Shown here: piece after piece, positions 1 to 53,567 of the stretch
How positions within the stretch are numbered: position 1 is the first letter of the stretch
How the letters are laid out: every line of letters begins with the position of its first letter
Source of the DNA: a virus
Lineage: Duplodnaviria; Caudoviricetes
DNA: 53,567 nucleotides
Direction: 5' to 3' (one strand)
IMG/VR virus record: IMGVR_UViG_3300032270_001137
Span: 1-53,567 of that record
Program-made: the position numbers and the translations under genes
The notes under the pieces: generated by a model
Told to the model about the DNA's origin: nothing
The model's input: only the letters and a program-made list of their open reading frames with translations
Databases searched by the model: none

Positions 1-23
1 AAATGTTAAAAAATTATTACTAA

Positions 24-623
24 ATGGATAATAGCATTGAAATAAAAAAATGGCTAGAAGATAGGGGTGATTATACACACAACCTCACATATGACTTAAA
101 TGGAGACTCTATTATAATAGATTTAGGCGGGTATACAGGTGTGTGGGCTGAACAAATAATCAAGAAATATAACCCTAATGTCTATATAATAGAACCCGTA
201 ACTGAATTTTATGAAACTATGGTTTCCAAATTTTCAAATAACAACAAGGTTCGTTTAATGAATGTTGCTGCCGGTGTAGAAAATAAATATGGTACAATAT
301 TTTTACAAGGCGATGGAACATCATCTAATCTAAATACAGGTGAATCAATAAAAGTCGAGTTTAATACGATTGATACTATTTTAGAAAAATGGGGTTTAGA
401 TGAAGTAGATTTAATGCAAATAAACATTGAAGGTGATGAATATCCTGTTTTAGAACATATGTTAAAAATAGGATCTATAAATAAATTCAAGAACATACAA
501 ATCCAATTCCATTTTATCGGAGATTATGCTACAAGAAGGGATAAAATAAGAGAAGGTTTAATTAAGAACGGTTTTAAGAATAAATTTGATTATCCATTCG
601 TTTGGGAATCATGGTATAAATAA
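24..623 (+). CDS. FkbM-family SAM-dependent methyltransferase
   Basis: IIDLGGYTG SAM motif, IEP, DLMQINIEGDE motif. Confidence 0.85.
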   Translation: MDNSIEIKKWLEDRGDYTHNLTYDLNGDSIIIDLGGYTGVWAEQIIKKYNPNVYIIEPVTEFYETMVSKFSNNNKVRLMNVAAGVENKYGTIFLQGDGTSSNLNTGESIKVEFNTIDTILEKWGLDEVDLMQINIEGDEYPVLEHMLKIGSINKFKNIQIQFHFIGDYATRRDKIREGLIKNGFKNKFDYPFVWESWYK

Positions 624-633
624 AAATAAAATT

Positions 634-1296
634 ATGTCATTTGAAATAATCGCAGATTTTGAGAAAGCAGTATCTAAATTCTTTGGTGCACCATATGCAG
701 TTGCAGTCGATAGTTGCACGCATGGTATTGAACTTTGCTTAAGATACACAGGGGAGAAAAAAATAAATGTGCCAAAAAGAACTTATCTTTCAGTTCCTTT
801 TCTAGCAGAAAAAATGGGACTTGAAAGACAATGGAGGGATGAGGAATGGCAGGACTACTACACCTTAAATTACGGCGACAGAAAAATTATAGATGCTGCA
901 GTACTTTGGAAAAAAGATTCATATATTCCTAATACTTTTATGTGTTTAAGTTTCCAATATCAAAAGCACTTAAGCATAGGAAGAGGTGGTATGATTCTAT
1001 GTGATAATGAGAAAGATTATATAGCATTGAAAAAAATGAGCTATGATGGTAGACTTCCAAATATACCGTGGAGAGATCAAAACATCGACATGGTAGGGTA
1101 TCACTATTACATGACACCCGAATCTGCACAAATCGGCCTATCTAAATTAGAGGATGCGATAAAAACAGAACCTAGGAAATGGGTTTACACGGATTGGCCA
1201 GATTTAACAAAAATGAAAGTATTTGATGACACACAATTAAGTACACTAGAATATTGTGAAAAACATAAAATAGATCCTTATCTACAAACAAAATAA
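634..1296 (+). CDS. DegT/DnrJ/EryC1/StrS-family PLP sugar aminotransferase (short form)
   Basis: FE..V..FFGAPYAVAVDSCT, IDAA, LSFQYQKHL..GRGG; start moved to ATG 634. Confidence 0.85.
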   Translation: MSFEIIADFEKAVSKFFGAPYAVAVDSCTHGIELCLRYTGEKKINVPKRTYLSVPFLAEKMGLERQWRDEEWQDYYTLNYGDRKIIDAAVLWKKDSYIPNTFMCLSFQYQKHLSIGRGGMILCDNEKDYIALKKMSYDGRLPNIPWRDQNIDMVGYHYYMTPESAQIGLSKLEDAIKTEPRKWVYTDWPDLTKMKVFDDTQLSTLEYCEKHKIDPYLQTK

Positions 1297-1302
1297 ATTT
1301 TT

Positions 1303-2298
1303 ATGAAAAAACGAGCATTTATTACAGGAATAAACGGACAAGATGGTAGTTACTTAGCAGAATATCTTTTGTCTTTAGGATATGAGGTGCATGGTATGGT
1401 TAGAAGAAATTCAACTTCAGAAAATCAATCAGCGCGCCTAAATCCAATTATAAAAAATGAAAACCTTTTTACACATTATGGTGATTTAACAGACCAGACC
1501 TCAATTGAAAAGATTTTAACTGAAGTTAAACCAGACGAAATCTATAATATAGGGGCACAGAGTCATGTTAGAATTAGCTTTGATGTTCCGCAATATACCG
1601 TTCAAGCAAATTCAATTGGGGTTATAAATCTATTAGAGGCTTACAAAAGAATTGTACCTACTGCAAAATTTTATCAGGCAAGTTCAAGTGAAATGTTTGG
1701 ACTCTCTGTAGATGAAGATGCATTTCAAAGAGAAACTACATCTATGAATCCTGTTTCACCTTATGGTTGTAGCAAGGTTTTTGGTTACAATATTGTTAGG
1801 CACTATAGGAGAGCTTATGGTTTACATGCATGTAATGGTATTCTTTTTAACCATGAATCTCCAAGAAGAGGTTCTAACTTTGTAACAAACAAAGTTGTTA
1901 AAACAGCATGTGAAATTAAACTAGGACTGGAAACAAAACTTGAACTAGGAAACATGGATTCTTATAGAGACTGGGGCCATTCTAAAGACTATGTTAAAGC
2001 AATGCATGCTATAATTAACCATGATGAGGCTGATGATTTTGTCGTTTCGACTATGGAAACACATAGTGTACGTGAAATGTGTGACGTTGTCTTTAGTTAT
2101 TTAGGCATGGACTACAGAGACTATATTGTTCAAAACCCTAAATATCTTAGACCTGAAGAGTTACCTTATCTAAGAGGAGATTCGACCAAAGCAAGAACTA
2201 CACTAGGATGGAAACCTTCTTATACCTTTGAATCTATGATGCATGAAATGTGTGATCATTGGTTAGACGTGTTACAGGGGATAAAATCTACTAGATAA
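1303..2298 (+). CDS. gmd: GDP-mannose 4,6-dehydratase
   Basis: AFITGINGQDGSYL, AQSHV.ISF, YQASSSEMFG, PYGCSK, LFNHESPRRG, RDWGH. Confidence 0.95.
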   Translation: MKKRAFITGINGQDGSYLAEYLLSLGYEVHGMVRRNSTSENQSARLNPIIKNENLFTHYGDLTDQTSIEKILTEVKPDEIYNIGAQSHVRISFDVPQYTVQANSIGVINLLEAYKRIVPTAKFYQASSSEMFGLSVDEDAFQRETTSMNPVSPYGCSKVFGYNIVRHYRRAYGLHACNGILFNHESPRRGSNFVTNKVVKTACEIKLGLETKLELGNMDSYRDWGHSKDYVKAMHAIINHDEADDFVVSTMETHSVREMCDVVFSYLGMDYRDYIVQNPKYLRPEELPYLRGDSTKARTTLGWKPSYTFESMMHEMCDHWLDVLQGIKSTR

Positions 2299-2301
2299 CT
2301 A

Positions 2302-2895
2302 ATGGATAAAATCTATTCTATTCTTAAAAAAGAATCTGATGCAATACTAAGTATACCCTTAGATAATCTCTACGGCGATGTAATCGACGTTATAGAACAT
2401 TCTGTCCATGTTAGAAAGGGTAAACTTATATGCTCAGGCATGGGTAAAGCTGGTCAGATAGCCCTAAATATGGCCACTACATTTAGTTCTACTGGAACCT
2501 GTGCTGTGTATCTTCATCCAAGTGAAGCACAGCACGGGGATCTAGGTATTGTAAGGGAAAATGATGTCCTATTACTTATTTCAAATTCTGGGAAAACCAG
2601 AGAAATAGTAGAGCTTATTACTCTTGCCAGAAATCTGCACCCAAAGATACAAATCATCTGCATTACTAGAGAGCCAGAGAGCCCATTGGCCGCAGGTTCA
2701 GATCTTGTTCTATACACTGGGCTGACAAAGGAAGTTTGTCCATTGGGCCTTACGCCAACTGTTTCGACTACAGTCATGACCGTTATAGGTGACATATTAG
2801 TTACACTTATGATGGAGCGAATAGGCTTTACTAAAAAGGAATATTCACTGAGACACCATAGTGGTTATTTAGGACAAGTTTCCCGAGGAGAATAA
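2302..2895 (+). CDS. SIS-domain sugar-phosphate isomerase (KdsD/GutQ-like arabinose-5-phosphate isomerase, no CBS domains)
   Basis: SGMGKAG, HPSEAQHGDLG, ISNSGKT.E, EVCPLGLTPT.ST, HHSGYLG. Confidence 0.85.
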   Translation: MDKIYSILKKESDAILSIPLDNLYGDVIDVIEHSVHVRKGKLICSGMGKAGQIALNMATTFSSTGTCAVYLHPSEAQHGDLGIVRENDVLLLISNSGKTREIVELITLARNLHPKIQIICITREPESPLAAGSDLVLYTGLTKEVCPLGLTPTVSTTVMTVIGDILVTLMMERIGFTKKEYSLRHHSGYLGQVSRGE

Positions 2896-2919
2896 ACAGT
2901 CTATAAACAAGACATATAA
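2893..2919 (+). promoter_or_regulatory. Putative class-II phage promoter TAAAC-N17-TATAA
   Basis: Same spacing recurs at 14782, 30598(-), 41137(-). Confidence 0.5.
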
Positions 2920-2933
2920 GAAAAAAAACTTAT

Positions 2934-3401
2934 ATGTTCAAAAAGCTTTACGAATTACGTCCGACTCTGGACAAATTAAGACACGTCTTAAAATCTTTAA
3001 GTTACAGGATTTATTCTACCTGTATTACAATCACAATCGCATATGTCATATCCGATGATATTGATAAAGCCATGTCAATTGGAGGTGTTGACTTTGGCGT
3101 TAAACTTTTTACCTACTATATCCATGAGCGTATCTGGTTCTATATCCCGTTTGGTTTACAAAGACCTCGTAAAATACATGCTGAAATTACATGGGAGCCT
3201 AATAGCGAATCTTGGACCCAAGTTGCTTTTATACAAAGCGAACAGGGTAAAATAAGAAAACGCGCTAAAATCTTAACAAATGGTCAAGGTGATTACAGAG
3301 CTGTTTTATCTTCATACAATTCTGATACAAAAGCTAGGTTTAACGATATATTATCCGGTACTAAAGAAACAATTGAAAACAACTTAAATATCAAATTATA
3401 A
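2934..3401 (+). CDS. DUF2061-like small membrane protein with C-terminal extension
   Basis: [11 protein letters not shown]...A.SIG.VD..K...YY.HERIW pattern; precedes cysC. Confidence 0.7.
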
Positions 3402-4333
3402 TGGCAGAAAATTTACATTGGCACGAACACACAGTGAGCCGTGAGGCGAAAGAAAAATTATTCAAACAATCAGGTAAAGTGCTTTGGTTTACGGGACTTT
3501 CAGGTTCTGGTAAATCAACCCTGGCAAATGCAACTGAACATACCCTACATCAATTAGGTTACAAGACTATGGTTCTTGATGGCGACAACATCAGAATGGG
3601 ACTTTGTAAAGATCTAGGCTTTTCAGATGAAGCACGTAAAGAAAACATTCGACGTATCGCAGAGGTTGCAAAACTATTCGCAGAATCTGGTACAATTGTC
3701 TTGACAGCATTCATTTCACCTTTCAGATCTGATAGAGATGCTGCTAGAGAAATCATAGGTGAAGACTTCATTGAGATATTTGTTGATACTCCACTCGATG
3801 TGTGTGAACAAAGAGATCCTAAGGGTCTTTACAAAAAGGCAAGAGCTGGTCAGATCAAAGGCTTTACTGGTATTGATTCTCCGTATGAGGCTCCAATCAA
3901 ACCTGAAATGAAGATTGATACTACTGCAAATGATATCGATACCCTTTCTGCAGGTATTTCAGCATATTACACTACAATGTTTGCTAGTAAAGAGATCTCT
4001 AATCTAGATAAACGTAAGACTATTGCAATTGACTTTGATGGTGTAATTCACAAATACTCTAAAGGTTTCCAAGGCTTAGCTAATGCATATGATGAACCAA
4101 TGGAAGGTACATTTGAGGCACTTACTAAATTGAAGAGCCTAGGCTTTGACCTAAAGATTATGTCTAGTCGACCAGCACCAGTAATTGAAGCATGGTTACA
4201 AGACTACGGCATGAGTGAGTTAATCACAGAAGTTTCCAATCATAAATTTCCTGCTACCGTTTATATCGATGATAGAGGCTTTAAATTTGAATCATGGAAT
4301 CAGGTAGACGATATAATCAATCTAATGAAATAA
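3401..4333 (+). CDS. cysC: Adenylyl-sulfate kinase fused to C-terminal HAD-like domain
   Basis: [35 protein letters not shown]; C-term IAIDFDGVI...SSR...YIDDR. Confidence 0.9.
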
Positions 4334-4404
4334 TGCTGGATGAATTATGGTGCAGTTACAGCGATTTACCATCACCATCAGCTTATGACACAAAATACAA
4401 TAAT

Positions 4405-4893
4405 ATGAAAGAAGCAAAAGACCTAGGTAACGGTTGGTCAGTTACAAATCACGGTGGTCAGCCAATGGGCCTGACAGATAAACAGTATGCAATTTTCGTT
4501 GGTCGTTTTCAACCACTTCACAACGGTCACATTGCCTTATTCCGTCAAAAACTAGATGCAGGTACACCATTGTTAATCATGGTTCGAGATCTTCAACCAG
4601 ACGAGCGCAATCCATTTACTACTGAACAGACAGTTAGTATGTTAGAAAAGGTATTCGCCGGTGAAGATGTAAAAGTTATGATTATTCCAGACATTGAAAG
4701 CGTGAACTGGGGCCGAGGAGTTGGTTATGAATTAAATGAGTTCGTACCACCTGCAGATCTTGGAGCAGTATCTGCTACAGCAATTAGAAATGGTATCAAA
4801 GAAGGTAATGAAGATTGGAAGACAATGGTGAACCCAGTTATCCATGGGGATATTATCACTTATCTTAAAGAAAATAATCTAATAATCGCGTAA
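4405..4893 (+). CDS. HxGH nucleotidyltransferase (cytidylyltransferase-like)
   Basis: GRFQPLHNGH and SATAIR motifs; start uncertain (4333 or 4405). Confidence 0.8.
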   Translation: MKEAKDLGNGWSVTNHGGQPMGLTDKQYAIFVGRFQPLHNGHIALFRQKLDAGTPLLIMVRDLQPDERNPFTTEQTVSMLEKVFAGEDVKVMIIPDIESVNWGRGVGYELNEFVPPADLGAVSATAIRNGIKEGNEDWKTMVNPVIHGDIITYLKENNLIIA

Positions 4894-5159
4894 TGGAAAA
4901 CTTATACGACTACGGTTTTTGGTTTAATACCTATGAGAATTTATGGTATGCTATACCTAGAAGTCAATGGACTCTATTTTTCTCAGGTAAAGAAGATATG
5001 CATGAAGTGGAAGGCGTGTACAGATCCGGTGAAATTGATACCCTTATTGCAGTGATTAGTAATCCTGATATTGTACAATTTTCTGAAGAAGATGTTATAG
5101 AAGATGATCTTGACGATGGCCATGAAAATTGGCCTGATGGCGATCACTGGGGAGAATAA
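4893..5159 (+). CDS. hypothetical protein, acidic C-terminus
   Basis: ORF coupled to upstream stop (TAATG). Confidence 0.7.
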   Translation: MENLYDYGFWFNTYENLWYAIPRSQWTLFFSGKEDMHEVEGVYRSGEIDTLIAVISNPDIVQFSEEDVIEDDLDDGHENWPDGDHWGE

Positions 5160-5191
5160 ACAAAAATATATAGTCAAAGAAGCATTATGAA

Positions 5192-5611
5192 ATGTCTTAC
5201 AAGACTATAGATAAAGTAACAAAAGGCAAATTAAGCCTCATCCTCAATAAGGGTTACTTTATTCGTGTAAAATTTGATAGGAGTGTTCTGGAACCAAATA
5301 GTTCTGGTACACTCCTTTCTTTTTTCTCGCCATTCGGTAAAAAAATAGATTTTGTCTGGAAAGTTAAAAACAATAAAATTGAGATCTCCGACCATAGTGG
5401 TTACAGGAGTTTTATGGTAGATGCCCATACAGAATATGGGATTAGAATTTATTTAAGAGGTGACAGATACTATGTTACCTTTTCTGGTGTTTGTAAAAAC
5501 CACTTCAAAAAAATGTATACAGGTCGAAGATCGTTTTTACAGCGTTTCGTAAAAGGGCCTACTATTTCTAAGTTAGGTCAAAAAATATATTACAGCCATG
5601 AAGTACAGTAG
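5192..5611 (+). CDS. hypothetical basic protein
   Basis: ORF filling operon. Confidence 0.6.
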   Translation: MSYKTIDKVTKGKLSLILNKGYFIRVKFDRSVLEPNSSGTLLSFFSPFGKKIDFVWKVKNNKIEISDHSGYRSFMVDAHTEYGIRIYLRGDRYYVTFSGVCKNHFKKMYTGRRSFLQRFVKGPTISKLGQKIYYSHEVQ

Positions 5612-5834
5612 AATTTTAAGTGCCGATGTTCAAATCGGGGAGCATCCAGGTTTTGCAGTGATTGAGTTACTAGATACTGGCAGACGAATTTATATAGAAC
5701 GTTACTATCCAACACTTTCCGATATTGAGGTAGAAATAGCAGCATTTGAAGACAAAGAGGAAGTCATCAATGTTTATCCTGATGGGGGAGAATATTATGA
5801 CTCTATACCAAAGGCTGAAAGAGTTTTCAAGTAA
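5598..5834 (+). CDS. hypothetical protein
   Basis: ORF overlapping previous stop. Confidence 0.6.
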   Translation: MKYSRILSADVQIGEHPGFAVIELLDTGRRIYIERYYPTLSDIEVEIAAFEDKEEVINVYPDGGEYYDSIPKAERVFK

Positions 5835-5860
5835 ACAGCAATAAACTATTATTTATAGAT

Positions 5861-5882
5861 TTTTCATTGTATATTTACAACA
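5861..5882 (+). promoter_or_regulatory. Putative class-I promoter TTGTATATTTACAAC-ATG (leaderless)
   Basis: Recurrent TAnnTTTA-C-N3-AT motif at 10 intergenic sites. Confidence 0.6.
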
Positions 5883-6823
5883 TGAAAAATCAAAATCGTT
5901 ATGGATATGCCTGCATCAATGAAACACTTGGTTACAAGGGCGTATCAGCTAACCGTCGCATGATAAAAAAGACCTTTGACCTCAAGGGTCTAGACTATGT
6001 CAGCGAACTGGTTATTGAAAACCTAAAAGACTTAAACAAGATCTTGATCTGGAATGCAGACCATGATATCACTTTGTATCGAATTACCAGTGACCTATTT
6101 CCCTGGATGAGTGAATACGAAATCACTGAATTGCCAAGACAAAATGAAATACGTCAACTTCTTATAGAATGTGGCTCAACAGCCAATCTTACAGGTCAGC
6201 GTGTAACCATGCATCCTGGCCCATTCAATGTACTTGGTTCTCCAGAAGAGTCTGCAGTTAAGAAAACCATCAAAGAACTTAATCAACATGCGCAAATTCT
6301 AGATCTAATGGGTCTTGAACGTAGTTATTACTATCCGGTAAACATTCATGTTGGTGGTACCTATGGTTCTAAAGAGGAAACCATGGACCGGTTTTGTAAA
6401 AACTTCCAAAGACTAAGCGAGTCTGCAAAGAAAAGACTAGTTGTTGAAAACGATGATCGTGCCTCTATGTACAATGTAAAAGATCTCTATGAAGGTCTGT
6501 ATCAAATTATTGGTATTCCAATCACATTCGACTATCACCATCACAGATTCAATACAGGTGGCCTAACCGAAGAGCAGGCCTTACGTATGGCATCAGAAAC
6601 ATGGCCGGTAACACAATTGGTTCACTATTCAAGTTGTAAAAGGACATTCGAAGACCCAACATCTAAACCTCAGGCTCATGCCGATTGGATCTATGAAAAG
6701 ATTAAAACATACGGTTTATCACTAGACATAGAAATTGAGGCAAAGGCTAAAGAGCTAGCAGTGCTTGATTATTTTAGAAAACAAAATAATAAGTCACTGC
6801 TAAAAGATTATATTGAATTATGA
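5882..6823 (+). CDS. uvsE: UV DNA damage repair endonuclease
   Basis: GYACIN, YRITSDLFP, MHPGPFNVL, NIHVGG, VENDD, FDYHHH, HYS, HAD, IEAKAKE. Confidence 0.92.
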   Translation: MKNQNRYGYACINETLGYKGVSANRRMIKKTFDLKGLDYVSELVIENLKDLNKILIWNADHDITLYRITSDLFPWMSEYEITELPRQNEIRQLLIECGSTANLTGQRVTMHPGPFNVLGSPEESAVKKTIKELNQHAQILDLMGLERSYYYPVNIHVGGTYGSKEETMDRFCKNFQRLSESAKKRLVVENDDRASMYNVKDLYEGLYQIIGIPITFDYHHHRFNTGGLTEEQALRMASETWPVTQLVHYSSCKRTFEDPTSKPQAHADWIYEKIKTYGLSLDIEIEAKAKELAVLDYFRKQNNKSLLKDYIEL

Positions 6824-7125
6824 TAAACGAAATACCAGAATTTGAGTTAAGCAAGCCTGAAGATCTCAGGGGTTTTTTAGATGATAATAGACTTCAGATA
6901 TCTATGTTAACTTTTAATGCAATTAAAAAGGCACTCGATGAAGATCTTCTTTATATGCCTGTCATGAAAATTAAAATTCATGATATGCCACTTGCTGTAA
7001 TTACAGTAAAACGCGAGAACTTTGACGAGTCTTTAAATAAATGTCTCTTGCATTTCCAGGAAGCAGAGCACTATGAAGAGTGTGCAGAAATTTTAAAGAT
7101 CTTAAATGACGAGAGGGTAGGATAA
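6820..7125 (+). CDS. hypothetical protein with C-terminal UVR-like motif (E.YE.CAEI)
   Basis: ATGA-coupled ORF. Confidence 0.65.
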   Translation: MINEIPEFELSKPEDLRGFLDDNRLQISMLTFNAIKKALDEDLLYMPVMKIKIHDMPLAVITVKRENFDESLNKCLLHFQEAEHYEECAEILKILNDERVG

Positions 7126-7478
7126 TGGAATGGTTGAATAAATATAAGAAAGAAAAGACGGTGAAGAAAGAGACACTTGACATGCTCAGGAATTTTTTTG
7201 GAGGAGAAATTGAATTTAGATTATCCAGTAAGATTAGGGACGAGATCAAAGAGATCTTTAATGAGGTGCAATACAACTTTGAAAGAAAGAACAATGATTT
7301 ACAATTAGCCAAGGCTGAATTAGAGAAGTTAATCACTAAATCTAAATCTGAGCTTAAAAAAGCTAAAAAGTCTTTTAACAGGGGAGAAATCGACAGAGAC
7401 ACTCTGTTTGATTATGAGTATCGCTTAATTGAACTTAGAAATCAATTGGACGAGGTCATTGCAAAATTAAAGGGGTAA
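7125..7478 (+). CDS. hypothetical coiled-coil protein
   Basis: Coupled ORF, K/E-rich heptads. Confidence 0.65.
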   Translation: MEWLNKYKKEKTVKKETLDMLRNFFGGEIEFRLSSKIRDEIKEIFNEVQYNFERKNNDLQLAKAELEKLITKSKSELKKAKKSFNRGEIDRDTLFDYEYRLIELRNQLDEVIAKLKG

Positions 7479-7486
7479 ATTACCAT

Positions 7487-7494
7487 GATAAATA
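7487..7494 (+). promoter_or_regulatory. Putative late promoter GATAAATA
   Basis: T4-late-like octamer upstream of leader-tagged genes; recurs at 18763, 29772(-), 32778(-), 47743(-), 52910(-). Confidence 0.55.
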
Positions 7495-7528
7495 AACCAC
7501 GGTTAATAGATTAAAATAGAAATACCCA

Positions 7529-8491
7529 ATGAAGTTAAAGACATTTGAACAATTCGTAATAGAGAGTTCTAAGTTAGTTGAAAATCTAATAGAGGAAAAC
7601 GACTTCCGTAAAGTCTATATTGCACTCGATGATAGTGACCTAGAGGGTGATGAATTTTCATATAAAAAATTCTGTAGTTCAAATTTCTTTAAACCGCTTA
7701 CCAAATCTACAACAGATCTGGATCCAAATCTTCCAATCTTAAACTACTCAAACGATACAATCAACCATTTCTGGACCGATCTTAATAAGGATAATATCTA
7801 TAATTTACCCAAATATAGTGAAGAGGTTAGTAAAAAGGAACGTTTTCACCAGTTAGTGGGCCAACATGAAAATATACCACTTTCAGTATTTACTAAAAAC
7901 CACGCTATCAACTACCTAGCATTTCCAGTCATTGCAAAACCAAGTGATAATCATAGTGGCTTAGGTATTCAGGTTTTCAAAACCGCACAGGAATTACAAG
8001 ATAGTGACGGAGACTTCTCGGTATTTTCTGAGTTTGTCGATAAGGCTGAAGAGCATCGCTTTATGATATTCAATGGCCAGATTATGGCCTGGATGGAAAG
8101 ACAACCCCTTAATCAAAAGGCCAAAACGGGTGAAGGTGATAAAGATGGTGAAATGGACTTTGCCTATGAATACAAAGTTGATGAAAAGTTACCAACCGAA
8201 TATATCGATGTAATTAAGAAATTTGTGGAATTATTTCCAGATCTACCATACATGACACTGGACATTATGAAAGGTAAAGACGATAAGGTATACGTTATTG
8301 AAATTAACTCAAAGGCTGGCATGCCGTTTGATATTGCAATCAAGTTGTATAAGAATATCTTTAAAGACTTTTACGGTAAGAACGTTAATCCAGAGTCAGA
8401 TAAGAATTTAGAGATGATGGCAACAGAGTTAAAGAAGATCACTCTAGATAAAGAAAAAGGTAAATTTACCATGCAAAATAGAAAGGTATAA
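7529..8491 (+). CDS. ATP-grasp (RimK-like) protein with capsid-targeting-like leader
   Basis: FPVIAKP...SGLGI, EFV...EHR, LDIM...YVIEINS; N-term MKLKTFEQFVIE. Confidence 0.8.
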   Translation: MKLKTFEQFVIESSKLVENLIEENDFRKVYIALDDSDLEGDEFSYKKFCSSNFFKPLTKSTTDLDPNLPILNYSNDTINHFWTDLNKDNIYNLPKYSEEVSKKERFHQLVGQHENIPLSVFTKNHAINYLAFPVIAKPSDNHSGLGIQVFKTAQELQDSDGDFSVFSEFVDKAEEHRFMIFNGQIMAWMERQPLNQKAKTGEGDKDGEMDFAYEYKVDEKLPTEYIDVIKKFVELFPDLPYMTLDIMKGKDDKVYVIEINSKAGMPFDIAIKLYKNIFKDFYGKNVNPESDKNLEMMATELKKITLDKEKGKFTMQNRKV

Positions 8492-8492
8492 A

Positions 8493-9398
8493 ATGAGAAA
8501 TTCATTAGAACAAACAAGACAAGAAAGTATTAGAGTATGGGCTCAAGCACAAAGAAATGCTTTACATGAGGCTGTTAAAAATACACCTGTGATTCCTCCA
8601 GCTGTTGCTGCTGGACTAGGTACTGGTAGCGGTGGTAGTTTCAGTGGTACACTAGACTTAGATGCTGTATTGCAACTACTAAATGCTGGTTATTCAACAA
8701 TTACCGACGTTGTTGAATCAGGTCGTTTATTTTATTTTTCAGACGATGGCGAAGGTGAATCTAATTTAATAGAAGATGGCGGCTCAGACATGTATGACGG
8801 TGCTAACTATTTTAATACAAATTTAACCCAACCATGGGAAGACATCATCACCGATGATGCGGATTATGATCTTAATATACCTTACACTCATACACAAGAC
8901 AACTTTGAAGATGTACCTTACCTAGATCCACCAATGGACGGCCAGGTTGAGGACGGTTCAAATTACTTCGGCGATGGTTCTAAGTACTTTACAAATATGT
9001 ACCCGGGCCTATTTGTTTTAGCAGCAGATGGCATAACCATAGAACAGTTTTCAATAGGAGGAAACATAGGAACAGATGGTGATGCTGATATTGAAACACA
9101 GGTTATAGAAACAGGAGGCGGTGCGTGGACCCTGTTTACAAAAACAAATACTGACACTGACACTGGAGAAGAGGATCCAATTATAACACATCTTATACTT
9201 GTAAGAGGAAGCTCAGGCGGTCTTACACATCTAACAGATACGTCAGGTCAATATGATGACGATGGTATTTTCGGCCTATCAGGTAGATCTACTATATTTT
9301 GCCTGGTAATGGGTACAGAATGGGATCAAGGACCGATGGGTATAGTTCAAATGACACAAATAGCCACAGCCTTTCTAAATGTAATAAATCAAGCATAA
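8493..9398 (+). CDS. acidic protein with conserved leader family B (ALHEAVKNTPV.PPAVAAGLG)
   Basis: N-terminal ~48 aa homologous to ORFs at 47466(-) and 52880(-). Confidence 0.75.
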   Translation: MRNSLEQTRQESIRVWAQAQRNALHEAVKNTPVIPPAVAAGLGTGSGGSFSGTLDLDAVLQLLNAGYSTITDVVESGRLFYFSDDGEGESNLIEDGGSDMYDGANYFNTNLTQPWEDIITDDADYDLNIPYTHTQDNFEDVPYLDPPMDGQVEDGSNYFGDGSKYFTNMYPGLFVLAADGITIEQFSIGGNIGTDGDADIETQVIETGGGAWTLFTKTNTDTDTGEEDPIITHLILVRGSSGGLTHLTDTSGQYDDDGIFGLSGRSTIFCLVMGTEWDQGPMGIVQMTQIATAFLNVINQA

Positions 9399-9399
9399 G

Positions 9400-9981
9400 A
9401 TGCTGCTAAAGTATAGTCAATTCATAACAGAAAAATGGTCAGGTGATAGTATTACTATCTTCGACGTTGATGATACCTTAACTGTTACTGCAGCCAAGAT
9501 CAGAGTCCATGACCCTAAAAGTGGAAAGTACTTTGAGATCACCCCAAAGGAGTTTAATGAATACCAGAAAGATCCTGATCATGTCTTAGACTTTACTGAC
9601 TTTAAGAACCCTGATATCCTGAAAGCAGGTCGTATCATTACCTGGGTTATGAGTATTTTAAGAAACACGATGGCAACTGAACGTGCAGTCGGTATCATAA
9701 CTGCAAGAGATGATAAAGATCTTATCATCGACTTTTTAGCCCATCATGGTATCAGTATCAATCCCAGTTTTATATTTGCAATCAATGACCCTAAAGCCAA
9801 TTTCACTGGTTCTATTGCAGAACGTAAAAAGCAGGCTTTTAAGAGACTAATTGATATGGGCTTTAGAAATTTCAGATTTTTCGATGATGATGCAGAAAAC
9901 CTGCGTCTAGCTAAGGAACTTGAGAAAGAGTATAGCATAAAAATGTATACTAAGCAAGTTCGAAAGCAATTTTATGATTAA
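9400..9981 (+). CDS. HAD-superfamily hydrolase with capsid-targeting-like leader
   Basis: IFDVDDTL, IITAR, FFDDD..N; N-term MLLKYSQFITE. Confidence 0.8.
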   Translation: MLLKYSQFITEKWSGDSITIFDVDDTLTVTAAKIRVHDPKSGKYFEITPKEFNEYQKDPDHVLDFTDFKNPDILKAGRIITWVMSILRNTMATERAVGIITARDDKDLIIDFLAHHGISINPSFIFAINDPKANFTGSIAERKKQAFKRLIDMGFRNFRFFDDDAENLRLAKELEKEYSIKMYTKQVRKQFYD

Positions 9982-10543
9982 AAATTTTATGGAGTTTATT
10001 AACGAATCGGAGGTAGATTATAGAATCTTCTGCGACATGGACGGGGTTCTTTGTAACTTCGACAAGAAATTCAAGGAACTGAATAAAGACGGTCTATCAT
10101 TTGAAGAGTATGAGGCCAAGCACGGTAAAACCAGTGGTTGGGATATTATTAAAAACAAGGGTGAAAGTTTCTGGTCTGAATTAAGTTGGATGCCAGATGG
10201 AGGAGAACTTTGGATATATCTAAACCAAATTTCTGCGCCAACTATTTTATCATCACCTAGCCGTGAGTATAGTAGCATTAAGGGTAAAATGAAATGGATC
10301 AATGCCAATCTGGGTATTTCACAGTCTACACCTACTACAAAAAGCAAAAACTGGGATAAAACATCCCGTATTATTTTAAGCTCACATAAACATCTCTATG
10401 TTTTACCGGATCCGAATGTCAAGTCTATTCTAATAGATGACACCAAGAGTAAAATCGATAAATGGGAGGCTGCAGGTGGTATCGGTATATTACACACATC
10501 TACATCTGAGACAATTACCAGTCTTAAACGTATAATTAAATAA
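9974..10543 (+). CDS. 5'(3')-deoxyribonucleotidase-like HAD protein with leader
   Basis: IFCDMDGVLCNF, FWSEL.WMPDG, ILSSP, GK.KW, ILIDD...WEAAGGIGILH; N-term MIKNFMEFINE. Confidence 0.85.
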   Translation: MIKNFMEFINESEVDYRIFCDMDGVLCNFDKKFKELNKDGLSFEEYEAKHGKTSGWDIIKNKGESFWSELSWMPDGGELWIYLNQISAPTILSSPSREYSSIKGKMKWINANLGISQSTPTTKSKNWDKTSRIILSSHKHLYVLPDPNVKSILIDDTKSKIDKWEAAGGIGILHTSTSETITSLKRIIK

Positions 10544-10545
10544 TT

Positions 10546-11829
10546 ATGGAATATAAGAAAATAGCAACTTATGAAGCCCAAGAGGGTACCTTTGATAAAG
10601 TACTTTTGCTTTATTCAGGAGGTCTAGACACTTCAGTTATGTTGAAGTGGATTAAAGAAAAATACAACGCTGAGGTTTATGCGCTTTGTATTAACATTGG
10701 TCAAAATGAAGATTTTGAGCCAATTGTAAAAAAGGCTCTAGATCTAGGTGCAGTTAGATGTGAAGTTGTCGATGCTATAGATGATTATGCAGCCGACATT
10801 TTAAGTAATGCAATTTTGTTTAATGCAGACTATGAAGACGGTTACCACCTGTTTTGCCCACTTGGTAGAATTGCAATCGCAAAGGCTGCAGTCGAGTTTG
10901 CTAAAAGCTGGGGTATCAATGTTATAGCACACGGAGCAACAGGAAAAGGTAATGACCAGATTCGCTTTGATAACTATGTAACTACACTTGCTCCTGAAAT
11001 TAAAATCTTGGCTCCGGTTAGAGAATGGGCAATGGGAAGAGAAGAGGAAATTGAATATGCTAAAAAACATAACATTCCAGTAACTGCCAGTTTAGAAAAG
11101 ATTTATAGTTATGACGAGAACCTATGGGGTTGCTCAGCAGAAGGTGGTGAAATTGAAGACTTCAGTAAAATACCACCACTTGATCGAATTTTGAAATTTA
11201 CTAATGCTCCCGAGTCTTGTGTTGATGAGGTAGAGTATGTTGAAATAGTATTTGAACATGGCATACCAGTTTGTATTGGAGATGTTGAAGCGTATGCTCC
11301 ACTATACACGATAATTGAAGAGGCTAACACTTTAGGTAAAAGACATGGCTTAGGTATAACACATCTAATCGAAGACAGAGTAATCGGTTTAAAGGTAAGA
11401 GGTATCTATGAGGAGCCAGGTGCAGAACTTTTAATTAAAGCCCATAAAGCACTTGAGAAAGCAGTTTCAACCAGAGAGGAAATCTTGTTCAAAGAACAGG
11501 TAGATCGCCAATGGTCTCAACTGGTTTACGAAGGTCGCTACTATCACCCGTTGGTTAGTTCATTGCAATGTTTTGCAAAGTCTATGAACAATAAAGTATC
11601 AGGTGTTGTCGTAATGAGGCTTTATAAAGGTAGATGTGAAGCAGTATCGATTAGCTCAAATTATTGTTTGAATAACGAGAACTCTTCATTTATGAAAGAC
11701 GATTTTAATCAAAACGCTAGTGCAGGTTTTATCGAACATTTCGGTTACACTCAACGTATAGCATATAACTTAAACAAAAATGGCAAAAATCTGGACAAAG
11801 AGCAACCAGGAGGAGACTACGGCTGCTAA
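10546..11829 (+). CDS. argG: argininosuccinate synthase
   Basis: LYSGGLDTS, HGATGKGNDQIRF, YSYDENLWG.S.EGG, EDRVIGLK.RGIYE.PG. Confidence 0.93.
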   Translation: MEYKKIATYEAQEGTFDKVLLLYSGGLDTSVMLKWIKEKYNAEVYALCINIGQNEDFEPIVKKALDLGAVRCEVVDAIDDYAADILSNAILFNADYEDGYHLFCPLGRIAIAKAAVEFAKSWGINVIAHGATGKGNDQIRFDNYVTTLAPEIKILAPVREWAMGREEEIEYAKKHNIPVTASLEKIYSYDENLWGCSAEGGEIEDFSKIPPLDRILKFTNAPESCVDEVEYVEIVFEHGIPVCIGDVEAYAPLYTIIEEANTLGKRHGLGITHLIEDRVIGLKVRGIYEEPGAELLIKAHKALEKAVSTREEILFKEQVDRQWSQLVYEGRYYHPLVSSLQCFAKSMNNKVSGVVVMRLYKGRCEAVSISSNYCLNNENSSFMKDDFNQNASAGFIEHFGYTQRIAYNLNKNGKNLDKEQPGGDYGC

Positions 11830-13030
11830 AATCTTCTGTGACTTTACAACTGGCAATGACTATCAACTCGATGATGCCTATTTCTTAAAATATGACCTTG
11901 AGGCTAGTTGTGCCTGGGCTGAAGCCCTAGTAGAATGTGGTATCTATACTGAAGATGAGGCAAAAACTGTAGTACAGGCTTTACTTGATATCAATGAACT
12001 ACATACTGCAGGCTTATTTAGAGTTGAAAAGGACGATGAGGACGGTCACACTGCAATTGAAAATAAGTTAATCGCGCTTGTTGGAGATCTAGGTAAAAAG
12101 ATTCATACAGGTCGTAGTAGAAATGATCAGTCATTGACTATGATTCGTATGTTTATGACCGATGCCTTACGTGAAATAGACAATCTGTATACTCTACTTT
12201 CGATTAAACTGGCCAAGAAAATGACCAATGATGTTTTCATAGGTTATTCACATACCCAGCAGGCAATGCCTATCACAATAAGTCATTACTTTGGTAACTT
12301 TACTGAGGCTATAAAAGACGATTCTATGTTTTTGTCAGCTGCTTTAACCCAGATTGATAGATGCCCACTAGGAACAGGTGCCGGATTCGGTTCACCACTC
12401 AGGGTTAATAGATTAGATCTTGCCGATAAACTTGGGTTTAGAGAAGTACAAAACAATAGCCTGTATTGCCAAAACAGTCGAGGTAAATTCGAGTTAATCT
12501 ATCTAAATGCTATTACACAAATAATGCTTACACTTCAGCGCATGGCGAACGATATGGTGTTGTATACTTCTAGAGAGTACGGTCTGTTCAAGATGTCTGA
12601 TAGTCTTTCACAAGGTAGCAGTATGATGCCACAGAAAAAGAACCCTGATGTATTTGAAATGATCAGGGCCAAGACTGCAGACATATTTGCACTTGAAGAG
12701 CGTGTTAAATTTATCGTTAAAGGTTTACCTTCAGGCTATAATAGAGATCTACAAGAGATTAAAGCCTGTATCGTTGATGCCTATAATATCTCACGTAATT
12801 GTATCTACATTATGACCCTGGCCATGGACCATATTGAAGCTGACCATGGGGCAATCGCTGATAGATTACAAAAGGACATTGTAGCAGCAGACTATGCAAT
12901 CAATAAATGTGTACAGGATCCAAGTCTTAATTTTAGAGATGTATACAAAGAGTCAACTGAAAACTTACAGATGACTCCTATTGAAGCCGTTAAGCTTAGA
13001 AAGTCAAAGGGTTCTCCGTTTAACCAATAA
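11780..13030 (+). CDS. argH: argininosuccinate lyase
   Basis: HTGRSRNDQ, GYSHTQQAMP, GSSMMPQKKNPD, GYNRDLQE. Confidence 0.93.
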   Translation: MAKIWTKSNQEETTAAKIFCDFTTGNDYQLDDAYFLKYDLEASCAWAEALVECGIYTEDEAKTVVQALLDINELHTAGLFRVEKDDEDGHTAIENKLIALVGDLGKKIHTGRSRNDQSLTMIRMFMTDALREIDNLYTLLSIKLAKKMTNDVFIGYSHTQQAMPITISHYFGNFTEAIKDDSMFLSAALTQIDRCPLGTGAGFGSPLRVNRLDLADKLGFREVQNNSLYCQNSRGKFELIYLNAITQIMLTLQRMANDMVLYTSREYGLFKMSDSLSQGSSMMPQKKNPDVFEMIRAKTADIFALEERVKFIVKGLPSGYNRDLQEIKACIVDAYNISRNCIYIMTLAMDHIEADHGAIADRLQKDIVAADYAINKCVQDPSLNFRDVYKESTENLQMTPIEAVKLRKSKGSPFNQ

Positions 13031-13057
13031 TATATAGACTATAAAATAAAATTAGGA

Positions 13058-13510
13058 ATGAAATACTTTAAACTATTTGAAAACTTCGTAAACGAGGCCA
13101 AGTCTGAAGTTAAATTAAAAGATTTAGACTTAAACAAACTTGACAAGATATTTGATTTACTAACGTCTCCACTTCCGGGTTTAGAAGAAATTGGTTATGA
13201 TTCTGTATCAAATGAAGAACCAGGTTCTTTTAAGTATGTTACAAAGTTTCTTAAGAAGTTAGCTGAAGCACATGCTAAAGGAAATGATAAGTTTGTAAAT
13301 TTTATATTTAATAATGCAGATACCTTCCCGTCTGAAGTAACAGTTCAAGATAATGTTACAGATTATCTTGAGGATAAAAAGCTTGCAAAACAAATTCAAG
13401 AACTTAACGATGCTTTTTACAGCATGAATTATAATCTTTATAATGCGAATGATAAAGTTATAAGTGCATACAACAGCTTAGCAGATCTTGTTGCAAAATT
13501 TAAGATATAA
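13058..13510 (+). CDS. hypothetical protein with capsid-targeting-like leader
   Basis: MKYFKLFENFVNE. Confidence 0.75.
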   Translation: MKYFKLFENFVNEAKSEVKLKDLDLNKLDKIFDLLTSPLPGLEEIGYDSVSNEEPGSFKYVTKFLKKLAEAHAKGNDKFVNFIFNNADTFPSEVTVQDNVTDYLEDKKLAKQIQELNDAFYSMNYNLYNANDKVISAYNSLADLVAKFKI

Positions 13511-13531
13511 TATAATATAAATAAATAAACA

Positions 13532-14584
13532 ATGAAATACTTTAAACTATTCGAACAATTCGTTACAGAGAACAATCAACCTGTAAACGAGGCTAGAGAG
13601 ATTACTAGAAGCTTTGATGGCTTTATAGTTACAGATCACGTCGCAAAAAAGAACTACAAGTTCAGATATGTTAAAGGCGTATCTGCTACTAAAACTGAAG
13701 CCGAAGCTATTGAAAAAATCGCGAAGAAAACGGGACATCCTAGTTCAGAATTTTCAATCGGTGGCTTTTTAGGTAGAAATGAATGGGATCAAACTCCTAT
13801 GGCAGTAATAGAGTCTGTAAATGAGGCTTCTAAGTTCTATACCTTAGAAGACATGATTGACGATAACAAAGGTGAAAGAGATCTACAAAAGGCTGCAGCA
13901 ATGTGTGCGGTTACTCTTGGTCTAGATCCTAAAGAAGTTGCAATCGTAACAACTGAAGATGATGTATATGACAAATATCAGTCTAAGTACAAGAGCTCTA
14001 AGTTTGCCCCATTCAATAACCCATCTGCAGACATGTCAACAGCATATGCGAAAGGTGATAACGTAATCACATTTAATGATGGTAACGTATCAGGTTTCTT
14101 TATTCCAGTTGAGTCTATGAATGAATCAGTTGTAAACGAAGCACCTACCAACCGATATCCTTCAACAACGGTAACTGCTATTGACGCAAAAAAGATGACG
14201 GCCGTTGCTAAAATAATTACAGATACTGAATTATTTCCAGAATTAGATGGCGAATCCGTATGCCCTAAATCAATGTCTGAAGTTAAAGATACTATTGATG
14301 TTATTGTAAAACTTCCTAAAGCTTTGGCAGGTGATTATGATTCGTTTGGAAAGTTTCTTGATAAAATGGCTGACAAGTACGGAGCGGATCAAGTTATCTG
14401 GATGAACGCTGAGAACGCTGATCAGATCGAGGATTCTAAACTTAACTCTGTATTTAGTGAACTTGAAGAGGCTTTAAGCGATTTAGATACTTGTTTTGCA
14501 GAGTTTGAATCTATGAACGATTTTGCAAAAGCTTATAACCGTTTAGCAAAAGCAGTTGATAAGGTTTTAGCAGCTACAAAGTAA
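13532..14584 (+). CDS. multi-segment protein with leader and internal VNE/MNE sites (putative internal head protein)
   Basis: MKYFKLFEQFVTE, PVNEA, ESVNEA, ESMNESVVNEA. Confidence 0.75.
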   Translation: MKYFKLFEQFVTENNQPVNEAREITRSFDGFIVTDHVAKKNYKFRYVKGVSATKTEAEAIEKIAKKTGHPSSEFSIGGFLGRNEWDQTPMAVIESVNEASKFYTLEDMIDDNKGERDLQKAAAMCAVTLGLDPKEVAIVTTEDDVYDKYQSKYKSSKFAPFNNPSADMSTAYAKGDNVITFNDGNVSGFFIPVESMNESVVNEAPTNRYPSTTVTAIDAKKMTAVAKIITDTELFPELDGESVCPKSMSEVKDTIDVIVKLPKALAGDYDSFGKFLDKMADKYGADQVIWMNAENADQIEDSKLNSVFSELEEALSDLDTCFAEFESMNDFAKAYNRLAKAVDKVLAATK

Positions 14585-14737
14585 ATGAAACAACTTGTCA
14601 GTAAATATAATGAGTTTATAGATAAGCTGAAAGAACCCAATTCAGAAATCCTTAAAAAGAAGCTTGTCGATAATACGGCAATGCATCAAGGAGGTAAAGG
14701 TCTTAAAGCCATATCAACCTTATCAAGCAATAAGTAA
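14585..14737 (+). CDS. small basic protein (50 aa, MKQLVSKYNEFIDKLK...), not in ORF track
   Basis: ATG abuts previous stop; ends just before terminator. Confidence 0.6.
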   Translation: MKQLVSKYNEFIDKLKEPNSEILKKKLVDNTAMHQGGKGLKAISTLSSNK

Positions 14738-14744
14738 AAGATAT

Positions 14745-14770
14745 AAAAAGCGACTTCGGTCGCTTTTTTT
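14745..14770 (+). terminator. intrinsic terminator
   Basis: AAAAAGCGAC-TTCG-GTCGCTTTTTTT. Confidence 0.9.
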
Positions 14771-14781
14771 AGTGCTTAGGG

Positions 14782-14808
14782 TAAACAATCCGCTCATTTT
14801 TAATATAA
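14782..14808 (+). promoter_or_regulatory. Putative class-II promoter TAAAC-N17-TATAA
   Basis: Directly after terminator, 5 nt before ATG 14814. Confidence 0.55.
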
Positions 14809-14813
14809 CCTAT

Positions 14814-15545
14814 ATGCTAAACGATTATTTTAACAGACTTATAGTCTTTGATATTGAAACTGCAAGTGAATGTGAATCACTTGATGCTTTGCATGATGAA
14901 AAACGACATAAAGCTGAGCTTTGGTCAAAAAGAAGTGTATGGCTTAGAAACAGGTACCCTGAAAATGCACAAATGACCGATGAAGAGTTGTATATTGATA
15001 AAGCAGCACTTCACGCAGAATTTGGTAAAATCATTTGTATCAGTATAGCCCAGATCAAAAATGATGGTGAGTCAGTAGTTATAAAAAGCTACTCAGGTCA
15101 CGATGAAAAGGCTTTGCTTACAGACTTCTTAAAGTTGAATGCCAATATCTTGGGTAAAATACCAGGAGCCATGTATTGTGGCCATAACATTAAACGTTTT
15201 GATGTCCCATTTATTGCTAAACGTTTGGCCACAAATGGTTTACCAATACCTAGTAACTTCCAGATCTTCAAAATGAAAAACTGGGAAATTCCATTCATGG
15301 ACACTGGAGATCTCTGGTCTTTTGGAGCATGGCAAGAAAGCTTTGCATCTCTAGATCTTATCTGTGAGTGTTTAGGCGTTCCGACACCAAAGGATAAAAT
15401 GGAAGGTAAAGATGTCAATACTGCATACTATGATGGCAGACTTGGAGAAATTACTGAATACTGTGAGAAAGATGTTGAGGCAACTTGTCGCGTTATCTTA
15501 AAATTAAGTCATATAGACACAAATCCATTTGTAGATAAAAAGTGA
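14814..15545 (+). CDS. DnaQ/PolB-like 3'-5' exonuclease (DEDDy)
   Basis: FDIET, GHNIKRFDVPF, YCEKDV; start moved to ATG 14814. Confidence 0.85.
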   Translation: MLNDYFNRLIVFDIETASECESLDALHDEKRHKAELWSKRSVWLRNRYPENAQMTDEELYIDKAALHAEFGKIICISIAQIKNDGESVVIKSYSGHDEKALLTDFLKLNANILGKIPGAMYCGHNIKRFDVPFIAKRLATNGLPIPSNFQIFKMKNWEIPFMDTGDLWSFGAWQESFASLDLICECLGVPTPKDKMEGKDVNTAYYDGRLGEITEYCEKDVEATCRVILKLSHIDTNPFVDKK

Positions 15546-16063
15546 AAAAACAAAAATTTACAGTAGATAACCGTATCAACGGTCAAATTAGAGCCAAGCA
15601 GGTTCGCGTAACTGGTGAGGGAATTGAGTCAAAAATCACGAGTCTAGATGATGCGCTTGCCATGGCCGGTGATATGAATTTAGACCTGGTTGAAATTGCC
15701 CCAAATGCGGTACCACCTGTTTGTAAGATTTGCGACTTCAGTAAATTCGTATATGAAAAGAAGTTGCAGGACAAGCTAAACAAAAAGAATAGAACTGAAT
15801 TAAAAGAAGTTCAGTTATCACCGGTTATCTCAGATCATGATTTAGCCACAAAGGCCAAAGCAGCATGTGGCTTCCTAGAGAAAGGCGACAAGGTTAAGGT
15901 ATCAATCTTATTCAAAGGTCGCCAGAATGCTCATAGAGAATTTGGAGGCACTATCATGCTTAAATTTATGAACTTAACTGAAGAGTTCGGCACAATTGAA
16001 AGTGAACCAAAATTCGAGGGCAATCGAATGATCGGTATGTTTAAACCGAAAAAACGTCAATAA
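15542..16063 (+). CDS. infC: translation initiation factor IF-3
   Basis: RIN.QIRA..VR, LDLVEIAPNA.PPVCKI.DF.K, HDL.TK...FL..GDKVKV...FKGR. Confidence 0.92.
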   Translation: MKKQKFTVDNRINGQIRAKQVRVTGEGIESKITSLDDALAMAGDMNLDLVEIAPNAVPPVCKICDFSKFVYEKKLQDKLNKKNRTELKEVQLSPVISDHDLATKAKAACGFLEKGDKVKVSILFKGRQNAHREFGGTIMLKFMNLTEEFGTIESEPKFEGNRMIGMFKPKKRQ

Positions 16064-16080
16064 ACTTTCATTTCTTAACC

Positions 16081-16101
16081 TTTCATTGTATATTTACACT
16101 A
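16081..16101 (+). promoter_or_regulatory. Putative class-I promoter (leaderless)
   Basis: TTTCATTGTATATTTACACT-ATG. Confidence 0.6.
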
Positions 16102-16778
16102 TGATTATCACATTCATATCCGATACACACAACAAGCATAAGCAGATTACACATGCCTTACCTGGTGGTGACGTTTTAATACATGCTGGTGATATCTCGT
16201 CTATGGGATATGAGCATGAAATTAGACAGTTTTGCAAATGGTTCAATAGCATAGATAATTACGAAACTAAGATATTCATTGCAGGTAACCATGATTGGGG
16301 TTTTGAAAACAAACCTGAAAAGGCAATGGAGATCGTTAACTCATATAAAACCATTGATTATCTGCAAGACAGCGCTATTGAAATAGATGGTGTCAAAATA
16401 TGGGGTAGCCCATGGCAGCCACGTTTTTACGATTGGGCTTTCAATGCAAATCGCGGTGAAGATATTATGCAACACTGGAATAAAATACCAGAAGATACCG
16501 ACATCTTAATTACACACGGTCCAGCATTTGGTTATAGAGATGTTGTAACAGGTAGAACTGACAGATTGGGTTGCGATGACCTGAGAATGCGAATTGAGGA
16601 AATTAAGCCTAAAATTCATGTCTGCGGTCATATTCATACTGGCTACGGTTATGCCTGGAATGAAAATACGTATTTCTTTAATGCAGCAGTGCTTAATGAA
16701 AGCTATCAATATGCACACAAGCCAATTACAATTGATTGGAACAAAGATACTAACCAGATAGAATTTATAACAGAATGA
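16101..16778 (+). CDS. calcineurin-like metallophosphoesterase (MPPED-like)
   Basis: ISDTH, HAGD, IAGNHD, ITHGP, CGHIH. Confidence 0.9.
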   Translation: MIITFISDTHNKHKQITHALPGGDVLIHAGDISSMGYEHEIRQFCKWFNSIDNYETKIFIAGNHDWGFENKPEKAMEIVNSYKTIDYLQDSAIEIDGVKIWGSPWQPRFYDWAFNANRGEDIMQHWNKIPEDTDILITHGPAFGYRDVVTGRTDRLGCDDLRMRIEEIKPKIHVCGHIHTGYGYAWNENTYFFNAAVLNESYQYAHKPITIDWNKDTNQIEFITE

Positions 16779-17068
16779 GCGGAGATAACCCAGATAAGAA
16801 GTATGTTGCAGTAGTATTACCGCCTATTTTTGATTTAGATGAGTATTTGAACTTTATTGGCTTTCACCCAAAGGCCGGTTTTAATTATGTAAACGGCAAC
16901 AAGAAGATTATTATAGCAGATGACTTCTTTTGTTGTCTTGAAGTTGCGGATGATGCTGAGTCTGGCACGCAGATTGAAACAATTATGTGCCAGCTCGCAT
17001 TTATTCCAGATGTCTGGATGATGAACATGATCCTGATGGAAATCGACTTCATCGACGAGTTATTCTAA
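16775..17068 (+). CDS. hypothetical protein
   Basis: ATGA-coupled ORF. Confidence 0.6.
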   Translation: MSGDNPDKKYVAVVLPPIFDLDEYLNFIGFHPKAGFNYVNGNKKIIIADDFFCCLEVADDAESGTQIETIMCQLAFIPDVWMMNMILMEIDFIDELF

Positions 17069-17080
17069 AAACCCAATAAT

Positions 17081-17842
17081 ATGAAAAAACGTCTAGAAAA
17101 AATTCAGGCTAAACTAATCATGTGGTTACCTGAAAACAATCGTCAGAAAAGGTTTAAGAATTTTGTGGTTAAACTAATTGACCATATTTTATACCCAGAG
17201 TTTAGAGACCCTAGATTTAGCAAAAGGATCAGGGCAGTTATTCATATGCCTCTTTATGTAACTGCGTTCACTATGATCTTTATTGCTTTAACATCTGACA
17301 CTAAATTGATGGCAGCAGCATACAGATTAGTAGGTATACAATCTGACAGCACAATTCTAAATGAAGATGTAGATGCTGAAATGCTAAGAAATGTGATTAC
17401 TGAAGAGTCTAGTATCAGTGTACCAGAAACTGTACCATATAGAGATCTGAAGTTGATGTATAATCGTTGCCAAGAGAAAGATATTCCAGTCGGTATCTTT
17501 TTTAGATTGGTTTATTTTGAAAGTAGATATGACTCAACTGCAACTAGTAGTGTAGGAGCAAGAGGTTATTGCCAAGTCATGCCAAGGACATTTAATGCCT
17601 GGTACAATAAACTAAAGCTAAAAGGCGGTACTACCATGAAAAACAACATTATGGTATCAACTGAGCTTTTACATCACTTGTCACTTGAGTTTAACAAATA
17701 CGAAACTAGAAAGAGATGGGAATTGGTTTTAGCATCCTATAATGCCGGAATCGGCAGAGTTATTGATGCAGGAAATAATATACCCAACATTAATGAAACT
17801 AAGAATTACATAAACAATATACTAACTGATGTCGAGTTATAA
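17081..17842 (+). CDS. membrane-anchored soluble lytic transglycosylase (SLT domain)
   Basis: ESRY...S.VGARG.CQVMP.T, LASYNAG.GRV, ET.NY; hydrophobic segment ~aa 55-72. Confidence 0.85.
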   Translation: MKKRLEKIQAKLIMWLPENNRQKRFKNFVVKLIDHILYPEFRDPRFSKRIRAVIHMPLYVTAFTMIFIALTSDTKLMAAAYRLVGIQSDSTILNEDVDAEMLRNVITEESSISVPETVPYRDLKLMYNRCQEKDIPVGIFFRLVYFESRYDSTATSSVGARGYCQVMPRTFNAWYNKLKLKGGTTMKNNIMVSTELLHHLSLEFNKYETRKRWELVLASYNAGIGRVIDAGNNIPNINETKNYINNILTDVEL

Positions 17843-18764
17843 TGTAGAAATACCAGCATTTTTATTTGAAAAGGAAAGCAATATGGAGAAAAATAATAGT
17901 TACACACAATGGTCAATATTGCCCAATGGGGTATTTGCACCTGCCCAAGATACAATTAAGAGATTGAATGCTGGGCTATACGAGATTAAGTTTGATAATT
18001 CACTTGGGACATACGTGATGGTACACCAAAAGTTGAATGCAGATGAGCTTTTCTTTTTACCATCACCCGAAATCGAAGAGGTGATCGATGACATTAAAAA
18101 GTTCTGGAATAAAATTAGCACTTTTAATTCCTATAAATTTGCACATAAACGAGGTATCTTGCTCTATGGTGAGCCTGGATGTGGTAAATCCAGTATCATT
18201 CAACTTTGCATGAAACATATCGTTGAAGACATGGATGGTATCGTAATCAATGTGAAAGACGAGGATGATGTAGATGCCTACCTGGGCTTTATCCATAACT
18301 TCCGTAAAGTTGAGCCAATTCGACCTCTTATTGTTATCATGGAAGATCTTGACTCGATTGTAGGTGAAGACAGATACTCAACATCTAGAGTCCTGAATGT
18401 CTTAGACGGTATTAAGCAAATCGAGAACGTTGTCTATATTGCAACGACTAACTATCCTGAAAAACTGGAAGAGCGTATCACAGACCGTCCTAGCCGATTT
18501 GACCGTCGCTACGAAGTACAATTACCAGATGCTGAAATGCGTATGGCATACCTTAAACATAAGATACCAGCTAAAGACTTTAAGAAACTGGATATTGACC
18601 AATGGGTCGCAGATACAGAGAAGATGTCGATTGCACATTTGCGTGAACTGGTTATCTCAACTATGGTTCTAGGTAACACATATGAGGAGACAATTGACAG
18701 ATTAAAGAACTTAAAGACCAAACCTAAGAATAAAAAATCTTCATCTTTGGGTTTTGGTCGCTGA
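17829..18764 (+). CDS. AAA+ ATPase
   Basis: GILLYGEPGCGKS, MEDLD, LNVLDG, ATTNYPEKL, RPSRFDR. Confidence 0.9.
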   Translation: MSSYNVEIPAFLFEKESNMEKNNSYTQWSILPNGVFAPAQDTIKRLNAGLYEIKFDNSLGTYVMVHQKLNADELFFLPSPEIEEVIDDIKKFWNKISTFNSYKFAHKRGILLYGEPGCGKSSIIQLCMKHIVEDMDGIVINVKDEDDVDAYLGFIHNFRKVEPIRPLIVIMEDLDSIVGEDRYSTSRVLNVLDGIKQIENVVYIATTNYPEKLEERITDRPSRFDRRYEVQLPDAEMRMAYLKHKIPAKDFKKLDIDQWVADTEKMSIAHLRELVISTMVLGNTYEETIDRLKNLKTKPKNKKSSSLGFGR

Positions 18765-18797
18765 TAAATACTAAAAGAAACATAAAAATTAAATTAT

Positions 18798-19364
18798 ATG
18801 AGTGGAATTGTTGGAAGGTACTCCTTCGATAAAAAAGTAAACGAAGCCGCAGTTAAAGTCGGTGGTAGTTTAGTAACACCTAAAACATTACCAGCAAGTG
18901 TAGTTAAGACTATCAACGAGAGAATCGGTGATGAGTATGCTGCACACTATTTCTATAGAAATGCAGCCAACTGGTGCAAAGATAAAAATTACAAAAAGGC
19001 AGCTGCATTTTTTGAGGCTGAAGCCAATGCTGAATTAGAGCATGCTAAAGGTCTTCAAGATTATGTGACACAATGGAATGAACTTCCTACTATTCCATCT
19101 GCGCCAACAGAGGTTAAATTTGAAAGCCTTGTGGATATTGTTAATGGAGCATATGAAATGGAGTACAATCTTTTCCAAGAGTACTCAGATTTTCAAACAG
19201 ACCTATTGACTGAACATCCTGCAACTTTTAATTTTATACAAGGTTACTTGAATGGTCAAAATGAGTCAGTTGCTGAATACTGCGATCTAATCAATGCTCT
19301 TGAGCTTGTAGATATCGACAACAGATTAGATATCCTGTACTTCGAAAATCAATACTTTGGATAA
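18798..19364 (+). CDS. ferritin
   Basis: NE.IGDEY.A..FY, FF..EA..ELEHA, EME, Q.ES. Confidence 0.8.
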   Translation: MSGIVGRYSFDKKVNEAAVKVGGSLVTPKTLPASVVKTINERIGDEYAAHYFYRNAANWCKDKNYKKAAAFFEAEANAELEHAKGLQDYVTQWNELPTIPSAPTEVKFESLVDIVNGAYEMEYNLFQEYSDFQTDLLTEHPATFNFIQGYLNGQNESVAEYCDLINALELVDIDNRLDILYFENQYFG

Positions 19365-19885
19365 TGAAATTGAAGTCTTTCAAAGATTTCCAAGTATCTG
19401 AACACTTCCAATATCATCTGGACAACGGAATCGGGTTATCTGATTCCGTTTTCCGTTTGGGTAGTGATGCATTTAAGAAACTATTCGAAGAGGCTAAAAA
19501 GTACTGGGATGCTGACAACATCATCTTAAAAGACAAAGATGCCTGGATGGTTAAAAACCTTGAAGTTGGTAAAAAGGCTATCTATGATGGTCGTGAAGTT
19601 GAGTTAGATACTCCTTCTAGAGGTGGTGATAAGAAATTTATCGTCTATCACAACAGTGGTCGCAAAGACAAAGACGGTAACATCGTAGCCAAGAAAATTG
19701 AATGGGGTGATAGCAGTGGTTTAAGTATCAAGAATGATGACCCAGAAGCCGCAGCTTCATTTTGGGCGAGACAACAATGTGATACAAAGGCGAAAATGGA
19801 CCCACTGACTAAAGGATTCTGGGCCTGTTATGGGCCATCACTGTTTAACAAACAATTAGGTTTATCTAGTGATGAACCATGGTAA
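19364..19885 (+). CDS. conserved phage hypothetical protein with leader (SFWAR..C...FWAC)
   Basis: MKLKSFKDFQVSE leader; paired Cys motif. Confidence 0.7.
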   Translation: MKLKSFKDFQVSEHFQYHLDNGIGLSDSVFRLGSDAFKKLFEEAKKYWDADNIILKDKDAWMVKNLEVGKKAIYDGREVELDTPSRGGDKKFIVYHNSGRKDKDGNIVAKKIEWGDSSGLSIKNDDPEAAASFWARQQCDTKAKMDPLTKGFWACYGPSLFNKQLGLSSDEPW

Positions 19886-19898
19886 AAATATATAGAAT

Positions 19899-20210
19899 AT
19901 GAAACACTTACGTACATTTGAAGTATTCATAAATGAATCTTCGTCAGACTCTCCGTCTTACTGGAAAAGTTACGAAAAAGACCATCCAATGCAAGATGAA
20001 AGTGGAGCTAAGAAAGAAACAAATATCAAAAACATCGAATCATTAGTTGATTATCGAATCAAACATTGGAAAGAAGAAGATGAATCTGGAGAAATTATTA
20101 ACGATCTTTCTATAATGAGAATCAAAGGAGAGGCTTACCGTTTCTTTAGTTCGTTTCAATATATTAACACAAACGTTATCGATGCAATGATTATGCAATT
20201 AGCTAAATAA
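19899..20210 (+). CDS. hypothetical protein with leader
   Basis: MKHLRTFEVFINE. Confidence 0.7.
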   Translation: MKHLRTFEVFINESSSDSPSYWKSYEKDHPMQDESGAKKETNIKNIESLVDYRIKHWKEEDESGEIINDLSIMRIKGEAYRFFSSFQYINTNVIDAMIMQLAK

Positions 20211-20223
20211 AAATAATCACACG

Positions 20224-20754
20224 ATGAAATACATTAAACTATTTGAAAACTTTATCAATGAAGCTAAATCTTTAAGAGTAACTATAGATGCAGATCTATG
20301 GAAATTAAAAAAGCCTATTGAGGTAAAATCTCCATATGAGTCAGATTTTAGACTTTTTTCACATCCTATAACTCAAGACCAAACCTGGGGTAACATTAAC
20401 TGGGGTGAGCCTGGATTAAATCTAGTCGTTTTACAAATCATTAAGCAGGAAAACAGCGACAAATGTTGGATAAAAATTGGCGCCGGAAAAGGATCAGGTA
20501 TGCCTAATGATGATAATACAGGTTCTATCCTCTGGTCGACTTATGGTGATAACGTTCCTGCTACCGTTGAAGAAATGAAAGCAGATCCAAAGGCTGTTGC
20601 AAAAAGAGCAGCTAGTACATTTGTTGGTGCTAAACGCGGTTTTGATATGAATTATTCAGTTGGCACTCAGCAGCAAAAAGGTATCTTTAAGATTGCCAAT
20701 GACCTAGATAAGCCTATTTTAGAGCTAATCGAATTTGCAGTAAAACATATATAA
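20224..20754 (+). CDS. hypothetical protein with leader
   Basis: MKYIKLFENFINE. Confidence 0.7.
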   Translation: MKYIKLFENFINEAKSLRVTIDADLWKLKKPIEVKSPYESDFRLFSHPITQDQTWGNINWGEPGLNLVVLQIIKQENSDKCWIKIGAGKGSGMPNDDNTGSILWSTYGDNVPATVEEMKADPKAVAKRAASTFVGAKRGFDMNYSVGTQQQKGIFKIANDLDKPILELIEFAVKHI

Positions 20755-20757
20755 ACC

Positions 20758-21654
20758 ATGAAACATTTACAAACATATGAAAACTTCTTAAATGAAGGTA
20801 AAGAACTAGAACAAGGCGTTAAATACGTTAATTCTAAAACAGATGAAGAGGGTTTTATATCAACCGGTGGTTCAACTGATCCTAAGCATTGGAAATTTCT
20901 TGTAGACATCAAGGGTAAAGGTAAAAATAGCGGAAAATACGGAGTAGAATCATATCCATATCTTGAAGTTAAAAAGGATCTTAAACCTTCTAAAGATCAA
21001 AAGGACTCTGGTTTTTCAGGTTATTTGAAAGCAGGTGGTAGAGTATGGGATAATGAAAACAGTCCATCAGGTCAAGACGTAAATGAAAAGAAAAAAGAAC
21101 TTGGTCTTTACGTTACAGGTAGAACCTCTAGTGATAATAATAAAATCGGTAAGTGGTTAGATAAGTCTGACTTTCATGCTGAATGGAATGCTAGAGATGG
21201 TTACTGGTTATTTCCAGCCGATGATGAAAGCGAGTATGACGAATTAGAAAAAGAGCTTGATAAAGAGTTTGCAAAGAATAATATCGATGCACGTTTCGAA
21301 GGTATCTTTGAATCAGCTAGTATGAACGATCCTATTTTAGTTGCATATCGTGCTGCAAAAGAGGCCAGAAAAAAATCAGCAGCAGATCAAGCTGAAATGA
21401 AGAAAAATAGAGTCTACGGTAAAAAGCGTGAAGCTCTTGAAAACCAGCTATGGAATATTGCACAAGATTTGAAAGATGCCTATGTTGATCGTCGTACTAC
21501 ATATGATGATATGGAAGCTGAAGCAGGTGAAAAAGGAAATGACTGGTCAGATAAGGATGCAAATCGTTATGGAGACATGTTGAATAAAATCGACAGTAAA
21601 ATAGAAGCACTCTTACAGAAGAGACAAGAAATTGAAATAAAATTAGCATACTAA
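20758..21654 (+). CDS. multi-segment hypothetical protein with leader
   Basis: MKHLQTYENFLNE, internal DVNE, IFES. Confidence 0.7.
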   Translation: MKHLQTYENFLNEGKELEQGVKYVNSKTDEEGFISTGGSTDPKHWKFLVDIKGKGKNSGKYGVESYPYLEVKKDLKPSKDQKDSGFSGYLKAGGRVWDNENSPSGQDVNEKKKELGLYVTGRTSSDNNKIGKWLDKSDFHAEWNARDGYWLFPADDESEYDELEKELDKEFAKNNIDARFEGIFESASMNDPILVAYRAAKEARKKSAADQAEMKKNRVYGKKREALENQLWNIAQDLKDAYVDRRTTYDDMEAEAGEKGNDWSDKDANRYGDMLNKIDSKIEALLQKRQEIEIKLAY

Positions 21655-21655
21655 A

Positions 21656-21778
21656 ATGGGAAGAGCTAGAAAAGAAGGTAAACCAAAACGCAATAGGGCT
21701 AATGTAGCTAAAAATCAAAAGAGAATTTCAGCGAATATTGAAGCTCTTAAGAAGATGCGTGAAGATCTAAAAAACTAA
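21656..21778 (+). CDS. small basic protein (40 aa, MGRARKEGKPKRNR...), not in ORF track
   Basis: Exactly fills gap; stop overlaps next ATG (TAATG). Confidence 0.65.
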   Translation: MGRARKEGKPKRNRANVAKNQKRISANIEALKKMREDLKN

Positions 21779-22038
21779 TGCTACCGTTTACGCAAGAGCA
21801 ACTTTCAGAAAACACTTTTATCCGAATCTTCCCTGAAACTACCCCTGAGCTAGAACTAAAATGGCACTGGGATGAAGAGGATAGAATCATAGAGCCAGTT
21901 GGACCAACCGACTGGCTTTTTCAGTTCGATAACCAATTACCAATCAGGATAAATAACCCGATATTCATACCCAAAGGAGTCATACACAGAGTCATTAAGG
22001 GTACTGGAGATCTGAAAATTAAAGTGGTAAAAAAATAA
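21778..22038 (+). CDS. cupin-like small protein
   Basis: WH.D.E.R...IPKG..HRVIKG. Confidence 0.6.
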   Translation: MLPFTQEQLSENTFIRIFPETTPELELKWHWDEEDRIIEPVGPTDWLFQFDNQLPIRINNPIFIPKGVIHRVIKGTGDLKIKVVKK

Positions 22039-22044
22039 AGGGTT

Positions 22045-22422
22045 ATGAAAATTTTAGAAAACTTACAAAAATGGGCAGGTGGCCTTTTCAAAGACGAATC
22101 AGGCACTCCATCATCAAAAAGACTAGTTGGTATTTTATGTGCTATTACTTTGTGTATTACCATGTACCATAATAGTTTCTCAACAGTTGACATTGCTCCA
22201 GCACAATATCTTGTAGACGCTGTAGCACTTTTAGCATTTAGTACATTAGGTCTATCTTCAGTTGACAAATTCGTTGCAGCTAAGAAAGATATCAACTCAG
22301 CTACATCTAGCTCCGAGCCTGTTAAACCTGTTGCTCCTGCCCCTAGTGCACCTTCAGCTCCTGTTCAAGAGTCTGGTATATGCACTAATTGCGAATGCGA
22401 GCCTTGTGTATGCAATGCTTAA
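22045..22422 (+). CDS. two-TM membrane protein (holin-like) with Pro/Ala linker and Cys-rich tail
   Basis: PSSKRLVG-TM1...TM2-SVDKF; CTNCECEPCVC. Confidence 0.55.
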   Translation: MKILENLQKWAGGLFKDESGTPSSKRLVGILCAITLCITMYHNSFSTVDIAPAQYLVDAVALLAFSTLGLSSVDKFVAAKKDINSATSSSEPVKPVAPAPSAPSAPVQESGICTNCECEPCVCNA

Positions 22423-22451
22423 ATAGGGTTATAAAAATAACATCATGTAAA

Positions 22452-23705
22452 TTGAAATCAAAACTAATCATTATAGGGTTCATAATGGCTGTTTTCTTAG
22501 CTTTGAAAACATCTGTACTACTTGATATTACACCCTCATCGCCGACTACAAGAAGTACTGAATACGTTTTATTTTTAATTACGTTGTATCTTTTATATTC
22601 ATTTATAGCACAGTATATTAAGAATGAAAGGATAAACAAAAAGCTTACTTCTAAAATCATTCAAAAGGAAAGGTCTATATCTAATAGAATGGATGCGATA
22701 AATCGCTCAAGCCCTGTAATTGAATTTGATATAGATGGGGTAATTTGTTTTGTAAACAATTCATTTTTGGATGCAATGGGGTATACATCAGATGAGATTG
22801 TAGGAAAGCATCATAGTATTTTTGTTTTTGATGATGAAAGAAATTCGCAGGAATATGTAAATTTCTGGAATAAACTAAGATCAGGTATTTATTTTAGTGG
22901 AGATATTATCAGAAAGAAAAAAGATGGTACTGAGATTTACTTAAGCGCAACATACAACCCAATCATCAATGAAAAAGGAGAAATATACCGAATACTAAAA
23001 ATAGCAAGGGATATATCTAAAATCGTTGAAAACAAAATTGAGATTGAAAAAAAGAATACGTATCTTGAACACGCTGCTAAGATTCTTAGACATGATATGC
23101 ATAGTGGCATCAATACCTATATCCCACGTGGTATTAGCTCTTTGGAAAGAAGATTAACGCTCGAGGCTATTAAAGATCTCAAGCTTGAAGCTCCATTAAA
23201 AATGTTGAAAGAGGGTTTAAAGCACACGCAAAAGGTTTATAAAGGAGTTTACGAATTTACAAATCTTGTCAAAGCGGATTCTGCATTAAATACAGAGACT
23301 TTAAACCCTAAAACCGTTCTAAGGGAATATCTAGAATCAACATCATACTCAGGTCAGGTTGTTATAGACAATTTGCCAGATTTAGAAATAAATGAATCGC
23401 TTTTTTGTACAGCAGTCGATAATTTAATCAGAAATGGTTTAAAGTATAATGACAGTGATACCAAATGGGTTAAGATCTATATGTTAGATGAAAATACAAT
23501 GGCCATTCAGGATAATGGCCGAGGTATTTCACAGGAAGATTTTGACTATCTTTCAAAACCGTATACAAGAAAAGAGGGTCAGAGGGAACCTGGCACAGGT
23601 CTGGGCCTTAATATATGCACTGCTATACTAGAAGAGCATAATTTTGAAATAAAATGTAAAAAAGCCGCTGAATGTGGTACAATAATGATGATAAAAGTAA
23701 AATGA
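22452..23705 (+). CDS. membrane PAS-domain sensor histidine kinase
   Basis: 2 TM, PAS (VIEF..DG....N..F...MGY...EIVGKHH...FW..L..G), H-box RHDMH, N-box DNLIRNGLKY, G1 DNGRG, G2 GTGLGL; start TTG 22452 inferred. Confidence 0.88.
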   Translation: MKSKLIIIGFIMAVFLALKTSVLLDITPSSPTTRSTEYVLFLITLYLLYSFIAQYIKNERINKKLTSKIIQKERSISNRMDAINRSSPVIEFDIDGVICFVNNSFLDAMGYTSDEIVGKHHSIFVFDDERNSQEYVNFWNKLRSGIYFSGDIIRKKKDGTEIYLSATYNPIINEKGEIYRILKIARDISKIVENKIEIEKKNTYLEHAAKILRHDMHSGINTYIPRGISSLERRLTLEAIKDLKLEAPLKMLKEGLKHTQKVYKGVYEFTNLVKADSALNTETLNPKTVLREYLESTSYSGQVVIDNLPDLEINESLFCTAVDNLIRNGLKYNDSDTKWVKIYMLDENTMAIQDNGRGISQEDFDYLSKPYTRKEGQREPGTGLGLNICTAILEEHNFEIKCKKAAECGTIMMIKVK

Positions 23706-24328
23706 AAAACTTAATTACAGTCTTATTTTTAATGTTTAGTCTGGTTTCCTTTTCACAGACTAACTACCCTATTAAAACAATTTTCAAGGGTGACTCTGTT
23801 ATTATTTTGACTATTCAACAGTCAGAAGATATAAACGCGGTAATTGAAAAAAATTCCAAACTGTTAAAGGAATCTAATAAAAAGATTAAGGAAAGGGATG
23901 AGCAGATTTTGAAACTTGAAAGTGTTTTATTAGAACAGAATGTCTATATTGATAGCCTGTCTAAAATTTTACTAAAACATCTTAACAGGGAAGATACAGT
24001 AAACAGTCTCATAGATAGTCTTTGGAAATGGTCTTTAGGTCCTAGTCTTATCTATACACAATATCCAGACGACAGTACAGTTTACATAATGGATCTGTCA
24101 CACCACTATATGACCACAGATGACTTTGGGATAATAATGGTTCAGATGTCAGATAGGGAATATAAAAAATATCAAGAATTTATTCAGAACTATGGTATGA
24201 GTGAACAGGCTTTCTGGGATTTTAGAAATAATATAAGGATAAAAAGATTACCAAGCGATGAGATTGACGAGAGGAGAGTTTGGAAATTTAGAAAACAATG
24301 GTCTAAACCAAAGGAGGATAAAAAATGA
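23702..24328 (+). CDS. exported coiled-coil protein
   Basis: Signal peptide MKNLITVLFLMFSLVSFS-Q; ATGA-coupled. Confidence 0.7.
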   Translation: MKNLITVLFLMFSLVSFSQTNYPIKTIFKGDSVIILTIQQSEDINAVIEKNSKLLKESNKKIKERDEQILKLESVLLEQNVYIDSLSKILLKHLNREDTVNSLIDSLWKWSLGPSLIYTQYPDDSTVYIMDLSHHYMTTDDFGIIMVQMSDREYKKYQEFIQNYGMSEQAFWDFRNNIRIKRLPSDEIDERRVWKFRKQWSKPKEDKK

Positions 24329-25638
24329 AAAAGATTTTAGTTATAGCGTTTTTGCTTTTTAGTTCATTTGTCTATTCACAAGATACAACAGATTTTTTAA
24401 TTAAACCCAATTGGGAAAATCCTGAAGTCCAAGTTGACAGCGTAGTGGCTTCATCCTTTAAACTATCTGATATATTACCAGAGAAAATAATTCCAAAATG
24501 GCTTGAGCCGGAGCCTGAAACCCCTAAAGAAGAATTGTCAGAGCAGGAGGTTAAGTTACTAGAAGGTGACATTAAGTTTATGACCGACTTACCGCAATCA
24601 TATGAGGAATTACCAAAGGAGGATTTGAAAAATGTTTTGACCCAGATTGATAATAAGATCAATCAATTAAAGACTGAGATTGCAAGGTTAATTGAACAGA
24701 GGGCAAAACAGGAAGTTATTAAGTCTAAACAGAGTACATTAACAGTACTGGAAAAAGAAAAGAGTATCATTAACTTAACATTATCGGGAGGTGAATTAAA
24801 GGATGCAAATGGAAATCTATTAGGCCAAAATGATCAATTAAAAACCGAAAGCGGTAAACTTAAAAAGTATTTGTATATTGCAGTAGGTATTGCAATTTTA
24901 CTAGGTCTTTTAACGGCAATTATTTTACAAAGAAAGAGGATCAGCGTACAGGATGTAGAAATAGAAGACCAGTTAAACGACATCAATAGAAAGAACACTT
25001 ATCTAGAACATGCTGCTAGAATTATTAGACATGATATGCATAGTGGTATCAACACCTATATGCCTAGAGGTTTAAGTTCATTAGAAAGAAGATTATCGTC
25101 TGATGACATTGAGAATTTTAAGATTGCAGCTCCTTTGAAAATGATAAAAGATGGTCTTTCTCATACACAGAGGGTTTATAAAAGTGTTTACGAGTTTACT
25201 AATCTGGTTAAAATGCATGTCGTTCTTGATAAAAGCAAAGTTGATGTTAAAGATGTACTACAGAAATATATCGATAACACATCATACAGTAACCAGGTTC
25301 AGATAGGAGATCTTATGGAGTTAGAGATAAATGAAACATTATTTTGTAACGCCATTGATAATCTTATCAGAAATGGTCTAAAATATAATGACAGCCTAGA
25401 AAAATGGGTTAAAGTATATGCTGAAGGTGATATGATTTTAATTAAAGATAATGGAAAAGGTTTAACCCGAAACCAATTTGAAAAATCGATTAAAGCGCAA
25501 CCCGAAGAAAACAGCAAAAACGAAATCGGTCTGGGACTGAGTATCTGTAATGCGATACTTAAAGAACATGGTTTTAGTTTTACATGTGAGAAATCAGAAG
25601 GCCAAGGAACTTTGATAAAGATAAATACCAAAAATTAA
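24325..25638 (+). CDS. sensor histidine kinase with signal peptide, periplasmic coiled coil and one TM
   Basis: RHDMH, DNLIRNGLKY, DNGKG, IGLGL; paralog of 22452 kinase core. Confidence 0.88.
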   Translation: MKKILVIAFLLFSSFVYSQDTTDFLIKPNWENPEVQVDSVVASSFKLSDILPEKIIPKWLEPEPETPKEELSEQEVKLLEGDIKFMTDLPQSYEELPKEDLKNVLTQIDNKINQLKTEIARLIEQRAKQEVIKSKQSTLTVLEKEKSIINLTLSGGELKDANGNLLGQNDQLKTESGKLKKYLYIAVGIAILLGLLTAIILQRKRISVQDVEIEDQLNDINRKNTYLEHAARIIRHDMHSGINTYMPRGLSSLERRLSSDDIENFKIAAPLKMIKDGLSHTQRVYKSVYEFTNLVKMHVVLDKSKVDVKDVLQKYIDNTSYSNQVQIGDLMELEINETLFCNAIDNLIRNGLKYNDSLEKWVKVYAEGDMILIKDNGKGLTRNQFEKSIKAQPEENSKNEIGLGLSICNAILKEHGFSFTCEKSEGQGTLIKINTKN

Positions 25639-25647
25639 AGGTTAAAA

Positions 25648-26085
25648 ATGATTGAATCTATATTACTAGTAGATGATGAGGATTTATTCCATCTTGTATT
25701 TGAAGATGCATGTAGTCTTCTAGATATTACATTATCACTAAATGCAGTTAACAGCTCAGATGAAGCAGAAAGGATGTTTAAGAAATGGTTCGAAACTGGT
25801 AATACAGAGGATAAACCAAAATGTGTATTTGTAGACTTAAACATCATTGGTTCTAGTTTCGACGGTATTGAGTTAATTAGAAAAGTTAACTTCGAATACG
25901 GTAACCATGTTGTAATTGGTATTATATCATCAAGTAACGAAGCAACTGAACAGGCAAAAGCAATTCAAGCTGGTGCACAATTCTGGATTGTAAAAAGTGA
26001 CGACATTGAACCTCGTCTAGAAGACTTCAGAAAAGATTATGAAGGCTATGAAAAGAGAACAGCCTCTTTCAAGGTCTATAGATAA
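25648..26085 (+). CDS. stand-alone response regulator receiver (CheY-like)
   Basis: ILLVDDE, VFVDLN (phospho-Asp), IISS, WIVK. Confidence 0.88.
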   Translation: MIESILLVDDEDLFHLVFEDACSLLDITLSLNAVNSSDEAERMFKKWFETGNTEDKPKCVFVDLNIIGSSFDGIELIRKVNFEYGNHVVIGIISSSNEATEQAKAIQAGAQFWIVKSDDIEPRLEDFRKDYEGYEKRTASFKVYR

Positions 26086-26090
26086 TCTAT

Positions 26091-26750
26091 ATGCTTACAC
26101 CAGATCAAGACACTAGGAAAGCCCTAATTAAATTAGCAGAAGAGAAAAACATTTACCTTGAAGGAAATATCATCAAGGTAATTTCTGCGGGTGATGACGA
26201 AGCATTTCAAAGGTATCTTACTGAAGCAGCAGAACGTGATAAAAGCATCCGCAGAAAGCGTTTAGAAATTACTAAACAGGTTCAGACACAGAATAATAGT
26301 CTTCTAGAAGCACAGTCCCATAATGAATCCTTAATGACAGAGCTTAAAGAAACTCTTAAAAATATGGAGGACTCAAAGACTCAGATCGAGCAACAGAATG
26401 CCGATCTAATGGCATCAAGAGAGGAAAATGAGCGAATGAATGTAGAACTCAAAGAGGCTCTAGATGCAGCAGAAGAGGCAAAAAACCACGCAGAAAACGA
26501 TCTAGATCTTTTGCAAAAGAAGACGCAATTCGAACTTATCAATCTTATAGTTAAAGTGGCCCTAATAGTAATAGCAGGTGTAGGTTTAACAACTACCGGT
26601 CTGTACATCATGGCCTTATTCATAGATAAAGATACACAGATTATAGGATCGACATGGAGTAACATGTTTGGTATCTTACTTACTAACGCCTTTAGTATCA
26701 TAGGTACTATAATGGGTGTTAAGTATGCCTCTGAAAAAACAGGCGAATAA
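26091..26750 (+). CDS. coiled-coil protein with two C-terminal TM helices
   Basis: Long heptad region then two hydrophobic segments. Confidence 0.75.
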   Translation: MLTPDQDTRKALIKLAEEKNIYLEGNIIKVISAGDDEAFQRYLTEAAERDKSIRRKRLEITKQVQTQNNSLLEAQSHNESLMTELKETLKNMEDSKTQIEQQNADLMASREENERMNVELKEALDAAEEAKNHAENDLDLLQKKTQFELINLIVKVALIVIAGVGLTTTGLYIMALFIDKDTQIIGSTWSNMFGILLTNAFSIIGTIMGVKYASEKTGE

Positions 26751-26774
26751 ATAGACTATAATAAATTCAAAAAT

Positions 26775-27119
26775 ATGGGACAGATTAAAAAATTTAACGA
26801 GTATTTTAGCAATGGTGAAAAACCTGAACAGGTTGAAGAGGCTAAGAATCAAACAATTGATATGACTTATATCATTGGTTTAGATGTAAATGAAGTAATG
26901 CAAAACCTTTACGCTAAACTCTCAAAGCAATACACTAAATCTTTTAAGGGTAAAAAACTAGAATTTATTACAGGTACAAAATCACAAGGTGAAGGTACTG
27001 TTAAAGAGGTTATAATAGAGGCAGGTAATTCATCTGCATCAAAACAACCATATACAGTTGAATTTATAACTGAAGACGGAAAGTCTTTCTATGACATAAC
27101 TCATATTGTTGAACTATAA
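26775..27119 (+). CDS. hypothetical protein with leader-like N-terminus
   Basis: MGQIKKFNEYF...VEE. Confidence 0.65.
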   Translation: MGQIKKFNEYFSNGEKPEQVEEAKNQTIDMTYIIGLDVNEVMQNLYAKLSKQYTKSFKGKKLEFITGTKSQGEGTVKEVIIEAGNSSASKQPYTVEFITEDGKSFYDITHIVEL

Positions 27120-27166
27120 TGGACCACGATATCTACGACGATTATAATTGGTACCCGGATAATCAT

Positions 27167-27198
27167 TAAAAAAGCGAGCAATGCTCGCTTTTACTTTT
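27167..27198. terminator. bidirectional intrinsic terminator at convergence of the two transcription arms
   Basis: AAAAAAGCGAGCA-A-TGCTCGCTTTT. Confidence 0.85.
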
Positions 27199-27207
27199 TC
27201 AAACAAC

Positions 27208-27336
27208 TCATCTTCCTTGACCTCTATATTTCTTAGGTTTCTGAGTTTTAGGTCCGTAGCTTTTTTTAGCTTTACCTTCACCTTTTTTACCAAAGCTGAT
27301 TTTGTTGTTTGTTGCCGCTTTTGCTTTTTGTGCCAC
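27208..27336 (-). CDS. small very basic protein (42 aa) ending KKYRGQGR, not in ORF track
   Basis: GTG start; MAQKAKAATNNKISFGKKGEGKAKKSYGPKTQKPKKYRGQGR. Confidence 0.7.
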   Translation of the reverse strand: MAQKAKAATNNKISFGKKGEGKAKKSYGPKTQKPKKYRGQGR

Positions 27337-27345
27337 TTTTAGATT

Positions 27346-28299
27346 TTATTTTTTCTTTTTGCCTTTATGTTCATCCCAGAGATCAGAATCTGCTTTTCTA
27401 GCTCCTCCTTCTCCAGTTATAAATGAATTTACTCTGCCCATTGCCCATGCTGCTTGAGGTGCGCCAGGTTTATGACCTGTTCTCCATGCTGCCATACCTC
27501 TATCATGAACTTGTTTTAATATACTGTAATTTATGCCTGTTTCATCAGACTTGTTTTTAAGAGCTGTTTCTATTTTAGAATCCTCATTGACTACTGATTC
27601 ATCCTTCTTATCGCCATACTTTTTTCTATATGCTTTAGTAGCAGGGCTTTCTTTAGTATCATGCGGTTCACCCTCTGTGTTACCACCCTTATAATCTGCA
27701 GGCCATTTATCATAAGATGATGGATCGTCAGGATCTTTTTTAGAATGCTTGTCAATTTCCTTTTTCATTAACTCACGTTCTTTCTTAGTATCTGCAGTTA
27801 AGTACTCGCCTTTAACCTTTTTACCCTTTGGGGTTTCAGACTTTTTACCTTCACCATCATCTTCTATCTTTTCTTTCTCCCAAACACCGGTCGTATGTAG
27901 AAACTCATGTTTTTCTTTAGGTCCACCATACTCAGGGCTTTTTACTTTCTTACCCTCGTCTTCTCCACCTTCTCTGGCGATCATACCTTGTGCGATTAAG
28001 CTGGTCTTAACCCCGAACGGAATCTCCTTGCCCTGTTCATACTCCTTTTTATACATAAGAAGTGTTTCACGAGAATATGGTGACTTCTTTTCATTTAACA
28101 TTGAGGCATTCAACACCTCTCTGTATTGTTCAAGTGTTAAAATGTTTTCCATGTTTTCAGTTTTGGATTTGTTTATATTACCGCACTTATGGCAAGTATA
28201 GGGATCATCACCAGCATCATCTTTAGCCCATGACCATTTGCATTTATCGCAAACTATCGTATCACCGACAATGCTTTCAGTTTTGAAATTGTGCCCCAT
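27346..28299 (-). CDS. hypothetical virion-type protein; N-terminal Zn-ribbon, C-terminal DUF5824-like domain
   Basis: CDKC..CHKC; internal MENILTLEQY..MLNE, VVNE; RGMAAW.TGH.PGA....WAMGRVNSF..AD.DL. Confidence 0.65.
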   Translation of the reverse strand: MGHNFKTESIVGDTIVCDKCKWSWAKDDAGDDPYTCHKCGNINKSKTENMENILTLEQYREVLNASMLNEKKSPYSRETLLMYKKEYEQGKEIPFGVKTSLIAQGMIAREGGEDEGKKVKSPEYGGPKEKHEFLHTTGVWEKEKIEDDGEGKKSETPKGKKVKGEYLTADTKKERELMKKEIDKHSKKDPDDPSSYDKWPADYKGGNTEGEPHDTKESPATKAYRKKYGDKKDESVVNEDSKIETALKNKSDETGINYSILKQVHDRGMAAWRTGHKPGAPQAAWAMGRVNSFITGEGGARKADSDLWDEHKGKKKK

Positions 28300-28444
28300 C
28301 TTTCTTTATAAATATGTGTGTTCCCTTGTATCTACCAAAGACCTCATCCGTGTATTCGCTACTCAGATTAAAGAAGTCTAGATCAAGGCTGACCTTTTCA
28401 TAGGTGCTTTCGTTCGGAAATCGAACTAAAAATGGTTTAAGCAT
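28277..28444 (-). CDS. small hypothetical protein (55 aa), not in ORF track
   Basis: MLKPFLVRFPNESTYEK...; fills gap after endolysin. Confidence 0.55.
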   Translation of the reverse strand: MLKPFLVRFPNESTYEKVSLDLDFFNLSSEYTDEVFGRYKGTHIFIKKDGAQFQN

Positions 28445-28450
28445 AGTTGT

Positions 28451-29299
28451 TTACTTTAGATATGACCAATATTCTTTGAAATGTTTAATACGATCTGCCA
28501 AACCAATCGTTCCGCCGTTTACTCTTTTAGTAACTTTAGAAACTGTGGCCTCATCTGAACCTAAATCACAGATAGACCAAAGATTATTACTGTTAAAGAA
28601 AAATGCTGCAGAAGCAAGTGGGTATTTACTGGCCACTAGGTCTGGATTTGATATGATGTTGTCATCAACAAAACTATCAAATTTGGAATAGTTAGACTTG
28701 CCTGTTAATTGAATATAACCACGACCTCTAAACTTCCAGCCTTCACCAGACGCCTCATCACCGTTACCCATTCTTGAAGAGTAAACACGATTTGCAATCT
28801 TTTCTGGGTTACGAGCATATGAAGCTCCAGTTTCGCCAGGGAAATATTTAGGGAAAATTCTTTTAAGACCGTCAGCAGAATAGTTTAGATTTTCATTAAC
28901 TACTTTGAAGTTACCACTTTCATGTGAACACTGAGCTAAAAAGTGAGCTAATCTTAAGTTACTGGTGATATTAAATCTTGCAGCAGTCTCTGGAATCTGA
29001 GCTAAAACAGCATCTGGAACATGTCCTTTTAATTTATCGAGATTAAGACCTGTTGCAACTGGTGCACTAACTGGTGCACTAACTGGTGCACTAGATATTT
29101 CAACTGGTGCATTAGTTTCTGGAAACATTCTTGCCCATGTTCCATTACCAACAATCCCATCTGCAGTTAAGCCATTAGCAGCCTGCCATTCTTTTACTTT
29201 TGATTGAGTACCAGGTCCGAAAATACCGTCTGCGGTTAAACCTAATTTCTCTTGGAGTTTCTTAACGTCTTCTCCTGATGAACCAACTTTTAATAACAT
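28451..29299 (-). CDS. endolysin: peptidoglycan-binding domain + glycoside hydrolase family 19
   Basis: GSSGEDVKKLQ..L...DGIFGPGT...WQ..NGL.ADGIVG; HFLAQCSHESG, ENLNYS, FRGRGYIQLTG..NY, RVNGG..GLADR. Confidence 0.92.
   Translation of the reverse strand: MLLKVGSSGEDVKKLQEKLGLTADGIFGPGTQSKVKEWQAANGLTADGIVGNGTWARMFPETNAPVEISSAPVSAPVSAPVATGLNLDKLKGHVPDAVLAQIPETAARFNITSNLRLAHFLAQCSHESGNFKVVNENLNYSADGLKRIFPKYFPGETGASYARNPEKIANRVYSSRMGNGDEASGEGWKFRGRGYIQLTGKSNYSKFDSFVDDNIISNPDLVASKYPLASAAFFFNSNNLWSICDLGSDEATVSKVTKRVNGGTIGLADRIKHFKEYWSYLK
29057..29092. repeat. 3 x 12-bp tandem repeat encoding endolysin SAPV linker
   Basis: AACTGGTGCACT x3. Confidence 0.9.
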
Positions 29300-29314
29300 G
29301 TCGAAAGTTTATTT

Positions 29315-29746
29315 TTATATACTCTCATTTTCAAGCCAAGTTAATATCTTTTTCTTAATTTTAACCTGTTTGCCCTGTTTTTCTAGTCTTTTTGTATATC
29401 GATCGACATGCATTTGCACGTTCTGTTTAGCACCCTGTACATAGATTTCAAATTCTGCTTTATAGTCAATGTGCATTTCACATTTCTTAAGGAATTTTAT
29501 AGTCCAGAGTTCTGTGTCATATTCACAGATATGGTCTAGTACATCGTCTTCATGTCCTAGGATAATATGAGCTATTTCATGTATTGCAGTACCTGCAGAC
29601 TGGAAGTCAACTATTCTTGGAATTTTAATTACCCTGTCTTGTACCCAGGCTCTGCCTACAGGTGATTTGAACTTCTTTCTTGTAACACGGATCCCATGTT
29701 CTTTTATCATGTCTTTTATAACATCCTTTAATTGACTTAAGTGCAT
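29315..29746 (-). CDS. HExxH metallopeptidase-like protein
   Basis: IHEIAHIILGH...E. Confidence 0.6.
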   Translation of the reverse strand: MHLSQLKDVIKDMIKEHGIRVTRKKFKSPVGRAWVQDRVIKIPRIVDFQSAGTAIHEIAHIILGHEDDVLDHICEYDTELWTIKFLKKCEMHIDYKAEFEIYVQGAKQNVQMHVDRYTKRLEKQGKQVKIKKKILTWLENESI

Positions 29747-29763
29747 GATATGTCCCGTTTATT

Positions 29764-30180
29764 TTATTTATCACCATAAACTTCACCTAAAATAGACTCA
29801 AGATTAGTAATAGTGTTTTTTGTGAATTGAAGCTCCCATTGTAAAGATCTGATAGAAGAAGCCTTTCTAACCTTTCTTACTATTTCATTTACCTTTTCTG
29901 GTGGAAGACTAAAATAATAATAGTACTTTCCGTTCATCATGATGATTTTTGAATCCTCATAATTAACCTTGATTGTAATATGATCCCAATGGATATAGAT
30001 GACACAGTCTGTAGCCGACTCATAGAACTCGGTTTCAGGCTTATTGATTATCGATCTCGTTATCTTGACAACATATTTTTGTGTTTCGTCAAGTATGATT
30101 TCTCTTTTACCTAAATCTCTGAAAAGCTTGGTGATATACCAATACATTTTAGCTCTCTTGTGTTTACCTAATAGTGCCAT
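29764..30180 (-). CDS. hypothetical protein
   Basis: ORF in operon. Confidence 0.6.
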   Translation of the reverse strand: MALLGKHKRAKMYWYITKLFRDLGKREIILDETQKYVVKITRSIINKPETEFYESATDCVIYIHWDHITIKVNYEDSKIIMMNGKYYYYFSLPPEKVNEIVRKVRKASSIRSLQWELQFTKNTITNLESILGEVYGDK

Positions 30181-30364
30181 ATATTATTTTCATTGCCTCA
30201 CAATGTGAGTGTTGTTCAAATTCTAAAAACATCATGTATGTACCTCTGACATCATCTGATATCTCAATAGCATTCATAACTTCATTTACTACAAATTGGC
30301 CACATTCACTGACGGCGTTTTGTACCTTTTCCTCAAAGGTTGGTTCTGCTTTCTCTTTAAACAT
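30164..30364 (-). CDS. hypothetical protein
   Basis: ORF in operon. Confidence 0.6.
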   Translation of the reverse strand: MFKEKAEPTFEEKVQNAVSECGQFVVNEVMNAIEISDDVRGTYMMFLEFEQHSHCEAMKIIYGTIR

Positions 30365-30566
30365 TCTGGAAGTATATTTTATCGCCTACAAAAATTCTTA
30401 CGACATTCGTCTTATTGACTGCTCTTACATAAGCGGTTACATTTTTAATCTTGTCATAGTGTATTACTGTACCAGTGTTGTATTCTACAGATACTGTTAC
30501 ACCACCAGGCACAAGTGACAATTCATTTACTCTTTTTCCGTCAGGACAATTCTTTTCTATTTTCAT
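30357..30566 (-). CDS. hypothetical protein
   Basis: ORF downstream of class-II promoter. Confidence 0.6.
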   Translation of the reverse strand: MKIEKNCPDGKRVNELSLVPGGVTVSVEYNTGTVIHYDKIKNVTAYVRAVNKTNVVRIFVGDKIYFQNV

Positions 30567-30571
30567 ATAGA

Positions 30572-30598
30572 TTATACCGGCAAATATACTTAAATTTC
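30572..30598 (-). promoter_or_regulatory. Putative class-II promoter GAAAT-N17-TATAA
   Basis: Same spacing and NCT-ATATG tail as 14782 and 41137. Confidence 0.5.
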
Positions 30599-30649
30599 AT
30601 ATTTTAGCTGTAATTCTGTACAGGGATACATACAATATAAGCAAACATT

Positions 30650-31402
30650 ATGAAATACTTTAAACTTTTCGAGCAATTTATAACTGAAATTGATGATTTC
30701 CACCATAGTGATGCACCTGATGCCGAAGGCAGATTTAGGGATCTTGGCATAAAGGATCTTGCAAAATGGTTGATTAAAACTAGAGATGGTGATATGCAAA
30801 GAATCACAGGAAGTCTAAATCAGCAGATAGCATTTAATAAGAAAAGTGACCCTAAATATGCAGATAAAATGGAAAAAGTAAGAGCAGAAGTTAAAAAGCA
30901 ATTGGGTGTAGACGAAGCAAAGGTTACCTATGACTATGGTTGTGTAATGGTATATTTTGATTTTCCACAAATGGAAGACGTCCATAATTTAATAGATCCT
31001 AAAGATCTTGACCCAAATCAAAAGGGCCTTGAAGACGAATCACATGTTACCCTTCTTTATGGTATACACAGTAATGAGGTTACAGATGAACAGGTTAAAG
31101 AAGCCGCCAGAGGAATGGCAGGTCCTATTAAGTTACATAACGCCAGCTTATTTCAAAATGATTTTGACGTCTTAAAATTTGAAGCAGAGAACCCAACACT
31201 ACATGGGTGTAATTTCAATCTAAGGCAATTACCACATACTTCAACATATCCTGATTATAAACCACATGCCACAATTGCATATCTGAAAAAGGGTGAAGGC
31301 CACAAGTACACAGAGGTCTTAATGGATAAAGCATACACCGTAACCCCAACCCATCTGATCTATAGCAGACCAGATGGCAGTAAGGTTAAATTTGATCTTT
31401 AA
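30650..31402 (+). CDS. leader-tagged protein with C-terminal 2H phosphoesterase domain (Acb1/2'-5' RNA ligase-like)
   Basis: MKYFKLFEQFITE; SHVTLLYG and PHATIAY HxT motifs. Confidence 0.8.
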   Translation: MKYFKLFEQFITEIDDFHHSDAPDAEGRFRDLGIKDLAKWLIKTRDGDMQRITGSLNQQIAFNKKSDPKYADKMEKVRAEVKKQLGVDEAKVTYDYGCVMVYFDFPQMEDVHNLIDPKDLDPNQKGLEDESHVTLLYGIHSNEVTDEQVKEAARGMAGPIKLHNASLFQNDFDVLKFEAENPTLHGCNFNLRQLPHTSTYPDYKPHATIAYLKKGEGHKYTEVLMDKAYTVTPTHLIYSRPDGSKVKFDL

Positions 31403-32752
31403 TTATACGTAACGTTCTAAGATACGCTTCCAGTTCTTAACACCAGTTTGCTTGAACATTGCGGCTTTAACAAACGTTCTCATTGAAACGTTTTTACTAC
31501 CCTTGATGTATTCGAATACCTCTTCTTTCTCTTCAAGAGGCATGTCTAGAGGTTCCATGTACTTAATCAAACGCTTCATTCTCTCCATGATAGTCATATC
31601 GTCTGGAGATACGTCGATGATTAAGCTTCTTGAACGAATAGCTCCATCTGGATCTAATTTCTCTTTCTTAAGGTTAGAAATAAAGATGATACGACCTGTG
31701 AACTCGAAACGATTAGGAATACGACCTGCGGTTTCCATTTCCTCTAAATGTTCAGGTGACATGATCTTTTCTGGATCGTAGAACTTAGGGTTCTTTTTCA
31801 TATAAGAAATAGTACGGATCTTCTTGGTGTCAAGAGCAGCTTTAAGAATGTTTCTACTTTCTTGCTCATCAAATACACTGTCACAGTCATCAAATACAAT
31901 TACACCGTTGTTGTTATCATAAAGAGTTTCAACAATACCTGGCGTACTCGTAGAACCTGAAATCATTACATACTGGCAACTTTGTTTTTCAAGTGCAGCA
32001 GTAACTGTATGTGTTTTACCAGTACCGGCTTTACCTGATAACATCATACCGTTGACGTTACCAAGAGCAACTGCATTTACAACGTCAGTAATATCTTCCA
32101 TGATTTCGTCAAGCAACTTAACCTTGTCTTTAAGTGTAGCTTCACCGTTGAATACCATTTCAATTTCTGACTGAGACTCTTCTCTCTTTTCTTTAGCAGC
32201 AGGTCTGGCGTTAACGACGTTGTTCTCTCTTAAGACTTCACGCACTGTCTTTGGGCTTAAACCAACTTCAGATGCAATTTCTTTTGCGTTTTTGCTGTTA
32301 CTTAACTCAACGATCTTTTTAATTGCATCGTCTGTAACTTTCTTAGCCTCATTTACTTTATCTGGGGCTACAAGTTGTGCTTCTGGGTTAACCAATTGAT
32401 CTGCAACTTGAGGAAGCACTTTGGCTAAACTTTGGCCAAAACCATCAACAGTCCAAGATGGTTCACTGCTGCTACCATCCCAATAATCAATTGAAGTAAT
32501 ATCTGTGGCTCCTTCACTTTGGTCAACGTTAACACGAATAGACTTTCCACTGTCTGCATAATATCTTTTTCCGAAACCTGAAGTTCCGTCTTTCTTAGTA
32601 TACTTTTCGAAAAAAGGATAGGGATAAAGGGTCTCACCCATTTTACGAGAAAGATACGATGCAATAAGATCGAATGCTTTCGCTTCGTCTTTTGTTCTAA
32701 CAGCTTCGTTTACGAATTGTTCAAAGTGTTTAAGCTTAAAAATGTTTTCCAT
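31403..32752 (-). CDS. leader-tagged P-loop ATPase with HTH-like segment
   Basis: LKHFEQFVNE; AKEIASEVGLSPKTVREVL; GKAGTGKT; IVFDDCD; IIFISN; AIRSR. Confidence 0.8.
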   Translation of the reverse strand: MENIFKLKHFEQFVNEAVRTKDEAKAFDLIASYLSRKMGETLYPYPFFEKYTKKDGTSGFGKRYYADSGKSIRVNVDQSEGATDITSIDYWDGSSSEPSWTVDGFGQSLAKVLPQVADQLVNPEAQLVAPDKVNEAKKVTDDAIKKIVELSNSKNAKEIASEVGLSPKTVREVLRENNVVNARPAAKEKREESQSEIEMVFNGEATLKDKVKLLDEIMEDITDVVNAVALGNVNGMMLSGKAGTGKTHTVTAALEKQSCQYVMISGSTSTPGIVETLYDNNNGVIVFDDCDSVFDEQESRNILKAALDTKKIRTISYMKKNPKFYDPEKIMSPEHLEEMETAGRIPNRFEFTGRIIFISNLKKEKLDPDGAIRSRSLIIDVSPDDMTIMERMKRLIKYMEPLDMPLEEKEEVFEYIKGSKNVSMRTFVKAAMFKQTGVKNWKRILERYV

Positions 32753-32769
32753 AGAGTATTTTGATTTGT

Positions 32770-33876
32770 TTATTTATCTTCTTTATTCCAGAATGGTTTT
32801 GAGTATTTAGGTCTAACAAGATCCCAGACTGCTTTGTCACGTTCTTTACCATCCCAGATCAAAAAGCAGATACCTTTAACTTTAGGATTTATGTCACAGC
32901 CTGCAAGATGTAGAGCAAATTCCTTTTTAGTTGGTTCTACTTCTTTATCATTGTATTTGCCATATCTGAAATAATCATGGATCTTACCAGCATACTCTTC
33001 GATTTGATACTTATGGTACTGTAGGTCTTTTACTGCGTCTTTAACCCATTTATCAAATTCATCTGGAACTCTATCCAAGAACTCGTTTATATCACCACCT
33101 TCTCTCAAATGCTTCCAGATATCGACATTTGAAAAGTTAGTCAATAGTCTATGTAGACGGACGTACTCTTCAAATTTGATTTTGACCCTCTTGTTACTTG
33201 GCCAAAATCTTAACACATACCCCTCTCTGTTTTCAGATTCATGTTCTTTAAGATGCTTAAGCATAGTTTCATCTGCATCATAAACCATATTAGTCATGAC
33301 AAGATCTTCTTTTTGTATGCCTGAAAAATGGAATATAGTCTGTGCAGTAGTCCAGGCCAATTCAACGTCATTTGAAGTTGCTGACAAGAAAACTATCTTC
33401 TCTTCACCACCATAGTCAACGACGATTCTGTTTTCTGGATAAATGATTTCACAGATATAGACGGCTTCTGGCATGAAATTCTTTAAGTCGTATTTACGCT
33501 TTAAGATTTCCATACCCTTTTTCGCCTGTTCAGATGTGAAAGATCCACGGGTAGCCATGTGCCAATCACCTGCGTAATTGAACAAGATACCCATGGAACC
33601 ATCCATCTTTTCTTGAATCCAGACATGTTCGCAAGACCAGTCAAGTTCTTTAACCTCTTCAAAGTTAAAGAACTTGTCTAGGCTTTTTGCAATAACCTCT
33701 CCAGATTCATCAAGTACTAAACCTCGACACTCTAGAGTAACCTCGTCCCATAGTTGCTCATATTGAACTTTACGAGAGTAGTTGTAAATGTAAAGAGGCA
33801 GATCAGGGTGTTTATTCACCTCGATTAAACCGTCTGTTACATATTTTTCTAGTTTGTCAAAGTTTTTGTATTTCAT
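32770..33876 (-). CDS. RNA ligase (T4 Rnl1-like)
   Basis: ECRGLV, KFFN.EE, EKMDGS, ATRGSF, CEIIYPENRIVVDY, EGYV, RVKIKFEEY. Confidence 0.88.
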   Translation of the reverse strand: MKYKNFDKLEKYVTDGLIEVNKHPDLPLYIYNYSRKVQYEQLWDEVTLECRGLVLDESGEVIAKSLDKFFNFEEVKELDWSCEHVWIQEKMDGSMGILFNYAGDWHMATRGSFTSEQAKKGMEILKRKYDLKNFMPEAVYICEIIYPENRIVVDYGGEEKIVFLSATSNDVELAWTTAQTIFHFSGIQKEDLVMTNMVYDADETMLKHLKEHESENREGYVLRFWPSNKRVKIKFEEYVRLHRLLTNFSNVDIWKHLREGGDINEFLDRVPDEFDKWVKDAVKDLQYHKYQIEEYAGKIHDYFRYGKYNDKEVEPTKKEFALHLAGCDINPKVKGICFLIWDGKERDKAVWDLVRPKYSKPFWNKEDK

Positions 33877-34271
33877 AACTTTACTTCAAATCTGTTTTTC
33901 ATTATTTCTAGCTTATCTTCAGGTACACCATGCTCGTTCATGCCATTATGCCTGTTCTCTACGATAATGGAATGAACTCTATAGCCGTATTTTTCAGCCA
34001 ACTCATTGTAAGCAGACATCTCCCATTCTTGCGTGAATGTGTTCGACACTACCACTGGTGAGTGCTCATATCTCATTAGAAAATCAACTTCCTCTTGACA
34101 CCACTTATGGGCATCTTTGATTTTTGATGGTTCAAACTTGTAGTTACCATCTCGGTCAACAAAGAACATATCAGCCTCTTTGTGACGATATTCTTTGTCG
34201 CCAACTAGCATTTTTGCCAGTGTCGACTTACCTGCTCCAGGCAATCCTCTTAATAGTATTAACGTTTTCAT
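33873..34271 (-). CDS. polynucleotide kinase-like P-loop protein
   Basis: LRGLPGAGKST, EAD.FF, AH.WCQ, VSNTF, HGVP..M..RFE. Confidence 0.85.
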   Translation of the reverse strand: MKTLILLRGLPGAGKSTLAKMLVGDKEYRHKEADMFFVDRDGNYKFEPSKIKDAHKWCQEEVDFLMRYEHSPVVVSNTFTQEWEMSAYNELAEKYGYRVHSIIVENRHNGMNEHGVPEDKLEIMKNRFEVKL

Positions 34272-34927
34272 ATTAGTCTTTTTTCGTGGTGATCTTTTGG
34301 TAACTCTAATTTAGCAATCGGTTGCTTATCCATTATTTTTAATACGTCTTCCATACTAATAGGTGCCATACAATTTCCATCTACTCCCACATCCATTGCT
34401 TTACCTGCTGCTACCCTAAGGTGAATAGGTAAGTGAACGTGTCCATGTAAGTGAATAACTCCATTGTTCATATTGTTCCAACTAGCAATAGGATAGTGCA
34501 TACAGATAAAAGTGAATCGATCCATGGCCTCTTTCTTAGACCTACCAGGACGTTTAACTTCCAGGTACAAGTACTCATGTACTGAACTGAATAAACTTTG
34601 CACATTGTCTTTGTTTCGTTGGATGTGGTGATCGTGGTTACCTAAAACCAAATGCACGTTCTTACATATAATACGATCTCTGAAATCTTTAATACTTTCA
34701 AAACCGCCAAATGACCAATCGCCTAAGTGAATTAGGATATCATCTTGATCGACATAGCCGTTAATCCAATAAACCAATTCCTCGTTCATCTTCTCCAATG
34801 AGCTAAAGTCACGAGTCACATCATCGGCATCTTTCCAATGAGTGGTAGATCTGCAGATATTAGAGTGGTTGTAGTGAGTATCACTTGTAAACCAGAGTCT
34901 TTGTCCTTGTTTTAATTCGATTTTCAT
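34268..34927 (-). CDS. calcineurin-like phosphoesterase
   Basis: FTSDTH, HLGDW, LGNHD, MHYP, LHGHVH, DVGVD. Confidence 0.9.
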   Translation of the reverse strand: MKIELKQGQRLWFTSDTHYNHSNICRSTTHWKDADDVTRDFSSLEKMNEELVYWINGYVDQDDILIHLGDWSFGGFESIKDFRDRIICKNVHLVLGNHDHHIQRNKDNVQSLFSSVHEYLYLEVKRPGRSKKEAMDRFTFICMHYPIASWNNMNNGVIHLHGHVHLPIHLRVAAGKAMDVGVDGNCMAPISMEDVLKIMDKQPIAKLELPKDHHEKRLI

Positions 34928-34974
34928 AGTGTAAATATAACAAGCAAAGCCCAGATTTCAAAGGGCTTTGCTGA
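34927..34974 (-). promoter_or_regulatory. class-I promoter with 8-bp inverted repeat (leaderless)
   Basis: CAAAGCCC-N10-GGGCTTTG then TTATATTTACACT-ATG. Confidence 0.6.
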
Positions 34975-35406
34975 TTAAACGGAGTGGGGTACTACCCATC
35001 TTTCACAATTTTGAGGTAAGTGATGGATGTGTCTATAGTTATTGATGTAACCCATCATATTTGCAGATCCAACGGCATTTGCAGAATGTACCATAACTGG
35101 AACTACCGGTGCTCCATTTAACCATTGCTCCACTAACCACTTTGTACAGTCCATACCTGTCTTCTCGGTGATATTGTCGTAGTTCAAGGTGTAGTTATGA
35201 TAGACATTGTTATGCCATTCCGCCATTGCTGAATCTCCTAAATCATGGTCTAAAGAGATCAATCCGATGTTCTCCAAACCGATTTCTGTGATTTTGGCAA
35301 CGAACTCATCATAGCTGCGAACTACAGTCCATTCTTGAACGTCGTGTGTAGTAGGATTCGGCAACGGCGTTCTCATGTCGTCTAGGTAGATATTGTGCTT
35401 TTTCAT
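34975..35406 (-). CDS. cyclic-phosphate-processing receiver-like domain protein
   Basis: YLDD.R.P, ISLDHDLG, TG.D, HSAN.VG..NM; adjacent to RNA repair genes. Confidence 0.75.
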   Translation of the reverse strand: MKKHNIYLDDMRTPLPNPTTHDVQEWTVVRSYDEFVAKITEIGLENIGLISLDHDLGDSAMAEWHNNVYHNYTLNYDNITEKTGMDCTKWLVEQWLNGAPVVPVMVHSANAVGSANMMGYINNYRHIHHLPQNCERWVVPHSV

Positions 35407-35408
35407 AA

Positions 35409-35642
35409 TTACATTTTTTGGCCCATTTTCAAAATAAGGCGCATATATTCCTCTTGGTTAAGTATAATGTAGTTTAATTCCTCTTTAACACATTCCTCAA
35501 CTACTTTATCAAGTGCTGCGCTAACATAATCTTCAAACTCTTCAAAACCCGCAACTTTAGCATCTTCTTCTGAGAAGACGATTTTTTCAAAAACAGGCTC
35601 TGGGGCTTCTGCTCTATGTGCGATGAGATAAAAGTTATACAT
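35409..35642 (-). CDS. hypothetical protein
   Basis: ORF in operon. Confidence 0.6.
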   Translation of the reverse strand: MYNFYLIAHRAEAPEPVFEKIVFSEEDAKVAGFEEFEDYVSAALDKVVEECVKEELNYIILNQEEYMRLILKMGQKM

Positions 35643-35902
35643 TAGTTTATGATTTCGTCAGTGTCTATGTTATACTCTTGTAACAAGGCATGTAAGTTTT
35701 CAAGAACAAGATCAGCTCCCATGTAGGCACTTAGTTTAAGACCAAACTCTTCTTTAGCCTCTAATTCACGTATACACTTCTTTCTGAAGTTATTTTGAAT
35801 TTCAAAAAGAACACATGTCATGTCTAGGGCCTTGTTTGCCCTATTGAATGCCATTCTGTCGTCTGGATCATCAAGATTAAATTCTAGTATTGCTTTTGCC
35901 AT
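35642..35902 (-). CDS. hypothetical protein (MAKAILEFNL.DPDD..AF..A family)
   Basis: Coupled ORF. Confidence 0.65.
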   Translation of the reverse strand: MAKAILEFNLDDPDDRMAFNRANKALDMTCVLFEIQNNFRKKCIRELEAKEEFGLKLSAYMGADLVLENLHALLQEYNIDTDEIIN

Positions 35903-35903
35903 G

Positions 35904-36137
35904 TTAAAAGGTTTTATAAAGTATCACGTAATCGCCGAAGTAGTTATCGAAAACATTTATTAGATTTGAATAATCAGAAGACGTCATTTCTAACTGTATG
36001 CGCTGGGTCATTTTATCTCCCATTCCAAGTTTTCTGGAAAGTTTACTGGCTATTCCTAATAAATGGAATGCGTTTCCTTCTGGACCTGATAGGTCGATTT
36101 CAATTTTACTCGCTGTTGGTTTTTTGTTTAAGATCAT
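35904..36137 (-). CDS. hypothetical protein (IDL.GP.GNAF..G family)
   Basis: ORF downstream of class-I promoter. Confidence 0.7.
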   Translation of the reverse strand: MILNKKPTASKIEIDLSGPEGNAFHLLGIASKLSRKLGMGDKMTQRIQLEMTSSDYSNLINVFDNYFGDYVILYKTF

Positions 36138-36151
36138 AATGCTTAATGTTA

Positions 36152-36198
36152 TAGTGTAAAACTACAAAAATGATAGTAAAAATAAAAGAAAGTTGCAG
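36152..36198 (-). promoter_or_regulatory. class-I promoter
   Basis: CTGCA...TTGTAGTTTTACACT-ATAA. Confidence 0.55.
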
Positions 36199-36203
36199 AA
36201 AAT

Positions 36204-36455
36204 CTAGTTTGACGAAAAACAAAGATCAACTTCTATGAGTTGAAATTTACTCTTGAATAAAACCCAGTCGATCTTATGGCCTGGTGCTTTTTTATCAATA
36301 TAACTGATAATATCGTCTAGAAAGACATATTTACCCCAAAGTTCTGGATATGAGGACTCATGTATTAAAGCATCACCGTCTTCTATGTGAAAGTTACAAT
36401 AAAGTTCTGTTTTCTTACTGATAAGAACTTTAAATTGTCTCTTCTGTGATTCCAC
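36204..36455 (-). CDS. hypothetical protein
   Basis: ORF; start uncertain (GTG 36455 chosen). Confidence 0.5.
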   Translation of the reverse strand: MESQKRQFKVLISKKTELYCNFHIEDGDALIHESSYPELWGKYVFLDDIISYIDKKAPGHKIDWVLFKSKFQLIEVDLCFSSN

Positions 36456-36738
36456 TGTGGTGTAATTTGTATATTTTATAAACTTTAAGACCTTCTTCAA
36501 TTTCTATTAAAGTGTCTCTGTATAGTTTAGCGTGCGGTAGACTCTCAAATAAACCTACACAAATAGGTCCCTTTTCATCTTGAACTTCAACGCTCCATTT
36601 AGGCATAAGTCTGTCATTATAATGAAATGCACGTCTTATTGAATTGCCTAACTCTTGATCGTTAGGATATTGCCTAACATAGGATTCTATTAGTTGCATA
36701 AAATTTACTAAACCATTTAACCTTGTGTTCTCTTGCAT
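36430..36738 (-). CDS. hypothetical protein (YPNDQELG motif)
   Basis: ORF in operon. Confidence 0.6.
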   Translation of the reverse strand: MQENTRLNGLVNFMQLIESYVRQYPNDQELGNSIRRAFHYNDRLMPKWSVEVQDEKGPICVGLFESLPHAKLYRDTLIEIEEGLKVYKIYKLHHSGITEETI

Positions 36739-36745
36739 GTTATAT

Positions 36746-37171
36746 TTATTTGGGACTCAACAGACCCATGCCATATTCCTTTAATCTTTCCCAATAACGA
36801 TCTTTGACATGCTGATGGATTGGCCTGGGTTTACCGTCTTCGTCAATTCTTACAAATACTATTTTTGTATGGGTTACAATTTCTTGCATTCCTGTATAAA
36901 CACTATGTTTTCTAACCTCAATATAAAGAGTGACTGAAGTATTACCGAAGCCCACAACTTCACCGTATACTTTCAATATGCTTCCAACTTTAACAGGTTT
37001 CTTAAAAACCAATTCGTCAATTTTCAGTGTAACTATTTTCTGCGTGTCACATATCTGTGATGCATAACTGGCAGCAGCGTCATCTATCAGGCCAAGTAAC
37101 AGGCCACCAAACATGTTATCATGAACTCCTATATCGCCTTTTTTACAAATATATGTAGTAATCAGTTCCAT
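36746..37171 (-). CDS. hotdog-fold acyl-CoA thioesterase
   Basis: D...H.NMFGG.LL..ID.AA, VT..ID...F.KPV.VG, GNTS. Confidence 0.85.
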   Translation of the reverse strand: MELITTYICKKGDIGVHDNMFGGLLLGLIDDAAASYASQICDTQKIVTLKIDELVFKKPVKVGSILKVYGEVVGFGNTSVTLYIEVRKHSVYTGMQEIVTHTKIVFVRIDEDGKPRPIHQHVKDRYWERLKEYGMGLLSPK

Positions 37172-37338
37172 AGTGATAAGATGTGTGTGATTGCCAAAAA
37201 AGTTGCAGTATAAATTACAAAGGTAATTATGAAATCTAAACTCTCTTCCTGTAAAGAAACCGGCTTAAATCTATTTTTGAAATGATAGACAATTCTAGTA
37301 CATACAGTACCAAATAACATCAATAACACAAATTTCAT
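37162..37338 (-). CDS. small membrane protein (58 aa), not in ORF track
   Basis: ATGA-coupled, two hydrophobic segments. Confidence 0.55.
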   Translation of the reverse strand: MKFVLLMLFGTVCTRIVYHFKNRFKPVSLQEESLDFIITFVIYTATFLAITHILSLWN

Positions 37339-37931
37339 ATTTTCTCTCTCTTGTATAATTCTAAAAGCTCGTCTGAAAAGTTTTCATAGTCCATGTCAAA
37401 TTTATCCGACATCGCATTTACTATATTCATGTTAGTATATGGCGAATTATCTGGTTCAGACCATTTTCTTGTCGTTTTTATGTAGTTATAAAAAAGGACA
37501 TAGGCATTTGACTTTTTAACATATTCTACTGGGTCAATGGGCAGATTCCACTTGATAATCATTTCAGTGGTTCTCTTTTCATTGTCAAGTTCTAAATCTC
37601 TTGCAATTCCAATTGCCCAATCTATATCTTCATGATCTTCGCCGGCCAACCAATTCCACATGATTGATGAAGCCCTTTCAGATTCTGTCCAGAGTGGTAT
37701 CTGATCTAACCATTGGGTCATATGACAGTATTCATGTACCATAAGGCCTAAAAAATCTTCTCGACCTTGAGCAAATGCTAAAATTGGAGGTTTAGCATTA
37801 TCAAAGAAACCGCCACACTTTACCCCGTCGGTAAGTTTAATGTAACTTCTTTTGTATGGTTTGAATTTGACTCTATGTTTCTTGCATTCACTTTGAACAT
37901 GGTCTATAAATGCCTGTGTATTTTTATCCAT
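37335..37931 (-). CDS. HExxH metallopeptidase-like protein
   Basis: CGGFF...MVHEYCH..QW...ELDNE. Confidence 0.65.
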   Translation of the reverse strand: MDKNTQAFIDHVQSECKKHRVKFKPYKRSYIKLTDGVKCGGFFDNAKPPILAFAQGREDFLGLMVHEYCHMTQWLDQIPLWTESERASSIMWNWLAGEDHEDIDWAIGIARDLELDNEKRTTEMIIKWNLPIDPVEYVKKSNAYVLFYNYIKTTRKWSEPDNSPYTNMNIVNAMSDKFDMDYENFSDELLELYKREKI

Positions 37932-37933
37932 AA

Positions 37934-39502
37934 TTATCTTATCAAGACGACGTGACCTTGTTCAGAATGATTGAAGCCTTTATCATCTGTGTAATTTAGA
38001 GTCCAATGATAAACCCCATTTTCACAATAATAGCCACTACCATCATTTCCATTCCATGGGGCTAAGTTTGTTGAGTAGTGAACAATCTGGCCCCATCTGT
38101 TATAGATTTTTAGTTCTGGCTGATATACTGATAAACCTTTAATTTCAAAGGCATCATTATATGTGTCACCATTAGGTGTAAAAGAATTAGGTGCAAATAG
38201 TCTATGACACGCTTCAGTATTAACGGTCAGGTAACTTTTTTCACCTTTACAACCTACTGAATCGGTACCAAAAACCTCAATATAATGATCCATTGACGAA
38301 TCCGGCCAAATAACTTGAAGTTCAAAGTCATCGTCGTTTTGTAGTTCACCATCTACTCTCCAGGTATAGATAACACCATTCAGATCAGACATTACGTATG
38401 ATTGAGAAAGCAGATCTCTGCAGAAATCTAAGAAAACACCGTTATTTAGTATAGTTTCAGCAACCGGTGGTTGCATAATACTTATCTGTATACTATCTGT
38501 TATTTGACACCCATACACATTTACAGAGTATGTTGCATAATAGTCGCCAGGCGTCTCGGTTGTAAATGTATTAGCTTCTATATTAAAACCAGACCATACA
38601 CCACCTGCTGGCACTGAGAAAAGGTTAATTGTACTACCTGGGCATGCAGCATATGGTACACCTAAAATTATATAGGGTTCAACAACAACAATTGAGGTAT
38701 CTACAATTGGACCAATGCACCCATCTGCTGTTGTTTCTTGTACTGACAATGTATATGTACCAGGTACATCACCCCAATAAACCTGTGCTGTATTTAGATT
38801 TGATGATAATACTCCACCTCCTGTAAGTTGCCAATTATATGTAGAACCGGGTGTAAAGTTAACGGAATAGTTTAGAGTTTGAAAATAACAAGTGGTATCA
38901 GTAGTAATTGATATTGGTGAAGTGTCAACATCACCACCAGCAATTGTGCCGTTAAAAGCCTGAAAGGGTGGATCAAAACATAATTCATTACCCCAGCTAC
39001 CCATTGTACCATCAGCATAAGGTGTTATTTCAATTAAGAGGGAAAGAGGGTCACAGTCATCTGATACTTGTAGTTGAATACAGAATGTCCATAAACAATT
39101 TGTTCCAAAGTCACCCCAGTCGTTTCCTGGATTACCATCAATAATGCCCTGTGGCCCTTCGTAAAAGTAACCTGGCCCTACTGTTAATGTTCCAGCATTA
39201 TTAGTCACAGACTCTAACCATAACCAACCTTGATCGACTTCAACTCCTCCACAATCATCAGGACCTGATGTAGGTGTGTATGATACCCAACCGGGACCTA
39301 AATTTATACCAAAACCTTCTATCCAATTTGAGCCAAACCCCGTATCCCAACCAGACATCGTGTAACATACATTAACAATTGTACCTGGTTGATAGGTGTT
39401 ATTTACAGGTGGTGGCACTAGTACTACAGACTGGTTACCAGCACATTGTGCTATGGTAAGTGCTGGTACCAGTAAAAGTAGAATTAGAAATATCTTTTTC
39501 AT
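37934..39502 (-). CDS. secreted protein with T9SS type-B (gliding-motility-associated) C-terminal sorting domain
   Basis: Signal peptide; Ig/PKD-like repeats; APNSFTPNGD..ND...IYNRWG....W.G....GVY.W.....G.V.LIR. Confidence 0.88.
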   Translation of the reverse strand: MKKIFLILLLLVPALTIAQCAGNQSVVLVPPPVNNTYQPGTIVNVCYTMSGWDTGFGSNWIEGFGINLGPGWVSYTPTSGPDDCGGVEVDQGWLWLESVTNNAGTLTVGPGYFYEGPQGIIDGNPGNDWGDFGTNCLWTFCIQLQVSDDCDPLSLLIEITPYADGTMGSWGNELCFDPPFQAFNGTIAGGDVDTSPISITTDTTCYFQTLNYSVNFTPGSTYNWQLTGGGVLSSNLNTAQVYWGDVPGTYTLSVQETTADGCIGPIVDTSIVVVEPYIILGVPYAACPGSTINLFSVPAGGVWSGFNIEANTFTTETPGDYYATYSVNVYGCQITDSIQISIMQPPVAETILNNGVFLDFCRDLLSQSYVMSDLNGVIYTWRVDGELQNDDDFELQVIWPDSSMDHYIEVFGTDSVGCKGEKSYLTVNTEACHRLFAPNSFTPNGDTYNDAFEIKGLSVYQPELKIYNRWGQIVHYSTNLAPWNGNDGSGYYCENGVYHWTLNYTDDKGFNHSEQGHVVLIR

Positions 39503-39627
39503 TGATTAACAATTTGAACGTTATCATATGCTGCACATTTAGGGTGCTTAGAAACACAACTGGTTACTAATACTAAAGCTGTTAATGTAGCAATAATATA
39601 CAAAAATAAGGTAGTAGACTTTTTCAT
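39499..39627 (-). CDS. small lipoprotein (42 aa, ...LVTSC VSKHPKCAAY), not in ORF track
   Basis: Lipobox-like TSC; stop overlaps ATG of T9SS cargo gene. Confidence 0.7.
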   Translation of the reverse strand: MKKSTTLFLYIIATLTALVLVTSCVSKHPKCAAYDNVQIVNQ

Positions 39628-39636
39628 AATTTTAAT

Positions 39637-40194
39637 TTAATGGTTAACTTTGTAATAAACTTCGCTTGTAACTATATAATTTCTAGATCTTTCAACTATT
39701 TTTCTAACTAGGGCAAGATCCTCTCCGTCTTTATTTTCATCAAATAGTACATTATCAAATTTGTTTTTGTAACAAAATGATATACCTATATTGCCATGTA
39801 TCAATGCTTCATTTCCAAAACCCGGAACAACATGACCAGATTCAAAGACCATTCTCCATATCACAAGATCTTTATCTGAGTACTTGTTAAAAAGACGCTC
39901 AACATAATCTTGATGAATTGTATCATCATCGTCTAAAAAACCTATCCACTCTGTATCAGCAATCCTTAAACCATGGTTTCTGACCAATCCAGACATACCG
40001 TGATATTGACCGATTGAACCTGTTTTTTCAATTTTGATACACTTTATGCGATCATCTGCATAGTTTACAATATCAACACCATCAAAAACAACTATACACT
40101 TCCAGTTTTTATTTGTTTGGGCAATTAGTGAATTTATAGCCCTCTGTAAGGTAGGTCTACCTATTGTAGGAATTATAAATGTTATCTCTGTCAT
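39637..40194 (-). CDS. glycosyltransferase family 2
   Basis: FIIPTIGR..L..A..S...Q, VVFDG, RN.G, FLDDDD, GED. Confidence 0.85.
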   Translation of the reverse strand: MTEITFIIPTIGRPTLQRAINSLIAQTNKNWKCIVVFDGVDIVNYADDRIKCIKIEKTGSIGQYHGMSGLVRNHGLRIADTEWIGFLDDDDTIHQDYVERLFNKYSDKDLVIWRMVFESGHVVPGFGNEALIHGNIGISFCYKNKFDNVLFDENKDGEDLALVRKIVERSRNYIVTSEVYYKVNH

Positions 40195-40195
40195 A

Positions 40196-40372
40196 TTACA
40201 TATACAAGAAATGGTCGTTGTCGTCTTCAAGGTCCTTGTCAGTGACTACGTTTTTTCTCCACCATTTTGAAAATCTAGTCAATGGTTTTTTACAGGCTAC
40301 ATGTTCACCTACAACATATAAGCCGATTACAGTAGCATATAATATAATGAGTATTCCGATAAAAAGTCCCAT
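40196..40372 (-). CDS. small single-TM protein (58 aa), not in ORF track
   Basis: Fills gap; N-terminal hydrophobic helix. Confidence 0.55.
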   Translation of the reverse strand: MGLFIGILIILYATVIGLYVVGEHVACKKPLTRFSKWWRKNVVTDKDLEDDNDHFLYM

Positions 40373-40373
40373 A

Positions 40374-40610
40374 TCAATAAAATTTACGTTTAACTATAGT
40401 TATGGTATCACCTACTGAAACAGGTCTTCTAAGACTCATTTCTAAATTACAGTCAGTCTTTACCTTCCATTTAGGATCCACCTGGGCTACACTAATTGAG
40501 CCAATGGGATGATAGGTCACTTCTGTAATAGTACATGTTATGTTTTCGTCTTTGTATTTTGCTGTACATGAAGCAAGTACGAGTAATGAAATATAGATCA
40601 GTTTTTTCAT
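40374..40610 (-). CDS. lipoprotein
   Basis: MKKLIYISLLVLASC lipobox. Confidence 0.7.
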   Translation of the reverse strand: MKKLIYISLLVLASCTAKYKDENITCTITEVTYHPIGSISVAQVDPKWKVKTDCNLEMSLRRPVSVGDTITIVKRKFY

Positions 40611-40942
40611 GGTAATAAGTCGTCTATTTCCAGTGACGATTCTGTCGTTAAGGTGTATTTACTGTTTTCAGTGTTGAACCATATACTACCATCTTCATTT
40701 TCTCCAAACTCTGTAATGGTTGTTGTAAGCCACGTATAAGACATGTGATTGCCATCAAGTATACAACTGAGGCCAATCGCAGGCTTATCGTGTCGTTCCT
40801 TATACTTACCGTCTTCGTTCCATTCAATCCAATCTACAATTTGACCTATTCTGATCAAACCGTCGTGTCTTGTTAATTTGAATGTATTGGTTAACTTGAC
40901 TGGTATCTTAACTTGCTCTATTTTGTTTTTCTTTTTATCCAT
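40607..40942 (-). CDS. hypothetical protein (W.TT.I....F.T.NS.Y family)
   Basis: ORF in operon. Confidence 0.65.
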   Translation of the reverse strand: MDKKKNKIEQVKIPVKLTNTFKLTRHDGLIRIGQIVDWIEWNEDGKYKERHDKPAIGLSCILDGNHMSYTWLTTTITEFGENEDGSIWFNTENSKYTLTTESSLEIDDLLP

Positions 40943-41105
40943 GGAACATGTATATGCCGTTTGCTATAAAAAGACCTACAGCAAATGCTGATAAGATCAT
41001 TCCCCAAATTCTGGCTTTTTTCTTGTCTGTTACAAAAAAGCCAATTGTCCAAGATGCAATCATTGCGATCCATCCGATAATGTTACAAATAGTAAAAGTG
41101 CTCAT
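40935..41105 (-). CDS. small two-TM protein (56 aa), not in ORF track
   Basis: Follows class-II promoter; two hydrophobic helices. Confidence 0.6.
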   Translation of the reverse strand: MSTFTICNIIGWIAMIASWTIGFFVTDKKKARIWGMILSAFAVGLFIANGIYMFHG

Positions 41106-41110
41106 ATAGT

Positions 41111-41137
41111 TTATATTAAAGTGTTTTCTTTTGTTTC
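41111..41137 (-). promoter_or_regulatory. Putative class-II promoter GAAAC-N17-TATAA
   Basis: Followed by ACT-ATATG like other copies. Confidence 0.5.
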
Positions 41138-41722
41138 TGAATAATACAGCAATGTTGGGTTATCTTTATGGATATCAGGAATGTCTCCCTGTAACTCCAT
41201 GTACTTTCTAAATTCAGACAAGTTAAATGGTCTGGTAATCATGTGAAAGCCATTTACAGTAGGAATAATGCCTATCAACTTATCTCCGGTTGGCTGCAAT
41301 CCAATGATGAGTTTTTCTATTTTATCGAAATCATCAAATGGCTTCATGTCGATATCGATTATCCAGGTTTTGACCTCTTCTGAATGAAACTCGCCAGCAA
41401 TACTGTAATAAAGCTTACGGATATTGTATTGTTCAGAAGCAATCATTTGGGCCATTCGGGCTAACATCTGCAGTGCAATCTTTTTATCACTACGTCTATT
41501 CAGTCTGATATAGGCTCTGGCGTTGTTTCGTTCACAAACATCAATGATTCTTTTTTCATAACGCTCATAGTCTTCCATGCTGTAGACACAGAAGTTATCG
41601 ATGTTGCACATATCTTTGCCCATCGTTGGGTTATCTTTCCTGCGCTTGAAGATCTGTATAAAATAGAATTTATCGGGATCGTCAAATTTTAGCAGTTTTC
41701 TAATTATTTGAAAGTTGTTCAT
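41111..41722 (-). CDS. putative AEP (primase-polymerase)-fold protein
   Basis: WIIDID and PTVNGFH resemble AEP motifs I and II. Confidence 0.5.
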   Translation of the reverse strand: MNNFQIIRKLLKFDDPDKFYFIQIFKRRKDNPTMGKDMCNIDNFCVYSMEDYERYEKRIIDVCERNNARAYIRLNRRSDKKIALQMLARMAQMIASEQYNIRKLYYSIAGEFHSEEVKTWIIDIDMKPFDDFDKIEKLIIGLQPTGDKLIGIIPTVNGFHMITRPFNLSEFRKYMELQGDIPDIHKDNPTLLYYSETKENTLI

Positions 41723-42170
41723 CTGAAATAATTTCTCTGGCGTTTATAATAAAGTCTGGGTTAACATACCAGTTATGGTAAGGTGCACGCGCATACTTTT
41801 CAATAGAACAATAGACGTCTTTATACTTAAAGCAGATTGTAGCCTCTTCTACTGTCTGGTCGTTTTCAGTATATTTAGCCTGAACTAAATATCTGTTGTT
41901 CTTGTCCATGTAATGCATCAATCGTTCCCAATGTTCTGAGTCAATGTTTGGGTTGCCAAAAGCTTGATACTCTTCAAAATAGCATTTAAGTTCTTTTGCG
42001 ATCATGTCACGTTGACCCTGCGTCAAATACTTATCGTAGTTGTTGATAAGATCAGAAGGCCACATTGCCGAAGCAATAGTTTGGCGACCCATGAAGTACC
42101 TCATACTGGACCAGACCAACGTCCATTCCCAATCTGTAAGTACTGTCTTTTCAATTTTCTTTTTAGCCAT
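41700..42170 (-). CDS. hypothetical protein (RY.MGR.T family)
   Basis: Start moved to ATG 42170 after promoter. Confidence 0.65.
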   Translation of the reverse strand: MAKKKIEKTVLTDWEWTLVWSSMRYFMGRQTIASAMWPSDLINNYDKYLTQGQRDMIAKELKCYFEEYQAFGNPNIDSEHWERLMHYMDKNNRYLVQAKYTENDQTVEEATICFKYKDVYCSIEKYARAPYHNWYVNPDFIINAREIISDEQLSNN

Positions 42171-42183
42171 TGTGTTATTGTTA

Positions 42184-42234
42184 TGGTGTAAACATAACAA
42201 AGGTCTTTGAATAATCAAAGACCTTTGCTGAAAA
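42184..42234 (-). promoter_or_regulatory. class-I promoter/stem-loop cassette
   Basis: Perfect 12-bp inverted repeat CAAAGGTCTTTG-N6-CAAAGACCTTTG (42198-42227) then TTATGTTTACACC-ATAA. Confidence 0.7.
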
Positions 42235-42242
42235 CTTATAAA

Positions 42243-42437
42243 TTACTTCTTTTTAACTTCCAGTACCTTGTAAAACTTAGTATCTGGACTTTCTGTCATT
42301 TTAACATGAAGTAGTTTCATGTCGCCGACGTTAAACATTTGAAAATCTTCGTCCATACAAAGATCTCCGACTTGTACCTGGTTAATGTCATCATCTGCAG
42401 TGATGAACATGTCTTCTAATTCAAATTCTAGTATCAT
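42243..42437 (-). CDS. hypothetical protein
   Basis: Start moved to ATG 42437. Confidence 0.55.
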   Translation of the reverse strand: MILEFELEDMFITADDDINQVQVGDLCMDEDFQMFNVGDMKLLHVKMTESPDTKFYKVLEVKKK

Positions 42438-42438
42438 G

Positions 42439-42888
42439 TTATTTGTGTTTTTGGGATTTAAAGTTTTTAAGAGTTTCTCCGACTTGATATTTCTGATTGG
42501 AGTAAAAGGCAATGCCACATTCTGTAGTGTACATATACTTGTTCTTGGCGTCACCCTCTTCAATTGTTTTAACTGTACAGTCAAAGTGCTTTTCTGTCGT
42601 GTCAATCGGGTTATACTGATGAATAGGGTTCTTACAGTCACCTTTATGGGAGCCCCAGGAATTATTACCAATGCCTACTCTAATATATTCACAACCATCA
42701 AGTGTATAAATCTTAAAACGTTGAAGGTAATACCTAGAATTGCTATCTAATGTAGAACCAGGTTGTTCAACTTGATTTTCCTTATAGTCAGGATTGCAGC
42801 TAGTTAATATAAAAGCCATCATTGCAATAAAAAAGATAGAGAGCAGTGTACCTAGTATTTTTATGTCTGTTTTTTCTCGATTTGTCAT
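42439..42888 (-). CDS. lipoprotein (DGCEYI...HKG.C.NPIH)
   Basis: LTSC lipobox. Confidence 0.7.
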   Translation of the reverse strand: MTNREKTDIKILGTLLSIFFIAMMAFILTSCNPDYKENQVEQPGSTLDSNSRYYLQRFKIYTLDGCEYIRVGIGNNSWGSHKGDCKNPIHQYNPIDTTEKHFDCTVKTIEEGDAKNKYMYTTECGIAFYSNQKYQVGETLKNFKSQKHK

Positions 42889-43544
42889 GGTAGGTATTTT
42901 TGTAGTTTTGAAATAAAGGCATCATGCAACTTTTTCTTTAGGCCTATTTTTACATCTTTGCCGAAGTTGTTATGATCCCAGTTCGTCGTTAAGTATGCAT
43001 GGATCTCATCGTCGATAACATCTTCAGTGTAGCCCATTTTCATGAGATTTCTCTTAAACGTCGTGTACGTGTTCTTGTTGATAGTTTTAATCTCTTCGAT
43101 TATTTTATTTGCTGCTTCACGATACTCTTCATTTGTGTAATAAAGGCCATGTGAAACCTCATGTGTAAAAGTAGGACTTTCAGTATCTGGTACACCGATG
43201 ACATATGCAGGCCCTTCCTTTTTCATCTTTTTTAATTGCGAACAGATAGTAATCAACGTTTTATCATAAGGTGACTGAATTTCTTTTAGACCAGTTGTAC
43301 ACTCTTCTAATACGTCAAATGGTATATTAAAGCCTGCCCAATCCGTTGGGTAAGTAAATGAGCCATTTCGTTGACGACTGTACCAATCAATAAATTTCCA
43401 GATGTCGAAATGCTGACCTCTAAATTCTATGTTAGGTGATTCGTAAAATTCTTGTACTCTGCAAAAAGTCATTGCCAGTTCATATTCGTCTTTAATAATA
43501 ACTGCAAATACGTTTGCTCTTACCTGTTTAATTCTGTAATTCAT
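42885..43544 (-). CDS. HExxH-containing hypothetical protein
   Basis: F.R.QEFYESP, WAGFN.P, THEVSHG, DEIHAY. Confidence 0.65.
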   Translation of the reverse strand: MNYRIKQVRANVFAVIIKDEYELAMTFCRVQEFYESPNIEFRGQHFDIWKFIDWYSRQRNGSFTYPTDWAGFNIPFDVLEECTTGLKEIQSPYDKTLITICSQLKKMKKEGPAYVIGVPDTESPTFTHEVSHGLYYTNEEYREAANKIIEEIKTINKNTYTTFKRNLMKMGYTEDVIDDEIHAYLTTNWDHNNFGKDVKIGLKKKLHDAFISKLQKYLP

Positions 43545-43848
43545 GTTCTATTACTTGTTTAAGATGGCGGCAACTTCTGTGGTACATAAAACCAATGCAC
43601 TCACAGCTGTTACCAAGTTTATTATCGACAACTACACGATATGTTTTTCCACTTTTGCTGTTAATCGTGTGCTCACTTCTTTTATGTGGCACTGGCTCTT
43701 TTTTGCCGATAATTTGAATATCTTCCATTTTAGTGCCCTTGGGTACTTCAATCCAGGCTGGAACGACGTATGTTTTACCGCTTGCTGGCGAATCGATAAT
43801 AGCGAAACTGCCATTGAAAAGTACTTTCTCTATAGGTATTTGTATCAT
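43528..43848 (-). CDS. SWIM zinc-finger protein
   Basis: SCECIGF..HRSCRHL; leaderless start at 43848. Confidence 0.75.
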   Translation of the reverse strand: MIQIPIEKVLFNGSFAIIDSPASGKTYVVPAWIEVPKGTKMEDIQIIGKKEPVPHKRSEHTINSKSGKTYRVVVDNKLGNSCECIGFMYHRSCRHLKQVIEHELQN

Positions 43849-43895
43849 GTTGTAAATATACAACAAAGGGTTAAGACTCTAGAGCTTTTAGCTGG
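43848..43895 (-). promoter_or_regulatory. class-I promoter (leaderless)
   Basis: TTTGTTGTATATTTACAAC-ATG. Confidence 0.6.
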
Positions 43896-44082
43896 TTTTG
43901 TGTTGATCAACCTTCATTGTGATTACACGAAAGATTATGACAATTGCAGCTGCAGCATCTACTATACGAGTCCATGTCCCAAATTGCATTGGGTCCCAGG
44001 TTAAATTAACGTATGCTGATGCTAAATAAAAGATGCCTAAAACAATGGCAGTTCCAGTTAGTTTTCCTAAAAATCGTATCAT
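43888..44082 (-). CDS. small two-TM protein
   Basis: Hydrophobic ORF. Confidence 0.6.
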   Translation of the reverse strand: MIRFLGKLTGTAIVLGIFYLASAYVNLTWDPMQFGTWTRIVDAAAAIVIIFRVITMKVDQHKTS

Positions 44083-44321
44083 TTTATCTGTTGTTTTATG
44101 TGTTCCACTAAAAGCTCTTCGTTTCTTGAATAAAGATCTAGTAATAAGCTACGCTGAACAGCATGGACATGTCCTAGTTCAACGCCTTGTTTTTTCATTC
44201 TGTCGCTAAGTAAGAATATCAAATTTTGAACTACAGTATATTGTTTTCTGTCGTTCATAGACGATATCACGTTTTTTATCCAATTTCTGATGTCACCCCA
44301 GTGATTGCTTATTGCTGCCAT
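44079..44321 (-). CDS. hypothetical protein
   Basis: Coupled ORF. Confidence 0.6.
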   Translation of the reverse strand: MAAISNHWGDIRNWIKNVISSMNDRKQYTVVQNLIFLLSDRMKKQGVELGHVHAVQRSLLLDLYSRNEELLVEHIKQQIK

Positions 44322-44322
44322 A

Positions 44323-44655
44323 TTATTTTAAGAATGTCATGTTTTCGGATGCATTGATTATTTCAAAGAATCGTCTGACGATAGTCTTATCAGTTACAGT
44401 ATTGAGCTTATCTGTCAGTAACTGGGTGATACCCATAGTGGCAAAATCTGGCGTGTTACCCCAAAGCACGTAATACTGTCTTTTCAGTTTTCTGGACTTG
44501 CTAGAAAACGGAAAGCCAAAGTCATAGGGCTTTGTTTGATGGTAACTATCATACTTAGGCACATTATAACTTTGTATAAGCGCAAAGTGTTTACCAAAAA
44601 CTTCCGCTTCGATAAGGACAGTACAGCTGCCGATTTTCGGATGTGTAACTTTCAT
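44323..44655 (-). CDS. hypothetical protein
   Basis: ORF after tRNA block. Confidence 0.6.
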   Translation of the reverse strand: MKVTHPKIGSCTVLIEAEVFGKHFALIQSYNVPKYDSYHQTKPYDFGFPFSSKSRKLKRQYYVLWGNTPDFATMGITQLLTDKLNTVTDKTIVRRFFEIINASENMTFLK

Positions 44656-44668
44656 AATTTATAATATG

Positions 44669-44742
44669 TGCGCCTACTAGGGCTCGAACCTAGGACCCGC
44701 AGATTATGAGTCTGCTGCTCTAACCAACTGAGCTATAAGCGC
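44669..44742 (-). tRNA. tRNA with CAT anticodon (probably Ile2, possibly Met)
   Basis: Full cloverleaf GCGCTTA..AGCTCAGTTGGTTAGAGC..GCAGA-CTCATAA-TCTGC..GGTTCGAGCC..TAGGCGC-A. Confidence 0.88.
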
Positions 44743-44748
44743 TATTTG

Positions 44749-44838
44749 CCGTCAGGACAGGATTCGAACCTGTATATCTGCCAATTTACGTTGTTTAGGT
44801 TCATACCTTACAGTGCGTTACCATTCCACCACCTGACT
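44749..44838 (-). ncRNA. tRNA-scaffold RNA copy A (41-nt insert replaces anticodon arm)
   Basis: AGTCAGG-TGGTGGAATGGTAACGC-[41 nt]-ACAGGTTCGAATCCTGT-CCTGACG. Confidence 0.7.
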
Positions 44839-44843
44839 ATTTG

Positions 44844-44921
44844 TACCCTCTGAGAGACTCGAACTCTCACCCGAAGACTAGATCCTAAGTCTAGCGCGTC
44901 TACCAATTCCGCCAAGAGGGC
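44844..44921 (-). tRNA. tRNA-Leu(TAG)
   Basis: GCCCTCT..GGCGGAATTGGTAGACGC..CTAGA-CTTAGGA-TCTAG..GAGAGTTCGAGTCTCTC-AGAGGGT-A. Confidence 0.9.
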
Positions 44922-44969
44922 ATGAAATTTCAATGAGTGTTAATCTCATCTTCTGTTGGTTCCATTTTG

Positions 44970-45080
44970 TACTCAGAGAAGGACTTGCACCTTCACGTAA
45001 CCAGGATACGACCCGGTATACTCGTTTCCTTAGCGTCTTCTATCGGACTCTTGCAATAGTCTCGCTTCCGCCACCTGAGC
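44970..45080 (-). ncRNA. divergent tRNA-scaffold RNA copy B (insertions in D loop and anticodon region)
   Basis: GCTCAGG-TGGCGGAA...GACGC...GAAGG-TGCAAGT-CCTTC-TCTGAGT-A. Confidence 0.55.
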
Positions 45081-45086
45081 GTTATT

Positions 45087-45338
45087 TTACTCTTGTTCGA
45101 TGATGATGTTACCACTAACCTCAACTAGTTTACCAGATGCAGCATTCGTGAAGTAATAACCGTCACTATGCTCTTCACTGATCACTTTACCGGTTGAATG
45201 ATAGGTAATAACTGTATCACAGCTAACTACTTTAACTGTAAACTTGTCGCCGTAACCGCCCATTTTACTCATGGTAGCATCGGTACAGCTTGCCATTGCA
45301 AAGGCCAAGATTAAGGCTGTGATTAAAATCTTTTTCAT
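45087..45338 (-). CDS. lipoprotein
   Basis: MKKILITALILAFAMASC; STGKV....SDGYYF. Confidence 0.75.
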   Translation of the reverse strand: MKKILITALILAFAMASCTDATMSKMGGYGDKFTVKVVSCDTVITYHSTGKVISEEHSDGYYFTNAASGKLVEVSGNIIIEQE

Positions 45339-45351
45339 ATTGTTTTTATTA

Positions 45352-45403
45352 TATGGTAAAAATAACAAAGGTCTCTGAATAATCAAAGACCTTTGCTGAA
45401 AAC
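45352..45403 (-). promoter_or_regulatory. class-I promoter/stem-loop cassette, near-identical to 42184-42234
   Basis: ATAACAAAGGTCTCTGAATAATCAAAGACCTTTGCTGAAAAC (1 mismatch to other copy). Confidence 0.7.
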
Positions 45404-45420
45404 ATGTTGAATGATACTAA

Positions 45421-47466
45421 TTACCACCATTCGTCATTCGGATAGATTCTGTCTATGAATGTACCCAGGTTTTGACTATATAAACTGTTTGTGTAGACAT
45501 TGGCAGTCTCGTTACTTTCACCACTTCTCCAAAAAACAAAGTCTGAATATTCGTTGTAATCTGGATCAGTTGTTATCTGTTCAATAAAAGAACCTTCATT
45601 TGTGTACACATATGCATCATCTGAATTTGCATCAAAGATTAAAATTCTAGAACCCATAAAACCCGATGAAAGGACAGCTCCTGACGGTAGAGTAATAGCT
45701 GTTATGCTATCATTTTTTATAAAAAATACATCACCTGAAGCGTCATTTCCGACACAATACGCAATGGAGTCAGTTTTCCATGTAGAATTGCCATAAAGCA
45801 CGGTATTAACATTGTTTGAGACTAAAGTTAAGTCATTAGTTGTTTGATTAACCCTGTACAAATCACCGTTATCTGAGATAAGTAAAGGTAGACCAGTTGA
45901 TTCATAGTAATTAGGATTGTTACCTGCTGTAAGTAAGTCAGTAGCGACACCGGTTAAACTGTTTCTATAAACAAAAGTCCAGTTTCCGCTATCATCGCTA
46001 AATGCTTGGATAAAGTTTACAAGATTACCTGAAACAAACAAAGCGTTTGCATAGAATATATCAGCTTCTGAGATGAAACTTTCACCAACAGCAACAGACT
46101 CAAATGAAAGGTCATTATTTGACGTGTTCCATGTGAGTAACTGCAAAGTTCCTTCGCCAATGCTGAACGTAAATATATTAGATCCTAGCATTGACATATT
46201 TTCTGCAAATGTGGAAATCGCTATCGTCCATTGGACGCCACTTGGCGATATAGAAGTAACATCTAACGGGGAGCCTATGCCGTATATCATGCTGTTGTTG
46301 ATGGCAATATCATTCTCTGGTTGAGTAACTACAAGTAAATTATTTCCATTAAGTGGTGAATAAACATATGTTGTAGATGGCAAATCATCCTGATACCATA
46401 TAGCACCTTCTTTAATACCGAAATAGACTAATTGTGTAACACCACCTTCAAGGTATTTAATATACATATAAACATCGTCTGAAGAACCAGTAGTCTCATA
46501 TTTTCCAAAATATTGAGAATTAGAGCTAAAGTAATTTATGTTAGAAATATCAAATCCTTCATTCAGAAACTGTGAACCTATATCATGTAAAACGTTTCCA
46601 CTGTAGTCAATTACTTTGATTTCTTGTGTTGCACCTGTATCATCATTTGCTGATATTACTATAATTTTATCGACTGAATTATCAATATTTACGTATGTCG
46701 AGTTTGGATATGTAGCCTGGACCCAGTCAATTGTACAGCCTGGTTGTGGTGTGTACAATAAAGTTTTTTCTCCAGTTAAAACGTCTAATGCATATAACTC
46801 AAGGTTACCATCATTTAAGTGTCCAAATCGATAGATCGACTTTGTTCCATATAAATTGTCATCCAGATTAAAACTAGTATTACCCTGATAGTTATCAAAC
46901 GTAAACGTTTGTTCTATATCTCTGTAGAATGTTTTTATTTCAAACGCACCATCATTGTCCATGAAAAAAGAGACCAGACCAACTGCAGCTTCTGGGTCAA
47001 CATCATAATCGTTAAAAACGACAGAACCACTGGTCCATGCTAACTCACCCTTACTGTTAACGTAACTCAGTATAGTATCATCACCACCATCATCGTTTTG
47101 AAATTCAAATCCTATGCCGTAACCGTTTGTTGGATGTGCATAATCATCATAGATGTTCGGTGAGATATCGAATGAGATAGGTACCGACCATTCATTTGTT
47201 TCAAGTGAAAATTGAGAGTAGTGGTAAGACGGGACACCTTCTACAGTATCTCTAAACAATGCGTAAATTAAATCAACAGGTTCAGTGTATAAAGAACCTC
47301 CACCTCCTGTTCCTCCTCCACCGCCTAATCCTGTTGTCCCAAGACCTGCTGCAACTGCGGGTGGTGTAACAGGTGTATTTTTAACTGCTTCATGTAAAGC
47401 TCTTCTCTTTACATCTGACCAAACTTGTATGCTTTGTCTTCTTACGCTTTCTAGGTCTCTCGCCAT
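45421..47466 (-). CDS. large acidic beta-rich protein with leader family B and poly-Gly linker
   Basis: ALHEAVKNTPVTPPAVAAGLG..GGGGG; aromatic/beta-strand-rich body. Confidence 0.75.
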   Translation of the reverse strand: MARDLESVRRQSIQVWSDVKRRALHEAVKNTPVTPPAVAAGLGTTGLGGGGGTGGGGSLYTEPVDLIYALFRDTVEGVPSYHYSQFSLETNEWSVPISFDISPNIYDDYAHPTNGYGIGFEFQNDDGGDDTILSYVNSKGELAWTSGSVVFNDYDVDPEAAVGLVSFFMDNDGAFEIKTFYRDIEQTFTFDNYQGNTSFNLDDNLYGTKSIYRFGHLNDGNLELYALDVLTGEKTLLYTPQPGCTIDWVQATYPNSTYVNIDNSVDKIIVISANDDTGATQEIKVIDYSGNVLHDIGSQFLNEGFDISNINYFSSNSQYFGKYETTGSSDDVYMYIKYLEGGVTQLVYFGIKEGAIWYQDDLPSTTYVYSPLNGNNLLVVTQPENDIAINNSMIYGIGSPLDVTSISPSGVQWTIAISTFAENMSMLGSNIFTFSIGEGTLQLLTWNTSNNDLSFESVAVGESFISEADIFYANALFVSGNLVNFIQAFSDDSGNWTFVYRNSLTGVATDLLTAGNNPNYYESTGLPLLISDNGDLYRVNQTTNDLTLVSNNVNTVLYGNSTWKTDSIAYCVGNDASGDVFFIKNDSITAITLPSGAVLSSGFMGSRILIFDANSDDAYVYTNEGSFIEQITTDPDYNEYSDFVFWRSGESNETANVYTNSLYSQNLGTFIDRIYPNDEWW

Positions 47467-47717
47467 TATTCTTTAATTATTTTTGCCGTAAATTTACCAT
47501 CACGATTTGACTTTTTCCAGTCATTTGCCATTTCCTTTCCATCAACCAAGATAGCACAGCTTTTAGGTTCTGTAATTGTAAACTCTTTTGATCTTTCCAA
47601 AACCTTTTGAAGTAGTTCAGTTTTTGTGGTGTTTTCTGTAACTTCAACATGAACAAATAGGCTTCTAGGTCTTAGGCCTTCTTTGTCATGTATCTGTAAA
47701 TTAAATTTAATGAACAT
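47466..47717 (-). CDS. hypothetical protein
   Basis: Follows GATAAATA; coupled to next gene. Confidence 0.6.
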   Translation of the reverse strand: MFIKFNLQIHDKEGLRPRSLFVHVEVTENTTKTELLQKVLERSKEFTITEPKSCAILVDGKEMANDWKKSNRDGKFTAKIIKE

Positions 47718-47838
47718 GTGGTTATTTCTTTTTTATATTTATCTCTTATTTAAGATTTTAATTGCTTTCTCATAATTGCAACCACTTTGAAGCATAGCAT
47801 CCATGTCCTTGTGCAAGCTTTTTCCAGTCTCTTTTATA

Positions 47839-48282
47839 CTATTGACAGGTTAAAAGTTTATATGCTATTTCGTAATGTCCGGCACTGTCTTCAAGTGCAC
47901 GTTCAACTGCATCAATGCTTTTGCCGGTTTCTTTGTATAATTGCATTGCTGTTGCAGTTGTTAAATGTTCGCGGATTGTCAATTTAACTTGTTCAACATG
48001 CTCGTGTGCCCCATCCGGCCCAATCTGGAAATCATCGGAAACGTAGGGTGCAATCGGGACCATGACAAGATCCCATGTTGTTTCCTTGTCAGTGCAATTG
48101 TATTTGCCGTCAATCGTAAATTCTGCAGTTTCGTATCCACCGTCATGGTTCTCCACAACACATATAACAGGCTGGCGTACATTGCTCTTAAGAACCAGAT
48201 ACTCCACCACCTTCATGCCCGAAACTGTTTCTAATCTGTACTTCGACTGATCGAAGAGGTCTATTCTAAAATTACGCTTCAT
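47839..48282 (-). CDS. hypothetical protein with C-terminal UBA/EF-Ts-N-like helical motif
   Basis: QLYKETGKSIDAVERALEDSAGHYEIAYKLL. Confidence 0.55.
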   Translation of the reverse strand: MKRNFRIDLFDQSKYRLETVSGMKVVEYLVLKSNVRQPVICVVENHDGGYETAEFTIDGKYNCTDKETTWDLVMVPIAPYVSDDFQIGPDGAHEHVEQVKLTIREHLTTATAMQLYKETGKSIDAVERALEDSAGHYEIAYKLLTCQ

Positions 48283-48586
48283 CTTTATATTGTTTTAAGT
48301 CATTGATTGAGGTTGCCTTGGTAACACGTTCGATCCAGGTAGCGACTTCAGCAACTGGGACCCAACCTTTAACTGTGTCATTGCCAAATTCGAACCAATC
48401 GCCTTTTTCATTCCATATTGCAATTTCTGCATCAGGTGATTTGACGATTTCCATTTGCATTTCAGCATCGTATACTGTTGACATTGATTTTCTGGCACAA
48501 TAGTTCATGTTGCCGATTTGGACACTAATGGTCAATTCATTCGGGAATGTCATCTGAAATCCCTTGTTTCTAGTTATTGCTATCAT
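48272..48586 (-). CDS. hypothetical protein (F.MTF.N..TISVQ.G..NYC family)
   Basis: ORF in operon. Confidence 0.65.
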   Translation of the reverse strand: MIAITRNKGFQMTFPNELTISVQIGNMNYCARKSMSTVYDAEMQMEIVKSPDAEIAIWNEKGDWFEFGNDTVKGWVPVAEVATWIERVTKATSINDLKQYKDEA

Positions 48587-48591
48587 GGTAT

Positions 48592-48879
48592 TTAATTAAA
48601 GAATAAAATTTGTACATTGCCTTCACGGAAGTCATTGCTTATAATGACGCCATCGAGGTGTTTTCTGTCTTTTACATCTATGTTATACCATTTGGCAACA
48701 TATTCGTATTTTGCTGAATTTGCAAAACCAATAGGTTCATTTCGACACATGCTGCCAACGGTGTAGCCGTTTTCTTTTAGATACTCTTCTGCTTCACGAA
48801 TTGCCGTAAATGTACCAGTTGATGTAAATTCTAGAATTGTCGTAATTTCACGACCAAGATAAGTTTCTCCAGTTTTCAT
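48592..48879 (-). CDS. hypothetical protein
   Basis: Follows class-I promoter. Confidence 0.65.
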   Translation of the reverse strand: MKTGETYLGREITTILEFTSTGTFTAIREAEEYLKENGYTVGSMCRNEPIGFANSAKYEYVAKWYNIDVKDRKHLDGVIISNDFREGNVQILFFN

Positions 48880-48893
48880 ATTGTGTTTGATTA

Positions 48894-48942
48894 TGGTGTA
48901 AATCTACAATGAAAAACTTAAACCTAATAGATATTTGCAGTT
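48894..48942 (-). promoter_or_regulatory. class-I promoter
   Basis: CTGCA...TTTCATTGTAGATTTACACC-ATAA. Confidence 0.6.
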
Positions 48943-48943
48943 T

Positions 48944-49321
48944 TTACAGCCAGCCTTTTCTTGCTAGAAAATTAAGAAAAGAACGGGTTTGACCAACTCC
49001 AGAGACGCCTATTTCTTTCTTTAAAGCCTTTACTGAATCCGGGTTTCCCAGATGCATTGCCTCAAACCATGACATACTGTCCCAAGTATCGGTGACCCAG
49101 GGACTAACCCTCTTATCAGTGAACTCGATCGCGAAGTCTTCATATAACTCTTCGCTACCTTTTTTATATAGGCGTGAAGCCTCAAAACAAAACTCATCTG
49201 TTTCCCAGACTAGACCACGATACTCCGCAAAGTCACCGTCAATTTCATATTGTACGTTTGGTTCAACGTCTTCAGTTTCGCGTCTATACCAGACGCCATT
49301 GATTTGTATTCTGTCTTCCAT
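48944..49321 (-). CDS. hypothetical protein
   Basis: ORF. Confidence 0.65.
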   Translation of the reverse strand: MEDRIQINGVWYRRETEDVEPNVQYEIDGDFAEYRGLVWETDEFCFEASRLYKKGSEELYEDFAIEFTDKRVSPWVTDTWDSMSWFEAMHLGNPDSVKALKKEIGVSGVGQTRSFLNFLARKGWL

Positions 49322-49455
49322 TTTTTATGTTGTATTACCTCTATTAAAACACACTCTCAAGCATTCTACTTCCCGCCCCTACAAAAATGTAGCACGAAAT
49401 TTGTATCTTACTTAGCCCGTCGTTCGCGGTATGGGTACTTGAGTTTATGTGTTTG

Positions 49456-49582
49456 TAGTCAGGACAGGATTCGAACCTGTATGATAACTTATGAGCTGAA
49501 CTTTACGGGTATTTCGAGGTTACTCAATATTATCTTTACTATTAACCTTTATTCATGCGTCTACCAATTCCGCCACCTGACT
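49456..49582 (-). ncRNA. tRNA-scaffold RNA copy C (76-nt insert)
   Basis: AGTCAGG-TGGCGGAATTGGTAGACGC-[76 nt]-ACAGGTTCGAATCCTGT-CCTGACT-A. Confidence 0.75.
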
Positions 49583-49588
49583 AATAAT

Positions 49589-49804
49589 CTATTTAATAAC
49601 TTCAGGGAGAGGAATATAGATGTTTGTATTACTAGAATAATCCTCACCTACTACTTCTTCGCTATCCCAGTTGATTAAATCTTCTGGTAAGTCAAACATA
49701 GTGGCTTCATTATCTTTACCTAATAGGATTTTTAATTCTTCAGCGGTTGGCTCTCTCAGTAATTCAACTTCAACCTCTTGTGTTCTGCTAAATTTTAGTT
49801 TCAT
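49589..49804 (-). CDS. small acidic hypothetical protein between tRNA-like copies
   Basis: Start ATG 49804 (MKLKFSRTQ...). Confidence 0.6.
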   Translation of the reverse strand: MKLKFSRTQEVEVELLREPTAEELKILLGKDNEATMFDLPEDLINWDSEEVVGEDYSSNTNIYIPLPEVIK

Positions 49805-49818
49805 ATTTATTTGTTTTG

Positions 49819-49904
49819 CAGTCAGGACAGGATTCGAACCTGTAACCGTAGCAGAGACGGTGCACATCGGGAGGAAACAGCGTCTACCATTCCGCCACCT
49901 GACT
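49819..49904 (-). ncRNA. tRNA-scaffold RNA copy D (36-nt insert)
   Basis: AGTCAGG-TGGCGGAATGGTAGACGC-[36 nt]-ACAGGTTCGAATCCTGT-CCTGACT-G. Confidence 0.75.
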
Positions 49905-49954
49905 GTATATTGGAAAAACTTGACTACCATACGCGTTAGTATGGTCAAGAATTG

Positions 49955-50107
49955 AATGACGGTTTGTTCCCCGTCACCTGATGTCGTGCACAACAGAGCA
50001 GGATCTCCTACATAGCTACCCGGGTCATGATAACTCTCGATTTAGGTTGCGATCCTGTGAGAGCCGGGTTCCCTTTCAACGATGCTTATTCGTCCTATGT
50101 TAGTCCC
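49955..50107 (-). ncRNA. putative structured ncRNA of unknown class
   Basis: GC-richer non-coding tract with nested pairings ACATAG/CTATGT, CCCGG/CCGGG, CTCTC/GAGAG and terminal TGACGG/CCGTCA hairpin. Confidence 0.45.
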
Positions 50108-50120
50108 TTTTTCCAATTTG

Positions 50121-50191
50121 TAGCCGAGGCGGGAATCGAACCCGCACATGAATTGATTGCAAATCAATCCGTCTACCATTGACTTCCGGCC
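50121..50191 (-). tRNA. atypical/degenerate tRNA, apparent anticodon TGC
   Basis: ATTGA-TTTGCAA-TCAAT anticodon arm and GCGGGTTCGATTCCCGC T arm, but shortened D region and imperfect acceptor stem. Confidence 0.5.
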
Positions 50192-50242
50192 AATTTTAGT
50201 CTAAGTAATAGGCTCTATCAATTGAGCTATACCTAGATATAG

Positions 50243-50326
50243 TACCGAGGACGGGAGTCGAACCCGTACGGCCCAAAGGCCACTGGTGTTTAAGACCAGC
50301 ATGTCTACCAGTTCCACCACTCGGCC
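50243..50326 (-). tRNA. tRNA-Leu(TAA), acceptor stem with 1-nt irregularity
   Basis: CTGGT-CTTAAAC-ACCAG, long variable arm GGCC-TTTG-GGCC, ACGGGTTCGACTCCCGT. Confidence 0.8.
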
Positions 50327-50332
50327 AGTATA

Positions 50333-50521
50333 CTATATCTTCTTCCTTAACCTCTTCAATTTAGCCTTGAGTCGATTAGTCTCTAATTTCCTCAAGTACG
50401 GACCATGATTATAACCAGTATAGCCCTCTGGCCCCTTCCACATCATCTTCCATTCCGTCTTGTCCTCTTTAAGAAACCTTAAACGCTCTTCTATCTTTTC
50501 AATTTCTTTCTCGATATCCAT
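50333..50521 (-). CDS. small basic hypothetical protein
   Basis: Start ATG 50521 after class-I promoter. Confidence 0.6.
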   Translation of the reverse strand: MDIEKEIEKIEERLRFLKEDKTEWKMMWKGPEGYTGYNHGPYLRKLETNRLKAKLKRLRKKI

Positions 50522-50534
50522 TTCTTTATTGTTA

Positions 50535-50582
50535 TAGTGTAAATATAACCCAAAGTCTCTCAACCCGAAAGCATTCTTCTGC
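50535..50582 (-). promoter_or_regulatory. class-I promoter likely driving tRNA/ncRNA block
   Basis: CTTTCGGGTTGAGAGACTTTGGGTTATATTTACACT-ATAA; core repeated at 51325-51371. Confidence 0.6.
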
Positions 50583-50645
50583 TTTTATCAATTGCATAGG
50601 TTTTGCAAAGCAATCTGTTCTTCTAATGTTAACATATTCCAGGTA

Positions 50646-50912
50646 TTATCTTCGATATTTCCCATAATCATCTAAGTTTATCCTTGTTTCGTTAGTATCT
50701 GCTCCTCCGTATGTTTGTTCGTAGTATTGAACATCTGTTATTGGATATTCCTTAACTTCAAAAATTTGAGCATCTCTAAAAGTGGATTTAATCTGCTCAC
50801 GTTCCATTTGCAGTGCATGATTAAATAAGATGTCTACGTATTCCTTAGATTCTTTATCTAAATAAGGGTATGTAACATCTTTGAACCATTGAACTGCTGT
50901 TTGTTTACTCAT
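50646..50912 (-). CDS. hypothetical protein (KQTAV.W...A..ME.EQI..YY.QTY family)
   Basis: Coupled ORF. Confidence 0.65.
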   Translation of the reverse strand: MSKQTAVQWFKDVTYPYLDKESKEYVDILFNHALQMEREQIKSTFRDAQIFEVKEYPITDVQYYEQTYGGADTNETRINLDDYGKYRR

Positions 50913-51304
50913 AAGTTTAAGTATTTCCCCACAAGTTCTACTTGACCTTGCGGGTTAGTTATTGTTTTAGGTTTTAAGTTAGAACTTCCATAATCTAAAC
51001 CAAATGATTCATTAGATGAAAGTTGCATCATCTCACACTCAAAATGAGTAGGTGCAATTTTTTCAACATCATCTTGTATATTCCAACTAAATGATGGAAG
51101 CAATGGTACTCCTTCAAGGATAGGTGCATCTGATAGTGGTAGGTGTGCCAATACTTTGAATTGATTATCATCGTCATCATACACACCTGCTATTATTGCA
51201 TTTAGATTTTTGTTAAAAATGGTATCATTACCAGTTTGCTCTGTTATCTCCTCATCACTTAGGATAAGAGCATACTCTTCTGTGTAAACGATTTCTTTTT
51301 CCAT
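50909..51304 (-). CDS. hypothetical protein (AHLPL..APILEGVPLLP)
   Basis: ORF after promoter. Confidence 0.65.
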   Translation of the reverse strand: MEKEIVYTEEYALILSDEEITEQTGNDTIFNKNLNAIIAGVYDDDDNQFKVLAHLPLSDAPILEGVPLLPSFSWNIQDDVEKIAPTHFECEMMQLSSNESFGLDYGSSNLKPKTITNPQGQVELVGKYLNL

Positions 51305-51324
51305 AGTTACTTTTCTTGTTCTTA

Positions 51325-51371
51325 TAGGGCTAATCTAACCCGAAGTCTCTCAACCCGAAAGTCTTTTGCAG
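51325..51371 (-). promoter_or_regulatory. class-I promoter variant
   Basis: CTTTCGGGTTGAGAGACTTCGGGTTAGATTAGCCCT-ATAA. Confidence 0.5.
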
Positions 51372-51425
51372 TCTTTCCGTCTCTTTTACAAGTGCAAGAC
51401 CAGTAGACTAGATGCCCAAGGCCTA

Positions 51426-51467
51426 ATCGTGCGCGTGTCGCCCTTGCGCGTGTAGACCGGTAATGTA
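51426..51467 (+). repeat. 42-bp GC-rich direct repeat, copy 1
   Basis: ATCGTGCGCGTGTCGCCCTTGCGCGTGTAGACCGGTAATGTA. Confidence 0.9.
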
Positions 51468-51583
51468 AACAACAGTTCTGACACGCAAAAGACTCCTACT
51501 GTTTTCTCTCCGCATTTTCTGCAAGCCCCCAAAAACTGGCCATCTCTGACCAGTTCACAGTGTGTTTTTATTGTTTATAGATT

Positions 51584-52054
51584 TTATCTGAAAACTACCG
51601 AAATGCGCCTTTCTTTTACAGGTTCTATTGCGTGCTGCCATTCAGTACGATACTCTCCGGTTAGCAATAACGCAGATCGGTTAGGAAATTCAAAAGACAC
51701 CACTTCCTCATTTTTCTTTAGACTAAATGTAATAGGAGTTAAAATGCTAAGGATTAATGTATCATCATCGCCTAAATCAATATGATATTTTATGAAATCT
51801 TTCGGCTTGTAAATGTTGATAGTATAATCTTTCGGAACAAATTTAAGTATGCCTAATTTAGTAAATTTATTTGCTAAATCTAATAAATATTGCGGAACTT
51901 CTGCAGAAACTAAATTGTTGTTATATTTTGAAACTCCATATCGTAATATCTTTCTGCTATACTTTTTCGTAAGATCCGGTATGGCTTTGTTCAATTCAAT
52001 TTCTTCCTCTATTGATATTACATCTCGGTATAAGTAATCATCTAAATTAAACAT
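51584..52054 (-). CDS. AlkB-like 2OG-Fe(II) dioxygenase
   Basis: IN.Y....I.YHID, WQHAI, RRISVVFR. Confidence 0.85.
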   Translation of the reverse strand: MFNLDDYLYRDVISIEEEIELNKAIPDLTKKYSRKILRYGVSKYNNNLVSAEVPQYLLDLANKFTKLGILKFVPKDYTINIYKPKDFIKYHIDLGDDDTLILSILTPITFSLKKNEEVVSFEFPNRSALLLTGEYRTEWQHAIEPVKERRISVVFR

Positions 52055-52880
52055 AAGTTGGTATAATTCCGCTATTTTCTGCGAGTAAAAGAGTAATTTC
52101 AGGATCTGCTATTACAGAATTTGAAAAGGTAGCATTCATTACTTTTGGAGAATCTACATCTGTAGTCCCAATATAACCACCAAGACCGTCAGACTGAAGA
52201 AATGCACTAGCTCCATACGAAGTACAAAGCGGCAGGTTTAGTGTCATCGGAGAATCAGCGGTATTAAATGCACCAAAAAACGCATATTCTCCAACCGCGG
52301 TTACGGATGGCAATTGAACTTCTTTGAGTTTAGTACAAAAATAAAAATCATTTATGAGAACTTCTGCTAGCGCAGGTAAAATGACGGTTTCGAGAATAGA
52401 ACATTGATAAAATGTATTACCATTGGATTCTACGATTGTTCCTGTATCAACGATTGATATAAGATCTTCGCCAAGGCCTAGGCCTCCTTCAAATATACCA
52501 TTAAACGCATCAGGGTCCAATGTTATATTTGAACCTCCACTTAAATATATTGTGAAATTTGGTTCATCCACGCTAATTGATGTATATGGATTTCCGGCGC
52601 CTACTATTGCAATGTTCCAATCAGGCAAGCTATCAAACCCGTCTGCTAAAAGTGCATCCACCGTATCAAAGTTGGAAAAAACCAGGGTAAGGTCTCCAGA
52701 CGGAGCCGGAGGGTCCGGCGGATTAATGACACCGCCGCTACCGGTACCACTGGCACCTGCAGCATCACTGGGATTTACACTGGTCTGTCTGAACGTTTCA
52801 TTAAGTGCACGCCTTTGCGCAGTAGCCCAGTTCTGTAAGCTGGCCTGTCGAGCTTGCTCCATGGCTTGATGTCTATTCAT
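52047..52880 (-). CDS. leader family B protein with BspA/TpLRR-like leucine-rich repeats
   Basis: WATAQRRALNE...AAGASGTGSGG; FYQCSILETVILP, FYFCTKLKEVQLPSVTAVGEYAF. Confidence 0.75.
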   Translation of the reverse strand: MNRHQAMEQARQASLQNWATAQRRALNETFRQTSVNPSDAAGASGTGSGGVINPPDPPAPSGDLTLVFSNFDTVDALLADGFDSLPDWNIAIVGAGNPYTSISVDEPNFTIYLSGGSNITLDPDAFNGIFEGGLGLGEDLISIVDTGTIVESNGNTFYQCSILETVILPALAEVLINDFYFCTKLKEVQLPSVTAVGEYAFFGAFNTADSPMTLNLPLCTSYGASAFLQSDGLGGYIGTTDVDSPKVMNATFSNSVIADPEITLLLAENSGIIPTYV

Positions 52881-53007
52881 GTTGTTATGCTTTTATTTAG
52901 TATATTTATCTGCACGGTGTTTGTTTACCATGTTTAAACACTTCTTACCACGTTTTAACACGGTTGACGAAATAGTGGCCTACAGAGCCGTGAACTCCTG
53001 GCCCCGT

Positions 53008-53049
53008 ATCGTGCGCGCGTCGCCCTTGCGCGTGTAGACCGGTAATGTA
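53008..53049 (+). repeat. 42-bp GC-rich direct repeat, copy 2 (41/42 identical)
   Basis: ATCGTGCGCGCGTCGCCCTTGCGCGTGTAGACCGGTAATGTA. Confidence 0.9.
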
Positions 53050-53317
53050 CTATCATAGTATAATAGTATCTTAGTATCATAGTATGTCCGGCAGCGGCAG
53101 CAACAAATCGGGATGGGTTGTGGGTGCCTTCCAGGTCATCTCTTTCTGGATGTTGCCCGTCCTAGTTTAAACCCCTCCCTCTTCTCTGACTGTTGGTCCG
53201 CGTGTGCGTGCGTCGTGCGCGTACTGCCTGGCGGGCAAAACTCAGAAAACAGGGTCGGGTAAGCATTTTCGGGGACTTGGTCCGGACTTGGTCCTAGACT
53301 AGACCCCTGGTCCGGTC

Positions 53318-53566
53318 TTAGACTACTGGGTTACCTGCTTCAGTCCAGCATTCCGCGTCGTCTCCTTCTAGCCAAACTCGAATGGCCTCGTCACTGGTAG
53401 CTTGGTCGTAGGCCTTTTCAAGTTCTCTGTAGAACCGTCTACAAAGGCCTGTTCTCCATTGCTCACCATTAGCGTGAATCAGGCTTGATAGCTCACTAGC
53501 CGCGATGAGATCCAGGCAATTCTCTTGTCCATAGATTCTTATACCACAGGTATTCTCGTGACAGTA
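53318..53566 (-). CDS. C-terminal part of a hypothetical protein entering from the window edge
   Basis: Open frame YCHENT...FYRELEKAYDQATSDEAI..W.EAG to TAA at 53318. Confidence 0.55.
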   Translation of the reverse strand, partial: YCHENTCGIRIYGQENCLDLIAASELSSLIHANGEQWRTGLCRRFYRELEKAYDQATSDEAIRVWLEGDDAECWTEAGNPVV

Positions 53567-53567
53567 G

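Follow-up and report, generated by a model that had tools for sequence, protein, structure and literature searches.

An uncultured jumbo phage, of which the DNA analysed is a fragment, carries a set of genes that would form a phage-owned phosphorelay, with a membrane protein instead of a transcription factor as its output, tuning the lysis of the host. Judging from the sequences, we give this reading a probability of about one half. The window (the whole stretch of 53,567 nucleotides analysed) belongs to a record classed as viral and holds, besides an endolysin and six tRNAs, families resembling the T4 RnlA RNA ligase and a clamp loader. The features on which the argument turns are these:

22045..26750, + strand: six-gene cluster of closely spaced open reading frames, in the order A-HK1-C-HK2-RR-F
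22045..22422, + strand: A, 125 aa, candidate holin-like or lysis-cassette membrane protein, from its two hydrophobic segments
22389..23705, + strand: HK1, PAS histidine kinase with two transmembrane segments (PAS_9, HATPase_c, hydrophobic segments)
23672..24328, + strand: C, predicted exported accessory coiled-coil protein, probable start at 23702
24325..25638, + strand: HK2, second histidine kinase, periplasmic domain and one transmembrane segment (HATPase_c, transmembrane prediction)
25648..26085, + strand: RR, stand-alone receiver, 145 aa (Response_reg)
26091..26750, + strand: F, proposed output (coiled coil, transmembrane segments 149-167 and 192-210)
26775..27119, + strand: G, 114-aa open reading frame, last of the plus-strand run in the list of reading frames
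27170..27192, + strand: terminator-like hairpin between the convergent plus- and minus-strand gene runs (10-pair stem, T run)
28451..29299, - strand: endolysin, PG_binding_1 and GH19 (Pfam, phrog_181)

The six open reading frames of the cluster lie where an earlier note on this DNA had placed them, and its description of a complete, intact-looking two-component set borne by a phage holds good, with HATPase_c, PAS and Response_reg domains all above the Pfam cut-offs. Such a cluster is far beyond chance, since 79 fetched viral loci show the same order of genes. Among 40 dereplicated loci a kinase is present in all 40, RR in 36, F in 34 and C in 22. Gene G has no part in this conservation; it is a singleton in the family clustering and has no Pfam, PHROG or NCBIfam family. 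The PADLOC models of defence systems find no family in any of the seven proteins A to G.

Both kinases score above the HATPase_c cut-off of 26.4 bits (HK1, 56.8 bits, 3.7e-15; HK2, 44.9 bits, 1.8e-11). In HK2 the GHKL catalytic domain has the N (NLIRNGLKYN), G1 (DNGKG) and G2 (GLGLS) boxes of the histidine kinase class, conserved in the 20 homologues aligned; its relatives number 5152 at E 0.001 among the 8000 candidates scored, the best 120 of them at least 60% identical. The proposal of paralogous kinases, whose H-boxes are near-identical and lack the proline, was well founded: their cores are 56% identical over 221 aa (E 9e-85), the same residues follow the histidine, and both carry KNTYLEHAA.I.RHDMHSGINTY.PRG.SSLERRL. 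Residues R235 to Y245 of HK2 are invariant in the 20 homologues, with G, not P, at H+5. Neither kinase matches Pfam HisKA at E 0.1, so that the phospho-acceptor role of the histidine is argued from alignment and invariance. DHp helix 2 and the catalytic domain of HK2 align with HK853 (3dge, E 2.1e-9) in an alignment that begins at helix 2, and H236 lies about 33 residues before this helix, equivalent to the position of the HK853 histidine. Given this paralogy and the near-identical H-box, the single RR is probably common to HK1 and HK2.

The start of HK1 is uncertain (TTG at 22389, ATG at 22395 or ATG at 22410) and the gene overlaps the 3' end of A. The protein is a membrane-anchored PAS kinase, as had been said, with two N-terminal hydrophobic segments rather than the single one described before. 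The solved structures closest to its PAS domain (PAS_9, 52.7 bits, 5.8e-14, above the cut-off) are the flavin sensors MmoS (3ewk, 1.9e-11) and NifL (2gj3, 8.1e-10), with further matches to LOV domains and Aer (8dik, 1.7e-7); the LOV-cysteine site reads GKHHSIF and lacks the LOV cysteine. HK2 begins with a signal-like stretch, followed by about 160 aa of periplasmic domain that include a coiled coil, by a transmembrane segment at 183-201, and by the DHp and catalytic domains; it has neither HAMP nor PAS. Between the two kinases lies C, which occupies this place (position -2, immediately 5' of the kinase that comes before RR) in 19 of the 22 dereplicated loci that have it, the other three having it at -3, -3 and +1. 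C has a signal-peptide-like N-terminus and a YPI.T..KGDSV motif conserved in 22 aligned homologues; its predicted structure is a long helix with a small beta domain (pLDDT 74.1), which matches no PDB fold at E 0.001, and it has no family in Pfam, PHROG or NCBIfam.

RR scores 33.7 bits against a Response_reg cut-off of 30.2 and has the acidic pair, phospho-accepting aspartate, serine and lysine of a CheY-like receiver: D9, D10, D63, S94 and K116, together with F112-W113, are invariant in 37 sequences. Its 145 aa are a receiver alone, in agreement with the earlier claim that a DNA-binding output domain is absent. The output of the relay is, from comparison of loci, most likely the next gene, F, because F is invariably at position +1 of RR and because in other phages its hairpin is joined to sensors of the PAS or GAF type. 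F lies directly 3' of RR in 34 of 34 dereplicated loci, and in 79 of 80 further loci map reading puts RR upstream of F at a distance of two genes or less. Hairpins of the F type are fused to PAS-PAS in 10 of 11 matches of the longer kind and in 211 viral stretches, and to GAF in one protein (P0268); neither HK nor RR occurs in the fetched flanks of 44 dereplicated loci with sensor-hairpin fusions. Also in favour of F as the output, its N-domain heads soluble HisKA-type kinases, and in the one such locus found, on a single 1-kb contig, a member of the RR family (66% identical) is directly upstream. A complex model of RR with residues 1-148 of F gives weak support to a contact between the two. 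Its score is 0.51 (runs at 0.51, 0.53 and 0.01; best control 0.00). Of 80 solved complexes 58 attain that mark, as do 2 of 110 mismatched pairs; a score of 0.60 or less was seen in just 7 of the 80 and in both mismatches. Partner pLDDT is at least 85 and contact agreement between runs at least 14%.

F has a small N-terminal domain and a long coiled-coil helix that continues as TM1; a short outer loop then leads to TM2, the last parts making up what we call the hairpin; helices are predicted at 37-177 and 183-216 (pLDDT 85.3). The majority-residue fraction is 0.67 in the N-domain, 0.64 in the coil, whose length varies among homologues (32-residue deletions), and 0.93 in TM2, the most conserved stretch of the module, which fits a specific membrane job rather than a mere anchor. 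The near-invariance of TM2 across lineages with different lysins and holin-like genes suits a conserved host membrane target or self-assembly as well as it suits a phage holin partner. F has only 266 relatives among 1.84 billion representatives and a single match in BFVD at E<=0.001, to its own uncharacterised family. Neither F nor A has a family in Pfam, PHROG, NCBIfam or PADLOC, and the nearest Atlas clusters of both are viral and unnamed.

The hairpin most likely modulates lysis, a role suggested by its gene neighbourhood. The GH19 endolysin that the earlier note had seen about 1.7 kb after F is there, though on the opposite strand, with both a catalytic and a cell-wall binding domain (Glyco_hydro_19, 30.2 against 25.5 bits; PG_binding_1, 53 against 23 bits; phrog_181, E 9.5e-66). 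It stands beyond the terminator-like hairpin, in a scan that found 2 such sites overall, fewer than the shuffle mean of 4.4, and is therefore not co-transcribed with the cluster. Its family lies within 10 kb of the module in 39 of 79 related loci (21/40 after dereplication). Endolysin or amidase genes are at most three genes from the module in 22 of 40 loci (22/199 near genes versus 2/570 far ones, Fisher p 8e-12); counting holin-like and lysin-like families as well raises this to 24 of 40, of which 18 are directly adjacent (p 7e-17), and among the PAS-hairpin loci 38 of 44 have lysis-type neighbours (p 6e-19). Endolysin and holin-like neighbours are thus enriched over other genes in both the relay and the fused forms (Fisher p about 1e-11 to 1e-19), in tests that overstate independence because the loci come from related phages. 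The lysin in that place differs by lineage (GH19, Amidase_2, or phrog_3000/endolysin-like), and a holin-like family is found there too.

Gene A bears on the same question. Its hydrophobic segments are at 27-45 and 50-68 and its tail is rich in Pro, Ala and Cys. The earlier suggestion that it is holin-like finds no backing in the Pfam, PHROG or NCBIfam holin families, none of which it matches, though its family occurs within lysis cassettes elsewhere. In PAS-hairpin loci such as L098-L100 a member of this family (8 of 80 clustered sources, namely the 79 related loci and the window) is flanked by the hairpin gene and the endolysin, as a small transmembrane protein beside the latter, and other members occur close to the module; A of the window is 6 kb from its endolysin. 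A relative of A at L048:12276-12518 is likewise without a Pfam, PHROG or NCBIfam match. Of the proteins compared with the lysis PHROGs, the endolysin matches and those of the cluster do not. Holin-like genes coexist with F, so that F is not the sole holin. Among the observations that run against lysis as the process tuned, A and F match no holin or antiholin family (nor does F match such a fold), and the endolysin of the window is on the opposite strand, behind the terminator-like hairpin.

A rather unlikely alternative, the best of those we considered, is that the relay is real and F its output, with the hairpin controlling another membrane process, be it superinfection exclusion, host respiration and proton-motive force, transport or envelope remodelling, so that nearness to lysis genes would reflect a shared block of membrane and late genes. 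A recognised lysis-type gene lies within three genes in only 13 of the 24 module loci with at least three genes on both sides, leaving about half of them without one, and small membrane families (fam5, fam10, fam15, fam16) also neighbour the module. TM2 stays near-invariant whichever lysin or holin-like genes accompany it, as expected of a conserved host membrane target, and a redox-type PAS input would suit the control of respiration or energy. Against this, the flanks of the 40 loci are shuffled and the endolysin is the only non-module family in more than nine of them (the next commonest reaches 9/40). The enrichment also persists with enzyme genes alone (p 8e-12 and 1e-11), holds across three unrelated lysin types, and is accompanied by sensor-hairpin fusions placed inside compact runs of hairpin, A-family, endolysin and holin-like genes.

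It is less probable still, and in our view quite unlikely, that the main target of RR is a host protein, in a hijacked pathway, and that F is a scaffold, a phosphate sink or a kinase regulator. No protein of the set is more strongly conserved than RR (mean column identity 84% in 37 sequences; majority-residue fraction 0.87, versus 0.64-0.67 for the cytoplasmic part of F), as such a target would favour. The N-domain of F, which also heads kinases, could therefore be a regulatory input feeding back on signalling. Among 185,579 species genomes, moreover, only 4 loci were found, and just one is truly chromosomal: a Bacteroidetes MAG with a multi-PAS kinase and a 63%-identical RR, without F. However, RR occurs in 1 of 401 genomes of that phylum and 1 of 61 relatives of the MAG, the same genome both times, so that no widespread host pathway is evident from the other 400 and 60. 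F invariably follows RR, and the sensor-hairpin fusions have no RR, so that the hairpin is the output element common to both arrangements.

The other three loci in species genomes lie on short MAG contigs and keep the phage-type arrangement: L082 and L084 have HK-RR-F, and L083 has HK-RR, interrupted by the contig end. In IMG/VR the kinase motif pattern is found in 502 stretches, 450 of which encode a relative of HK2, and the hairpin pattern in 474; the holders are mostly metagenome contigs, some of 200-385 kb. The cluster is thus overwhelmingly viral and enriched beside lysis genes, and not, as the earlier note had allowed, a feature mainly of bacterial chromosomes that lack them; on this distribution the HK-RR-F core is phage-specific. 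That the module is a mere passenger, whether a moron acquired from a host or bacterial DNA misbinned as viral, and plays no part in the phage cycle is close to refuted: two-component genes are typically bacterial, the ten large open reading frames scanned in the window include no recognisable virion gene and 50,697 GenBank phage records hold no relative, but the record is viral with its endolysin, ligase and clamp-loader-like families and tRNAs, 450 viral stretches stand against 4 loci in species genomes, and order and sequence are strongly conserved despite the shuffled contexts.

For the phosphorelay tuning lysis, we infer the following scheme. HK1 would sense a cytoplasmic cue through its flavin-type PAS, probably redox or energy state, and HK2, probably together with the exported C, a periplasmic or envelope cue. 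Both would phosphorylate the single RR, and RR~P would dock on the small N-terminal domain of F; the resulting change could then pass along the long coiled-coil helix to the two-helix membrane hairpin. Acting in the lysis pathway in an antiholin-like or a holin-triggering way, the hairpin would set the timing of host bursting, whether by delay or by trigger. Superinfection as the periplasmic cue, and inhibition of lysis in the T4 manner as the effect, which the earlier note had proposed, find no support in these comparisons. The retention of the module beside lysis genes in hundreds of related phages suggests that it probably tunes burst timing. More tentatively, and at less than even odds, the module may represent a new class of lysis regulator, an 'inside-out' device in which cytoplasmic sensors, fused or acting through a relay, gate a near-invariant hairpin that is itself a phospho-controlled antiholin or a depolarising holin trigger. 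On that reading a virulent jumbo phage could choose its moment of bursting from the redox or energy state of its host and a signal from the envelope.

Burst size and phage fitness depend on the timing of lysis, and the known ways of adjusting it (lysis inhibition in T4 and ICP1, antiholins of the S107 type) work by direct protein binding. If our reading is true, virulent phages would possess a new level of regulation, a complete two-input phosphorelay of their own that ends on a dedicated membrane protein; we know of no two-component output of this type in bacteria, and found no published description of the module. With 474 and 502 IMG/VR stretches bearing the hairpin pattern and the kinase motif, it is not rare. 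The fused and relay versions are a natural experiment that would make the idea directly testable, and the hairpin with its N-domain offers candidate parts for synthetic signal-to-membrane switches.

Several known systems resemble the module in part. In Firmicutes, LytSR/LytST two-component systems govern the holin-like Cid/Lrg proteins (PMC2996381, PMC3507848), and a PhoB-like regulator acts on a lysis cassette in Yersinia entomophaga (PMC10101115). The module would share with them a two-component link to holin-like proteins and cell lysis; these systems are bacterial and act on transcription via DNA-binding regulators, whereas the receiver of the module has no output domain and the link would be post-translational, and Pfam shows no relation of F to LrgA/CidA. 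In T4, lysis inhibition involves the holin T with the antiholins RI and RIII, and in ICP1 TeaA and ArrA (PMC11413866, PMC8385771, PMC7182436). As there, phage-encoded sensing would adjust lysis time, with periplasmic and cytoplasmic inputs acting on membrane lysis proteins, but T4 relies on small antiholins that bind directly, and kinase, receiver and phosphate play no part in it. The flavin PAS redox sensors MmoS, NifL and Aer are the structural neighbours suggested for the HK1 domain, which differs from them in being carried by a phage kinase or, in the fused forms of other phages, joined straight to the hairpin. Kinases that work with single-domain receivers are familiar from CheA-CheY, DivJ/PleC-DivK and Spo0F. 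HK853-RR468 of Thermotoga (PDB 3DGE) is such a pair, a class I kinase with a single-domain receiver. In the module, DHp helix 2 and the catalytic domain align with HK853, the N, G1 and G2 boxes are present, the receiver keeps the full acidic pocket, the serine and the lysine, and the output would by analogy pass through protein contact. Unlike that pair, the module is encoded by a phage and has an H-box (RHDMHSGINTY, G at H+5) that Pfam HisKA does not recognise; two kinases with inputs from different compartments would converge on one receiver, and a dedicated hairpin protein of the membrane is its proposed target.

The six consecutive genes at 22045-26750 of the window very probably encode a real, phage-specific phosphorelay. 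ORF calls bear out the tight packing described in the earlier note, and the features of the region are as follows.

22045-22422, + strand: gene A, two hydrophobic segments
Start 22389, 22395 or 22410, end 23705, + strand: HK1, histidine kinase with two N-terminal hydrophobic segments, one PAS domain and HATPase_c
Probable start 23702, end 24328, + strand: C, exported protein with a signal-peptide-like start, modelled as a beta hairpin, a 75-residue helix and a small beta domain
24325-25638, + strand: HK2, histidine kinase with a signal-like start, a periplasmic part of about 160 residues that includes a coiled coil, and a single TM segment followed directly by DHp and catalytic domain
25648-26085, + strand: RR, receiver domain alone
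26091-26750, + strand: F, small N-domain, helix 37-177 running into TM1, short loop, TM2 helix 183-216 (model pLDDT 85.3)
27170-27192: terminator-like strong hairpin with a T run, between the + and - gene blocks

HK1, which lies directly after A, is membrane-anchored as had been proposed, through two hydrophobic segments and not through a single TM segment. The unusual H-box attributed to the two kinases is indeed there: both carry RHDMHSGINTY, with glycine where HisKA kinases have proline, and Pfam HisKA gives no match to this region of either. Over 221 residues the two kinase cores share 56% identity, and the H-box stretch is invariant across 20 HK2 homologues. The HK2 profile can be aligned to the solved kinase HK853 (E 2.1e-9) over DHp helix 2 and the catalytic domain, an alignment that places H236 at the expected phospho-acceptor position. 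On the receiver side, D9, D10, D63, S94 and K116 of RR are kept in 37/37 sequences compared.

Relatives of the cluster retain a common core in variable surroundings. In 79 fetched loci, tblastn at 1e-5 detected RR in 74, HK2 in 70, F in 69, HK1 in 67, C in 46, the endolysin in 39 and A in 2. Calling and clustering ORFs and dereplicating these loci together with the window left 40, all of which have a kinase, 36 of them RR, and 34 of them F, which is every time the gene after RR. C is present in 22/40 and sits directly upstream of the RR-preceding kinase, between two kinases, in 19 of those 22 (at -3, -3 and +1 in the others), and a GH19 endolysin is found in 21/40, at positions from -6 to +6 and on either strand; any other family occurs in at most 9/40, the surroundings being otherwise shuffled. 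The window has the two-kinase form with C, and variants have a single kinase (HK-RR-F) or two kinases without C. A further 80 loci retrieved with a hairpin query contain the same HK-RR-F trio, with kinases of 277-718 aa. The recurrence of the trio across variants defines the core of the module as kinase, receiver and F. In a few relatives an ORF of 155-240 aa (L003:3579-4046, L014) is inserted between HK2 and RR; its SEESK-type repeats presumably resemble the NUMOD repeats of homing endonucleases. P0358, which joins the N-terminal part of F to a DNA-binding tail of I-TevI type, is a hint in the same direction; this single odd fusion was set aside as a probable chimera or read-through. One of these loci, L014, also has, a few genes from the module, a full-length DnaK/Hsp70-like gene (14083-15945, 620 aa, judged by eye) and a class II aminoacyl-tRNA-synthetase-like gene (12595-13446; tRNA-synt_2, 3.3e-13).

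HK2 relatives number in the thousands among metagenome proteins (5152 of 8000 candidates scored reach E 0.001), and the best 120 have at least 60% identity over at least 94% of the length, some of them on contigs of 150-303 kb. Viral contigs scanned with HK2 or P0393 as single queries gave no match; alignment queries recovered loci where these had failed. Among GenBank phages, blastn with the cluster and tblastn with RR gave no match, and tblastn with HK2 merely four weak catalytic-domain matches with coverage of at most 24%, so that the module has no cultured relative in that collection. In IMG/VR, 450 of 502 pattern-matched stretches encode an HK2 relative, while a survey with the same motifs of one genome per species across 185,579 prokaryotic species yielded just four loci. 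Three are on short MAG contigs: L082 and L084, with HK-RR-F in phage-type order, and L083, with HK-RR followed by the contig end. The fourth, L085 (7754-11154), located some 0.5 Mb along a Bacteroidetes MAG contig of 967 kb, is the one relative that is truly chromosomal. There a multi-PAS kinase and a receiver with 63% identity, but no F, stand among alanine dehydrogenase, TauE, cytochrome c, TetR and ABC1-kinase genes. The kinase comprises two ORFs of 515 and 425 aa that are perhaps one gene. The receiver family was not detected in 400 other genomes of the phylum at E 1e-20 or in 60 relatives of that MAG at E 1e-15; L085 may represent a phage-to-host transfer, and it offers a hint of the host phylum. 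Taken together, these counts make the module essentially viral, and not a set of genes residing mainly in bacterial chromosomes away from lysis genes, which the earlier note had named as the finding that would speak against it.

The window itself comprises the 53,567 bases of a viral record in IMG/VR. It lacks end repeats, and CheckV puts its completeness at about 20%, so it is probably one part of a larger genome of some 250 kb; its G+C is 32-40%. A phage origin is supported by its GH19 endolysin, by six tRNA genes and by PHROG matches that include an RNA ligase of the T4 RnlA type and a clamp-loader-like family. The tRNAs form two clusters on the - strand, at 44668-44921 and 49818-50325 (Met-CAT, His-ATG, Leu-TAG, then Arg-CCG, Ala-TGC, Leu-TAA); the His tRNA (anticodon ATG, 91 nt) looks unusual, perhaps through a mis-call or because the gene contains an intron. 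Long ORFs are all on the + strand from about 24 to 27119 and all on the - strand from 27346 onward. The T4 late-promoter motif TATAAATA is not enriched in the window (5 occurrences versus 7.07 expected), and a sigma-70 promoter scan was uninformative (33 sites versus 34.6 expected). Among the 20 sequencing runs listed as matches, none was from RNA. Upstream of the cluster, several consecutive ORFs (20224-21654 and 19899-20210) open with MK(H/Y)(L/I)(R/K/Q)(T/L)(F/Y)E.F(I/L)NE, which points to a paralogous family of small genes sharing this N-terminus.

F is probably the output of the phosphorelay. Its adjacency to RR is seen everywhere, in dereplicated module loci and hairpin-query loci alike. 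Conservation along F varies: the majority-residue fraction reaches 0.93 in TM2, where the conserved sequence is WSNMFGILLTNAFSI.GTIMGVKY, against 0.73 in TM1, 0.67 in the N-domain and 0.64 in the coil, whose length differs by 32 residues among homologues. Ten of 11 longer relatives of F have two PAS domains replacing the N-domain, followed by a coil and the same hairpin; by eye, these PAS domains resemble that of HK1, and P0268 has a GAF-coil-hairpin form. PAS-hairpin proteins are encoded by 211 IMG/VR stretches, and the fetched flanks of 44 dereplicated PAS-hairpin loci (up to 6 kb each side) contain no kinase or receiver. The N-domain of F is also found N-terminally on soluble kinases with an ordinary SHNLRGP H-box, whose HisKA scores are slightly below the Pfam cut-off. 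Such a fusion occurs in none of 72 N-domain ORFs in viral contigs and in one of 80 metagenome loci (L323), with a receiver of the same family, 66% identical, directly upstream. With the RR-F pairs, this locus indicates that the N-domain accompanies the receiver irrespective of its own fusion partner, and the PAS and GAF fusions indicate that the hairpin takes sensors directly; both fit a chain in which phosphorylated RR would act on the N-domain of F, and the signal would pass through the coil to the hairpin.

Prediction of a complex between RR and F(1-148) lends weak support to binding. It scored 0.51 (runs 0.51, 0.53 and 0.01; best control 0.00), with a partner pLDDT of at least 85 and runs agreeing in at least 14% of contacts. 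Of 80 solved complexes 58 attained the mark, as did 2 of 110 mismatched pairs; scores of 0.60 or below were seen in just 7 of those 80 complexes and in both mismatches. Two further candidate forms were set aside. The 295 short matches of 30-119 aa, candidates for stand-alone hairpin proteins, are indistinguishable from truncated gene calls or contig ends, and in the 80 viral loci nearest one such protein 78 F ORFs have 181-228 aa. P0330, a metagenome protein of 348 aa in which N-domain, coil and the start of TM1 run into a FecCD permease (7e-49), is a single case and a probable assembly chimera or read-through.

That the module controls the timing of lysis is a somewhat favoured reading, for which the evidence is gene neighbourhood. 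Independent annotation of neighbour families identified an Amidase_2 lysin (fam94); a holin-like family (fam26; Phage_holin_4_1 at 19.5 bits, below the 22.2 cut-off, and phrog_199 holin at E 1.4e-4); fam6, with a match to phrog_3000 and a weaker one to an endolysin PHROG (E 9.2e-12); and fam36, the family of gene A. For fam26, fam6 and fam36 we infer functions in lysis. In one locus the lysin-like domain of fam6, about 200 aa, also stands at the C-terminal end of two neighbouring proteins, 534 and 468 aa long (L025:18283-21290), which are possibly virion-associated cell-wall hydrolases.

Lysis-type genes around the module and around PAS-hairpin genes. Near, within 3 genes; far, beyond 3; enzymes, GH19 and amidase. 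The Fisher p-values overstate independence because the loci come from related phages.
Module loci, enzymes only: within 3 genes 22/40; adjacent 15; near 22/199 versus far 2/570; p 8e-12
Module loci, all five families: within 3 genes 24/40; adjacent 18; near 36/199 versus far 6/570; p 7e-17
PAS-hairpin loci, enzymes only: within 3 genes 28/44; adjacent 13; near 28/254 versus far 1/419; p 1e-11
PAS-hairpin loci, all five families: within 3 genes 38/44; adjacent 18; near 53/254 versus far 5/419; p 6e-19

Typical runs are hairpin, A-family, endolysin and holin-like gene (L098, L100), or amidase, holin-like gene, HK, RR and F (L185, L190, L243). Where a module locus is flanked by three or more genes on each side, a lysis-type gene lies within three genes in just 13 of 24 cases. 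In the window, the GH19 endolysin does lie downstream of the cluster as first described, but on the opposite strand and beyond the terminator, as the third gene after F in convergent orientation. Beside it on the - strand are an ORF with a HEIAH motif (29315-29746), metallopeptidase-like by sequence only, and, after it, a 317-aa ORF (27346-28299) whose C-terminus matches DUF5824 (1.2e-13) and whose N-terminal part has a CxxC...CxxC pattern.

Neither F nor A matches a holin or antiholin family; the fold of F returned its own family alone from BFVD, and Atlas searches with A and with the hairpin returned unnamed viral clusters alone. Because holin-like genes accompany F, a regulatory role, antiholin-like or triggering, is more likely for it than that of sole holin. 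There is also a sizeable chance that the hairpin acts on another membrane process and not on lysis: TM2 is nearly invariant across lineages with different lysins, which would also suit a conserved host membrane target or self-assembly, and we retain this explanation for that reason. We put the probability of the whole chain, from phosphorelay through F to lysis timing, at about 0.5.

As to inputs, the nearest solved structures to the HK1 PAS domain are the flavin sensors MmoS (1.9e-11) and NifL (8.1e-10), then LOV domains and Aer. This likeness, with the LOV cysteine missing from HK1, makes a redox or energy cue plausible. The periplasmic domain of HK2 matches no family and is well conserved (majority-residue fraction 0.79); C has no family or solved-fold match, its model (pLDDT 74) finding no PDB entry at E 0.001. 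Nothing points to superinfection in particular, and a T4-like superinfection signal is a guess. A PADLOC defence-family search with the proteins of A to F and of the following ORF G (26775-27119, + strand) gave no match.

The original observation thus holds, and its interpretation does in part. A search of the main text of articles turned up no account of a kinase-receiver set that a phage encodes within or next to its lysis genes, and a survey of jumbo phages mentions a divergent receiver, never linked to histidine kinases (PMC7824862). The known systems with which the proposed circuit can be compared are lysis inhibition in T4 and ICP1 (PMC11413866, PMC8385771, PMC7182436), LytSR/LytST with Cid/Lrg (PMC2996381, PMC3507848) and a PhoB-like regulator of a bacterial lysis cassette (PMC10101115).
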